A DNA stretch of 55,038 nt, filler included, from Haplodiscus bocki (lineage: Eukaryota), in the NCBI GenBank assembly GCA_965655095.1. It is 2 parts of 2 records of this genome, joined end to end, with 100 filler letters (N's around TTAATTAATTAA, not from the genome) between each part and the next. Parts side by side here need not be neighbours in the genome. Positions count along the whole stretch, not along the records: positions 27,903 to 55,038 come from OZ296651.1; 1 more part is not named here. One strand, given 5' to 3'. The position numbers were made by a program, and so were the translations under genes. Of this stretch, positions 1 through 55,038 are shown one piece after another; position 1 is the first letter of the stretch, and every line of letters begins with the position of its first letter. Under the pieces are notes generated by a model. That model was not told where the DNA came from. It did no database searches and worked only from the letters and a program-made list of their open reading frames with translations.

Positions 1-3000
1 AAATATCCGGAAAGCACTAGGTGAAAATTCCGACAGGGAATCTGACCCAAAGATAAAAAGAAGCCATTGCAATGAACGATGCAACTATATTTACAAACAC
101 AAAGAAGAAAAAGAGAGGTGTATACACGTTCCTTCTTTCATGTCTGAACAACGTTTGAGCACCAGGTCCGCGACTCATTTGCATCGCCAAAAGGTGAACT
201 TGTTTCGAGCATTCGCAAGCTAAAAGTACATTTTCGGCACTAAGAGGGCACCAACGAGCTGATAGTCTAAAATGCTCCATTCTTATTGTTTTTCAAAAGA
301 CACTACTACGGTGAAAGAAGTAGAACATCAAAAGATAGTTAACGAAAAAACATGAAAACGGGATTGTTTGTTCTCACAAAAAATCGAACATTTAATTCAT
401 CACTTTTTGCAAGACAAAAATGCTGCAGGATGCACAAACGTTTGAAGTGAAACTATATTGGAATGATAAAGCGCAACAACCGAGGTTAAAAAATCTTAGG
501 GCTAAAGATTACGAGCACATTAAAAGAACAGATATGATTACAACTTATTGAGAAAATTCAAACTAAAAACTTACTAGCAAATTGAAAAAACTCATTCCAT
601 TTAAGCAAACAACTAAAATCACCAACAAGATGAAAAAAAAACGAGTCTATCCAAATTCCTTCGTTTTTGCCTGAACAACATTTGAGGACCAGGTCCAAGA
701 CTTATATGCATCACCAAGAATCCAAGTGTTTTTGAGCTTCCACAAAACAGAAACAAATTTTCGGCACCAAGAGCGCCACCAACAATCAAATAGTTTATTA
801 GGCTCCAGTTTAATTTTTGAAAAATAACTATTGCCGTGAGAGAAATAGAACATCAAAAGAGAGTTAAAATTCAAGAAGAACTTGAAAACGGAAGTATATG
901 TTCTCACAAGTAATAAAAGGTTTAATTCAACACCATATGCGAAAAAGCAAACTGCATAGTGCACAAACATTGGGAGTGATGCTATATTGCATTGATAAAG
1001 CTCAACAAACGATATTAGATTATCCTAGGGCTAAAGCGTACGGGCACCTTTAAAAAACAGACCAGATTACACCTCAAGCTAAATTGTGAAAAGTCTTCAT
1101 GTCGTCAAAAAGAAAACGCAAACGCAATTGAGCAACTCTTGCAAATTTGAGTCCATGCAGAATATAAAACGACAAAAGGAGACACATTCCATTGGAAAAA
1201 ATCCAAAATCAATACAGTCGTCACCAAATTGCTTTTGGGAGCCAATTGCAAATGACGTTTCAGTGAAAATGCAAAAAGAGAAAGTTTCAGTATAAACACT
1301 GATCCAAACAAACTCCTCTTAATCGAGAATGAAGTAATTTCACTAACAGGTTGAAGAAAAACAGAAGTGTATCCATTATCCTCCAATTGTGTCTGAAGAT
1401 AATTTCAGCACCAGGACCGAGATTTGTATGCATCTCCAAAAATTCCAGTTTCTTAGTTTCCGCTGGCGAGAAACACAATTCCGGCTACCCTAGGGCCAAG
1501 AGCTAATCAATGCAATACTAGGTTTTCGTATGTTTATTCAAAAACAACTACTGCGGTAAACGGATTGGAACATCAAAAGTCTGTTTACATTGCAAAAAAC
1601 GTAGAAAATGGAACATTAGTTTTTCAGGAGTATTCAAAGAATTATTTTTTCCTCACTTGCCGGAAAAAAGTGGAAGACGCGCAAACACGAAAAGGAAAAG
1701 TTAGATTGCAATGAAATTTTCACCAACCGATTCCAGAAAATCTTATGGCTAAAAATTACGGGCACATTCAAATACTAGACCACAATAGCCCTCAAACCAA
1801 ACATCGAAAAGACTTCATGTCGTCAAAAGAAAAACACAATTGTGCAATTTTTGCAGATTTCAGTCCATAGAGATAATATGACAACAAGACGAGGCACATT
1901 CCAATAAAAAAAGTCCAAAGTCACTCCATTCAAGTTCAATTCAGTCTTGGAACTAAATTGCAAACGTTACAGCAACATTGAATTCTGATAAAATTTCAAC
2001 CAAAAACACTACCCAGAGATAAATGAAACACATTCTTCTCAACGGTACAACTATAGTCATTAACAAAATGCAGAGAAAATTGAGTCTATCCAGTTTTCTT
2101 CATGTTTGTCTGAAGAACATTTTAGCACCAAGTCCAAGATTTCTATGCATGTCTGAAAATTCCAATTTTTTTGTTCTAGTCTTCAAAACCAATAAACACA
2201 TTTCCGGCTACAGCAGCGCCAACAAATAGTCAATGCAACAGTAGGCTTCCTTATGTTCATTCAAAAACAACTAGTGCGGTAAGCGGATTAGGAAGTCAAA
2301 AGACTGTTTACACTGCAGAAAAACATTGAAAACGGAATAATAGGTTTTCAGAAGTAATCTGAGAGTTTTCATTTAGTTTTACGAAAAAAAGCTGGAGGAC
2401 GCAGTAACGCATTACCGAAAAGTTAAATTGCGTTGACAAAACTCATCAATTGATATTAGAAAAAACTTTTGGTAAAGAGTACTGGCACACTTAAAGAACA
2501 GACCAGAAAACACCTCAAGCTAGTTATCAAAAAGACTTCATGTCGTCAAAAGAAAAACGTAATTGAGCAATTATCGAAATTTCCAGTTCATGCGGACTTC
2601 AAAATGACAAAAATAGACACTTTCAAACGAAAAACCGTGATACCGTTTCGTGATCAAATCGTTCATCGATGCCAATTGCAAACGACATTTCAGTGCAAGT
2701 GCAATACCAGAAACTTTCAGCACAAACCCTGACCTACAGATAAAAAGAAACTCATCTTGATTTTAAATGCAAGTAAATTCATCAACAACACGAAGAGAAA
2801 GAGAAGTGTATCCAATTTCCTTCAATTTTATCTGAACATCATTTGAGTACCAAGGCCGAGACTTGTAAACATCTCCAAAAGTTCCAGTTTTTACTAATTT
2901 TTTCGGTCAGAAACACATTTCCGACTACAGCAGGGCCAACACCTAGTCAGTGCAATAATAGGTTTCTTTATTTTCATTCGAAAACAAATACTCTGGTACA

Positions 3001-6000
3001 CGAATTAGAACACCAAAGGACTGTTTACATTGCATAAAGCCTTGAAAACAGAACAGTAGAATTTCAGAACTAATCGAAGAATTAATTTTCCTATACCTGC
3101 ACAAAACAAACTGGAAGACGCACAAACGCAACAAAGAGAATTTAGATTACATTGGAAAAGCTCATGAATCGCTATGAAAAAATGCTATGGCTAAAAATTA
3201 CGGGCGCATTTAAATAATATATCACAAAAACCCTCAAACTAATCATCGAAAAGACTTCATGTCATCAAAAGAGAAAGACAATTGAGCAATTATTGCGAAC
3301 CGTAGTCCATGCAAGTATGACGACAAAAAAAGCACCTTCCCATAAAAGAAGAAAAAAATCAGTCCATTCAAGTTCAAGTCAGATTTGAAATCCAATTGCA
3401 ATCGTTTCACTAACAATGCAAAAGCAGTTTTTTCAAACACAAACACAACCCAGAGGTCAAGGAAACTCTTTCCATTCAACGACACAACTAAAATCACCAA
3501 CAAAGTGACTACAAAATATACTTTTATCCAATTTCGTTCGTTTTCGTCTGAACAACATTTGAGCACCAGGTCCAAGACTTGTATGCATCTCAAAAAGTTC
3601 AAGTTTTTCTAGCCTTTGCAGACCAGAAACAAATTTTCGGCACCAAGAGGGCCACCAACAATCAGATAGTTTAATAGGTTTCATCATAACTTTTCCAGAG
3701 ACAAATACTGCGGTGGAAGGGGTAGAACATCAAAAGACAGTAAAAAATGAAAGAAAACTTGAAAACGGAATTGTTTTCTCACAAGTAATCGAAGATCTAA
3801 TTCATCAAAACTTGCAAAAACCAAATTGCATCATGCACAATAATTTGAAGAGAAGTTATTTTGCATTGATAAAGCTCATCAACCGATATTAGAAAAATCT
3901 AGGGCTAAAGAGTACGGGCAGATCTAAAAAACAGACCAGAATACACCTCAGGCTAAAGTTTGAAAAGACTTCATGTCGTCAAAAGAGAAAAGCAATTGAG
4001 CATCCATTGCAAGTTAAAGTCCCTGCAGATTTGATGACGACAAAATGAACTACAATCTTATAAAAACAAGAACAGAATCAAATCATTCAAGTTCGAATCA
4101 GACTTGGAACACAATTGCAAATGTTGCAGTGAAAATGCAATTCGAGAAAATTTAACGGGGTATCTACATTGAAAAAAAAGCGAAGTTTTTCCATTTTCCT
4201 TCATTTATGTCTGAACAACGTTTGAGCACCAGGTCCGAGACTCGTATGAATTGCCAGAAGTTCAAGTTATTTCTAAACTTCGCAGACCAAAAACAATTTC
4301 AGCACCAGTAGGTGCACCAACGAGCACATATTGTAAAAGGCTCCATTTAAATTTTTCAAAAGACAACTACTGCGGTGAAAGGAGTAGAACATCAAAAGAC
4401 AGTTAACATTAAAGTAGGACTTGAAAACGGAATTATCCGATGTCACAAGTAATCGACGCTTTCATTCACCAGCACTTGCAAAAAAAAGGCTCTAGAGTGG
4501 ACAAACATCTGAAGCAATGTAATATTGCACTGATAAAGCTCATCAATCATCAATCGATATAAGAAGATCCTATAACTATAGAATACGGGCACATTTGAAG
4601 AACACATAGGATTACACCTCAAACTAAATAAGGAAAATACTCCATGTCGTCAAGGAAAAATACAATTGAGCAATTCTTGCAGAATTCAATCCATGCAGGT
4701 ATCAATGCGACAAAAAAAGGCACATTCCAACGCAAAAATTCCAAAATCAGTCCATTCGTGATCAAAACATTCTTGAAACCCAATTGCAAACGTTTCATTG
4801 AAAATGCAATTCGAGACAATTTTGACGGGTTATCTAACCCAAAGATCAAATTAAGTCATTGCCTTTAATGGTGCAAATATATTCACAAACACAATGAAGA
4901 AAAACTAAAATCTTTCCATTTTCTCTCGTTTATATCTGAAAAACGTTTGAGCACCAAGTCGGAGACTCTTATGGATTGCCGAAAGTTCCAGTTTTCTTCA
5001 AATTTTGCAGACTAAAAAATTTTTCAGCACCAAGTGGGGCACCAAAGAGCAGACAGTTTGAAAGGATCCATTTGTATTTTTCAAATGACAACTACTGCGG
5101 TGGAAAGAGTACAGCATCGGAAGACAGTTAATATTAAAGTAAGACTTGGAAACGAAATTAGCTGTTCCCGCCAGTAGTCGACGCTTTATTTCATCACTAT
5201 CTGCAAAAAAACAGACTGCGGGTTGGACGAACATCCGAAGTAAAGCGATATTGCACTGATAAAGCGCATAAAGCGATATTCGAAAAACCTAGGGCTAAAG
5301 ATTACGATCACATTCAAAGAACGGACCAGAAAACACCTCAAGCTAAATTGAGAAAAGACTTCATGTCGTCAACAGAAAAACGCAATTGAACAATCCTTGC
5401 AAATTTCCGTCCATGCAGATAATAGAACGACAGAAAAAGACACATGCCAATGGGAAAACTCCAAAATCAGTCCGACCGTGATCAAATCGTTTGTGGATGA
5501 CAACTGCAAACGAGGTTTCAGTGAAAATGGATTACCAGAAAATTTTAGCATTAACCTTGATCCAGAGAAAAAAAACTGATCCTAATTAGGAATGCTCTCA
5601 TATTCACTATAGAGATGATGAAAAACAGAAGTGAATACAATTACCTTCTTTTGTGTCTGAACATCATTTCAGCACCAAGACCGAGACTTGTGTGCATCTC
5701 CAGAAAGTCCAGTTTCTTTCTAGTTTCCGCTGGCGAGAAACACAATTCCGGCTACCTTAGGGCCACGAGCTAGTCAATGCAATAATAGAATTTCGTATGT
5801 TTGTTCAAAAACAACTACAGCAGTAAACGGATTAGAACACCAGAAGACTGTTAACATTGCAAAAAAATCTTAAAAACCGAGCAATTGACTTTCACAAGTA
5901 ATCAATTTTTTATTCTTTCCTTACTTTCACGAATAAAAAAAACTGAAGGACATACAAACACAAGAGAGAAAATTTACTTTGCATTGACAAAACTCATCAA

Positions 6001-9000
6001 TCGATAAGACAAAACCTTATGGCTAAAAGTACCGGCACGTTTAAAAAAAGACCACATTAACCCTCAAACTAATCATCAAAAAGATTTCAACTCGTCAAAA
6101 AAGAAAAGCATTTGAGCCTTTATTGCAAACCGTAGTCCATGCAAATATAATGACCACGAAGAGGAGCACATTCCTTCAAAATTAGAACAAAATCAATCCA
6201 TTCGAATTCAAATCGGATTTGGAACCGAATTGCAAACGTTTCACTGACAATGCAAAAGGAGTTTTTTCAACCACAAACCAAACCCACAGGTCAAAGAAAC
6301 TCATTCCATTCAACAACACAACTATAATCACCAACAAAACTAACAGAAAAAAGAAGTCTAACCATTTTCCTTCGTTTTTGTCACATCAGTATTTGAGCAC
6401 CAGGTCCAAGACTTGTATCTATCACGAAAAGTTCATGTTTTTTTGTCTAAATTTCGCAGACCAAAAAAAACATTTTCAGCACCAAGAGGGCCAGCAACAA
6501 GCAGATAATTTAAAAAGCGCAATTTATATCTATCAAAAAACAGCTACTGCGGTGGTGAAACAACTAGAACAATGCAAGACAGTTAATATTGAAAGAAAAC
6601 TCGAAAACGGAAATATTTGTTCTCACAACCAATCGAAGCTTTAACTCATCAATACTTGCAAAAAACAAACTACATGGTGCACAACTATTTGAGTCGGAAT
6701 TATATTGCAATGATGAAAGTCATCAACCTTTATTTGAAAAACCTCGGGCTAAAGATTACGATCACATTCAAAGAACGGACCAGAATACACCTCAAGCTAA
6801 ATTGAGAAAAGACTTCATGTCGTCAAAAGAAAAACGCATTTGAGCAATTCTTGCAAATTTTCGTCCATGCAGATAATATAACGACAAAAAAAGACACATG
6901 CCAACGAAAAAACTCAAAAATTAGTCCGATCGTGATCAAACTGTTTGTGGATGACAACTGCAAACGATGTTTCATTGGAAATGCAATACGAGAAAATTTC
7001 AGCATAAAACCTGATCCAGAGATAAAAAAACTGATCCCGATTAGGAAAGCATTTAAATTCACTGACAAGATGATGAAAAACAGAATTGTATACAATTTCT
7101 TCTTTTGTGTCCGAACATCATTTCAGCACCAAGACCCAGACTTGTATGCATCTCCAGAAATCCCAGTTTCTTTCTAGTTTCCGCTGGCGAGAAACATGAT
7201 TCCGGCTACCTTAGGGCCAAGAGCTAGTCAATGCAATAACAGAAGTTCGTATGTTTGTTCAAAAACAACTACTGCGGTAAACGGATTAGAACACCAGAAG
7301 ACTGTTAGCATTGCAAAAAAACCTTAAAAACGGAACCATAGATTTTCGCAGGTAATCAATTATTTAGTTTTTCCTTACTTTCACGAATAAAAAAAACTGA
7401 AGGACATACAAACACAAGAGAAAATTTACTTTGGATTGACAAAACTCATCAATCGATAAGACAAAATCTTATGGCTAAGAGTACCGGCACGGTTTAGAAA
7501 TGACTACAATAACCCTCAAACTGATCATTGAAAAGATTTCAATTCGTCAAAAAAGAAAAGCATTTGAGCATTCATTGCAAACCGTAGTCCATGCAAGTAT
7601 CATGACGACAAAAAATGCATATTCCTTTGAAAGAAGAACAAAATCAATCCATTCAAGTTCAAAACAGGTTTGGAACGCATCTGAAAACGTTTCACTAACA
7701 ATGCAATAGAAGAAAATTTCAACCAAGAACCATACAACAGGTCAAAGAAACAAATTGCATTCCAAGAAACATTTTTAATCAACAACAAAAAGAAGAGAAA
7801 AAAGAAGTCAATTCAAATTCCCTTGTTTTTGCCAGAACAATATTTGAGCACAAGGTCCAAGACTTGTATGCATCACGAAAAGTTCAAAATTTTTCTAGCT
7901 TTCGCAGATCAAAAATTTATTTTCGTTAGCAGAAGGGCCACCAACGATCAGATAATTTAAGTGGCGCCATTTTACTTTTCAAAAGACAACTACTTCGGTG
8001 AAAGGAGTAGAACATCAAAAGACAATTATCATTGAAAAAAAACTGAAAACGGAATTCTATGTTCTCACAAGTAATCAAAAATTTTTTGATCACTACTTGC
8101 AGAAAAACAAACTGCAGGATGCGCAAACATTCGAAGTAAAGTTATCCTGGATTGATAAAGCTCTTCAATCGATATTAGAACTCATTCGGCTATACAGTAC
8201 GGGCACAATTAAAAGACAGATTTGGGAAGCTGAGTCAAAAATTAAAGAGTCATTGCAATCAACGATGCAACTATTTTCACCAACACACAAAAAAAGAGAA
8301 ATAATTCGATTTACTTTCTTTTATGTCTGAAGAACGTTTGAGCACCATGTCCGGGACTCGTATGCCTTGCCAAAAATTGAAGTTTTTTCGGACATTCGCA
8401 AGCCAAAAGTATATCTTGGGCACCAGGAGGGCCACTAACGAAATGATAGTTTAAAGAGCTCCATTTTTTTGTTTTCCGAAAGAAAACTACTACGGTGAAA
8501 GGAGTAGAATATCAAAAGACAGTAAAAAATGAAAAACGGAAATATTCGTTCCCAAAAGTAATCGATGATTTATTTCACCACTTTTTGCAAGAAAAAAAGG
8601 CTGCAGGTTGCACAGACATTCCAAGTAAAGTTCTATTGAAATGATAAAGCTCATCAATCGATATTAGAAAACTCTAGGTCTAAAGAGTACGGGCAGATCT
8701 AAAGAACAGACCGGAATACACGTCAAGCTAAAATTTGAAAAACCTTCATGTCGTCAAAAGAGAAAAGCAATTGAGTTTTCGTTGCAAACTGTAGTCTATG
8801 CAGATATGATGACGACAAAAGGAAGCCCATTCCTATAATCAGGAACAAAATGAATGCCTTCAAGTTCGAATCAGATTTGGAATCCAGTTGAAAACTTTTA
8901 ATTAACAGTGCAATAGGAGAAATTTTCAAGCAGAAGCAAAACCCACAGGCGGAAAAGCTCATTCCATTCAACGATGCAACTATAATCACCAACAAAATGA

Positions 9001-11480
9001 AGAGAAAAAAGAAGTCTTTCGAGTTTTCTTCCATTATGCCTGAACAACAATTTAGCACCAAGTCCAAGACTTGTATGCATCTCCAGAAACTCCAATTTTT
9101 TCTAGTCTTCAAATCCCAAAACTAAATTTCCAGCTACAGCAGCGCCAACAACTTGTCAGTGCAATGGTAGGCTTGTTTAGGTTCTTTAAAAAATCATTGC
9201 ATCATAAATCTTTTGATTTTCTAATCCTGCGGTAAAAGGAATAGAACATCAAAATACTGTTTACTTTGCAAAAAACCTTGACAACGGAACAATAGGCTTT
9301 CAGAAGTAACCAAAGAAATTTTTTTCCATACACTAACGAAAAAAAACCTGGAACACCTGCAACCACAAGAAAGAAAATTTAGATTGCATTGACAAAACTC
9401 ATCAATCGATATGAGAAAATCATATGCATATGAAGTAATGGCGTTTTTAAATAGAGGACCGCAAACACCCTAGACTAATCTTCGAGGAGACTTCTTATCC
9501 TCGGATTTGAAAAACGGTTGAGCAATTTTTGCAAACTGTAGTCCATGCAGATATGATGACAACAAAACGAGGCACATTCTTCTAAAAGTTGAACAAAATC
9601 AATCCATTCAAGTCGAAATCAGATTTGGAACCCAATGGCAAACCTTTCAGTGGAGATGCAATTCGAGAAAATTTAACGGGGTAGTTACAATGAAGAAAAA
9701 GCAAAGTGTTTCCACTTGCCTTCGTTTAGGTCTGAACAACGTTTGAGCACCAGATCCAAGACTTTTATGCATCTCCAAATGTTTCAGTTTTTTTCTAGCT
9801 TCCGCACACCAAGAACACTTTTTTGGCTTACTCACGGCTACCAACAAGCAAGTGCAATAACAGGCTCCATGCTTTTCATTGAAAAACAACTAATACGGAA
9901 AAAGATGTAGAACATCAAAAAAAGAGTTAACATTGAACACAAAAATTAATAGAAAAATTATTGGTTTTCAGGAGAAATGACAAAACTCTTTCATCACTGC
10001 TTACAACAAAGGAAGGCTGGACGATCCATCATCGCAAGAAGTAAAGTTGAATTGCACTGACAAAGCTCATCAAAAGATTTGAGAAAATCTTATGACTAAA
10101 AAAACGAGCACATTCAATTATTAGACCAAAAAAAACGTCAAACTAATTATTGAAAAACTTCTTGTCGTCAAAACAGAAAAGCAATTGAGCATTCATTGCA
10201 ATCTTTGGTCCATGCAGATATGATGACGACAAAAAGCAGCACATTCCTATAAAAAAAAACAAAATCAATCCATTCAAGTTCAAATGAGATTTGGAACCAA
10301 ATTGGAAACATTTCACTAACAATGCCAAAGGTGAGTTTTTCAACAAAAAACCATACCCTGAGGTCAAAGAAAATCCTTCCATTTAACGATACAACTACGA
10401 TCAACAACAAGATGAAGAGGAAAATGAAGTCTATTCAATCTCCTTCTTTTATGTCTGAACAACATTTGAGCACCATGTGTATGACTTGTGTGCCTATCCC
10501 AAAGTTCCAGTCTTTTTCTAACCTTCAACGGCTTAAAACAGTTTTCGGGCTACAGTAGGGCCACCAACTAGTAGGTGCATCAGGTTTCTTCTTTTTCTCA
10601 TTCAAAACCAACTACTGCCGTATACGGAATAGAACATCAAAAGACTGTTAACATTGACAAACACCACGAAAATGGAAAAATTGGCTCTCAGAAGTGATTA
10701 GAGGAACATTTTGTCTTTACTGGCACTAAAAAGACTAGAAGACGCGCAAACACAAGAAAAGCTTAGATGGCATTGATACTCATCAATTGGTATTGTGAAA
10801 TTCCTATGGCTAAAAAGTGGTGGCAAATTTAAAGTACAGACCAGAAAACAACTCAATTTATTTTTTTGAAAAAAGTTCGTATCTTCAAAACCAAAACGCA
10901 ATTGAGCAGTTTTTGCAAAGTTAAGTCCATTTAGATAACAAGATGACAAAAAAGGCACCAATGAGGGGTCATCAATGAGTGAGTGCCGTGTTTGGCTTCA
11001 TTAAAATCATTCCCATAACCAATAGTAAACAAATTAGAACAAAAAAGACAGTTAGCATTGGGAAAAAATCATAGAATTGGGGCTTTTTGACTTTCAGACG
11101 CAAACAGAGATATATTTCATCACTACTTGCAAAGAAATTAGGCTGAATGACATACAATTTTATAAAGTACAGTCAAAAATTGCTCTCAAAAAGCTCATGA
11201 ACTGGTAATAGAAAATCCTTGGGCTGAAGAGTACGGTCACTATTAAAGAACAGACCAGAATACCCCTCAAACAGTTTATTGTAAAGATTTCCTATCGTCG
11301 AAAGAGAAACACAAGAACACTTCTTGCAGTTTTCCGTCCATGCAGATAAAAAAAATGACGAAACGAAGCATAATCAAACAGAAAAAAAATGAGAAACCTC
11401 TATGTTCGAAATCAATGAAACGGGATATCTGATACAAAAGAACAAAGTGTTTGATTGTGAAACATTTCATTGAACCAAAA
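1..11480. repeat. Diverged tandem satellite array, ~720-bp monomer, ~16-17 copies (runs off the left edge)
   Basis: Anchor motif (g/c/t)agcaccaRg(t/a)cc and variants recur at ~157, 684, 1406, 2123, 2845, 3561, 4224, 4949, 5670, 6395, 7124, 7846, 8340, 9053, 9745, 10468 (spacings mostly 713-729; 527, 663, 494, 692 where monomers are shortened). Other anchors (aagacttcatgtcgtcaaaa, gtccatgcaga, tagaacatcaaaagac, ggctaaagagtacgggcac) keep the same order in each unit. Confidence 0.95.
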
Positions 11481-13879
11481 GCCAATGCATCAAGTTACAT
11501 AAACATGACTTGTTTTGCAGTGTACTGCACCGCTAATCACAAATAACGCTCTTCTGGGGACTGCCAAGCGCCAATGCTGCCTTTTGAAAACCACTGACTG
11601 CTATGTGGTTGTTAATTTTGCGAAAATCTCAAAACTAAATCTTGCCGTAATCGCCAAACTTAAGCATATATACGTTTTTGGCGTTCAACGAAAACAATAC
11701 TATTAATTGAAAGCTGTGGCCAATTGCCTCAATTGTTCCAGAATTTCATTTTCATTGAATGCTACTTTGAACTAGGACGTCACTCTCGATGTGGATTTAG
11801 AAGTTAATGTTTACTTTTTGTGACTACCACCCCCTTCAAAAGCGCCCCTTCGAGCGATAGTTTTTAAAACTTTCTCTATAAATCTTTTCAATGGCTTACC
11901 TATGGCACTATTTCCAATTGTTTCAGAGATGTGTTGAACCTCCAGAAATCTTTATACCATCAATTCAAAACACACCAATATTATCTCAAAAGAACATAGG
12001 GCCGTGCGAACCATTGTCAAAATTTGTGGTCGCAAACTTCAAGAGGCCTTGATCAAGTATGGGCAGCTAGAAAAACGGGCGCCACTACGCTGCGGACCCT
12101 CCTAACAACGTCAATACCGGTCACAATTCTTTTGAATAAGCATCCCAGACATGAGAAAATTTGAAGGGGGTTTATAGTCTATGTCACTGTATTGCATATA
12201 TAACCATATCGACTGTTTGGAATAAATCGTTGAAAAAATTATAAACTAAGGCTCGTCCAGACAAATCATGACCGTCTTCTCTCTTCAGCTGTACAGAGGA
12301 AATTGATGAGTTTCCGAAATTCTACCGTGGAACTGAACGTCACCCCTCATACACAGTATCTAAAATGAGTATCCAACAGAACAAGTTATCAAAAAAATGG
12401 ATGAGATCTACACTCAAGTAAAACCCTCTTAGACACCAGAAGCTGTAGTAACATGTATCAGAAAACAATAACAACACGTCCCGCGAACGCCCTGTGTATT
12501 CCGCCTTACTAAATAAGAAACAAGCGTCAATAGAAGCGTAAATCAAGGCCAATAAAAAAATCAGAGTTTGCCCAGAACCCCGGAAACACTTATGGTTTTT
12601 CAAACTTTTTCAACAAGAACCAGAAAAATTTAGCAATAAGAACAACCTGGGAAAAATGGTGTACGAATGACAAGCAACTGCAAGTTTGGTGAAGGGTTTA
12701 CTACACAAAAAGAAAGTGCCGCCAAAAACTTTTCGACGTCTTTGCCGAAGGAACGAAAAAAAGCAAGTGTAAACAGCAAGTCAATAAAAAGCCTGAGATT
12801 GATGATCAGTGAATGTCTGTGTTATAGCGTCAAGATGATCACATCGAGTCAAGAAAGCGAGTGAGCTAATCATGTCTTTCATGAAGTCATCTCTGACATT
12901 CCCTCGCCTGTTTTGTTCATTCAGCAAGATTTTAGTGACTTCGGGGGGAAAAAACGGAAGCAGACATTCCAAATGTCTTCGACAGATTGAAAATTCGATC
13001 TACTGATCTGGTCGAACGGTTTGCTGGTAACGGAAAAGACCCGAAACGAAGACATTTACCTTTAAATAGTTTTGCTCTCCGTATAAAACACGGAAAGGGT
13101 AAATCCTCAATTTGGATGATATTCTCAGAAACTGGAAGGCAATCTAAAACTCTACATTTAATTTTCCAAAACAACATTCCAAAACAAGAATAATAATTTT
13201 GTCCAAAACTTTCGAGATGATCTTTCCTCTCAAAGATCTTTTACCTTCCGAGCTTACCATACATCTTTGCGAGCTGGGATTCTGAAAAACTGATGAAGTT
13301 TTTGAAAATGCCAGAAGAATTTATATTTTTAATTTTTCCCTCGAAAAATAATTTTTCTAAATAAAATTGCTGGCAAGTTTTATGGGACCACCTGCGAAAA
13401 TAATTTTCAAGCTTCATCCAAAATTTCCCAAATTTCTTTAGTTAAAAGAATTTAATAGTCCAATGGAACGTGTTCCGCACGCCCCAAAAATACAAAAAAC
13501 ACACGTTTGGGAAGGCAAAACTTAATTTGGTGACAGTATTTCGTCAATGTTTACTTCCTTTTTTCTTCGTTGCGGTAGATAAGCGTGCTTCAAAATTGTT
13601 TTTCAAAAAAATGAATTTTGTTCTTACGGTATAAGTTTTGCAGAGAAATTATAGAACGTTGATTTTAAGGGAAAATATTCATTGTCTCATAATCCTTATT
13701 AACATTTTTTCCGTGTCTGCAAGTCATCATATAGTTGATTCACATGTCGATGGTCACGGTTTCCTTTTACCGATATAAAACTTACGATTTTTTATTATAA
13801 TGTTCCACAAGAACCAATTCAGCAATAGGAAAAACTCCGGGTCTTTTTTTTGACTTCTGCAACTCACTACTTTTGTTAA

Positions 13880-14035
13880 TTGTGCAAACAAAACAAGCAA
13901 AACAGATGCATGCATGCCGCCAACTTTTTTCTAAGAAGTTAGGACACCTTGCATAAAAAAAACCTATAAAAATTTTCCGCACTTGGTAAATTTCTTGCTA
14001 AAAAATACTGAAACATGGAAAAGTGCGAAAAAACC
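13880..14035 (+). repeat. Dispersed short repeat, copy 1 (related to ~29695-29860)
   Basis: gtgcaaacaaaacaagcaaaacagatgcatgcatgc...gacaccttgcat...aacatggaaaa aligns by eye with gtgcagacaaaacatgcaaaatgcatgcatgc...gacatcttgcat...aacatggaaaa near 29.7-29.85 kb. Confidence 0.55.
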
Positions 14036-15931
14036 CTTCACTGTTTCAGGATATATTTTGGTGTTTCTCATGTGTTTTCCACTAATCTTAGACTGAAATC
14101 AAACAAGCCTAAAGGGAAAATGTAGAAAAGTTACACTCAAATTAAGCGAAGGATCTAAAAAAGACTTTTTTCATGGAAATGTGTTCGAAATTTGAATAAA
14201 CTACATCAACCTCGAGACTGTCACCACGAGAAAATCACAAAAAAACTCTCAATTCGGCGGTTTCTATTGACGGAGTTCCGACTTCTTTTGACACACATTC
14301 ATGCACATAAGTAGTATAGAAAAATGCGGATATATGAGCTTTGCTCTAATAAGCGCCTTTTTCTGTTCTGTTACTGCTTTCAACAGCACGAAAAATATCC
14401 ATTGAAAGCATACCCACCAATAAAAAGTTAAAAAACGTGCTCCTCCTCAATCACAAAAAAGTTCTTTGGTGGAAGCATGTTTCTCTACTTATTTCGTGAT
14501 GTGTATTTTTTCAAAGGATAATTTTTTTCCTTTGCAGAAATTCATAGGTTTTTCGATATTGGAATGAAACACATAGTTTACAGCAGTGGTGAATAGTTGA
14601 TATTCTTGTCGCCGCACTTTATACTGAAGTATTTTGCCTGAAATTATCTTTACTGGCCAACTCTTTCCAGCAGCATTCCTGGTAAGGAATGTAATTCAAT
14701 ACGTTTTTGTACAGATTCGCTGACGCAACACTTTTTCCCTTACCAGTGGGATATATCACTGCATCTGGGTTAATGCACCATGACTAGCATGACGGGGGAT
14801 AGGTTGTCTCGGCTTTTCAGGTGACGCTGACGAGTCAAAATTCAAAAACACGTCGTAAACCGTTAATTGAAATATTTAGGATTTGAGTTGATAATGGCTT
14901 TCTCTTTTTTCATCGATTTTAGTTCAAACTTGTATATATACTTCATTGGAACCGTTTGAGAGTGAATTAACAAAAAAGCTGTATACAATATTAATTTTTT
15001 TACCATTTTGTTGAGAAAGTTTCGAATAGCATTATTTATGAAATTGCAAAAACATCATTGCATGCAAATGTTTTTCGCGGGAACAAGATTGATCTTCCGT
15101 ACTTTTTCCGCGTACTCACAAATCATGTTTTTAATGAAGAATTGTATGTAGCAGGAAATTTGAAAAGAAGCAAGGTTATTTGAACACCAGAAGTTATTTA
15201 TAATGAGCGTCACAGCAAAAGAAATCTCGCAAAAGCCGTGTGTTCGCTGTCTAAACGTAATTCTAGATGATATTTTCAACAAAAACCTCACTAGATGAAG
15301 TTATTAGAAGCATATAAAAAAACCGATCTGATTGAAAGCGTTGATAAAATCAAATGTGAAACATGTAAAAGGAAGTTCAAAAAAGGATCAAAATTATCAA
15401 TGAAAATGTTGTCATGTTGTTTTTTCTTTTAATCAATTTAAAATATGAAACTATATCAATGTTTCATTTAGAAAACAATTGTCGTGTGGGAAGTGGTCTT
15501 TGGTTGAAATTTTTAGATGACAAAATCTTGTCATTTTCGTGGTGTGCGGCTGTTTTTGATCAATTAAACTTTTGAGTCTCAAAAATAAATTGGCGAACAT
15601 CGAGAACAAAGTTGAGCGGGTTTTCGCAAGCAAGGACTTGGTGGGTGGTTAATGAATTGTCAGCAATTTTTTTTTCAAAAAATTCAGTTCGATTAATTGA
15701 ATTTAACAAGTTTGGGATTGAATCTAACAAACTCTGCGTCAAATTTGATTGCAGATCTACAACGGGACGGTAATGTTTTGACCGCATTAACGGGTGATTT
15801 ATAACATTACTACATTTTAAAAGTAAAAGTCAAGATAATATTGTTGCATGCACTTCAAATATACGAAAAATAAAATATGCAAATGCATGTAGCTCCAATC
15901 TTAAATACTATTCGAAAACTTTTCCTCTCTG

Positions 15932-16247
15932 TGTAGGAGTTGAATTAACTTTGAGCACCACCGTTTTGCCGCGTTGTTTTGATTTATTTTGCGCTAGAAC
16001 GGAGAGCGTCGTCATCCGCTTTTTCCAGCGGTCTAATATATAAGTAATTAATTGAGTCAGCTCTAGAAATGACTAGGTTATCCGCGTAACGAAACAATCG
16101 AACGATTTGTCCTAGGCTAGTTCAGAGTTGTCAACTTGTAGAACAAAGTAAAAGGATTTAGTTGACCACTGGCTCAGCCGCGCAATCAGAGAGTTGGGTT
16201 AGGAACTAAGACTGGGTAACCCACTTCATACCGTAGCAACCGAGTCA
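15932..16247 (-). repeat. Putative 3' LTR of element A
   Basis: Minus strand starts TGACTC immediately after a polypurine tract and ends ...CTACA. TATA-like TTATATATT at ~16035-16043 and AATAAA (plus tttatt 15983-15988) are in the expected order. No second LTR is available to confirm the ends. Confidence 0.6.
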
Positions 16248-16260
16248 TCTCTCCTATTTT
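16248..16260 (-). other. Polypurine tract (PPT) of element A
   Basis: Minus strand AAAATAGGAGAGA directly abuts the LTR-initial TG. Confidence 0.6.
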
Positions 16261-16299
16261 CAGGCAAATACCATCGGATAACCAATGAAAACGATTCTG

Positions 16300-18790
16300 A
16301 CAGACGACTGGAATAGTAAATTTTTTCATCTAAGACTCAGCTTCATTAGACTTTTGGCACGACAACCCAGCAACTTCTCTTAGGTTTTGGGCATCTCCAA
16401 TTTGCTCTTAATCAGAGGGTTCATATTCAGAGCCATTTTTTTCCGTTGCACTCTTTTCAGAGACTTTTTACAAATAGACCCGACCTTAACTAACTGATTT
16501 TAATCAAGAGAGGTACACTTTTCTAGGGTTAGTTATTTCAGTACTAACAAATTGTTTCGCAAAACGGATACGTAACGAGTAGCTGATGATATTTCTTCAC
16601 AATACTCTTCTGCGAAAGAGGGAATATTCTGATAATCTTTGGATAGTAGATTTTCTATCGTTGTTCCAAAAAGGAGGAGAATTAAAGCTTCCCCGCAGAT
16701 TTACAGTTTTGAATTTCCAAAGTTTTTAGGAGTAGAAATTGAATATCTCAGAGTTTGAAGTATTTTATGAAGGTAGTCGACGGCGAACCTTTAAAAGAGT
16801 TTTGTTTTTCGTTGTTGGTGGTTCGCCGTTCAATTTCCTACACTTCAAGGCTCTGACCAGGAACAGTAAGTCTTACGCCAATGAATACCACATATGGTGG
16901 GTTGGTGATCATCTGAGTGAAGTCAAAAAATGAACTCTCAAGAGTTAAGGTGTGCCAGTCGTGAAGCAAACAGTTTGGCACCAGTCGCAGGGAGGTAGTG
17001 AAGAGAAAAACTTCGTTTAGATTCATAATAAGCAAGTGCACGACACTTTGAGGTTTCAAAAAGTGCCGTTTCAACTTCGTTACCGTTCTCCAACAACCGC
17101 TCCTTCCAACGGCAAGTAACTACCAATAACTTCTATTCAAAAGGAAAGTAAGTTTTAGGTCTTCTTAATGTCACTTTCTAATTTTAGAACGACCACTGTT
17201 TAGCGTTCTGGCTAACACGACAACTCAACCCCTTGACAAAGCATATAAATGGATTGGAGTCCTCTAAAGGAAAGGGAAAAGAAGGGATACCTGGTGAGGT
17301 GTAGGTATTGGGGAACCAAAAAACAAGAAATTTCAAGATACATATTGTTATAAAGGAGCCATCAGTTTGGTATGTGGGAAGAAGGAAGGACATCGAACCG
17401 TTGGTACAGTAAAGAAGTCGGCTAGGGCTGGTCGAGTCAGTTCCTTGGACTCAATCGGTTGGCTCCAGGCAATGAAGGGTTCAACATGATCTCGGACTCT
17501 CTGCTTGATGGTCTTTGAAACGGGCTATGGCAAAATGTCATCGTGGTCAGCTGAGTGTATAGATGGAGAGACAAAAACCATGTTTTAATGACAGCAGCAA
17601 ACCCATAAGGATAAAATTCGAAATAAGAAAATTAACCAAAGGGATGACGGCCAAAAATTGGGCTGCGGATTTGGGTAATTGGAGCGTTTTCCCGCCCAAA
17701 CATCAAGTACTACAGTTTTGCGGAATCAAAAATAAAATTTATGAAAGAGATTTTCCACAAAAAAAGGTAAATTACAATGTTCGAACTGGACAAATCTGGT
17801 TGCTCATGATTGACTCCTACTTTTGCAAGTACTGTAGGCACAAATTAAGTTTGTAAAATTCAGCAGAGAAGCATTTCTCTTGATTCTTTATTTTTTTTCA
17901 AGTTCCATTTGAGAAGCAGTTTTATCAATTTTTTCAAGCTGGGGTTGCAGGAGAGCGGAGTCTCATTGTAAACGTTGGACCAATTGTTTGAGAATTGCTC
18001 ATTCTAGCTATTCAGTTTCCACGTAGTTGCAGTGTTGCAAGCAAGTCGAATACATAAGTTTTTGCAGGTGTTGATTTTCCATACCCATCTGGAGGATGGA
18101 ATTGCCTGGAGAACGTGGGCGCCTCTGGAATCACAATTGAACCAAGGAGCAAATATTTCATTGTAATTAACTCGCAATTGGAGCTGTTCAAGTCAGATAA
18201 GCAGCCAGAAATTGTGATATAGAAGTTACTGTTACGACTGAGTTGTTATTGCTCGGAGCAAGCCACTGAGAAGGAAGAAGAGTGCTCTTAATTGTGAAAT
18301 CTTGTCGGTAGCTAACCAAAAAACAAGTTCACAGAAACGAGAACTTATCACCGCTCCGGCCTGACGAGCGAAGTGCTCTCATTTTTGCTGTCGTGCAATT
18401 GCAAATCTGCCCAAATTTTCATGATTCCTGTTTGTATGTCTTTGCATGCAATGAAGTTGTCTTTTGGATCGGTCATGTGCATCGCAAGAAGATGAAATTC
18501 GTGCTCGAGCGTCCCCAACAGAAGATTGAAAAACAGCTTGTTGCGATTGAAGAGTGATGGCAATTGTAATAGTACAAGTTGCAAATGTAAGTAACAGTTA
18601 GAACCTTGGGTCGTTTATACGGTATCAGACTGTGCATCAGGAGAAGCAGGATTAGATGGGATAATAGTCGATGGAGGCTGAAGAATTGTCACAACAGGTT
18701 CTAATTGTTGCCCCGGATTTGATGGCATCCAAGTAGGGAAATCCAATTCGATGTCGATCAAGACAGGCAAAGAGTCTTCATTTTCCCTCT
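16300..18790 (-). pseudogene. Decayed accessory ORFs (about three) between env and PPT of element A
   Basis: Same-strand ORF fragments 18348-18584 (preceded in frame by Pro-rich EDSLPVLIDIELDFPTWMPSNPGQQLEPVV), 17184-17393 and 16838-17126, separated by short AT-rich spacers. No domain recognised. Confidence 0.4.
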
Positions 18791-18825
18791 GTTTAAACTC
18801 TAAAAATTAAAAAACAACATAAGTG

Positions 18826-20593
18826 TTAAAATTGACGTAAACCGGTAACAATGGTAGTGTTACCGTGCTCATCGCTGGGTAGAGGTGCTCTTCTTTCTTT
18901 TCCGCACCCTCTTTTACCTTCCCTACCAAATTCGACAAATGAACCCACCTCCATATGCTCAATAGCAGCTAGTGCTGGAGCAAGAGGAATTCACATGGAA
19001 CTTGAAATAATTGTCAGTAAAGGTTTTAAGAGGTGCTCAACAGGGTCCTATCAAAGCCTAGAGTAGAGACTGTGATTTTTTTGAGTTCCATGTATGGCAA
19101 TATCATAACTATCATGTCAATATTAAGTTTTACGAACAGAAACAGTGAAAAGTCTATTTGACAAGGTTCCAGTATATGAAAGACAGTTCCAAACGTATCG
19201 AAGAATTGGTCTTTGAAGTATGCTGTGGGATCATCTTATCAACAAAGAGCTTGGTACATGCAGTGCAGTAGCGAGAGTTGTCTGCTCTTTCTTGGTCAGT
19301 AGTGTTTTTTAAAAAAAATAGCGAAAAGTTTTTTAGTCCGGTCCTTAAAGCGGCCTTGATAAACATGCTGTCCCAAAATCCTGGAAGCTCATTAAAATAT
19401 ATATCTCGGAACCTAGCGATTCAGTAAAAGAATGAAAGGCAATCGGCTTAGTACCCTGAGGCCCGACGATTGCAGTTTGGTCGCGGTGTACGATGACAGG
19501 TGTCAGTGATTACCAAGTATCTTGCTGATCCGTGTCGAGTCGGAACAGGTTCTCGATACAGTCAGAGCAGTTCTGAACAGTTGCATGGAGATAAATTTGT
19601 CGAGTAATAATATCAAAAAATTGAATTTTCCCGTTGTAAATTATTCGGATTTTGTCATAGCATTGTTTCATGGTGTGAATAGAAGAGTGAACTTTTGGGC
19701 AGTGGTAAAGCCATGTTACATTTCCATCAGTTTCGGAGAACATTGATCGGTTCCCGGTAAGCAAGTAACCTGCCAAGCCACGGTTTTTAAGAGCTAGTAT
19801 TAAATTAGTTAGAAATTTAGTTCGTTCCTGCTCACATTGGTTCTGCAATTGTTACATTTTCGTTTCTTGGAGTAACCGCGAGCTCCGAAAGAGTAGATAG
19901 TCAATCTTCATTCCGAGACGCGTTCCGTAGTTGATATTCAAATCCTTGTCGGGGTCTTCTGTCTGTGACCATTGTGTTCCTACTAACTGATGATCGTGAT
20001 CAAACAGTCGACCGAAATCTCCCTTCTCCTTGGGCCCCAGATATTGCTGAATCTTAGTTGCTCCGTTTTTGTCAAGACCCAACCTACTTCGCGTATCCGT
20101 ACCAAAGCCTTCGCTTATGCGGTCCATATAAAAAGTATCATAAGCTGTAAGGTATATAGTAGTAGGCTTCCCGCAAGCTTTATTGAATGATCGAGCAAGG
20201 TGAAATCTTTTCCTTCTGCTAAAGATTGACATTGTTCGAGAGAGATTACTAAGTCACTCATAATACCCGCAATGGTATGGTCAATGCTACTGTGGTCGTA
20301 CTGTCCACGTTGCTATTTTTCGCATTGATGTTGTACAGAGTATTTTGTTGCATTCAGTTCTTTTTGCAACTGTTTGGTTTAGAGCACAAACCTGACTTTA
20401 TAACTTCTAGTTCTTCTGGTAGATTGTGGCATCGTTTCACTTGATTTAAGGCAGAAAGAGTGTTTTCCGTCATTTCACTGCAATCGAAACTAACTATTTC
20501 TGGAGCTGGGGAAAACTGGTGTTCAACTGGGGTTAAATTGAAAACCATCTCGACCGTAAGCGCGAGGGTTTGAAAAAAGAAAAGCTTCACCAC
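18826..20593 (-). pseudogene. env: env: class III-type (chuvirus G / herpesvirus gB-like) envelope glycoprotein, with stops and frameshifts
   Basis: Hydrophobic N-terminus, then SFDCSEMTENTLSALNQVKRCH; QHQCEK*QRGQYDHSSIDH...EQCQSL; QCEQERTKFLTNLILAL...LAGYLL...WLYHCPKV...CYDKIRIIYNGKIQFFDIITRQ...C; C-terminal membrane region DTFGTVFHILEP...FSLFLFVKLNIDMIVMIL. This Cys and motif layout matches what I recognise from chuvirus-like glycoproteins. Confidence 0.75.
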
Positions 20594-20619
20594 TAGTTTA
20601 ATTAGCGGAAAATGTATCT

Positions 20620-23340
20620 CTATTATTCTGGAGGGTAGCCAAGAAAAAATGAAAAATGAATTTCAAAAAGGACAAAGGAATAAGACCGTTTCGTCAAAAA
20701 GGTGCCAAATGGGGTTTTTCTAACCTCTATTTTTGAGTTGAAGTTCTCATAACTACCATTCAAACGTTTCGAACAAGACTGTCTATTGCTGAGAGTCAAA
20801 TATTGACAATAGGGAATGAATTCTGTCACCAGTTGCTCCTGCAGTGGGTTAGTTTCACTGAAAAAGGTGAACTTGGTGAATTCCACCGAAGACCAAAGAC
20901 GACAGAAGATTGATTGGTTCTTCCGTATCCTACTTCATCAGTTTTTTCGATGTTCCGCGTTGGGATTGTCGTACACCTCTGCCTGTTTTTTTAATTGGCT
21001 TCTCCACTTCTCCTCAAACAATTATCTCCAGATAATTTCCAAATACACTTGAGGCTTAGCTCGAATGTCATGAACTTTTCCACCCGTTTTACGCAAAATT
21101 CTGGATTACACTCTTCATTTGCTCTGGTGGCAGGTTAAATCAGAATTTTTTAATGAAAAAAGTAGTGAGCTGGCATTTTAGGGCGGCACTTAAAATTGAC
21201 TTTTTTCAGCTGTCTAACTCTTCCCGTCTTTTTTTGAATACCGCAGTTGCTGGGTTGTAAGTTAGGTGTTCAATAAGATAAGAATCAACCGTAAATTCAC
21301 GCAACATTTTGGTCTCAAGGTCGTTATGACTGTTCAACTGTTTCGATTCTTGCTTTTAATTTCTTCTGGGGGGTTTTCTGAGGGTCCTCTAAAAAGGATT
21401 ACTGATGTATTCTTTTGATACACTTGAATATCACTGGTATCCCAGTTGCAATGGCTTCTGTTTTAATGTCGAAACTCTCCGTAACTTAACTATAGGTTGT
21501 TCTTATAAGAGCAAAAATGTATCCATTAACATTGAAGAATATTAGTGTCATCTAGCGTATGACTATCCCGAATGATTGAGTACTAACAGTCGGCATTGCT
21601 AATAGTTTAATAGTTGAGTTGCGTCTTCTGGATTGTCGCGTACCGTTAAGTACATAGCACATCTGAGAACGATGCGTCAGTTTAAACTCAGTTTTAAACC
21701 TTTCATAAGGTAAATAATTAATTTTTAAGAAAATTAATTGAAATCAGGTTGAGTGTGAAAGATTCTTTATTCATTCGATCTATGCGTTTAATTGTAAGCG
21801 GTATCAAGCAAAACTAATAAACGGAATCGTGCAATTTTTTTTCATTTTCTATTCTTTTTCTATTCCTTCTTGCATTCTGCTTTGCTTATCACAGCAAGGC
21901 CTTCCGGGGAAAAGCGTGGAAAAATATTCCGGGTACGGAGTAAAGAAGCTCGAGCATGGAGCTATAGAATGATTGATTGAAGAGAGGAGGAGGGTGAGAA
22001 GGAAGCGGGTAAACAGGGGTTCGGTTCTTGTTGTGTAGTTACTTCGTGTGTTTTTCTATTGGCTGTTACAGGATGGCAGAACCGCCGTCTGTTGTCCAGG
22101 AGGTGGAAGAGTAGGACAAAATCCATCTGCTCAGGGAGCCCCAACTCTCCCAAGCTACTGCAGAAGAGTCTCTTCGCCGCTCACTTTACATTTTCAGCGA
22201 GCCAGCAATCTTAGGGAATGAAGGCTGGAGAGTCTTCGAAAGATATCATCGGGGCAACGGTGATGTACCAGTGTTGGCACGGTTCTGGAGCTTTCTAGAA
22301 AGACTACACGAATGAAATCTGGGCTGCGTTGTCCTGTCCGGGTCCGATGAGATTTTCTTGTTCGAACTCCCAGCAATCCCCACCGGGTATCTCGGCCCCA
22401 CAACGGAGCAGAGCGAAGAGTTTGTTCTGGTCATAAACAACTGGCCAGTTTTTTTTTCTGGACGTTGTTTTGGTCCTCGGTGGAAGCTGGGGGCTTTCTT
22501 TGCCTGGAGTGAACAACTCCTGCTGGCGGGGTTATCCTTCCCCGTGGGCTTCGTCTGTTATGGTTCTATCTGAACTATCCATTGTAATAGGATTGCACAA
22601 ATGATTCATATTTATGAAGACTAAAATGAAAAATTAAACGTTGAAATCGTTGTCCCTTGTTTCTGGCCCTACGGTAGGATTAGCAGAAAAAGAATGAAGA
22701 AAGAATCGCTTAGTATGAAAAAAGTCAAGAATTCAACCATTATCGGTTCTGAATTCTGAAGAGTGATAACACAAAAGCTCATAGAGGCTCGTCAAAACCG
22801 GAAAATCAAGTTCGACTTGCATATTACGTTTCCGTGTGAGGTTAGATTGGGCTCTATACAGAGACGAAACACGCACGAACAATTTGTGTTGAATAGCTCC
22901 AGTTTACTTTGGAATGAAGAACCGTGTCTAGTGCTAAATCGAGTCAAACTGAAATAGATGTCCACAGCCAGTCAGGATAATTTTTTTTGACATTCAGGCT
23001 TTTGCGTTAAGTGAAAAGAGAACAAAAACAAAATTGAGATTAATTGTGAGAACGAAAAGAATGAACTCTGCTAACTTTGAACGGATTTTTGCAGTAGAAT
23101 AACATCTGTAACCCTGACGGGTGAGAGTGCCGAGGACCGATGGAGAAATGGGTTGGCTTGGCTGAGATCTGTGGGACTCTGGTTCTTTTGGTTTAGCGTG
23201 TCGGATGTTTCGTAAAAATTGTTGTATCGGAGTGAGTGGGCTGGTTACAGCCGAAGTTGATTGCCCATTAACTGTTTTCTTCGACTGTAGAGGCAAATTT
23301 TCAGGTGTAAGAGGTAGAGCAGGCCAAAAAATTTGAGTTG
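20620..23340 (-). pseudogene. Decayed ORF remnants between pol and env of element A (possible pol C-terminal tail plus 2 accessory ORFs)
   Basis: Same-strand fragments 22994-23296 (S/P/T-rich), 22304-22516 continuing to 21962-22153, and 20623-20886. No RNase H or integrase motifs seen. Confidence 0.35.
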
Positions 23341-23357
23341 AGCCAACCCCGAAGTCA

Positions 23358-25700
23358 GAACCCTCCGGATGAGACGAAATGTCCCAGAAACTTCACTTTT
23401 TCGAGAAAGAATAATGTCCTCGCTGGAGCTGCTTTCAGAACTGCTTTCCTGAGCAGTTTATGGTACTCCTAAATAATCGTGAACACTTCGCCGTTGTTCT
23501 GTGACCGCAATCTGGTGTCCTTTCTGTAGATAATTGCTTGTTTTTTTTTATAAGCGGCTCAAAATAGACTTTCATCATGCAGTTAAAAAAAATGGCAATG
23601 CACATAGTCCATAGAAACCTCTTGTATAGGTATACTATCTGCCGCCACTAATAAAACTCGTTAGTTTCCGAGTTTCGAGTCTCAGTGGTACTTGGTGGTA
23701 GGCGGAGGAAAGATCACTGATTGAGAGAAATTTATCGTTTGCTAGGGTCATTATCATTTGTACAGGTTAAATAGGCCAGTTGTAGTTAGCGAGGTCTGTT
23801 ATCGAATTCAGGAACCGTGCTTCTATGACCAGTCTCACATAGTCACTTCTGGGCATCAGGATGACAGGATTAACAATAAACGATCCCATTTCGTCGTTGT
23901 CTCCCATTTCTCCTATGATGTCTGCATTTTTGAGCTCAGTTACAATGTTCTCTCGAATTTCCTTTTCAATTACAGAGGTACCTTGCTCCATCTCTGCCTT
24001 TTCAATTCGACATTTGGTTTCAACGTTAACTTAAAATTCTGACGAGTTTCACCAACATCGAACTTCTGTTGTGTGTAGACATCCCGCGAATCAATGAGCA
24101 TGTCGGTGAGGATGGTCATCTCTTCATCAGCAATTTCAGACAACTGAAAGTCTTATTCTTTCACATATTGTTCAGGTTCTTTTGGCTGGTATTGAAAAAA
24201 AAATATTCAATTAGATGAAAATTATATTCCTTTTTACACAAGGTAAGTATTTGTTCATCACATGGTGGCTGAGACGATTTATACTCTCTGGTGGAGTGTG
24301 TTTCCAAATCTCTATCGCTCAAGTAGAACTCTTCAATATATTCTTCTATTTCATCGTCCGCATAGAAGTCAGGGCCTCCTCCTGAGGACAAGGCATGTAC
24401 TCCGTTCTCCTCAAACGTACACACTACTACTAATTGGATATCCGAAAAGGAGAAAATATTTCTCAACTGCTTTGCTCCCTCTTGCAAGTTCATTTTATCG
24501 AGTCCACTTCGAAATTTAGGAATTGTACTGGTCGAGATTCCATACGGTTGTGCATAAGATTTCATTCCCTCTAGAGTTAAAGATGAACTATTCAGTTTAA
24601 GTTTTTCAGAAAATCTAAGTTTAGTCACTAGGTTATAGATATACCGATTACTCGTTCGGTCTCAGAAGGGAAAAACTTGGCCCATTGACAGTCGTATTCG
24701 TCTGCAGGCATTTCTCAGGCCAGGAATTCGTTGTGAAAGTAATTCGGCAAATCCCCCGCTCGTTTTAGCGTCGGCTGAGATGCAACATCCGATAGAGTTG
24801 CGCTGCTCTATTATTGAATTTCCATTTCCGTGAAACATTTGGTTAAAAAATCGTCTGAAGACTTAGCAGGATTTGTTGAGTGTTAGGGAAGAGAGATTTT
24901 ATACTTGTCGTCTGAGGCTAATATGGCATTGGATAATTCAAATGGTTTCCTGATTTGGCACTTGGGGTCTTCTTCATCGATTATATCCATAACAAAAATC
25001 CTGTTCGCCCTTTAGGAAGCTATACTTGATTGTTTTTCTTATTCTTAATCCCAATCGGACGAGGACGTTCAGACCGAGTAAAATTGATGTTAACAAAATT
25101 ATGACCTGTGGATACTGCTACCCGGTTAAGCTCGAAATTTGATCCAGGAGTAAATAGAGGTTTCGGATCTTCAGGTGAGTTCTTCCAACATCTGGTCAAA
25201 TTAGCATCAACGTGCGTAGTGTAAGGTAATCGGACAGTTAGAAATCGAGAAGCGTTCGGAAAAATTATGTTCTGATGAAAACTACCATAACAAAAGAGTT
25301 CTTGGAGGCTGTTGTAGTTCAATACCTTTCAAATTGAAATGAATTCTGGATGCTTGGGTTTGACAGATTTTCATCCCTAAGAAGTTTTGACTTTTTCTTT
25401 CTGTTATCCACACAGTTAGCGAAAAGGAGTTAAGGTCGTAGCTAAAAATCCTTGTGAAATAGCCGATCATTAGTACTAATTGTCCCGAATTTATTTTGAT
25501 TAGTTCGTTACTTTTGTGATCTGTGATGGCATGTAGAATTTGAGAAACAGCCAAAAAGATCCGAAAAATTATAATTCAACAAATAGGTACACTATCTAGC
25601 AAGAATTTGCTTTCCATTCCACTATCTTTTTGTTCGTCTCGGGTGGCAGACAAAAAATTTTGAAACTATTACTTGGGCTACTGGATCGACCAGAGCCAGA
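23358..25700 (-). pseudogene. pol: pol (protease + reverse transcriptase) of element A; RNase H and integrase absent
   Basis: Protease FLLDSV (~25595) and NFLGM; RT NPVILMPRSDYVRLVIEARFLNS, DLSSAYHQVPL, QAIIYRKD (decayed YxDD, ~23520), LKAAPARTLFFLEKVKFLGHFVSSGG, then an abrupt loss of homology at ~23358. Confidence 0.85.
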
Positions 25701-25715
25701 TTTTGGAGACCTCAT

Positions 25716-27170
25716 TAATTTAGCGAGCAGATGTCCGACAGATCTTTGATCGAGTTGTCCATTGTAGCAAAACGGACTGCATTAGAGCTGGGCTGTTCGT
25801 TGGTTCGATTAAATTTTTGTCCATAGTGGAAAAAGTCACTAAGTCCCTCACCATTAGATTCTAGGAATACTGAGTTATCAGGTGTACTAAAGCATGAGGA
25901 CTGTCGGGTTCCTGGGTTTTGTTGGGGTCCCGTCTTGAACCAAAAGGAGAACGCGGAAAGGTTCCAATTATTTGCCTGGTTCTGATCATCGGAGTTCCGG
26001 TAGAAGCATTCCGGTGAAAAGTGTCGTCTTTTCTGTTGGTAAATTGAATCTGATATCCATCAGTTGGTCGTAAACGACCTGAATTGAACGAGTCTTTCAG
26101 GTGAAATTATCCCAAACATTTCGTGGGTAAGACTGTGTAGCTCCTTCTTAGGCTGATTAATGTGCGTGAGTTTTGTCCCTCCTAGTTTTTTTTCTGTTTC
26201 CAGTATTGTTATTTTTGAACTGTCCAGATCCAAGACTAGGTGCTTTGTTGTTTGTTATACTCATTTGTGAACATCACAGGTTTTTCAGCCATTGTTCCAT
26301 TCTGTACTCTCGTGACTTCTTCTTGTCCAAATTTTTTCTCATACCAGATTGGGTTGTGTTGAGTCCAGCAATACTTGCAAATACTTGTAGCGTTTTGTCG
26401 GCCCTTCTGATTAAGGTCGGGTTGTCGTGAGGCTTCCAGTTCGGTCACTCGGTGTTCCTGAAGTTGTGAACGAAGATTTTTCAATTCTTGACCTAATGAG
26501 GCCAATTCAACCTTAGTTTGACCTTCATCGTTGAGATAAATTGAAGAAACCTAACAATTCACATCTCTTTGAATGATTCATGTGGATATATTATCCCATT
26601 TTTTGTTAGATTTCTACTTCAATAAATTTTGAGCTTCCGGTTCTCGTTCTCTTGGTCGAGCTCCTCGTAGAGTGTAATAAAGATACCGTTGTCGTTCCTG
26701 CATTTCTGGGGCCTGTGTTGTTGCAGCTCTATCACCTTCAGCGATGCTTTCCATATTGTAGCCATCCCTTGTTAACAATCGTTTTTATTCGAAGTAGGAA
26801 ATTTTTCTGTCGCCTCGCACACAGTGTTACACCTCCCTTGTCAGTCGAAATTTGGTTCGCCAGTCAGAAACTTGGGTTATGAACTACTCTTCACGGGTGG
26901 CTGCAATTGTGGTAGTATTCTCAATATTGTTTTCATACCAATTTGCTGCAGGTGCCTGGAGTAGAGAGGAGAAGAATGCTTTTTGCGGAAAGTTTAGGTA
27001 GCCAAAACATCAGCATCTACTGGTGCGTCTGCGAAAGCAAAGTTCATCTATCCTTCAACAGGTGGAACAAAAGGTTCAGCATCCTGATCGAGATCACTGC
27101 CAAAGAACTTGTCTATGGTTAAATCGAGTTCAGCAAGATGAGCGTTAGCCACATTGTTAATCTAGTTTAC
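25716..27170 (-). pseudogene. gag: gag of element A
   Basis: IDKFFGSDLDQDAEPF...FSSLLQAPAANWYE (retrotransposon capsid-like); coiled coil MASLGQELKNLRSQLQEH; decayed zinc knuckle CKYCWTQHNPIWY (ORF 26236-26505); lies directly upstream of the protease. Confidence 0.75.
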
Positions 27171-27239
27171 TTCATGTTACAAAGAGTCCATTGATTCACC
27201 ATAAACATGATGCTTATAGTCAATTAAATGAGGTAACCG

Positions 27240-27799
27240 TAGTAAACTCAGGAGGGCCTCTGTTTAGGATTTGAATAATGGATGCGGTTCATCTGTGTCC
27301 AGTGGTTGATGGATATCAGTATTTCTTTGAGGATGGATTTTTACCAGTAACCAAAAATCGTAATTGAAAGTCCAATTGATGTAAGTGATATTGAACGTGA
27401 TACTTTCGTTGACTGAAGTGATGGTCCAGGGGCATGTGGAGTGTGGCATTTCATCAAATTCGTCGTCACCGAAAATAATTCAAACGACTGGGTTTGGTTG
27501 GCCAGATAAGGTATTCAAACTCGGTTGTCAATTTCTGTGACGAGTTGTAATACTTCAACTACGGATGACAGATATCCATATATCATAAAAAAATAGAAAG
27601 AATCGCTAGGAATAGAAAGTACAAGAATATTAGGGAACTTTGTCTCATTTAGGAGAGCTGAAACAGTAGGGTACAAAAAAGTTGAATTTTGGCAGTTCCG
27701 CGAGGTCCGCGTTACGGAACTTTTCTCAAAAAGCATAAAAAACAAAAAGATCTTTAATTTTATAGGCAATCGCGTCCCAGATCGTAAACTGGAAATCAA
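27240..27799 (-). pseudogene. Extra ORF (ORF0) upstream of gag in element A
   Basis: ORF fragments 27515-27799 and 27264-27449 on the element strand, 5' of gag. No recognisable domain. Confidence 0.35.
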
Positions 27800-27802
27800 C
27801 TG

Positions 27803-27902
27803 NNNNNNNNNNNNNNNNNNNNNNNNNNNNNNNNNNNNNNNNNNNNTTAATTAATTAANNNNNNNNNNNNNNNNNNNNNNNNNNNNNNNNNNNNNNNNNN
27901 NN
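27803..27902. other. Artificial contig-joining linker (N44-TTAATTAATTAA-N44)
   Basis: Exactly 100 bp; the palindromic 12-mer at 27847-27858 gives stops in all six frames. Confidence 0.97.
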
Positions 27903-28533
27903 TGATTGGCGCAGTTTAATACCAGGTATCAGTTGTACTCCTGTGATATTTTGTGACACACAGGCATTACCTTTCTCGGTTATGCGTAGTGTTGGTATTA
28001 GTTGTAGAATGTCTAGTTAGTTCGTCAGTGATGACTTTAGCATATTTTGTCGCTGAAAGACTTTTAGTACTTCATTTTTCAGACTTCATGACACTCATGA
28101 CAACTTTTTTTTTCATTTTTTTGGCAATAGTTTCAATGATATTTTTGTCGTGCTTCATGTATAGCTTTCCTTATATTTGAATTGTATGCCTTTTTTCCAT
28201 GCAAGGCTTAATTGTATTCCTGTGCAGTTTATAACTGAAAGGAAAATTGATTGTGAGAGGTCATGCTGGATGCATTTCAACACAATCCAGTTAGAATACT
28301 CTGACATATTTCATTGGGCATACCATTTCGAAGGTAGTTTTAACATTGGAGTTCAGATTTGATTTCACTTTCGACTCAACTTTGGTAATCAGGGCGAGGG
28401 TTTCACCAGCGTTTACGTTGTATGTTACGTTGTATGGTTTCTTCTTTATTAATGCCGTAGTCAGGTTTAAACAAATGACTCCAGCAGAACTAACAACTAC
28501 ATTATGTCACGCAGAACGGGTTAATTACGTGTA

Positions 28534-29149
28534 CCGTAGTGTCAGAAAAGAAAGGAACCTTTATTTGTGAATTAATACTGGAACGCTGCATATACTTGCG
28601 TAACACGCAAAAGCAACTGAAAATCACAAATTATGTTAGAAACAAAAGTTTCATGTAATTTTATCTAGTGTACAATGGTGTTTGTTTGAAACTTCTAGGA
28701 TCATTATTATAGAAGTTAGAGATTTTGCATGACTCCCTTTACAAAATATTAACATTGGGAATGACTACTTTTTCTCGAGAAATCTCTGCTCATTTTGATA
28801 GTGTAAACACTGGGGAGCTGCCAACTTCTTAGTGTAATCAGTGGATGAGGGCATCTTGACAGTATATGAAATGTAAACAAAAACGAAGTAGAAGTTACTT
28901 GAAACATCGAAAGTTGTGACGCAAAATCAACCTCCTATCTTAATACATAGAGGTGCAAAATCTCCTAACTTTTATAATATTGATCCTAGAAGTTTCAAAC
29001 AAACACCATTGTAAACTAAATAAATTTCTAAGAAACTTTTCTTTCGAACATAATTTGTGCTTTTCAGTTGTTTTTGAGTATTACGCAAGTATATGTAGCG
29101 TTCCATTACTATTTCACATACAAGATTCCTTTCTTTTCTGACACTACTG
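28534..29149. mobile_element. MITE / non-autonomous Tc1-mariner-superfamily element with ~196-bp TIRs and TA target duplication
   Basis: Left end TA|CCGTAGTGTCAGAAAAGAAAGGAA; right end TTCCTTTCTTTTCTGACACTACTG|TA. Arms 28534-28729 and 28954-29149 are imperfect inverted copies around a ~224-bp non-coding core. Confidence 0.9.
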
Positions 29150-29694
29150 TAATTTGCTCTATTGGTTAATGCATGGAACATCAGATGACTGCTGAAACGT
29201 GTAGCGTAAACTGATTCCTGCAGAATCTTCGTGAAACAAATTGGGAGTTGACAGGAAAACTAAATGGAAAAAAAGAATTAGCCATAAATTATTGAAGATT
29301 GAACCATTTAAATCTGGCTCAAACAAGAGACCTTACCGTAGTCTACTTTTCAAGCAAAATTCAGGAATTGCTCAAGTTTCTTCTCTTTGACAATTTTTTT
29401 CAAGTTCATACGCTTTATTGTTTGTAAATTGAGTTTGTGTGCATTCCGTCTTTTTGAAACCAGAACGTATAGGCATTCAGTATCTTCTTGATGAAACAGT
29501 TTATCAAAGTTGAGGTTCGACACACTAAGGTGTAGGAGTAAAGGTCAGTTCGACTATTCCTTCGAAAAGAAAATGCTTGGTTGTTTGATTGACTACTACG
29601 TCGAGCATCTAAAATATCATGAATAAAAGAATACATTACTTATCAACGAACCAACTGACCGCTATAATCGCTTTAGCTAGTTTCAACCCTAGTG

Positions 29695-29860
29695 AGACGT
29701 GCAGACAAAACATGCAAAATGCATGCATGCAGCTAATTATTTTTTTATAAAACATGGAGAATTCAGACATCTTGCATGGAAAAATCCTGCAAAATTTGTC
29801 TGCGCTTCGTAAAATTCTTGCGAAAATTGCCTGCAACATGGAAAATTTTTGAAAAATCTT
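29695..29860 (+). repeat. Dispersed short repeat, copy 2 (related to 13880-14035)
   Basis: Shared caaaacatgcaaaa/tgcatgcatgc/cttgcat/aacatggaaaa blocks. Confidence 0.55.
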
Positions 29861-32800
29861 TCATTGTTTTAGGATTCAATTTGATTTTTTCGAGTCCAGA
29901 ACATCGTTTCCTCAATCTAAACTTAGAGTGGAATCCTAAAAGCTTTTCTGAGGGATAACGTCAATAAAGAAAAACTCATATTAAATTTTAAGAAGAAAAC
30001 AAATATTTCTTTACAAATGTATTTAAATATTGAATAAAACACATCAATTTTAAAAAAAAAAACACTCCGAGTTAAATGCAAAAGAATCTCTATTTGACCG
30101 GTTCTAATGACTGGCATCCAACTTCCGGACACAAGCCTGACCAAGCCTACATGCAGCTGTCCAGGAGCTATATAAGTGCAAACGCCGATTCTGGCTCAAA
30201 TGGAATTCTCTTAAACATTGAAACAAGTTTATAAAAGTCTTTATCTTGAGAAGTTTTGGAGGAGCTTGAACGAAACAGGAGATGTTTTTTTTTCGGAAAA
30301 CGTAGTCAGGAAAAATTTTAAACTACTTCGATGGAGTCAGACTTTGAATTTTTTCTTGTTGAGGCCAGTTTTTTTGCGGTGACGTTTGCATTCGTTTCTT
30401 ACATTGGGATTTCTGTCGAGTTGATTACATCATTGGTTTTTCAAATTCGAGAAAGATTTTCAGTGATTTTGATGGGGCTACTCTGAAAACCATTGATGTA
30501 ATCAGTTTGACAAAAACGCAAACGTAGAAAACGGAGGCAAACGTCACCAGAAAAAAAAGCCTAAAGTTTGAAAAACAAAAAACTTAGAGCTCTGCAGGAG
30601 CAAAAACGATGTAATTTGAGAACTAAAAAGGTAAACAAACTATGCAAACATTGGGGGAAAAAGCAAAACTGTCAAATAAGTCAAAATGGCTGTTTTTGGT
30701 CTTTTTCACACTTCGCCAGACTCCCTATCGAGGTCGCAAAATGCAACCTCTGGAAAAATTAAGCAAAAAAAACTAAGTTGCCATTACACACTCTACCTAG
30801 CACTCAGAATGTGTGAAAAAACGTCCAAAAGTTTTACATCAAAATAAACACCCCCTAAATGAAAATTATTATTTTTTAGACCGGACTTCATTTTAGAACT
30901 TCTTCCATTTTTCTGTCGCTTCGCAAATCAAAACACAAATTCAGCTTCTAAATCAAACAGTCATTTTCAAGCAATTTACTTGCGCGAGCATCTTCGAACT
31001 ACCTTGTCCAACTTACTGACACAACTAATTCAAACAACTATTACAAAGGCGCAGTAACAATTCCCGAGCGTAGTGGGACCACGCATACCGACAAAGGAAC
31101 ATGTCAAAAACTTCAGACCTTCTCTCACTGGATCTTATTCTTTAGATCTTATTCCGTCTCCCATTTGTTGAGCCTCTTAAAAACAAATAAGCTCTAAAAC
31201 ATCAAGGTACCTGAGACAAAAATACATATTAGAAAATACAAATACAGAAAAGAAACACATAAATGCATAACTTATCAACTATCTTCTGAAAACTTTATCT
31301 GGCTAATAGTTAAATTTGGAGAAACCGAATCATGACTTATCGCAAAATTTTCAGTTATTTCGAGTTTTTGATAAGTCAGAAAGATCGCAAGAGTCGAGAA
31401 TTTAGTAAAAAGTGTTGTCATACTGCAGAAACGTTGACAGAATTTTGTCTTCAAGGCCAGAATTAGTACCATTTTTTTCGAAACATTCCCAACAATTGAG
31501 TTTTTTGTGAAAATTTTTCCATCTCAGAAATCGATCAAAACTTAGACTGCATTGGGCAATTTCCTCAAGAAAACTGTCCCAAAAGAACAATCGTTTACGT
31601 TATTTTTTGTGGAAAAATCAAAAAAGGCAGGAATATTTTCCGATCTGTTTTTTCGCACTGGTGCCGGAGTTTTTGTTGCTGCCAAAAGATTTTTTGCGTT
31701 CACAATTATTCTCGGTTTGACGAATTTGTTTCGGATTTTGCTCTGCAACGAAAATTGGTAATTGATGTAATAAATGCATGTAGTAGCATCAGAAAGTCCG
31801 GAAAATTCGCGAACGAACCTCCTTAAAATTTTGCAAAGAACAATCAAAACCCCCGACAAACTATGCAAATCACATTAAAGAAACCTATTAAAAATCAAGG
31901 CAACAGATCAACATTCGTCCTTGAAGAGTTTTGTGTTATTTTTCTAAACTCATGCAAAAAGCTCAAGGTATTTGGTAAAATCATCAACAACTTCAAATGC
32001 ATTAAAACTAGTTGAAGAAGTGATGGGTGTGCAGGGTTCTTAGGTACACTCTTTAGCAAATATATTTACTTTTGTTCGCTTTAGCTGAAATTGCTAAGTG
32101 GCATGTGCGGCCAAACGTCTAAGTTATCGTGAGAAAAATCTCTAAACTTTATACTGTTATTAGCTTTGTAAACTTGCCTTGCTAATCCGCGCTGACAAAG
32201 TTGCATAAGTTCTACTAGCAAGGTCTTGGTGAGAAAAGAAAGAGTAAAAAACGTAAGATGATATATTTGCTGGATAAACGGAAATGGTAGTCAATCTTAT
32301 AAAAACAAGTTTGCTTAAGACAAGATATAAATTCGGAAAGGTGAGATTACTAGGGTCAAAATTTGAGCGGTCCAAACTATTTCAATCCAGTAGCAAGTTT
32401 ATGACAACTTCCAACTTTAAAATTATTATTTCACTCTCTTCTCAACGATATATAAAATGGCAAAGGGAAACTCGCCACAATCTCCCGTGCTACAAGACCA
32501 GGTACCAAATCAAATGAGGATCGGGATTGAAATTCCTCTGGAACCCGATATGCTTGAGCCCGAGTTGACTCCTTCCCCGGTATCTGGGGAAGATGGGTCC
32601 GATAACTTTTCGGACTTTTTTACTGAGTGGACGTGGAGGCTCTGGAAGAGTGGGCTAATATAACCAACTTTATAATGGGCGGTCTTGGGTTCTCAGTTGA
32701 AGAACCAGAGATTACATAGAATTGCCGTGATTTCCTGATAGTTATGTATGGGAATATTTCGGAAAAGCGAATTCTCCGCTGCACCACAATGATAATAGAG

Positions 32801-33850
32801 CAGTTAAAAAATCTAATAACAGGCTTCTGCAAATTGACCAACTACCAAAAAACACAGATGGGGGGAACGTTTTGCCCGTTGGCTGCCTTCGACATTTCGA
32901 GTCCATTTTAAGGGACTGGGGAGTCCGGGGTTCCGGGAAATAAAGTAGGCCCTTGTGTCTACTTCGTAGGTGGTTTACGTAGCCCATATCACACTTGTAT
33001 TCTGTCTTACTGTTTGGTCCGCCATATAGCAAATTTAGGGAATTGCATGAAAAAACTCTCGTAATAGTTCAGAAATTAAAGAAGAAACTCATAAGGACTA
33101 CGTTCATTCTAAATTTATATCGTTTACGCAAGCAAACTTGGTCCTCAATTTTAATTTACAATTCTCTCCGAAAAACGGGAAAAACCTATTAAAAATAAGG
33201 ACTAAGTTGAGGTAAAAACTTATTGGCGTTTTGATTAGGACGAATGATATAATTCGTTTTTTTATTTTAGACTGTGCTTTTTAATTTTCGTGTAAGTTTT
33301 AAGATTACTTGTCTTTTTCAGTTCAATTTTATCTAAGACCCTGAGATCATGCCATAAAAGCAGTCGACCAAGTCAAGCTTCCTAGTCTCTCTTTGTGTAA
33401 AGCGTGAACCACTGACGAGGAACTAACATGCATTTTACTTTTTGGATTAAATATTTCTTTTACTCTTTCAATCAAAACCCGAGTAACCTGCCATAGCATA
33501 GCAACTGGGTGAAAAATTTTCGATTCCTCGTCTTCCCAACCGTGATTAAGACCTCCAGATTTTTTGGAGGGGTTGAAATAATTTAGGTTTCAACTACTAG
33601 TTAGGAATGGCTCACTGTAAACGGCACCTGGTGATTCTCTCTTGGTCCCTTTTTATCTCAAACGCGGCAGTTCCTTCGCGTTTTGTCGAGAAGGACTTCG
33701 TAGAAGAAAATGACTAGTGAGAATAACTCTCCTAGATCAGAGCAAAGATACAACTGGCGAATACTGAAGATGGGTGAGGATACTTGTAGGTTGGCTGCGG
33801 GGTGAAACTCCGTTGAGTTGTCCCGCCGGGTTGATGCTGATGATGAATAT

Positions 33851-34065
33851 TGGCAAAGACACAAATTGGAATTGTCGTAGAAGATTTTCGATAAGTTGCA
33901 ATATGGTCTTGGCTGAGACACAATTTCGAATTGTCTTAGAATTTTTTCGATAAGATGAAATTGAACTTCGGCTTTGACACAGTCTGGAAAACTCTTAGAA
34001 TAGTTTCGTTTAGATGCAACCGAAGTTCGGCTGAGACACAATCTGGAACTGTCTGAGAAATAATC
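33851..34065 (+). repeat. 59-bp tandem repeat, ~3.6 copies
   Basis: ggc(tga/aaa/ttt)gacaca starts at 33852, 33911, 33970 and 34029 (period exactly 59). Confidence 0.85.
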
Positions 34066-34149
34066 CGCTCGCTTCAAAAGAGAAAAGAACTGGTAAGATA
34101 GGAAGAGAAGAGCAGTTTAAAGTTAGGAGTAAAAAAAAGTTTGGCCTCG

Positions 34150-34485
34150 TGTAACTAGGCAAGTTAGCGGGAGCGAGCAAATGAAACTTATGGCTGAGCG
34201 CTGGGTATTCATAGCCCGTTTGGTTACGTGACCACGTCACATGACCGAGCATGTCGTCATGCAGCCAATAGGAAAATCCCACTAGGCTGGGCGAATTAGA
34301 GTTTTTGTTTCTGTATAAATTGTGCAATTTCAACTGAACAAATCGAGATGTCAGTCAGTTTGTATGCACTCGCCATAGTGGCGACGATTACTTGTATCTA
34401 TTTCTTTGTAGCCACCAAGTCCCCCTTTTATCATGCAATTGCTGTAGTAATCAACTGCAAGGGCTCGTACTAGTCCGAGTCAACA
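34150..34485 (+). repeat. Putative LTR of element C
   Basis: Begins TGTAAC, ends CAACA, contains CCAAT (34265-34269) and TATAAAT (34314-34320), and ends where the Tc1 ORF is cut. Confidence 0.55.
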
Positions 34486-34486
34486 G

Positions 34487-34867
34487 TTATTGGCAAAACT
34501 TCGAGCTGTTGGTTTGGTGAGTAATTTCCATTTCCTGTATTATCTTATCAGTTTCCGTTTTAATATTTTCCGTATCAAACTTGTGGAGCAACTTTTTTTC
34601 AATTGAGATGCCATAAAAGTTGAGTTGAATTTTTTTGGTATCATTCTGTGATAAATTTATCAATTGTTTTTCCTGTTTAGAATCCAAATTTTTCGGTCTA
34701 CCCGCACTTTTTCGATTTTTGAAATGTCCGTGGGAATTATATCTTCGAATAATATGCCAACAAGTGCTTGTTGGAACAGAGGTAGCCATCGAAATTGAAA
34801 ATAAACTATATCCTTTGTGGTAAAGTGAAACTACCTTTCGTTTAGTTTCAATACTGCAATTAGACAT
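34487..34867 (-). pseudogene. Tc1-family transposase N-terminal fragment (paired-like HTH)
   Basis: SIETKRKVVSLYHKGYSLFSISMATSVPTSTCWHIIRRYNSHGHFKNRKSAGRPKNL contains the HTH and GRPK linker typical of Tc1. Frameshifted downstream; DDE domain missing. Confidence 0.85.
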
Positions 34868-35169
34868 CCTCAAACTCTTTGCGCCAACTAATTTTATGAA
34901 TATTGTCAATTGTTTTCACCGAGAATTAAGTTTCTCAAATCTAATTTCTGTTAATTAGTATTTTATTTCCTCAGAAGTATACCGTCCGAAAAATTTCTCA
35001 CAGTAAGGAGTCCGATTCTGTAATCACACTAGTGTATCATCAGCAGTGTACATCCTTTTCTCATCAGCGTATTGTACTAGTTAACAATGGAAAGCAAGTC
35101 ATTCTTGTTACATGTAGTCGCAACAGGTTCCGTGTTTGTTGGTGATCTAGCAGCCAAAGAGAAACAGAG

Positions 35170-35860
35170 AAAAAGAGAGCATCATAATGTCAAAATCAGT
35201 TATAAGATTTCAATCAATAAGTCATTACCCATGTTTGACCTTGTAGCATCACTTTGATTTGAGACCGTCAGCCCATGAAAAGTCCAGATTGTTTCTGAAA
35301 ACTCTTTCCTCTGTGAGAAATAAAAAGTTGGTATTATAATCACTAATTGAAAGGAGATTCCAACCTCCATCTGTCCCTTTATCAGTAGAAGTTGAAAAAC
35401 ATTCGAGGAATGTAGCCGGTTTATTCTTACTGGTGTTGTAACAACAATTGAAATTGATTTCTTTGCTAAGAAGTTCAGTTTGTACAAAAACAGTATTTTT
35501 TTCATCCGTATTTAGCGCCCCCCCCCCCCACTAGCTGAAATCCGAATTGCTTTGAAATTGCGTGGAACGAGATGCAAATTCCACCTCTCATGGAATTTGA
35601 TGGCTTTCTATCACAACCAAATTTGACGTACTCTTCGTTTGAAAAATTCCTGAAATCAGAGACCACGGAAGTTTGTGCCCCAGTTACACAAAATCTTTCA
35701 AATATCATTACATTTTTTTTCATTTGGTTGAAGCAGTTCTCTCAGCCCAGAGTACCGTTCAAGGTTTCTCATAGATTTGAAGAAGCTTAAAAATTGACTG
35801 GATGTCACCTGCTAGCATGGGTAGAGATTTACGCAGGAATTTTTTCAAAGTTCAGGCATA
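35170..35860 (-). pseudogene. AP-endonuclease remnant of an older LINE ORF2
   Basis: FCVTG (cf. xxTETW), F...CDR...RGGICI, and ATRSN...LLIEI (cf. PTR...xID) in ORFs 35502-35723 and 35200-35505. Confidence 0.55.
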
Positions 35861-36179
35861 CGATTAAACTTATTTAATTCGAATGGAAGCTTTCTTGAGT
35901 AAAACAATTTCTGTGTTATTGGGCAGCAACTCTGAAACTAATAATAATTATTATTTATTTTATCAGGAGTCAAATACATTTGGTACTATTAATTTAAAAC
36001 ACTTTACAGAACGAACTCAACTCCCAAAAAGACCTCCCAAAAGCATTCAGGCTTTTCAAGGGGAGACCTTTGAACTGAAATTAGGTTTAGAGTTTATTTT
36101 TTTTTGTTTTGAGAGGTAACGGTTCGGTGCTTTCTGCAACGATGATATGACCAGGATTCAAAAAATTAAGTCGACCAGT

Positions 36180-38967
36180 TCACCGTTACCACAATTATAC
36201 AAATCTGCGATTCTGTGTTGCAAAGTTCGCTATTGCTCGTCTTTCATCTCATTTACTTCATAATCGGTAGGGAAGACTCCCCAATTTCTCGAAGTATTAT
36301 TCAAACTAATGGCGCGGAAATCCAGCACATCATTGTTTGCAGCATACGTCCAGATGTTTTTTCCCTGTTTCTTGTATCTTTCTGCTGGGACCCTATATCA
36401 CGGATCTCAAAATTATTACGTTTTTGAGATGAAGAATATTTAAGGAATCATATATATGTAATTCAAATACAGTGCATATCTTGCAATTTTTAAATTTCCC
36501 TAAGACAAAAGATCTATATGGCAGCCGGAATGCTATGCAGACCAACTTTTTCTGAAAAACCAAAATCTGTTGAAGCATTGTTTTTCTCCCAAGGCCATAC
36601 AAAAATACGCCATACTGGACAATCGGGGACACATATGCCCTAATGTAAGCAAGTAAGTGAGATGTGTTCAATGTTTCCCTAAGTTTATAGACAATACCGC
36701 ATTGTTTCGAAAGCTTCTCGACAACTTTTCCATTATGTATATCAAAATCTAGCTTTTTAACGAAATAATTTCCCAAATACTTGTAACTGACGCAGGCAGC
36801 AATGGTTTGTTCATCAAGTTCAATACTTCCATTAACCTTTGCTCGCATCTCAAAAATTACAAATTTGGATTTCGTATAATTCAACTCGGTCCTATTTAGG
36901 GCTAACCAAGTTTGTAAATAAATCAGATCTCCAGTCTCCGAAGGCGAGTTTTCTATAAGAACTGTGTCATCCGCATATAGTAACAATTTACCTATGGTGT
37001 TTGCATTTGATCCAATGACGTTTATGTACACAAGAAGAAGAAGCGGTCCGAAAATTGACCCTTGAGGGCACCTCGTTTAACGATTTGAAGGTTGGAACTT
37101 TCAGAATTCACATTCACAAACTGTTTCCTCTCTGTTAAAAAGCTATTCATCAGTGCATAAACGTTTCCACGGACACCCAAGCTATGCAATTTTTTGAGTA
37201 AAATTTCATGATCTACAGTATCGAAAACTTTGCGAAATTCGAGAAAAACGCCCGTCGAGTTTGTTTTAGTGGCCCAATTTGATTGTATCGTTTTTCACAA
37301 CAACGTAGCAGCTAGAACAGTATCTTTATTTTTTCTAAATCCAAATTGATTTTCTGTCAGTAATGAAAACTTCTCAAGATATCTTATTAAGCGTTTCTGA
37401 ATAACTTTCGCGAAGTTTTCTGATAAATTTCCTAAGATCGAGTTAGGTCTACAATTGATGGGTGAAGCTTTTTTACCTTCTTTATGAATCGAAATGACTT
37501 TAGCTATTTTCATTATTCTCGGGAAAATGCCTTTAGAAATAAATTTGTTCGAACCGATACACAAATATTTGCAAAGAATTTCAGCTGAATGCTTCAAAAT
37601 TTTCACGTCAATATCATCGAAATTGATGGACTTTTTGGTTTTTAATTCTTTGAATATTGTACAAACTTCTTCATCAGTGACATACGAAAAGTACATTGAC
37701 TGGGTCTGTTGATTTTTGTCTGATGGAATGCAATAATCCAAAATCGGTGAAACTCTGGGCTCACAAGCATTCAAAAGATAATCATTGAAAGCATTTGCTG
37801 TCAAATCTCCATTTATTTTGGTATCAAAAACTTCTCCCTTCATTTTCCTGATATATTTGAAAAACACCTTGGGATTTTAATGATCAATTTTGTTTTATAC
37901 GTCTCCTCCTTTAGCCAATTTAATTTCTATATTGATTTCGTTTCTTTTGCCTTTGTAATTTAGATGTGCTTTTTCTGATTTTTAGTCAAGCCAGAGCTGG
38001 AAGAGTTTATCACGAATTTTTATGTGTCTTTTTATACGATTTGTTATCCACGTTTTCCGAGAGGAGAACTTTTTTGAGCTCTTGGCAAGGAAAATATTTA
38101 CCCGTTACTCTTTTTATGACTTCAACAACCTTAGTGATGTATGCTTCGCCAGACTGACCAGTCTCTACAATTTTTCCCAATGTGTGTGCAAAATAAAACG
38201 AAAATTTTTCGCTCTAATCTCTGTTCTCAAATTTTTTCAAGCATCGAAAACGGTATATACATTCCATAGCTTCGTATTCAAGATCCAATTTGAAATCAAA
38301 GCTGTAAAGATCATAAAATGATGTTTTTTCAATTGTATATTTTAGCAGTGGTACATTGCCAAAAATGGCATCTATATAAGAGCTAGAAGTTTTTGTTTCT
38401 CGGGTTGCTTCGCTCAAATTGATTAGGCTTAAACAATGTGCAGCCATTGTGTTTTCTAACTTCTTCCGTAAGACTAGCTCATCTAGCAAAAGATCAATGT
38501 TAAAGTCACCGGCTACCACTTGCGGTAAACCTCCATTTCTCTCTAATATTTCTTCAATGTGATTTAGATAGTTGTTTTTGTTTCGCGATGTTTGGCAGTA
38601 GAAGCAAGAAACCATGATTTTGCTTTTTTTTATTAGCTACTTTAACCGAGATGGACTCAAAGTCTTCATCTGTTCGTATTAATTCAGCTTGCAAGCACTC
38701 TGATGAATATATCGCTGCTCCACCACCTCGTTGTTCACTCCTAAAGCTTGTAAACGGTTTTTGATAACCTTCAAGGCAATGAAGATTAACATCGTCGTTG
38801 TTTTTAAACCAAGTCTCTGTCAAAGCTATGATCGACGGCTTTCTTTCCTTTATCCAAATTTCCAACTTTCCTAAGTTTGCACAAACCGATCTGATATTAT
38901 TATAGAACAAGGTTATTCCCTCTACACTACAATTAGTTTTTGAAAGTTTACCGTATGTGGATGCCAA
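36180..38967 (-). pseudogene. LINE ORF2 (APE endonuclease + reverse transcriptase)
   Basis: APE: FYNNIRSV, IIALTETW, RGGGAAIY, VAGDFNIDLL, TRETKTSSSYIDAIF. RT: KIAKVISIHKEG, RPNSILG, NQFGFRKNK, QGSIFGPLL, YADD (36966-36977), YKYLG. Confidence 0.92.
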
Positions 38968-38980
38968 TTGTGTTTTTTTG

Positions 38981-39660
38981 TTACACTGTGTGATATTGTT
39001 TGGTATCTACAACTTTTTGGGTACCCATTGGCAATCTGCTTTTCTCTCTTTGCACTGCAATAGCGATATTGTCATCGTTCGTTTTAGGACTGTTGACATT
39101 AATGATTTTCCGGATGCCATTATTTTCAATCAATAATTGAACTTGACAGTTCTGAGTTCGGGTTACCAGGTTTCTGTCATTTTTGTAGACTTGTAGCTCT
39201 TTATATTTCGGTGAAAGCCTTTCTTTGATAAACATCTGCCTGTTTTGTTAATGACTCCCCACAACATCTTTTTTCTGCTGTAAATTTCATTTTTTTCTTG
39301 AAATTAAACAACTTTTACTAAGATCGCTGGCGGCGTGTTCTTTTGACCTCTTCCCAGAACGTGACAAGCTTTAAAATTTTCAGGATTAGTAAGAAAATTC
39401 GTGTACTCACTCACCAAGCGAGTTATGAAAGTTGGCAAAAACTCCTTACCATCCCAGGGCAATTTTTCGAATATTAAGCAATCTTTAGAAGAATACCGTT
39501 CGTGGAGAGTAATTCGTTGTTCCAGGGCGCATAATTCGTTTTTCAGGGTAGTAATTTCCTGAGACTTCTTGTCGTTCTCCGATAAAGGAAACTCAATAAA
39601 TTTTTTTGTTGATGAACCTTTTACTTCAGATAATGCTTGTTCAATGTTGAAAGTCGCCAT
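38981..39660 (-). pseudogene. LINE ORF1 (coiled coil + RRM-like)
   Basis: Coiled coil LKNELCALEQRITLHERYSSKDCLIFEKLP, ACHVLG...PPAILVKV, then after a frameshift MFIKERLSP; directly upstream of ORF2. Confidence 0.75.
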
Positions 39661-39744
39661 TACGTAACAATTCTTTCACTGCACACTGTCAAAACGAACG
39701 TTCAAAAACAACCAACTGTTCACTAAGCTGTCATGTGTTTAATT

Positions 39745-40900
39745 AATTCAAAGATGAGCTGTGACCAATCTGTTTCCGCTACAGCAGATGTGAATACCAT
39801 CGGATGCAAAAAGGTTTCCACAAATGTTTTCTGCGTTGCACTAAAACAGCTATTTCTTTCCGGGCGAAAAAATCACAGTGCTTTTCAGAGACAACCTTGT
39901 CCACGCATTCATTGGTCTTATTTGTAGAAGAAGCAACAATGAGAAATGATGGCGAGATTCTTTCCATTGTTCTTTGAATTAATTGTTCCCACTTATTTTC
40001 AAGCTTTGCCTAAGCATTAGTTGTCATTCAACCACTTCGTGACAACTTAAGCTAGATTTTTTTTTGGTAATAAAGATAACATCCCTCAATTTGTCAATAT
40101 TTGCCCCCCTTATAGCGGTAGACGATGCCCGAAAGCAATTACTTTTTAGATGTTTTATTCTTGAAGTATCAATGTCTAATTTTGTCTGCCAGTCAGGAAT
40201 TGTTTCGGGAAAAAACGGGATGGGTAAATTCAATCTAAACGGTCTCCCTTGTTTTTGTCTGTCGTATTTCTTTTTTGATTGGAATTGTGCTTGGTTGGTA
40301 AATAAGTTTAATAGTTTTTCAGATGTAATGGTAAAATAGAGGGTTGGCAAACAACTGAGCAGTTAAAATTTCATGAAAGTCTTTGTTCAAGGTAAGCAAC
40401 TTTCGTCGAAGCAATGATGGATGTTTTATGCGTACTGTGAAACTAGCGACTCTAAGAATATCTCCAACGGCTGCAAGCGAAAGGTTCCAATGGCGGAATT
40501 ACTTGCGAGTACACAAGTTTTTTTTGGTCAATTCGATGTAATAAAAGTCTTTATCACGAACTCACATTGTATGCGTTTCTTGACAGAAAATTTTTCCGAG
40601 CTTTTCTTTCCTCACCGCGTGTTGGGTCCTATTACATGCTCCAGTTTTAGAGTGTAGCTCTGAAGATCGGTTGTTCAGCCCTGAAACAGCTTTTGATCAG
40701 CTCTGCAAGAGTTGTGATTCTTTCGCAAATACATGAGAACATCAGACGTGAATGATGCCAATGAATCATCTTGACTCGTAGGTCGTTCAAGACTTCAAAC
40801 ACTGTCAAAAATTATAATGCCTTTCCAATGGAGTTTGAGTGTACTGAACTTTTTAGGGCCGCAGTTTTTTTATTTTGGTACTGCCAAAAACTCGAAATTT
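39745..40900 (-). pseudogene. Older LINE ORF1 remnant with SGNH esterase-like domain
   Basis: DTSRIKHL...IRGANIDKL (ORF 40024-40350) and C-terminal NLFASDGIHICCSGNRLV (DxxH motif, ~39770-39820). Esterase domains are known in ORF1 of some CR1/L2-group LINEs. Upstream boundary uncertain. Confidence 0.5.
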
Positions 40901-42419
40901 TGGGTTTTCGTTTTATTTGAAGGCAATCATTGAACAACTACAGTTTAACTTATTAACTTCTGCTGGCGATATCGGTTGAAATGAGGTTTCTCTGCCGCGA
41001 GTTATTTCGAAAACTTGAGAAAACTCAGATGCGCAAAGCTGCGAGGAAGCGATCTCTAATCTCAAAAGTGGGCCCTAATTTAGCTCTAAAACATCTGATT
41101 GAATCAATCACTCAGCACATCGGCAACAGACGAACATGTCAGAATGTGATAACGTAGTCAAAAACGGTAATATCACACAAAAACATCAAAAAAATGGAAT
41201 CTGTGTGTCCTGAAACTGCACTCTTCCAAACATTTTCAGAGAAAATTTGCAAAATAAAAAAGTTCAAGCATTCATTCAACAGGGCTCAAGATTTCCATGA
41301 ACTCTTTTGAGACCGCATTGGTTCTATTAATTTAGTAATATCAAAAAACAGCAAAAATGGATTACTGTCACGTTTCTGGCAAGGATGAAGGTTGAACAAC
41401 TAATTTATTCAATTTTGGCGTCTATTCGTAGTTGGGATGGAGTGATTTTCTCTGATCGTCTACGGTTTCTGTTTTATACTCATTAATACATAACTTAAGG
41501 CTCCTTCTATTTGTCCTACTTTTTTGTCGAGCAATGCTTGTTTTACTCAAGTAAAAAGCAAGCATTAGTATTATAGAGTATTATAGATGACTGAATACTA
41601 GACTACTTACTGAATAATAGAATAATGTGAACTGAAAATTTGATTTCTCTGCCTCGAAATCGAAGTACCTTGAAATAATTCGAAAAAGTAAGAATTTGCA
41701 CAAATTAGTCTTCTCTCAGCACTGTTGAGAGATTTTCAGGTGATGGTTAGTTCTGGATGACTGTTTAAGCAGCGCTGGTTATGGCTGATTAATTATAATT
41801 CACAACTGATCAGCACCAAAGTTCTAGGAAACGCCGCCCTTTTAGAGCAAAGGAACGTGTACACACAAATAAGTGTATAAAGGGAACAGAGTATTTTTTC
41901 AAAAAAGTTTCAATAACTTCGTAATTAATTGGCAATACTTAAGCGGAAGTGTGTATCAGCTTCTGAACAAAGCTTTTGTTAACAATTTTGCTGCCAAGTC
42001 TTAACCATATTGCGCAAAGTGACTATTTGTTTTAGCATTTGATTTGCTATCATGCGCCAAATGAATAGAATTTTTCTTACCATTGATGACTTTCCAAGAG
42101 GTGATAATCAAACTCAGTGCCATTTCCACAAAAAAATTGAAAACTTGATCCTGAAAGAGTCTAAAATAGAGTCTAAAAAAGAAAACAAACGGTTAAATTT
42201 GTGGTTGCTCAAGCTCAAATTTAAGTGTGAGTGATATTTGAAATCACCTGAGAACCAAAAGAGTTTTTGTTTTTCCTGAAGATGTTTAACAGACAGGAAG
42301 AAAGCAGAGAATAATACAATACAAGAATTAATGTACGACAGAAACATTAACACTGAATCGTATTTGGGTCTCTGGAATGAAACCTAGAGATAACCTGATA
42401 GATTAAAAAACAACATTTT

Positions 42420-42560
42420 GCATGGTTGGAAAAGCATAGCTACCACGCCCTGATCATCCCATGATGACAACCTGATGGCCATGCTTTATGTCATGACCAT
42501 GGAATCCTCTATGACAACCAAGACAAAGATGTCATGAAAAAGCCATGATCATTACATAGT
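42420..42560. repeat. CATG/TGAT-rich degenerate low-complexity repeat
   Basis: Dense catg, tcatga, tgatca and ccatgg motifs. Confidence 0.4.
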
Positions 42561-43811
42561 GTACGAGAAGTTTCTCTAGTGCCTATGCATGCCTGCAAAA
42601 CCTCGTGTAAATACTTTGTTGTCGCAAAATAGTTACATCATGAAAAAATTTCATTTTCCCACATGAACAGTTTGCTCTTTGTCTTTCAGGTAATCTACAT
42701 AGAGATGCTTTATATATTTAAATAATTCTCTATGTGCATTACCTGATATACAGCTGGAACCCAGTTTATCTGAGAGTTCAAATGGAACGTTTACATTTGA
42801 GATTCACTTGGAAAACCGCGTGAAGCTACGAACTTTTTTACCGCGTAAAGCTACGAATTGATCAAATTGATCGGAGGCAATAAAATTTTCAGGATACCCA
42901 TTAATTTCAAGACCAGAATTACAGCCCAGGAACGCGAAAACAACGTAATCATGTACAAAAAACTTGTCCTTGAATCCAAAATTTTTTATGAAAATTGCTT
43001 TACATATTCCAAGAATTCTACGAAAGCATTTTACCAAGGATATTTGACTTATGGACTTTCTCAGACAGTTTATATCAAACCAAAGAATCCCTGAGATGTA
43101 TTTTTTAAAAATTTGGAAGCATTTTCTAACAAATTCACCAGAAAACTACCAAAAAACGCGATTATAGCTAATTTTTTGTCCCAAAAGCCGCGATTCTCAA
43201 AATACACAAGGACCCCCGCATGGACATCTTAGGCCTTACAGGCGGCGCCTAAGCGGTCCAAGCGCTGACTTGGACTGTTCCCTGCTTTTTCAATTGCGGA
43301 CTGAGGTTTCAATCAATGGCTCAGATGACATTCAAACCGTTTCTAACGAAATAATGGTTGCTTGAAGTTTTCGATTATTCAGTTTAACAATTGTATGTAA
43401 ATTTCCATCTTCAAAGAAGGTTATGTAGAAAGATGCAAGAGCGAAAGTACAAGCTTTTTGTCATTCACATGGGCTATATCTAATCTTTGAAGGATTGTTT
43501 CTGGACAAATGAATGAGAAACATCGAAAAAACAGATGCTGTGAGCGTATTCTTTACGATTTAAACGAAAAAAACTGCTTTCGGAATATTATGTTAAACAA
43601 AAACTTGAGCTTTGAAAAGCGCCTGTTTTGAATGAAACCAAGATCAAGAAGTTCATTTTTGGTGCTGTCGGAGTCAGCTTCACAATAATAGTGGTCGTCA
43701 TCATTATAATCGTTGTTATAATAATCGTATTCGATTCTAGTGTACTCTATAAGTTTATATAAACTACAGTGGTGTCGTACAGAAATGCGATTTCGCGCCG
43801 ACTTCGAGCAC

Positions 43812-44213
43812 TCAGTGTCGTGGCCATCTTCTGGGCCAAAGTTTTGCAGCATCTGGCTGTGGAAGAAACCCGCTTCAGGATGAGGATCATTCTCGGAGTC
43901 GTCCTCATTCGTTCCCTGGCTTGTACCCAATGCGTTCCGGGACGCCTCCGGAGTAATTCCGGAGTGGCCATGCAGTAGCGGGTTCATGAGAGTCGTCAAG
44001 ACGTGCTAATGCGCCTAGTATGCGGTTTTTCGTTCTACTGAACTCTAGTGATAACCTTTTAGTGACTCTTCCCTCAATTTCCTCAGAAACTTGAGTTATG
44101 TAGTCTTCCTGCGATCTGGGAACATTTGACTTTTGTGCCAAGTTGCTCCTAGTATGTTCCTCGCATTTTTCCCTATCTAATGCTGCCAATCTTCTCTTGT
44201 TTCGAGTTGCCAA
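43812..44213 (-). pseudogene. gag: 5' part of a probable Gypsy gag/ORF1, truncated
   Basis: MATRNKRRLAAL...YITQVSEEIEGRVTKRLSLEFSRTKNRILGALARLDD, frameshifting into MNPLLHGHSGITPE...GPEDGHDT; starts ~120 bp after the LTR. The gag identity is from position and recalled similarity, not a conserved capsid motif. Confidence 0.55.
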
Positions 44214-44332
44214 TTTCTATGGGAAAAGTAATGATCAGTCGTTAATACTTGATTATCGTTTGCAGGAGGAAAATCAATTTCGGTTTTTTAACAGTTTTGA
44301 ATAAGGCAACGAAGGGAATTAACAATACTGTG

Positions 44333-44517
44333 TGTTATCGTCAGTACTCCGAAGCAATAATAACACTTCTGTTTTGTACTTTCGTTTCTCCTTCTTGAAC
44401 CTTTACCTGGCGGGAAACATAATTGTTTGCACGGCAAGTCAAGGTACAAATAGGAAAAAGTACTTTATACATTATCACATCAAAGTCAAAAATGCCAACT
44501 CTGGCGGGAATTAAACA
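44333..44517 (-). repeat. Putative short LTR (185 bp) of element B
   Basis: Minus strand TGTTTAATTCCCG...GATAACA (TGTT/AACA termini), TATAAAG at ~44463-44469, purine tract directly upstream, gag-like ORF downstream. Confidence 0.55.
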
Positions 44518-44518
44518 A

Positions 44519-44541
44519 CTTTTCGTTCCTTCTCTTCCTTC
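44519..44541 (-). other. PPT of element B
   Basis: Minus strand GAAGGAAGAGAAGGAACGAAAAG, one base before the LTR TG. Confidence 0.6.
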
Positions 44542-45486
44542 ATAGGACGCGTCCTTTCCATCCTTCGACAGAAAATGGACGGACCTAATCCATCAGAGAT
44601 GGACATCAAAGTGCCTATTCCCGCGCCGACGTTTTATTTACAGTCTTGGTAACTGTATACTCCATAGATGGAAAATACTAGGAATTTCTTCAATTAGGAG
44701 AGTAAAAATTAAAATAATTAACACGGAAAAAAGAAGGAAATAAAATAAAATACAAAATACAAGACTTTAGAACAAAAACACATTTAATCATCTTCATGCC
44801 CATTTCATCACCAAAAAACTTTTTGACTTCTACTCTTCTAGAAAGGAAGAGAAACTGGTAGCACTACTAGTTTACTCCTCGTTCCGACAAGTAGCTACTA
44901 GTGGTATCCCGAACAGCTCCGTAGCCACTAGTAGTATTAGTTGAGTTTAAGTAAGCCGTACTCAAATGAGGAGTGAATACGGAGTCTTTCCGTATTCACC
45001 ATAGCACTGCAGCACAGCATAGTAGGAGTGGTTTTGTGACGTCACCAGACTAGTGACGACGGAACACGTACGGAACAAATATTCACTCCGAGAAGCAATT
45101 TTATTACAGACAAGTCACGCTACTTCTAGCATTACTTTATATTAAAGCACCGCTGTAAACTGCACTTATTGCAATCAATCAATGTAATTGTACCAAAAAA
45201 GATGGATTTATATTTATTAACTAAATAAAGAGATTAATTTTAAAACAGTACCTTTAGAGTTAAAAGGCTCTATGAATACTTGTATGTTCCGTAACGGTTC
45301 CGTCCTAGTCTGGATCAGTTCAAAAAAGTGTTCCGTATAAAATACATACCACTATATTTCCATACATTTGTTATGGATACGTATTAGATACGTATCCGTA
45401 TAAATGCACAATGATTAAAAATATTCAAGGGGTAATTAGTTAAGAATCTGCTTAGTAGTATTTTAGTTTGAGTTTCTCCCTGAGCA

Positions 45487-46173
45487 TTAGGGTGTCTTTC
45501 TGGTTGGTAGGGGCTGGCCGCATGCCTCGCATGTGAGCTGCGACACTCGCCCATTTTGAAGAAAAGACATCCCAATACTCAGTTTTCTCTTTTGTTGTGG
45601 TGGAGGCGGCGGTGTGCAGGACGGTGTGGATACAGACGATACTTATCCGGGTTCATTGAAGTCAAATGTTTCGTTAGGAGAAATATCCCAATAGACTCGT
45701 CTGGGGTCGTCGTCCGTTTAAAATGTGGCGTCGTCCGTTGTGGTGTGCGTTGTCTCCCAGCCTTCAATGGTACTCACATTCATTGGGGGCTTAGAAATTG
45801 GAGACGGGAAAGATGATTCCAGTGATTGGGGGCTGTATTCATCCGCTCGAATCACAGCCATATTAGCCTACACATGAAAAGGGTTGTGCTGCAAGTTGAG
45901 ATCATTGCGGCTGCGCGGCATAAATGGATTTTGATTACCGAACCCGTATGGAAATGTGGGTTCGTTAAAGTCCGAGTCTATAGTAACTATTTGTGGCTCC
46001 GGAGAGGCGACGGAGGAGACTGTGATTGTCTCCGTTGCCATAGCTCCTGATTGCTCCGTAGAGTTGAGGATTACCGGTGTATTATTCCTGATCGGGCTAC
46101 TTTCTTCTGATGAGCGCTCCACATAGAAAACGTCTGAAACTGTATATGAATCCAAAGAGAGATTTTGGTACAT
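45487..46173 (-). pseudogene. Accessory ORF in element sense: Ser/Thr/Pro/acidic-rich protein with QKRK and C-terminal CEACG
   Basis: One frame from ATG 46173 to TAA 45487-45489 (229 codons including the stop), with three internal stops and no frameshift. Confidence 0.55.
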
Positions 46174-46449
46174 GCCTATTGATACTTGGGAATGCGGAAG
46201 TTTTTAAAACAGTTGAAAGCTGCTAAGATCAACAAAGTGGCTTCAAGAAGTGATGATATAACTGAAAGTGAGTCGGCACACACCGTCAAGCAGGAGATGC
46301 TTTGAAGTTGCCGCGGTTGCAGTCGAAGTACTAAAGTCACTTACTTGGCGGTATAACTGAAGTTGATGAATGGTAAACAAATTAAATGTGAAATTAGGAA
46401 GGAGGAAACTTTGAGTTTCATTCCTCAATGTATCCTTGAAATATCATGC

Positions 46450-46457
46450 TGACGTCA
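46450..46457. promoter_or_regulatory. CRE palindrome TGACGTCA between the two divergent ATGs
   Basis: Perfect TGACGTCA in the 388-bp gap between ATG 46173(-) and ATG 46562(+); a second copy is at 45037-45044. Function is inferred only. Confidence 0.35.
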
Positions 46458-46561
46458 TTGCTGGCAGACAAATCGGTCAAACTGGAAATTAAATATTTCT
46501 GACATTTGATGAATAAAATTATAAATCCACCATGTAATTGTTGAAAGCCACGTCGTTCGTC

Positions 46562-49500
46562 ATGCCTGATGAAAAGAAAAAACGTCGTGTTGTTGTGGGA
46601 GGCGAGAGTAGTCGTCGTTCGGAGGGTTCCGGAGCAACCCCGGATGTTGGAGTGTCCGTTAACGATCAGTCCCCCCCCCCCCCCGATCGCCCCATTGTAC
46701 GTGAGGCTGTTGTCAGTGAAGAGGCGAGGAGGCCAGCGGAAGACAAGGGCAGAGAGGTTGATGGCGAGTCGGAGATCATCTCTGTGGGTGGACCTCTTGG
46801 AATTGCAGGTGGGTGCGAGTCCGAGGGATTGACGTTTGAGGAAGCAGTCGGGAGAGCTGGTCTCATTTCAGAGACAGAGAGTGCATTGTATACATCTGGA
46901 CTACCAATTTGTTAGTTTTCAAATTTCTCAATAACCATTAAACTTTCATTAGGATTCCACACTGGCCAGTTGTTCCATCCGTTAAGTTAAATTTCATGTG
47001 CTCACAAATCATCAGAAATTGACTTCGCCATCGGGTTGTGTTTTAGTGTAGGATTCTGCGGGAAAACCTGCCATAAAGTCGGTTCGTGGCAGTGTTTGTG
47101 AACAGTCTGCTTCCGGCAGCGAGTTCGAAATTGGAGGTGCAATTTCAGGAGAAAACTTTCCCTGGAGGGCTTCCCGGAGAGCTCCGTTGGCGGCTGTAGC
47201 TGAGAGTTAGTTTTGATCTCGCCTAATTATCGTGTTAGTGCTTCCAGCGTGTACCTATACTCGTGTTTTGTGTTGTAGGCGCTGAAGAAGAGACGGGAGG
47301 AGATGGGGCAGGAGAAGTGTCCACTGGCGTAGAGAGCGAGGGCGTGGTGCACAGGAGAAGGACTGTTATTACCAGAAGACTGATACCGCTCACCGGGGGC
47401 CCCAGCATTGTCTTCTTGCGGCCGACTAGAGCCAGAGTAGGAGTCGACAGCTGTTAGGGAAGGCGTTCGATGAGGTTATACTTTGTTCCAAATGAGTAAT
47501 ATTCTAGTATTACTCCTCGTTTGGTCCATGTTTGTGACTCATATTTTCCTGTTTTAGATCAGTACTCCGGAGATTCTTCGTCTTCCCTCATTCAGACCAC
47601 AGGACATCAGCTAGTGTCTCTTTGTCTCTCTTTGGTGGGGGAGGAGAAACATCAGCTCCTGGGTCCATTAATGACCAGTTAGTACTCCGGAACTGTTCCG
47701 TATAACTCCGTAATTCTTTGGTTTCACCATGTGTTTTTTGTTGCCGGAGCTTGATGAGGTGTTGGGCAAGCTCACCCAGGCGCCATCAGTGTCGCATCAG
47801 CAACAACATGTGCCTGACACAACGGACACCAGTGGAGAGGACACTGATGTTGATCAGCCTCGGAGACGGGTTCGCTCCAGGCGCACTTTCAAATTGAAGT
47901 AAAGGTACGCTGTTGGCGAGCTGGCTCAATTCTTCGTCACCGGGCCCAGTGATGCTGCAAACGAGGTGAGCGTGTTTTATTGCTGTGTGTCGGAAGGATG
48001 TGTCGGTTCTCACTCACGGAGGATACGAGATAATCCGGCATTTCCAGGGACACCACCATTTCGCTCGGAACCAACGGCCTCGCCTGGAGACACCTAGTTG
48101 GCGGGTGTTGGATTTCGAGGGCAACCCACTCCCCGAAGACGAACTTGAGAGACAGCGAGACAAATTTATGCTTGCCCCCCTTGTAGTCCGGGACCGAGAA
48201 TATCCCTTTCGGTAGACCTGATTCCGGATGCATCCGTAAACGTTGATCCACAGTTGCCAGTGCTGGCGAAATCTCCGGCCTCGTAGATGCACTTCAGTTG
48301 GGTGGGAGCTACGAGCTCGTGGTAAAACTGTGGGAGAGATTCGTGCTGACAACCAGTTGGATCAATGTGACTGTTGCTTGGTCTCGCGATGAGGCTCTGG
48401 TTAGTTCCGCATTGTCTCCGGATGCCAAATGCACTGATTAATTTAACTTTGGATTAACTTTTGTTTTCCTTTTTTAATCCAGTCTTCTGAACTGGATACT
48501 TCCGCGCATTTTGACACGTGTGGTTGACTGGATGAAGGCACACTGGCAGTTTGGTGAGGAATTTTCAACTCATGGCTCTGCAACGTGGGTCTACATCAGG
48601 ATGTGGAAGGCGGGTGATATTGTGCGGGTAGCTATGGCCATATTTGACCGATAATATGGTGATGCAAACAGCGAACTGGCAATTTTGGGGAAAATTCTGA
48701 GCGCAGTTGGCAGTGGGGCATCACTCGTTTCACATTCTGGTGGCTCTCGCACCCTGGTGGACTGCTACAGGGAGTCTCTTGGGAGTGGCTACACAAAGAC
48801 CCTTGTAGATAAAATCCGATTATTGATGTGCTGCTTCTGAAACGGTGCCTTCAGAAAAATGCAACAGTGGTTTCTGGGACATTAGACACTTTTTCATTGA
48901 CGGAGATCATTGTTACTCGATTGAAGGGGGCGGAACATCGAGACTAGATGCAATCGAGGCAGCTTCTTCGAATGGCCATAGAAACGGACGTTCTCTCTCT
49001 TCCCGGACTTCTGAAAGTTATCAGTAACATCATCGGTGTGTGGCCACTAATAGTGTCCTTTTTAAAAGAAGCTGGGAAGAAGGACAGCGGAGATAATCTT
49101 GTGGTATGGTTTTTTCTTTTATTTTCCTTTTCGTAAAAGGCCTATATTTATTAACGTTCTCTTCTTTAGAAGAAAAGGATAGATGGATACTTTTACATCG
49201 ATCAGCTGAGCAGAAGGAAGATCCGTCTGTTCCATCTTATCCTTGAAATGTGTTGGTATTCACGTGATATGTCACATTTGGGTAGTATTCCGCAATTACG
49301 CATGCATCTTTTGTGTGGAGATTCTAAGAGTCAACGTGTAGCTTTCCTAGTGCTATACTTTTTGCCAAATTGTTAGGGATTTCTAGGAGTCAACTTGTAG
49401 CGTTCCTAGTGGCACCCTCATTTGGAATTGGTTGGGGATTATTAGGAGTCAACCCTTAGCGTTACTAGTGGCATCCTCATTTCCAAATTCGGTACTCAGG

Positions 49501-50921
49501 GGTAATACTCTCTTTCAGACAGCGACAATTTTGTCGCACAGCGGTCTCCTGGAAATGGGTACGGATATCGGGCGTATGGCGAGCTGTCCTATTTCGTGTA
49601 CTGCATCTTGCAAAAGATCAAGAAGAGTGGATCGCTTCCCTTAGTAGAGAAATGTGAAAACTACGTGCTTCCAAAACATTCTTCGTTCGCCGCTATTGAG
49701 GAGGAGCACTTTCTGGTCGGAACTCGCGTTCATGCAGCCCTAGAGAAAATGTCAAGCTCCTACTTGAACAAAGAATTCTGGAGGCAATGCGCGTCGCTTC
49801 CCTGATGAGTTCTGCAGCACCATTTTGTCACCCGTAGCCGCCAGATCTACGCTGGGTCAAGGAGTTAGCTGTTTCTGCCCTGAAAAAGTTCTGGGAGGCG
49901 ATGAACAAGCCGCTTTTTTCTTGTACGGGCAGTTACTGGATGAACTTATTGAATGTGTTTGGGAGAGGGGGTCCAATGTTGAGGCTTGCAACGCCGATTT
50001 CTAGTCTTTTGTCTGGGAGCAGCGCCAACTGGAGCGTCATTCGACAAGGAGGCGCCCTGATGTACGGATGTTGAGCGCCTACTTCGCTCAACAGACCGGA
50101 TTTCAAAGTCGCAGGCACCTCTTCGGGGTAGGTTCAGTATTATTTTAGGATGCACTTCCTTGTAAGCAGTAATCAACATTATTTGTTGTAGGTGTTCCAA
50201 ATAACGACTCTGTTTCTTCGGGATTCAGTTGAAGAGTTGCCCGCATTCACTGTAAGTTTGGATGGAGTTGCCTTGAACCGCCGAGTTGTGGATAAATCGA
50301 TTGCTTGCATACATGGTTTTGTACGGTCACCCCACATTACCCAGCGCGATTTCTTCAGCGACAATGGGATCTACTTGTTTCTGCCGTCAATGCTGCTGGC
50401 TCGATGCGGGACCAATCGACTTGTGAGCGTTGGGCGAATGTGCTCCCTGAGGGCTATAAAGCCACTTTATTGGATTTCATGCTTTGGTCTTCAGGCGGAA
50501 AGAGGCACGGGATACATCCGAGAGATGGTTCGGAGTGCGCAGTGTGGAGTCATCTGATGTTGGGGAGCCATCTTGTTGGACTGGAGTGCGGTTATCAGAT
50601 GTTGTTGAGGTTGGGCAGGTTGAGTACCTGTCTGATTCTATGTTTGCTCGGGATCAGCCCTGTAGTAGTGGTACTACAATGTCACCTCGAAGCACTGGAA
50701 AAGGAAAGCGCAAGAGAAGTGCGACACCCGCTCTCGCTGTTACACCCAAGAGATTATTCGACTTTGACGACGAATCAATTATTTTTCCGAAAACGGGATG
50801 AGTGTAATTTGCAGGTCCAAACCTTGGAAGCGCTCTAAAAAGCCAAGAAAAAACTGCTGCGTCTCGTCGGAGTTGGCGCAGTTATCGTGCTGCACCAGTT
50901 GACCGGTCAAGTCCCCGTTAA
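46562..50921 (+). pseudogene. Multi-exon antisense gene inside Gypsy element B encoding a zinc-finger protein, possibly hAT-transposase-derived
   Basis: Approximate exons: 46562-46910, 47047-47205, 47279-47452, 47558-47677, ~47747-48399, ~48478-49103, 49519-50127, 50192-~50921. Donors GTTAGT/GTTAGG/GTATGG/GTAGGT; pyrimidine-rich AG acceptors at five introns. Finger CCVCRKDVSVLTHGGYEIIRHFQGHHH; basic tail KGKRKRS. Confidence 0.7.
49319..49492 (+). repeat. 59-bp tandem repeat x3 inside intron 6 of the antisense gene
   Basis: gagtcaac at 49328, 49387 and 49446, each followed by tagc(t/g)tt(c/a)ctagtg. Confidence 0.85.
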
Positions 50922-51036
50922 CTTACATATCATTCGCAATTGTATTTTAAAATTTAGAGTTTTTAGTTAACAGTCTATGGCTCGTTGTCCTTTTACAGAG
51001 TTGAGTAGTATTCGAGTATGTCGCCAGGGTGTATCC

Positions 51037-51348
51037 TTAAAATGTCAAGGATAACTTGTACAAACTCCGTATCGCATCCGTAGCCAAAATGTTGGGAATT
51101 TCCGGGAATGTCTCCGGAAGTCCTCCGTAGGGCATACTAGGATGCGCTAGGCAGGTATTTCTGGAACGTGGGGCTTCAATTTCTGCAAATTGGAAAATAT
51201 CTAGGACTGAGTGGCTAGCAATGCAGGGTTGTTCCAGAACTGATACTAGGAGTTTTCTGGGTAGGTACGTAGGTGCTCCGTAACGGTTCCGTAGCACTTC
51301 TTCAAAATACACATATGGTGCACGTAGTTGTTCCGGGTACCATACCAA
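51037..51348 (-). CDS. Small ORF (103 aa) immediately after pol of element B; unknown function
   Basis: Open ORF 14 bp downstream of the pol stop; the ORF-track start is CTG and the first ATG is at ~51342. No domain recognised. Confidence 0.3.
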   Translation of the reverse strand: MVWYPEQLRAPYVYFEEVLRNRYGAPTYLPRKLLVSVLEQPCIASHSVLDIFQFAEIEAPRSRNTCLAHPSMPYGGLPETFPEIPNILATDAIRSLYKLSLTF

Positions 51349-51362
51349 GACAGATTTGTAAT

Positions 51363-54300
51363 TTAATATCTGTAGTCGTCATTGCAATTCAATTTAAGAT
51401 TGTGGCGTGGATCAAACTTTCTGCTGCGGGGATTAACATCGGTAGGGCTCAGCGGCTCTGAACTTGCTTCCGCATCAGGCTCCATGTAGTGATCCTTATC
51501 GGTTCCGTCACTTGCTTGAACAATGTTGGGGAAAATCTCTGGGGTGTCCTCATGTATGAGTCCTGGAACGGTACACGTTTCGTCATATGGTGAGTCATGT
51601 CTCACTGTGATTGCGGGTGAGTTATCACTATCGGTCTGATGTTGGCCATTGTCAAGAATAGGCGCGTTTCAAAATCGGACTGCCATGCTCTGGCGTACAG
51701 ATCATCATGTTTTATAATGACTTCAGGGTCAGGTTGTCATTCTTGTGATTTTGATTGTACTTCAGGTATGGGTTGTCTGGGCGTGATTAGACGTACTCTC
51801 GTGCCTTGAAGGACTTGGGTTTTGTTCGTTCTGAGTTTTCGTACCAAATAATTGCTATTTGGTAAGGCTTTTTCAACAATGTAAAGGCCTATGCATCGGA
51901 ATTCTGTGAAGGGAATTTTACCACACTGGTGATCTGGTTTAGGCTGTAGAACATACACGTATTGTTGTTCTTTGAGGTTCGAGGCATTGGTTTTTTATCA
52001 TAATACGCTTTGTATTTGGAATAAGCTTGCATGGTCTGATTTCGGACATCATAGAAAATCATTTCCGTTTGTTTGAGAACATCTTCCGCAGTTTGTGAAT
52101 TTGGCGTGAGTATGCTTTGCGGACGGATGCCTATTTTTAAGTCTAGGACTTTATATGGAATACGTCCGTGAAATACTCTACTGGATTCACATCCAATGCT
52201 TGTGCGGTAGGAAGTGTTGTAATTCAAAACGGCAATGTTGACATACTTAGGCCAAATGGATCTTCGTTCACATGTTTCAATCTTCAGGGTGTTCTTGAGT
52301 GAGGCTTGCAATCGTTCAAGCATTCCAATTGTTTGCGCATGCTTTGTTGTGGCATTTTGTAGGGTGAATCCAAGAACTTCAACCACTTCTTTGATTACTT
52401 GGGACATGAGCACTGATCCCTTGTCAGAATTTATAGTCGTCGGCAAATAAGCATGTTTAGTCACGATATTGATTATGATGTTTGAGATCGTTTTCGCGTC
52501 TTGGCTGGAAGTGGGGTAGGCAGAAAAATATCTAGAAAACACGTCCATGGCTGTTACTATGATTTCACAGCCAGCAGACGGAGGAAATTCCGGAACCAAA
52601 TCTATTTGCACGGCGTCTTCGTGTGTCGCGATGTCTTCACTTGGATTCTGCAGGGCTAGCCGTGTGAGCCTATCATCAACTCGTGATTCTCCAATGCATT
52701 GCTCACATGACATGACCCTTTGTTTGATCAGTTTGGCCATGTTTAGAGAGTAATACTTTTGTCCGTATGCAATTATCGTTTCAGTAACTCCGGGGTGCTT
52801 GCCAAATTCTCCGTGCAGGCTCCAGAGTACTTCAACGACTAGTTGTTTTGGTATCAGCATTTGGTAGTTTTTGATGTTACCAGTCTCTCCGTGATATTTC
52901 AGGAATAACAGTCCATCTTTGTGGATGATACGGTCTTGATTCGCTTTGTACTGCTTAAATCGTTTGTCTGTTGTTAACAGCACTTCATCATATGGCTGGC
53001 CAAGAGTTTTGAGTTTCAAGTTTTTCAAGATTAGATCAAAACCTTGTTATACTGGTATCCGTGCATTTGCTTTGATTCCGTGTATGGAGCACGACGTAGT
53101 GTTTCCGTCAATCTTTGTAAATTCTTTCATAGTTGGCTTCATTAAAGAGGGTTCCTCGTGTGCTACCCATTCTGTTGCCTTTTTCCGAGACTGTTCTCTC
53201 CTTTCGAAGGTTTTTTCTTCAGCCTCATCTTCAGCAGCTGCTTGTTCGGAGAAGAACTGCTCCATATCTGCAACATCTGAGGAGGATGTTGTGACTTCAA
53301 TGGGCGTTGTCTGTACACCTTCCCTGATCTTGAGACGGATCTTCTCCGTGACTTTCGATTCTAGTCGCGAGAAAATTTCAACTGCTGTGTTTACTGAACC
53401 AGCAATATGTGCCATTTTATAGTTGAACTGCAGCAGATAATCACCTGCGTTCCACAAAGATGGTGGAACAGCTTTTGTCTGGAAGAATCGTGTGACCGAT
53501 TTGTTGTCCGTCAGAACAATTGTTGGTTTTGTTGCTTCCCACAAAATGTGGGCGAACTCGAGAGATGCTATGTACATTGCCAAGAAATCTTTCGAGTAAA
53601 TCGGAACCTTCAGTTGTGCGGGGGAGGAAGTTCTTGATCAAAATGAGACAGGCGCAAAAGCCTTTCTCTTTGATTGGATCTTCTTGTCTGAGTTGTCTTC
53701 AATCATGAGGGCATAACCTGCGCTTCAGAAGCTTGCGTCCGTCATTAGGACAAGCTGCTTTCCAGGAATGGGTTGTTTCAATGCTAATTCACAAGCATCA
53801 CTCAGTGCTTTATTTACTGAATCAAAGGTTTCTTTCAACTCTGAGGTGATGTTAATTGGGACTTCTGATTTTGAGAGTTTATAGAAGCTGTTGAGTTTTT
53901 CAGCCATCCTGGGAATGTAATCTCTGTAACATTTCACGAACCCCAGATGTCGCTGAAAAACCTTCTTCGACTTAAAGAATCTCAATTTATCAAAAAAAAA
54001 TTCGAATCTGGTTACTTTATGGTGATACTGCCTCAGATGAACAGGTTCGTCCAAGAAATTCAACTTGCCTGACTCGAAAGTGGTACTTTTTGAATCTCAG
54101 TTTCAATCCTGCATTGCGAATGCACTGGAAGACTGCCCGAATATTCCGCGTAGGATCCGTAGCATTATTGGCTGCTGTTCCAATATCATCGACGTATTGG
54201 GCACATTGGTCAGCCTTGACAACTGGGTCCAAGTACTCGCGCGTGAAGCTTGAAAAGGCAGACACAGATCTGCTAAGGACTTCTGCAAGTCTCCTGTAGG

Positions 54301-55038
54301 CAAGGGTTCTGCTGGCAAGATTAAAGCAAGTATCTCCACAGACCGTTGGTCCGCCATCTGCAAACAATGGTAAGCCTGAGAGCAGTCAAGTTTGCAGAAA
54401 AGACATTTCCCTGCCCAGTGTTTTGCTGCGTCTGACAAAGTGCTGACGGAGTGATTATTGTTAATATAAGCATCTGCAATCAGGGTGTTGATTTTTCCTA
54501 GATCCACCAGGAGACGCAATTTCCCGTTGGGTTTTCGCTGCGCAAAAATGGGATTTGAGTATTTTGAGAAGGGTAGGACTGTGATAATCCCGTTTTTGTG
54601 CACTAGGGCAAGTTCAACAATTAGGTGTTTTTTCAGGTGGATCGGCATCGGTAGGCTTTGGCTGTAAACAGCTTTGTCATCTTTCCGTGTGAGTCTCACT
54701 TTAAATTCTGTGTTCATTCCAATGTCCATTCTGTGTCTGGCAAATGTATCATGGTACTCGACCAGGATATTTTCGATTGCATGTTTTTCGGTTTCCGTTA
54801 GCAGCGTATCTGTCCAGTCAAATCGCTTTAGAAATTTCATTCGTGATTCTACGTCATCACTTGGATTCAGTTTTCCTTTTCTTGTAGTCCACGCAGTTCT
54901 TTAAGGATTCGTATCTGTATCGGAGTGTGATCCTCGGTTTTGCCAGGATTTTTGGGTGTTGGAAACCAGAAGGTATTACTCTGTTGTTCCGGTTTATTTG
55001 TTCTGAGTAATTCACTCAGATAAGTAGTCAGATCCTGA
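51363..55038 (-). pseudogene. pol: pol of element B (RT, RNase H, integrase, GPY/F region), frameshifted
   Basis: RT: PIFAQRKPNGKLRLLVD, KLDCSQAYH, YVDD (54185-54196), VEFLG. RNase H: LMTDAS, VLTDNKS, NTAVEIFSR. Integrase: HGEFGKH...CEQC, QIDLV, SDKGS, GMLER. GPY/F-like IGLYIVEK. Confidence 0.95.

Follow-up and report, generated by a model that had tools for sequence, protein, structure and literature searches.

A decayed Ty3/Gypsy provirus in Haplodiscus bocki and its young relatives with a class III-like envelope and a probably host-derived TRAF-C gene

Introduction

Envelope genes in retroelements raise the question of what kind of fusion protein they encode, to which backbone they belong, and whether any copy is still intact. 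We asked this of an env-like gene in the genome of Haplodiscus bocki (assembly GCA_965655095.1). The window, i.e. the whole stretch of DNA analyzed, comprises 55,038 nucleotides, filler included, in two parts joined end to end, the first of which (positions 1 to 27,802) derives from OZ296655.1. A first-pass annotation had proposed that a Gypsy element located here carries an envelope related to chuvirus G and herpesvirus gB, and that it belongs to a potentially infectious lineage using a class III fusogen. Such envelopes were noted there as reported in some invertebrate Gypsy lineages; they have been described across animals and are not rare. Among 1512 env-bearing Gypsy elements, F-type and gB-type env were equally abundant, and the gB type resembled Chuviridae G and herpes gB (Chary & Hayashi, eLife 2026, PMC13524379). 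The chuvirus-like, gB-like glycoprotein of mosquito Bel/Pao elements was also found beside Gypsy pol (PMC13524379). A gB-type envelope on a Gypsy backbone is thus a published class. We combined searches for intact copies with structure prediction, selection analysis and comparison with host genes.

An old provirus with a dead env gene

Six-frame translation of positions 20608 to 18840 (minus strand) yielded an env-like gene containing everything the first-pass annotation had listed: the signal-like N-terminus, FDC...LNQVKRC, the Cys-spaced pieces and the FG...FVKLNIDMIV membrane segment. Its env-like character exceeds chance, as the piece at 19513-19851 matched the Pfam family PF24664 (Monjiviricetes_fusion) at E 6e-13 (48 bits, cut-off 27); with stops read as X, 19360-20142 matched at E 1e-15. 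The gene is split among three frames into five pieces; the aligned pieces contain 7 stops, there are 4 frame changes, and no Met occurs in the frame in which intact copies begin. Compared with intact copies, ~390 bases are gone near 20142-20179, a gap that, projected onto the model of an intact relative, would take the second fusion hairpin and most of the PH-like domain. What is left here is a decayed env from an old Ty3/Gypsy provirus, a dead copy to which "potentially infectious" cannot apply. Around it lie the other remnants of the provirus, located with tblastn where identities or E-values are given:

15480..17222, minus strand: 3' LTR, TGTCG...CGACA, 1743 bp
17270..18118, minus strand: ORF5 remnant, coiled coil and TRAF-C (MATH) domain, with stops and frame changes (49-54% to an intact copy)
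18274..18803, minus strand: ORF4 remnant (found by tblastn), acidic/Pro-rich N-terminus and a conserved C-terminal domain of ~80 aa
18840..20608, minus strand: env, gB/chuvirus-G-like class III fusion glycoprotein gene, pseudogenized
22145..22468, plus strand: remnant of an antisense ORF between pol and env (42%, E 3e-20)
23105..25665, minus strand: pol remnant (found by tblastn), with protease, macrodomain (about 24400-24860), most of the reverse transcriptase (RT), a deletion and the pol tail
25718..27152, minus strand: gag remnant (47-62%)
27180..27476, minus strand: small "CPW" ORF remnant, before gag (E 1e-12)
L043:2441-4282, beyond the end of the first part of the window: partner 5' LTR, after which a TGG primer-binding site follows

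A polypurine-tract-like GGGGTTGAGT precedes the 3' LTR. The two LTRs are 80% identical over 1408 bp and the insertion is therefore old; its flanks (TTTG and ATTG) match at 3/4 bases. A profile of intact ORF5 recognized the window remnant at iE 2e-39 and 3e-21; the two pieces taken alone matched no Pfam family. The deletion in pol comprises RNase H and integrase (residues about 800-1763 of intact pol), and the window copy can make none of the element's proteins. We considered a non-autonomous lineage defined by this deletion, because one other of 40 scored copies spans it; both flanks of that copy are also shared at 73-77%, however, which identifies it as an old segmental duplication.

Intact gag matched PF03732 (E 5e-7). 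No Pfam family was matched by ORF4, the CPW ORFs or the antisense ORF, and the last had no usable Atlas match either. Ahead of gag, one to three small ORFs with the CPW motif are found, depending on the subfamily, and in subfamilies A, C and D this ORF family is also present before env (L127:1289-2423; L136:2412-2819; L126:2731-3231).

The window contains further repeats. Positions 1-11400 form a diverged tandem array with a period of ~720 bases that ends ~4 kb from the 3' LTR of the element. On the minus strand, 52126-54840 is what remains of another, distant pol of Gypsy type, with RT and integrase at 22-30% to the element family. A 159-base inverted repeat at 28529-29151 (87% complementary, ~90% identical to sequence flanking copy L034) looks like a small DNA transposon. 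In the second part, a weak antisense-ORF match (E 3e-5) and a match to a subfamily A LTR (70%), at 32630-32857 and 33852-34060, are possibly another relic of the element family.

A recently active family with a constant gene order

Intact copies, which the first-pass annotation had suggested looking for, were readily found. A 113-aa piece of env used as query returned 4185 first-look candidates in the 1.5-Gb genome; every one of the 150 that were scored was a match, many of them lying in an open frame of about 734 aa, and searches with two more distantly related env types yielded 71 and 64 scored matches. Intact relatives encode an Env of 720-770 aa. We named the four sampled env types subfamilies A-D. 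Relative to A, RT is 80-94% identical, and between subfamilies identities fall to 54-79% for env and 33-52% for MATH. In a quick env tree, the four subfamilies and five database proteins formed one clade (SH-aLRT 100). None of the 10 clusters of distant env homologues carried a name.

All four subfamilies share the same order of genes: gag, pol with its macrodomain, the antisense ORF, env, ORF4, and the TRAF-C gene (ORF5) just before the 3' LTR. Across 39 copies, hand-picked from the top-scoring env matches and hence favoring intact ones, the antisense ORF and ORF4 were present in 39/39 and MATH in 38/39 (as only ~35 codons in two), and the env frame reached at least 700 aa in 30/39. The 16 env-side stretches from subfamilies C and D all contained ORF4, MATH and the antisense ORF, and in nine of nine additional upstream stretches, macrodomain, RT, RNase H and integrase precede env. 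Downstream checks of three old relatives found MATH in one; the other two gave no match. In a heavily deleted subfamily C copy (L152:4505-8110), gag has a short piece of env and the MATH gene close by.

Two measured copies span 19.9 and 18.3 kb. The family has the features of Ty3/Gypsy LTR elements: paired LTRs with TG...CA ends, primer site, polypurine tract and target duplication. It was very recently active, as seen from LTR pairs that are 99.5-99.8% identical (100% in another), from one copy with an exact target duplication of 4 bp, and from pol frames that stay open for 1847-1886 aa. One copy (L033/L034/L096) combines LTRs that are 99.7% identical and open env and ORF5 with a pol containing several stops; with such young LTRs and yet a broken pol, it was likely moved in trans by a helper.

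The primer site matched the 3' ends of nine genomic tRNA-like sequences. The three that we read show a CAT anticodon loop, suggesting that tRNA-Met is the likely primer; ARAGORN called no gene on these three. Dispersed tRNA-Met-like 3' halves ending in CCA and matching the primer site (L123-L125) are possibly reverse-transcribed primer copies.

Selection was estimated from pairs within subfamilies with dS above 0.02, using copies from the top matches, because dS between subfamilies was saturated for most genes. Mean pairwise dN/dS in subfamilies A to D was 0.06, 0.14, 0.05 and 0.09 for env, and 0.21, 0.29, 0.14 and 0.10 for ORF5. Both genes are under purifying selection.

A related element from another source (L146, a 13-kb contig; RT 75%, env 40%) contains gag, pol and env, and the same primer-site motif at 12468. 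Two tandem ORF4 homologues lie behind its env (9651-12095), each with a coiled-coil-like tail (profile iE 1e-7 and 4e-4). No MATH or macrodomain was matched in this contig, a result that holds for the contig only, which ends ~1 kb after the last ORF. ORF4 thus looks older than the TRAF gene.

A Gypsy backbone with a class III-type envelope

The assignment of the element to Gypsy and not to Bel/Pao, on which the first-pass reading depended, was supported. Three intact pols have the order protease, RT, RNase H, integrase by Pfam positions, and the element contains a Gypsy-type set of Pfam families (PF03732, PF17919, PF17921, PF22938, PF24626). The closest solved relative of its RT is that of Ty3 (E 1e-34), followed by foamy virus (7e-23) and MLV (1e-12). 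Between its protease and RT, pol contains a macrodomain (E 4e-4 and 4e-5), with a dN/dS of 0.03 between subfamilies A and B, for which dS is near-saturated.

The env gene is also tied to this pol beyond the window: integrase was found ahead of env, and oriented like it, in 38 of the 39 sampled copies. This bears on whether the glycoprotein gene might instead be a chuvirus-derived endogenous viral element, or an Anakin-like Bel/Pao gene merely located near a Gypsy pol. Chuvirus G proteins are indeed the best structural matches of Env, and in arthropods most such insertions adjoin fragmentary LTR elements, as far as described in PMC10084718. Here, however, env sits between one pair of LTRs together with gag and pol in a fixed order and is linked to pol in nearly every sampled copy; no Bel/Pao-type Pfam family occurred among the matches at E up to 0.5 or 0.01, and the best solved relative of the RT is that of Ty3. 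We therefore regard an unrelated glycoprotein gene as extremely improbable, and treat env as a gene of the Gypsy element.

Intact env matched PF24664 at E 1e-32 to 4e-44 in the four subfamilies. An AlphaFold model of an intact natural Env, built with 60 homologues, reached pLDDT 75 and pTM 0.48. In Foldseek searches, G proteins of chuviruses and xinmoviruses ranked first (E 5e-32 to 1e-28); among solved structures herpes (HSV) gB was first (E 1.6e-13, with a TM-score of about 0.2), and aligned to gB the model gave Z 11.8 and rmsd 14.4 over 407 residues. Residues 55-277, covering the fusion and PH part, folded alone with pLDDT 88, and the 13 best of 48,161 chains compared with that model were all class III fusogens (gB, rhabdovirus G, thogotovirus GP and GP64), the best Z being only 6.2. 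A sequence search against the PDB returned no significant match, so that the likeness is one of fold. Env thus shares its predicted fold, domain order and PF24664 with chuvirus/xinmovirus G and herpes gB, but in structural alignments is only 13-17% identical to chuvirus G and 9-11% to gB.

Fourteen ectodomain cysteines are each kept in at least 43 of 48 rows with a residue at that position, and a hydrophobic stretch begins at about residue 603; signal and anchor were judged from hydropathy and predicted helices only. The four env types contain no R-x-K/R-R site, and no env relatives were found in viral contigs. The models support the proposal, first made for the window gene, that the Env of the intact relatives is a class III fusogen of the gB/chuvirus type.

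A TRAF-C gene that probably came from the host

ORF5 matched PF21355 above the cut-off in all four subfamilies (E 1e-16 to 5e-19), and its MATH domain matched PDB chains of TRAF4, TRAF5 and TRAF1 (E 3e-13 to 7e-8). In a simple scan, heptad-like stretches precede this domain, and no RING or zinc-finger family was among the Pfam matches of any ORF5 scanned. With coiled coil and TRAF-C, ORF5 resembles TRAF1-like proteins; TRAF1 likewise has no N-terminal RING and zinc fingers, unlike TRAF2-6. ORF5 differs from TRAFs in reading YPYG where they usually have YLNG, and in being coded inside a retroelement.

Wnt genes in the genome mark the host as an animal; a connexin search and its control both came back empty. 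A MATH search of the genome gave 2967 first-look candidates. The two best matches were host genes (L147 and L148), with homologues at 72-78% identity from other sources and no gag, pol or env within the 10-kb stretches around them. The element MATH matched these two at E 1e-22 to 1e-35, whereas another pair of host MATH genes (L149 and L150) reached only 1e-5 to 4e-15, and it shares the YPYG motif with L147 and L148. A GT-AG intron interrupts L147 (349 bases) and L148 (186 bases) at the same position, through which the element reads without a break. An intron in the host genes that is absent from ORF5 points to capture from spliced mRNA, and on these comparisons ORF5 was likely captured from a host TRAF mRNA. 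The parts of L147 and L148 that were seen contain no RING, so the RING-less state of ORF5 may be inherited and not an adaptation. The one zf-TRAF locus had no MATH match in three adjacent stretches. Just upstream of the host TRAF gene, L147:4541-6955 contains two open frames of 258 and 401 aa that resemble transposases; by eye they look MULE-like and hAT-like.

The reverse direction, in which L147 and L148 were domesticated from ORF5 and gained the intron later while the element obtained its TRAF-C from elsewhere, draws on the structure of these genes, as most of each lies in one long exon (frames of 392-398 aa). The MATH tree leaves room for it too, being a polytomy of the subfamily D elements, the elements of A-C, the L147/L148 group and two long outgroups; the number of captures (one or two) and their direction consequently rest on pairwise scores and the intron. 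Host branches in this tree are short, however, and element branches long, and the slow-evolving host type, with its 72-78% homologues elsewhere, is closer to canonical TRAFs (best PDB E 4e-22, versus 3e-13 for the element). The related element L146 has no TRAF match. Domestication is thus improbable, and we retain capture from the host as the preferred origin of ORF5.

Possible roles of Env and ORF5

We think it probable, though far from certain, that the window holds the decayed env of an old Ty3/Gypsy provirus whose young relatives combine a class III Env with an intron-less TRAF-C protein, likely captured from the host and likely acting as a decoy. Env would carry a signal, 14 conserved ectodomain cysteines, fusion hairpins in a PH domain, a long central helix and one membrane anchor. 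It would trimerize on Gag-Pol particles and fuse them into neighboring cells, most likely from soma to germ line, as in Drosophila errantiviruses; the soma-to-germ-line route of Drosophila elements is discussed in PMC13524379. ORF5 would meanwhile occupy TRAF-binding sites or join host TRAF trimers, so that the signal would not be passed on. Binding without signaling would follow from a protein composed of coiled coil and MATH with no RING or zinc finger. For this function taken by itself, competition with host TRAFs without signaling, we would give somewhat less than an even chance.

The main rival holds that ORF5 is an adaptor or activator, recruiting host proteins for assembly or trafficking or switching on survival signaling in the producing cell. 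Purifying selection on ORF5 fits any function, this one included. The MATH domains of the subfamilies have also diverged in what we take to be the strand lining the receptor groove of known TRAFs, as judged from alignments, and with MATH only 33-52% identical, the target of ORF5 may have changed. Against activation stands the lack of any RING or zinc-finger family in ORF5, together with the behavior of RING-less TRAF fragments in mammalian cells, where they are dominant negatives. On the side of the rival, TRAF-C in Burro elements occurs with BIR, BCL2-like and SUMO-like domains, a set interpreted in PMC6431247 as meddling with apoptosis and ubiquitination. We consider an adaptor or activator unlikely, yet worth keeping in view beside the decoy that we favor.

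A further alternative is that ORF5 and the other extra ORFs are functionless passengers. Constraint is indeed weaker in subfamily B (dN/dS 0.29 for ORF5, 0.40 for ORF4 and 0.50 for the antisense ORF), and all eight subfamily D copies have no antisense open frame of at least 150 aa. ORF5, however, has an open frame of at least 250 aa in 34/36 copies that had been selected mainly for their env, evolves at dN/dS 0.10-0.29, and has been kept in place across subfamilies while its MATH domain diverged. A passenger role is therefore very improbable, and a functional ORF5, most plausibly a decoy, is the reading that we carry forward.

Comparison with known elements and implications

As described in the text of PMC13524379, "ancient" errantiviruses with an HSV/gB-type ENV share with the present family a Ty3/Gypsy pol, the order gag-pol-env, LTRs, a tRNA primer site and multiple copies; in both, env has a signal, conserved cysteines and a membrane anchor, and a furin site is not required. 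Compared with the elements described in that text, the present ones differ in size (18-20 kb in two copies), in a 3-kb gap between pol and env, in the pol macrodomain, and in the antisense ORF, CPW ORFs, ORF4 and TRAF-C gene. "TRAF" and "macro" are absent from the text of that article, and "TRAF" from its supplements. Anakin, a mosquito Bel/Pao element, likewise has a chuvirus-like glycoprotein on an LTR element, with a Bel/Pao backbone in place of Ty3/Gypsy (as presented in PMC10084718 and PMC13524379).

The accessory gene set is the less ordinary part of the family, and a TRAF domain in an enveloped Gypsy element has one precedent, Burro. These giant planarian Gypsy elements combine env homology and MATH_TRAF_C in one element (Arkhipova & Yushenova, PMC6431247). 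The likeness extends to the kind of env homology, which includes mononegavirus fusion proteins, and, in one species, to MATH_TRAF_C on a separate accessory ORF. In Burro, however, env lies inside one polyprotein between gag and pol, TRAF-C is inside or upstream of it, and BIR, BCL2, ankyrin and dUTPase domains occur (same source). In the present family, TRAF-C follows env as the final ORF, and an intron-bearing counterpart has been identified among the host genes. Among openly accessible articles, the Burro review was the only one found to report an enveloped Gypsy element with a TRAF or macrodomain gene. In that literature, and in the text of PMC13524379, no gB-type env was found to be followed by a TRAF-C gene of its own frame with a likely host donor.

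More speculatively, and with doubts that outweigh our confidence, these elements may form a "complex retrovirus" lineage of Gypsy with a class III envelope, a host-captured TRAF decoy, a macrodomain that removes ADP-ribose, and three orphan accessory families, which would suppress TRAF-dependent innate or death signaling during cell-to-cell spread. The accessory genes matter more here than the gB-type envelope. Because viruses keep captured signaling genes when the pathway opposes them, the selection on TRAF-C and its amplification point to a host response through TRAFs against an endogenous retrovirus-like element in an invertebrate. Likely donors of the gene occur in the same genome as very young copies, which makes both origin and function of ORF5 directly testable. 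If the complex-retrovirus reading is true, it would be direct genetic evidence that such animals police enveloped retroelements by protein-based innate signaling as well as by small RNAs.

Follow-up and report, generated by a model that had tools for sequence, protein, structure and literature searches.

In Haplodiscus bocki, a Ty3/Gypsy LTR retrotransposon carries in its 3' part two conserved protein-coding genes that face each other across 388 bp of conserved non-coding DNA, and comparison of family members suggests that this gap is probably an internal promoter of the antisense gene. The chances that it also fires toward the sense gene, ORF-X, appear to be about even. The full model that we currently prefer, namely a two-way internal promoter combined with the joining of a trans-spliced leader to the ORF-X mRNA, would have a probability of roughly 0.47 and ranks ahead of an ORF-X mRNA derived from the LTR transcript. 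The stretch of DNA analyzed, hereinafter the window, comprises 55,038 nucleotides; the features discussed below are collected in Table 1.

Two facing genes in a Ty3/Gypsy element

The element is a full-length, decayed Ty3/Gypsy copy on the minus strand, and the module studied here is its 3' part. The two LTRs, both bounded by TG...CA, are 92% alike (K2P 0.064; the 5' LTR is located in the adjoining genome stretch), and the 5-bp TSD CTGAG flanks the element on both sides. In the pol region, Pfam searches identified RT_RNaseH, rve and Integrase_H2C2 along with a weak match to RVT_1, in the order RT-RNase H-integrase of Ty3/Gypsy elements, and a PBS-like TGG motif is present downstream of the 5' LTR in 9 of 14 copies. 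The family is abundant: a first look yielded 8499 ORF-X candidates, 150 of which were scored, and ORF-X-related proteins accounted for 1228 of 1311 candidates, the 120 listed all being without a name. Trees of the region define the lineages A (that of the present copy), C, B, D and E. Locus L066 (chimeric), locus L082 (disrupted gap) and duplicate loci were dropped before counting; L152 and L154, with a misplaced 5' end, were also left out, as were 5 of 19 stretches lacking the 5' LTR block. In L197, a leader found upstream of the family LTR is explained by a solo LTR inserted into another element.

Table 1. Features of the retrotransposon and its 3' module (positions in the window)
Feature	Position	Strand	Remarks
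3' LTR	43816..45545	-	1730 bp, TG...CA; holds gag start; LTR pair K2P 0.064
LTR promoter-like block, conserved	44376..44630	-	E2F-like, TCF-like and Fox-like words; TATA near 44399
CRE in the LTR	45037..45044	.	within conserved LTR block (45036-45087)
ORF-X, sense accessory gene	45487..46173	-	228 codons; broken here by stops at 45868, 45718 and 45643
Polypurine-tract-like run	45546..45560	-	abuts 3' LTR; overlapped by ORF-X
Splice-acceptor-like site	46223..46253	-	conserved YAG (46223-46225), TCAC 27 nt upstream; likely trans-splice acceptor, or initiator
Inverted E2F-like pair around TCF-like word	46290..46314	+	altered in this copy
Fox-like word GTAAACAA	46373..46380	+	
Conserved block TCCTCAATG...CCTTGAAA	46422..46441	.	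factor unassigned
Conserved block with CRE	46447..46472	.	CRE TGACGTCA at 46450-46457
TATA-like/AAATCCACC block and GCCACGT	46520..46553	+	likely antisense core promoter
Antisense gene, exon 1	46562..46910	+	donor GT at 46911
Antisense gene, remaining exons	46911..50919	+	multi-exon; exon limits approximate
Decayed pol	51363..55038	-	RT, RNase H, integrase, Ty3/Gypsy order

The first-pass annotation of this DNA had described ORF-X as a 228-codon frame with three stops and no frameshift, rich in S/T/P/D and containing PPPPP-QQKRK and a terminal CEACG. All of this is borne out by the sequence: the frame is closed by a terminal stop, S+T+P+D make up 40% of the residues, and both motifs are present, CEACG lying 11 residues before the end. 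What had been missed is that ORF-X runs over the polypurine tract, such that its last ~20 codons, the CxxC included, are encoded in the 3' LTR. None of the three internal stops recurs in any of 29 other copies, and the frame as a whole is conserved in the family, with no stop common to at least 40% of 29 copies over 238 codons and a mean of 1.4 stops per copy, compared with 5.2-16.4 in the other five frames. The net dN/dS is 0.06 for lineage A vs B as well as for A vs C (for A vs B, 14 and 12 copies, with a bootstrap range of 0.04-0.10 from 8 and 8 copies; only pairwise comparisons of real copies were employed), whereas four control frames yield 1.4-4.7. One opposite-strand frame also shows a low ratio, 0.11, because its third positions are common with ORF-X, yet it contains 5.2 stops per copy. 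The raw pairwise omega is 0.35 for ORF-X vs 0.28 for integrase (20 copies). Judged by these substitution patterns, ORF-X is a real gene under purifying selection; the three stops in this copy and the lack of a known family might have pointed to a chance open frame in decayed DNA, a reading that the selection tests already refute and that retains virtually no probability.

By its anatomy, the antisense gene is likewise real and spliced. Lineages A, B, D and E have all retained the exon 1 donor despite a differing N-terminus, and farther downstream the gene contains short introns with T-rich acceptors. Omega values of 0.21-0.63 in six of seven segments indicate purifying selection on this gene; the candidate second exon, at 0.69, fares no better than a shifted frame.

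The head-to-head arrangement reported previously, with 388 bp from ATG to ATG (46562 and 46173), was recovered and is kept in all five lineages. ORF-X is present in each of 14 long loci, an antisense homolog facing it in 12 of them, and in 29 of 29 further loci found with the lineage-E gap. Two head-to-head genes less than 1 kb apart with a conserved non-coding gap between them represent the typical layout of a bidirectional promoter, and the location of the conserved antisense ORF between pol and the 3' LTR is that of an aORF-3R of the Grande/Retand type.

The conserved gap and the antisense start

The net divergence of the gap between lineages A and B is 0.22, about five times less than the net dS of ORF-X (1.07); this low divergence is not peculiar to the gap because the non-coding part of the LTR is about equally conserved (0.20). 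Identity between lineages is 0.32-0.34 before position 46220, 0.38-0.85 over 46220-46559 and 0.26-0.32 past 46560, that is, conservation drops next to both start codons. A hidden coding frame is ruled out by stops and by lineage-wide frame-breaking indels (12 of the 14 shared indels). No consensus RNA structure was detected in the gap (alifold energy of 0 for either strand; z of single sequences between -2.4 and +0.6), and an Rfam search produced one chance match only (E 0.76).

The CRE previously noticed in the gap, TGACGTCA, is found there and is conserved in 33 of 44, 16 of 18 and 4 of 7 copies, as well as in 20 of 27 copies of a further set. It is this conservation that gives the CRE its weight, and not its count, which is within chance expectation (2 in the window, the other being the CRE of the 3' LTR, vs 0.68 expected, with 17 of 100 shuffles reaching 2). 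Ranking 6th among the 381 8-mers of the gap, the CRE is not the key element but belongs to a set of about six conserved blocks; a role as branch point for an intron in the antisense 5' UTR was rejected, the acceptor score being about 0. The most conserved 20-nt segment of the gap is the TATA-like/AAATCCACC block, although the exact TATAAAT is found in only 9 of 27 lineage-E copies.

Four conserved 7-mers of the gap, representing three motifs (the CRE twice, the E2F-like word and the Fox-like word), recur in the LTR, compared with 0.22 expected (0 of 2000 shuffles). The names E2F, TCF and Fox, for motifs of the gap and the LTR alike, are assignments that we assume; an E2F consensus, and conserved E2F sites in the LTRs of Cer1, are given in PMC3315495. 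The TCF-like word, the Fox-like word and TATAAATCCA are directed toward the antisense gene in the gap and toward gag in the LTR. The antisense strand further contains eight conserved upstream ATGs, which favours a transcription start close to the ATG of the antisense gene; given that trans-splicing is available in this host (see below), these ATGs no longer force the start into the gap. Taken together, the words shared with the LTR, the direction of the motifs and the upstream ATGs point to a likely antisense start near 46550, so that transcription would probably begin past the TATA-like block and yield a short leader. A Kozak ATG-TAA at 46532, a possible start-stop element, is located upstream of this position.

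Very improbable, in our assessment, is the reading under which the gap has no promoter activity, transcription of both genes begins in the LTRs (that of the antisense gene in an HBZ-like manner, in the 3' LTR) and the gap consists of splice signals or an RNA element. Such an arrangement would accommodate the YAG past the CCACCATG block (38 of 48 copies) and the AG before CCACG, and would have a counterpart in the HTLV antisense promoter, which sits in the 3' LTR (PMC7264820). However, in most lineages the score of these antisense acceptors is about 0, a conserved RNA structure is absent and 330 nt of conserved LTR-type words would be left unexplained.

The proposal of the first-pass annotation, an LTR-independent internal promoter driving two regulatory proteins, thus gains from the conservation of both genes, the constraint on the non-coding gap and the words shared with the LTR, but its two-way part is weakened by the asymmetric motifs, which face the antisense gene only. 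Given that these motifs all point one way, the gap could be a one-way promoter.

The 5' end of the ORF-X mRNA

On the side of ORF-X, conservation of the gap ends at a sense-strand YAG, which is present in 42 of 48 copies. In a rough splice model of the host, built from 13 acceptors and 15 donors hand-picked from chaperonin genes, this YAG scores 8.5 in lineage E, ~5 in B and C and 3.2 in D, compared with -0.6 to 10.3 for the host sites; it is the top-ranked AG in 11 of 15 lineage-E copies and is weak in lineage A, to which the present copy belongs (mean score 1.2, rank mostly 4-6 of 12-18). No conserved splice donor was found in the gap in the five lineages, and GT on the sense strand of the gap falls below shuffled counts in all five. 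An unpaired acceptor following a donor-poor stretch is the usual layout of an outron.

The spliced leader reported for an acoel in which 30.2% of genes are trans-spliced (PMC9911081) has 2068 matches in the host genome vs 2 for a control. These matches include 8 tandem copies, each followed by GT, which are SL RNA genes of the host. In all four chaperonin genes with a locatable start, an acceptor-like AG precedes the ATG by 2-40 nt, and some of these genes have a possible cis donor. The combination of a conserved acceptor-like site, no conserved donor and a spliced leader in the host makes trans-splicing the simplest reading, and the ORF-X mRNA is likely to be completed in this manner. As a cis donor out-competes the spliced leader, at least in the system covered by PMC4558846, a short gap transcript is favoured over the long genomic RNA as the substrate. 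The divergent transcript would then have an even chance of beginning inside the gap; its donor-poor 5' part would be the outron, the leader would be joined at 46223 and the mRNA would terminate in the 3' LTR.

The same acceptor-like site is also compatible with a one-way promoter, under which the gap drives the antisense gene alone, as in the case of gene23 of Grande, and the ORF-X mRNA comes from the LTR transcript, either through cis-splicing of the env-like kind or through trans-splicing of the leader onto the genomic RNA at 46223. Apart from the polarity of the motifs, this scenario draws on the sole donor-like site past the LTR TATA, which lies in gag codons and, being kept in lineages A-D, leaves LTR-driven splicing open, and on precedents: env of Tor3a is spliced from the LTR, as reported in PMC4402516, and the subgenomic mRNA of Cer1 is both cis- and SL1-spliced, as reported in PMC3315495. 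Nevertheless, the five lineages have no conserved donor in common within 1.9 kb past the LTR TATA, the best two GT sites are located at or just after this TATA, upstream of the inferred start, and the GT of the gag site may merely reflect Lys-Leu codons. Depletion of GT on the gap's sense strand is consistent with an outron. We consider the one-way promoter a possible but less probable solution than two-way firing with trans-splicing. An intron in the gag leader was rejected since the AG before the gag ATG is not kept in every lineage.

A third interpretation of this boundary, a bidirectional promoter without splicing, takes it for a core promoter with an initiator at 46224 or 46251 and possibly a downstream element. 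The Inr/DPE consensus provides the reference for this reading. The TCAC-to-YAG spacing of 27 nt, which holds in 67 of 70 copies and is restored by a compensated indel in one sub-lineage, speaks for a core promoter, 10 of 15 copies of lineage E and 2 of 5 of lineage D have TCAKTY at the A in question, and the leader past this A is mostly ATG-free. In lineages A, B and C, however, TCAKTY is present in 0 of 28 copies and YAG in 28 of 28, and the YAG alone is invariant, as it would be in an acceptor, which renders the interpretation improbable.

Searches for genomic traces of spliced transcripts returned the following. For the LTR-to-ORF-X junction, there was a single match, the same as for the control and unrelated to the element. 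Retrocopies lacking antisense intron 1 or the gag-leader intron numbered 0 in each case, with none for the positive-control intron either. The leader joined to the ORF-X or antisense leaders gave 8 genomic matches, all of them SL genes; among 54 further leader-join matches, none of the 30 that were aligned fits, and 24 were judged by the matched text alone. No intron skip was seen in the 15 joints listed of ~2800, which derive from contigs of four runs that are DNA-like and have no bearing on expression.

The two proteins and comparison with known systems

In addition to its S/T/P/D-rich composition, the ORF-X protein has a basic NLS-like run and a C-terminal CxxC. Among the 120 natural homologs listed, three SIM-like motifs, a label that we presume to be appropriate, occur in 93-94 and the CxxC in 114. 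AlphaFold predicts no fold apart from the CxxC end, and the models are poor for ORF-X and the antisense protein alike (pLDDT of 47 and 40, respectively). ORF-X has no match in Pfam, PDB or Atlas; inspection by eye revealed no hydrophobic stretch and Pfam no match of the kind expected of an env-class membrane glycoprotein (errantivirus/Tor). The antisense protein carries a CxxC...H...H finger, for which Atlas gave only leads below 0.9, to zf-C2H2_12, zf-BED and FAM200 clusters; PDB and Pfam searches returned nothing significant, and the segments scanned have no Pfam match to Transposase_28 (PF04195). The function of neither protein is fixed by a family, solved-structure or Atlas match. Tentatively, both products may be nuclear, with ORF-X acting as a disordered SUMO- or cofactor-binding adaptor, the antisense protein binding DNA via its zinc finger and the two together tuning or protecting expression of the element, while the E2F/TCF/Fox/CRE-type sites common with the LTR would tie both genes to the cell state of the LTR.

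Most extra ORFs found in LTR retrotransposons have no known function, and plants are the source of those antisense ones that have been studied best; in the present animal family, which is abundant, clear selection acts on both genes and on the presumed regulatory DNA between them. In the literature covered, which takes in few subscription journals and not Repbase, neither a head-to-head pair of accessory genes in an LTR retrotransposon nor this family is described. The module could be a self-contained two-gene cassette in which an internal copy of the factor vocabulary of the LTR fires both ways, the antisense gene encodes an intron-containing zinc-finger protein, possibly hAT-transposase-derived, ORF-X encodes a trans-spliced SUMO-binding adaptor with an LTR-encoded tail, and the whole is a control circuit resembling those of complex retroviruses that arose independently in an animal Ty3/Gypsy retrotransposon; as a joint proposition, this is speculative and rather unlikely to hold in full. 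The analysis makes predictions at the level of single bases, an antisense start near 46550 and a leader joined at 46223, and, if correct, would imply that retrotransposons evolve retrovirus-like accessory control by means of a divergent promoter and host trans-splicing.

The foamy-virus internal promoter for accessory genes, to which the first-pass annotation loosely likened this arrangement, is indeed a loose comparison. The foamy-virus promoter is activated by its own Tas, and the tas and bet genes are same-sense, unlike the genes described here, which lie on opposite strands. In the account of PMC13220597, tas/bet are expressed from an internal promoter, and accessory regulatory genes near the 3' end are the shared trait; foamy virus is a retrovirus, and both products are spliced from one pre-mRNA. 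No sequence link between foamy virus and the module was found.

Grande gene23 and Tor Penv are closer. According to PMC7264820, gene23 of the maize element Grande is antisense, conserved and nuclear and has an upstream promoter of its own, and antisense aORFs are reported for the plant Ty3/Gypsy elements Retand and RIRE2 (PMC7264820, PMC11963269). As far as these sources describe them, all three share with our element a conserved antisense ORF between pol and the 3' LTR. In contrast, the present host is an animal, the antisense gene is a multi-exon zinc-finger gene lacking a Transposase_28 match in the segments scanned, and opposite it, on the other side of the gap, stands a second gene in sense orientation. 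Oikopleura Tor3b and Tor4b contain an LTR-independent internal promoter, Penv, which in Tor4b is intergenic and follows pol (PMC4402516, in the part on which we draw). Here too a 3' sense gene in an animal element of the Ty3/Gypsy type is served by an internal promoter, which in our case is predicted; Penv, however, drives env, a membrane protein, and that part of the paper contains no evidence of splicing and does not mention bidirectionality.

Vertebrate retroviruses offer more distant parallels. HBZ of HTLV-1 is an antisense regulatory gene, and HIV nef and MMTV sag are sense accessory ORFs reaching into U3, traits that have counterparts in our element, where the regulatory role of the antisense gene is predicted; these viruses show no homology to the module, and HBZ is driven from a promoter in the 3' LTR (PMC7264820). 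Finally, Cer1 of C. elegans is a Gypsy element with E2F sites in its LTR and a leader on a subgenomic mRNA, the latter being predicted in our case; as described in the part of PMC3315495 cited above, its SL1 site marks the 5' terminus of a spliced mRNA that derives from the LTR and is not part of an internal head-to-head module.

Spliced leader copies in the host genome

Matches to the acoel spliced leader number approximately 2000 and are dispersed genome-wide. Among the first 20 copies inspected, the 5' ends joined to the leader are varied (loci L194-L213 and L223-L252), and several ends are recurrent and open ORFs, a LINE PHD-ORF1-like frame followed by an endonuclease, as judged by eye. 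Given these recurrent leader-joined ends that open LINE-like ORFs, LINE RNAs in Haplodiscus bocki seem to acquire the leader by trans-splicing. The last three bases of the leader are TAG, and it could restore a splice acceptor after each insertion. The tandem copies in which the leader is followed by GT, all located on one host sequence (C7), likely represent the SL RNA gene array.

Features of the window and the host genome (coordinates are those of the window unless a host sequence is named)
Feature	Position	Strand	Remarks
Tandem array	1-11400		diverged; unit ~720 bp
Second decayed LTR element	19500-26550	-	distinct from the Ty3/Gypsy element; by eye
MITE-like inverted repeats and 59-bp tandem repeats	28532-29151, 30369-30557, 33850-34059, 49322-49482
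Tc1-like transposase N-terminus	34490-34915	-	by eye
Decayed LINE	36396-39675	-	by eye
First ~130 gag codons	43816-44215	-	inside LTR; also in copy L031
Kozak-context ATG, TAA immediately after	46527-46537	+	most conserved block of the gap
Leader+GT tandem copies	G000:C7:57909072-57988731		n=8 (L214-L221); spacing ~9.5 kb

LTR and spacer of the Ty3/Gypsy element

A PBS-like motif is located within the gag frame and is duplicated in some copies, and no conserved poly(A) signal is evident downstream of the inferred LTR start. Near 45205, the LTR contains a conserved TATAAATCCA word that resembles the start-stop word of the spacer between ORF-X and the antisense gene.

Surrounding repeats and divergent copies

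The ~720-bp-unit array is found in L031 as well, beyond the 5' LTR. The second LTR element contains gag/pol-like and possibly env-like fragments (by eye), and one of the MITE-like/59-bp repeats sits within the antisense gene. Seven copies of the Ty3/Gypsy element (L035, L037, L038, L039, L045, L047 and L048) are ~77% alike with divergent middles, which suggests recombination between element lineages within the antisense gene.

What the first reader, a model, noticed from the sequence alone, without database searches (positions are those of the whole stretch)
46562..50921. Intron-containing ANTISENSE zinc-finger gene carried inside a Gypsy retrotransposon
Seen: between pol and the PPT/LTR of element B, on the opposite strand, GC-richer coding blocks alternate with AT-rich spacers. 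The spacers begin GTTAGT (46911, 47206, 47678, 48400), GTTAGG (47453), GTATGG (49104) or GTAGGT (50128). Five end in Y-rich AG (47046, 47278, 47557, 49518, 50191). Splice phase matches across introns 1, 2, 3, 6 and 7 (intron 1 is followed by a premature TAG); acceptors 4 and 5 look mutated. The spliced product would be roughly 1,100 codons: disordered acidic N-terminus, Cx2Cx16Hx5H finger, long globular region, basic NLS-like tail. Established: sense-strand introns are lost when spliced RNA is reverse-transcribed, whereas antisense introns are retained; antisense ORFs are known in plant Tat/Retand/Grande elements and in HTLV-1 (HBZ). Inference: this is a heritable, element-encoded nuclear regulator or anti-silencing gene, possibly captured from a hAT-type DNA transposase. 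I do not know of this architecture being described in an animal Gypsy family.
Basis: partly seen in the sequence, partly recalled or inferred. Interest (0 to 1): 0.9.

Follow-up and report, generated by a model that had tools for sequence, protein, structure and literature searches.

The report
Spliced antisense gene inside coral retrotransposon
A family of large Ty3/Gypsy retrotransposons, apparently from a stony coral, carries on its opposite strand a conserved nine-exon zinc-finger gene that evolves under the same purifying selection as gag and pol; the copy in this window is a dead relic of that gene.

Summary
On the + strand at 46562-50921, GC-rich coding blocks alternate with short AT-rich introns, opposite to a minus-strand Ty3/Gypsy pol.

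I compared the window with 11 other copies: 10 from one ENA assembly and 1 from a JGI Cyphastrea coral metagenome. All 12 share the order 3'LTR, sense ORFx, antisense gene, IN-pol-gag. This includes lineages whose pol is only 64-75% identical.

The family gene has 9 exons and 8 introns. Donors, acceptors and intron lengths are conserved.

In the youngest copy (15.7 kb, LTRs 99.8% identical, 5-bp target duplication) the exons join into 1,179 codons with one internal stop. The window copy has 8 frameshifts, 8 stops and two changed acceptors.

dN/dS is 0.12-0.17, against 0.13-0.21 for gag, pol and IN. A palindromic CRE plus a TATA-like box lies about 110 nt upstream of the ATG in 8 of 12 copies.

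The protein has no Pfam, PDB or fold match. The hAT origin rests only on a weak language-model lead. No informative RNA data were available, so expression and function remain inferred.

Verdict: a real, element-encoded antisense accessory gene, a new variant of a kind known from plants and deltaretroviruses.

The parts
43816..45545 (-). 3' LTR of the element (1,730 bp, TG..CA ends). It contains the gag start codon and the first ~130 gag codons (43817-44213).
   Evidence: Matches twice in L001, L002 and L005. LTR pairs found. Boundaries set by alignment to the L007 LTR. gag N-terminus hit.
45546..45560 (-). Decayed polypurine tract next to the LTR.
   Evidence: Aligned to the L007 PPT (AAAAAGGGGGG on the sense strand).
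45505..46173 (-). ORFx remnant. This is a second accessory ORF on the sense strand (225 aa in intact copies, Ser/Pro-rich, basic C-terminus). In the window it is broken by stops. Its end overlaps the PPT and the LTR start.
   Evidence: tblastn 67% identity to L007 ORFx. Read-through shows the stops. dN/dS 0.08-0.16. No Pfam match.
46174..46561 (.). Intergenic region between the head-to-head ORFx and the antisense gene; putative internal (possibly bidirectional) promoter. The palindromic CRE TGACGTCA is at 46450-46457 and the TATA-like TAAATA at 46490-46495.
   Evidence: DNA block 46355-46559 is conserved even in lineages with 68-72% pol DNA identity. The CRE block is present at the same relative place in 8 of 12 loci. 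Promoter function is inferred.
46562..46910 (+). Antisense gene exon 1 (acidic, pI 4.2 in the intact copy); donor GTTAGT at 46911.
47047..47205 (+). Exon 2, with an in-frame TAG at 47049-47051 in this copy.
47279..47475 (+). Exon 3, with a 1-nt loss at 47394. The family donor at 47475 is affected by a 1-nt loss in a G run.
47558..47677 (+). Exon 4; donor GTTAGT at 47678. The acceptor of intron 4 is changed in this copy.
47748..48399 (+). Exon 5: basic cluster, CCHH zinc finger and a helical region. In this copy there is a stop at 47900-47902, a 2-nt loss at 47983, and 1-nt losses at 48214 and 48267.
48478..49103 (+). Exon 6: predicted beta-beta-beta-alpha-beta-alpha unit. In this copy there are stops at 48652-48654 and 48945-48947 and a 2-nt gain at 48811. 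The acceptor of intron 5 is changed.
49170..49251 (+). It is flanked by intron 6 (49104-49169) and intron 7 (49252-49518). Intron 7 holds a 59-bp minisatellite at 49322-49488.
   Evidence: Conserved at protein level in L003 and L004. Splice sites. Tandem repeat finder result.
49519..50127 (+). Exon 8 (helical region), with a 1-nt gain at 49783 and a stop at 50002-50004.
50192..50921 (+). Exon 9 (basic tail with a KRKR cluster) and the stop codon. In this copy there are two 4-nt losses (50371, 50478) and stops at 50799-50801 and 50805-50807.
51366..52611 (-). Integrase region of pol, decayed. The window ORF at 51889-53028 carries Integrase_H2C2 and rve.
52660..55034 (-). RNase H and reverse transcriptase part of pol, cut off by the edge of the piece.

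Best explanation
Window 43816-55038 is the 3' two-thirds of an old, dead copy of a ~15.7-kb Ty3/Gypsy LTR retrotransposon.

The family is abundant and recently active in what is most likely a stony coral genome. Relatives occur in a Cyphastrea metagenome.

Between pol and the 3' LTR every copy examined carries two accessory genes. One is a 225-codon sense ORF (ORFx). The other, head-to-head with it on the opposite strand, is a 9-exon, 1,179-codon gene.

Shown:
- The gene is part of the element.
- Its splice sites, phases and intron lengths are conserved.
- It is under purifying selection as strong as on gag and pol.

Inferred mechanism:
- The integrated DNA copy is transcribed from an internal promoter (palindromic CRE plus TATA-like box ~110 and ~70 nt upstream of the ATG). 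This gives an antisense pre-mRNA that the host spliceosome processes.
- The RNA that is reverse-transcribed is the other strand. On it the introns read as CT..AC and cannot be spliced out, so they are inherited intact at each round of retrotransposition.

The product has an acidic disordered N-terminus, a Cx2Cx16Hx5H finger, a beta-beta-beta-alpha-beta-alpha unit with helical domains, and basic clusters. It most likely acts in trans in the nucleus as a nucleic-acid-binding factor that the element needs. It might control transcription or chromatin at its own copies, or handle its nucleic acids.

Odds:
- Element-borne, selected, spliced antisense gene: about 0.9.
- Internal CRE promoter: about 0.6.
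- Nuclear regulator of the element's own expression or silencing: about 0.35.
For: - Architecture. The order LTR, ORFx(-), antisense exons 1-9(+), IN, pol, gag(-) holds in the window and 11 loci, including JGI contig L014.
- Complete young element L007/L008. Its 1,877-bp TG..CA LTRs are 99.8% identical, with TSD ATGAG, a PPT and a PBS, and the cassette lies inside.
- Splice sites. GT donors (5 of 8 GTTAGT), pyrimidine-tract AG acceptors and intron lengths are conserved in all aligned copies.
- Coding integrity. The L007 exons join into 1,179 codons with a single internal stop. L006 has one frameshift and two stops.
- Selection. dN/dS is 0.12-0.17 for the antisense gene, 0.13-0.21 for gag, pol and IN, and 0.08-0.16 for ORFx.
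- Family size. There are 251 representatives at 50% identity, and at least 1,013 and 675 clusters at 90% identity for exons 5 and 6, some with 50-100 members.
- Promoter motif. The CRE/TATA block is conserved in 8 of 12 loci.
- Classification. The RT, RNase H, Integrase_H2C2, rve order and a CCHC gag support Ty3/Gypsy.
- Host. Ga0126343 is a Cyphastrea sp. metagenome.
Against: - No RNA evidence. Three RNA-seq runs offered under the species label laid zero reads on a young family member. This is no test rather than silence.
- No canonical poly(A) signal lies within 1 kb downstream of the stop on the gene's strand.
- No fully open copy was seen among the five aligned.
- All other loci were fetched through hits to the antisense protein. 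Pol-bearing relatives that lack the cassette would therefore not have been sampled. The window itself is the only unbiased sample.
- The protein has no recognisable homologue or fold, and the AlphaFold models are poor (pLDDT 38 and 57). The function is therefore conjecture.
- Host identity rests on one metagenome label.
Confidence: 0.85

Rival explanations
1. A DNA transposon (for example hAT-like) with its own multi-exon transposase gene nested into one Gypsy copy. The window simply shows two overlapping elements.
For: A language-model feature search gives weak look-alikes among hAT-derived zinc-finger proteins.
Against: The cassette sits at the same place and in the same orientation in 12 of 12 loci, across lineages with 64-75% pol identity. 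No terminal inverted repeats flank it: the best pair is 27 nt, 74% complementary and internal. It lies within a TSD-bounded retroelement. Its divergence tracks that of pol and it has the same dN/dS. There is no hAT, BED or dimerisation Pfam match even at E up to 10.
Confidence: 0.02
2. A host gene was transduced once into this Gypsy lineage and rides along as a passenger, or as a decoy that benefits the host, rather than serving the element.
For: Multi-exon structure and a cellular-type CRE/TATA promoter look like a host gene. Capture in antisense is the only way a retroelement can keep introns. Weak similarity of the finger region to host hAT-derived proteins.
Against: No copy outside an element was seen. 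No annotated host homologue appeared among 1.8 billion representatives or 5.8 billion clusters, and all hits are unnamed ORF fragments from the same kind of element. A neutral passenger would not keep dN/dS at 0.12-0.17 over divergence with dS above 1, or retain eight working splice-site pairs. An ancient capture followed by co-option by the element is compatible with the best explanation.
Confidence: 0.08
3. The region is conserved for a cis-acting role in the sense genomic RNA or DNA, and the plus-strand reading frame is incidental.
For: Introns are as conserved as exons in raw identity, and K(intron) of 0.34-0.38 is below dS of 0.9-1.5. This hints at constraints other than coding.
Against: Non-synonymous change is 6-8 times rarer than synonymous change in the plus-strand frame only. 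Exon indels between young copies keep the frame, and L007 gives 1,179 codons with one stop. Protein-level similarity persists where DNA similarity is lost, as in L003-L005, L018 and L019.
Confidence: 0.03

Closest known systems
Antisense accessory ORFs of plant Ty3/Gypsy lineages Tat/Retand, Grande and RIRE2 (PMC11963269)
   Same: A long region between pol and the 3' LTR (2.9-6.6 kb in Retand, ~6.3 kb here). It carries a gene antisense to gag-pol that is present in nearly all active copies. Tandem repeats occur in the same region. A DNA-binding, nuclear, regulatory role is proposed. According to that paper's reference list, Grande's gene is transcribed from its own promoter.
   Different: The host is an animal (coral), not a flowering plant. 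No TRP28 (PF04195) or any other Pfam domain is present. The gene is split by eight conserved introns and encodes 1,179 codons. A further sense ORF lies head-to-head with it.
HTLV-1 HBZ and other deltaretroviral antisense genes
   Same: A protein-coding gene on the minus strand of an LTR retroelement. By my own knowledge it is expressed as a spliced antisense mRNA and acts in the nucleus on viral and host transcription. CRE-type sites are involved in the regulation of that virus.
   Different: HBZ starts in the 3' LTR, has one intron and is a ~200-residue bZIP protein. Here the start and the putative promoter are internal (about 1 kb from the LTR). There are eight introns, there is no bZIP, and the product is six times larger.
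hAT transposases and host genes derived from them (ZBED, FAM200, GTF2IRD2, ZNF862)
   Same: An N-terminal CCHH finger with BED-like spacing is followed by a helical region and a predicted beta-beta-beta-alpha-beta-alpha unit. The nearest language-model clusters carry zf-BED, zf-C2H2_12 and FAM200-ZBED5_RNase-like domains.
   Different: Scores are below the tool's reliability line, and the part without the finger finds nothing. There is no Pfam, PDB or fold match. The position after the fourth strand, where a DDE enzyme would have its second carboxylate, is Gly-Gly in all lineages. There are no TIRs and no 8-bp duplication.
Antisense-intron retrotransposition indicator cassettes (engineered Ty1, L1 and retroviral reporters)
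   Same: The same logic applies. An intron placed antisense to the element's transcript cannot be removed from the genomic RNA, so it passes through reverse transcription. This is established knowledge from my own memory.
   Different: Those are laboratory constructs. Here the arrangement is natural, with eight introns, and is maintained by selection.

Membership tests
Ty3/Gypsy LTR retrotransposon (Metaviridae) | pol domain order RT, RNase H, integrase | tested here: met
   In L007 pol the Pfam order is RVT_1, RT_RNaseH_2/RT_RNaseH, Integrase_H2C2, rve. The window has RVT_1 at 54017-54367, and Integrase_H2C2 plus rve at 51889-53028 on the minus strand.
Ty3/Gypsy LTR retrotransposon (Metaviridae) | Direct LTRs with TG..CA ends, short target-site duplication, PBS and PPT | tested here: met
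   L007/L008 has 1,877-bp LTRs at 99.8% identity, TSD ATGAG, PPT AAAAAGGGGGG and a PBS starting TGG. The window holds only the 3' LTR at 43816-45545.
Ty3/Gypsy LTR retrotransposon (Metaviridae) | gag with CCHC knuckle | tested here: met
   The L007 gag matches Retrotrans_gag, DUF1759 and zf-CCHC.
Plant Retand/Tat-type elements with antisense aORF | Antisense ORF between pol and the 3' LTR in most copies | tested here: met
   12 of 12 loci.
Plant Retand/Tat-type elements with antisense aORF | TRP28 (PF04195) domain in the antisense protein; flowering-plant host | tested here: not met
   No Pfam family matched any exon or any of 89 family members. Relatives occur in a Cyphastrea coral metagenome.
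hAT transposase or hAT-derived protein | BED or related zinc finger recognisable by profile | tested here: not met
   No zf-BED hit was found. Only 3-4 of 50 members touch generic C2H2 models, at E 0.1-1.7. The Atlas feature lead scores 0.78-0.85, below 0.9.
hAT transposase or hAT-derived protein | RNase H-like DDE catalytic core | tested here: inconclusive
   AlphaFold predicts beta-beta-beta-alpha-beta-alpha at residues 277-355 of P0178, at pLDDT about 75. Foldseek, VIA-wide and Atlas fold searches find no RNase H-like match. An acidic residue at the end of strand 1 is conserved, but Gly-Gly follows strand 4.
hAT transposase or hAT-derived protein | C-terminal hAT dimerisation domain (PF05699) | tested here: not met
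   No hit in 39 members at E up to 10. The C-terminal model is all-helical but has pLDDT 38.
hAT transposase or hAT-derived protein | Terminal inverted repeats and 8-bp target duplication around the gene | tested here: not met
   No flanking inverted repeats. The only duplication is the 5-bp one of the retroelement.
Deltaretrovirus HBZ-type antisense gene | Antisense transcript starting in the 3' LTR; bZIP protein | tested here: not met
   The ATG lies 1,017 nt from the LTR, with ORFx in between. No bZIP match was found. The transcript start itself could not be tested.

The most novel reading that the evidence does not exclude
A retrotransposon, not the host, has domesticated a catalytically dead hAT-like (FAM200/ZBED5-type) transposase. 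It keeps this as an eight-intron antisense gene driven by an internal bidirectional CRE promoter that also serves the sense ORFx. The protein would bind the element's own DNA or chromatin to counter silencing or to guide integration. This would be a two-gene regulatory module analogous to the accessory genes of complex retroviruses, found in a cnidarian Gypsy element.
Probability: 0.15. Interest if true: 0.85.

Novelty: new variant of a known kind. Interest (0 to 1): 0.72.

Why it matters
Antisense accessory genes of LTR retroelements are known from a few plant lineages and from deltaretroviruses, and their roles are mostly unknown. This is an animal example that is large, multi-intronic, abundant, recently active and clearly under selection.

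It shows that a 'simple' retrotransposon can maintain a cellular-style gene with its own promoter and eight introns, by placing it on the strand that is never reverse-transcribed as spliced RNA.

It offers a tractable system, with thousands of natural copies at graded divergence, for asking what such genes do: self-regulation, anti-silencing or targeting.

It also warns annotators. The exons are likely to be called as host genes, or as hundreds of orphan ORFs. That is how they currently appear in public protein collections, unnamed and fragmented.

The overlap of sense and antisense transcription units could also feed small-RNA pathways.

Tried and rejected
- Pfam on window ORFs, on long ORFs of young copies and on 89 family members found nothing consistent.
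- PDB sequence searches with single proteins and with profiles gave only chance P450 hits at E of 0.06 or higher.
- AlphaFold of the C-terminal half (39 sequences) gave pLDDT 38, which is unusable.
- AlphaFold of the N-terminal half (140 sequences) gave pLDDT 57. Foldseek against PDB, VIA-wide and Atlas fold searches gave no meaningful match. The best VIA Z was 5.5, on a helical hairpin.
- The Atlas feature search of the C-terminal half and of the exon-6 part gave no usable hit.
- RNA evidence. No RNA run holds the window stretch. Three RNA-seq runs under the species label laid 0 of about 11 million reads each on L009, so the organism may not be in those runs and this is no test. The DNA contigs of run X2 showed no intron-less joined form at introns 5 or 6.
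- One look-up was lost to a minus-strand coordinate slip.
- A poly(A) signal search gave no clear 3' end.
- Considered and rejected: chance ORFs, a nested DNA transposon, and purely cis-acting conservation (see rivals).
Full report
**What is in the window**

The piece 27903-55038 ends in a minus-strand Ty3/Gypsy pol. RVT_1 lies at 54017-54367, and Integrase_H2C2 plus rve at 51889-53028. Downstream of pol on that strand, and so at lower coordinates, the + strand shows GC-rich stop-free blocks in shifting frames separated by AT-rich stretches. No Pfam family matches any of the window's plus-strand ORFs.

**It is a large family, not a single locus**

The 81-residue zinc-finger block (47970-48212) was searched with phmmer against 1.84 billion representatives. 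It found 251 proteins, 164 of them at E of 1e-10 or better. All are short, unnamed ORF fragments from the ENA assembly ERZ26859043.

Word-indexed searches with longer natural ORFs gave:
- at least 1,013 clusters at 90% identity for exon 5;
- 675 clusters for exon 6;
- 178 clusters for the C-terminal half.

Several clusters have 50-100 members. Many of these 'proteins' read through introns in frame. This is why the same conserved donors translate as recurring Val-Ser-Ser tails.

**Same place in every copy**

I fetched ten loci from that assembly. I fetched eight short contigs from the JGI metagenomes Ga0126342 and Ga0126343. A preprint identifies Ga0126343 as a Cyphastrea sp. coral metagenome.

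Window 43815-55034 is collinear with L001 and L002 at 74-80% DNA identity. Window 43815 to about 44900 hits each of them twice, which marks the LTRs. LTR pairs of 74-99.8% identity flank the gene in each long locus.

A tblastn map with the proteins of the youngest copy gives the same order in the window and in 11 loci, including the 11.8-kb JGI contig L014. That order is:
1. LTR holding the gag start;
2. ORFx on the minus strand;
3. antisense exons in ascending order on the plus strand;
4. IN, pol and gag on the minus strand.

The lineages span pol identities of 64-94% and antisense-protein identities of roughly 26-100%.

**The complete element**

L007 and L008 are the two orientations of one insertion. 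The element is 15.7 kb. Its LTRs are 1,877 bp with TG..CA ends and are 99.8% identical. It has a 5-bp target duplication (ATGAG), a polypurine tract directly before the 3' LTR, and a PBS starting TGG after the 5' LTR.

The gag ATG lies inside the LTR. The gag protein has Retrotrans_gag and CCHC matches, and pol has the Gypsy domain order.

By alignment, the window's LTR is 43816-45545. Between it and the antisense gene lies ORFx. This is a 225-codon Ser/Pro-rich sense ORF ending over the PPT. In the window it survives as 45505-46173 with stops. No inverted repeats flank the antisense cassette.

**Gene model**

I aligned five copies: the window, L001, L002, L006 and L007. The alignment shows nine exons and eight introns with conserved signals.
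- Five donors are GTTAGT. The other three read GTATAC, GTATGG and GTAAGT.
- All acceptors are pyrimidine tracts ending in AG.
- Intron lengths are nearly fixed at 136-138, 72-73, 82-83, about 70, 72-78, 66-70 and 64-70 nt.
- The exception is intron 7, which holds a 59-bp minisatellite of variable copy number.
- Intron phases are 1,1,1,1,0,0,1,0.

It is conserved at protein level in the distant copies L003 and L004. The conserved donor of intron 3 is at 47475, not 47453.

Exons are 51-53% GC and introns 37-43% GC.

**State of the copies**

I joined exons at the conserved sites without altering any base.
- L007 gives a frame of 1,179 codons plus the terminal stop, with one internal stop in exon 6.
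- L006 has one 1-nt loss in exon 7, two internal stops and a changed donor 1.
- L002 has six frameshifts and three stops.
- L001 lacks exons 1-4.
- The window copy has eight frameshifting indels, eight in-frame stops and changed acceptors of introns 4 and 5.

The window copy is therefore a dead relic, as are its pol and ORFx.

I built no consensus and say nothing about how any copy could be restored.

**Selection**

Nei-Gojobori estimates in the family frame give dN/dS of 0.12-0.17 for comparisons among L007, L006, L002, L001 and the window. The value is 0.23 for the pair of the two most decayed copies.

The same pairs give:
- 0.13-0.17 for pol;
- 0.16-0.21 for IN;
- 0.13-0.23 for gag;
- 0.08-0.16 for ORFx.

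The antisense gene has therefore been maintained as a protein for as long as these lineages have diverged (dS up to about 1.5). It is maintained as strictly as the replication genes.

One oddity is that aligned intron sites diverge less (K of 0.12-0.38) than synonymous sites. I cannot tell whether this reflects constraint on short-intron splicing, constraint on the sense genomic RNA, or CpG decay in the exons.

**Putative promoter**

ORFx and the antisense gene are head-to-head across about 380-390 bp. The DNA block 46355-46559 is one of the few non-pol stretches still alignable to the distant copies L003-L005.

It contains a perfect palindromic CRE (TGACGTCA, 46450-46457). A TATA-like TAAATA follows 33 nt later, and the ATG about 70 nt after that. 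The 17-nt CRE block recurs at the same relative position in 8 of 12 loci, including the divergent L014, L018 and L019.

That this is the promoter, and possibly a bidirectional one that also serves ORFx, is inference.

I found no canonical poly(A) signal within 1 kb after the stop. The 3' end is unknown and may overlap IN.

**Why the introns persist**

The template for reverse transcription is the gag-pol strand. On that RNA the antisense introns are reverse complements and are not substrates for splicing. They therefore pass unchanged into each new copy. This is established logic, and it is the basis of antisense-intron retrotransposition reporters. The conserved intron set in 12 copies is what it predicts.

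**The protein**

Conceptual features of the L007 product, with X at the stop, are as follows.
- Exons 1-4 (274 residues) are acidic (pI 4.2-5.8) and rich in Ser, Thr, Pro and Gly.
- Exon 5 holds a basic run and one Cx2Cx16Hx5H finger at residues 354-380.
- Exons 6-9 are basic (pI 7.8-9.6), with a KRKR cluster near the C-terminus.

AlphaFold on a 140-row alignment gives only moderate confidence (mean pLDDT 57). It predicts a helical region and then beta-beta-beta-alpha-beta-alpha at residues 277-355 of P0178. The C-terminal half is predicted all-helical at pLDDT 38.

Nothing matches in Pfam, PDB sequences, Foldseek-PDB, VIA-wide or the ESM-Atlas fold library.

The only pointer to a hAT origin is a language-model feature search. 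Its nearest named clusters carry zf-C2H2_12, zf-BED and FAM200-ZBED5_RNase-like domains, at scores of 0.78-0.85. This is below the tool's 0.9 line. The exon-6 part alone finds nothing.

If the beta-alpha unit is RNase H-like, an acidic residue at the end of strand 1 is conserved. The site after strand 4 is Gly-Gly in all lineages, so a DDE activity is unlikely.

**Expression**

This could not be tested. No RNA run holds the window stretch. Three RNA-seq runs offered under the species label gave zero reads on a young family member. The tool itself calls this no test.

A DNA run shows very high summed depth, consistent with a high-copy family. It shows no intron-less joined form at introns 5 and 6.

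**Literature**

Full-text searches found antisense extra ORFs described for the plant elements Retand/Tat, Grande and RIRE2, and for deltaretroviruses (PMC11963269). An annelid study mentions them only in general terms (PMC8220671). The bdelloid rotifer paper on extra ORFs has no antisense genes. I found nothing on an intron-bearing antisense gene in an animal Gypsy element. The library does not cover subscription journals, so this is absence of evidence only.

**Verdict**

The core of the interpretation, an element-encoded heritable antisense gene with introns, is well supported. The proposed function and the hAT origin remain open.

It is a new variant of a known kind. The main caveat is sampling: apart from the window, all copies were found through the antisense protein itself.

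Noticed in passing
window 45505-46173 (-); L007 7780-8457 (-): A second accessory gene, ORFx, lies on the sense strand. It is 225 codons, Ser/Pro-rich, with a basic PPPPPRRKRR-type C-terminus. It ends over the PPT and LTR start, has dN/dS of 0.08-0.16 and no Pfam match. It lies head-to-head with the antisense gene.
   Followed up: partly
window 43817-44213 (-); L008 10001 within LTR 8527-10403: The gag start codon lies about 400 nt inside the LTR. The 3' LTR therefore repeats the first ~134 gag codons, and the PBS sits inside the gag reading frame.
   Followed up: partly
window 49322-49488; L006 11579-11829: Intron 7 of the antisense gene holds a 59-66-bp minisatellite whose copy number differs between copies (2.8 units in the window, more in L006).
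   Followed up: partly
antisense-gene introns, all aligned copies: Introns diverge less than synonymous sites (K 0.34-0.38 against dS 0.9-1.5) and keep their lengths to within a few bases. Five of eight donors are GTTAGT, whose complement on the genomic RNA is ACTAAC.
   Followed up: no
L014 1-4310; L019 1-8442: Two loci show elements in tandem that share one LTR. The ORFx and LTR of one copy are followed directly by the gag and pol of the next.
   Followed up: no
L001 9803-10022; L017 1007-2364: These are deletion derivatives. L001 lacks antisense exons 1-4, and the start codon region is joined close to exon 5. L017 lacks exons 3-4, exon 7 and parts of exons 5 and 8.
   Followed up: no
window 34487-34909 (-) and 36393-38967 (-): Upstream of the Gypsy copy lie a Tc1/mariner-like helix-turn-helix fragment and a non-LTR retrotransposon (endonuclease and reverse-transcriptase-like ORFs) in 32-38% GC DNA. 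I judged this from ORF translations only.
   Followed up: no
pairs window/L007 and L002/L007: Relative divergence of pol and of the antisense gene differs between pairs. For window versus L007, pol dN is 0.21 and the antisense gene 0.13. For L002 versus L007, the values are 0.11 and 0.20. This suggests recombination between lineages.
   Followed up: no
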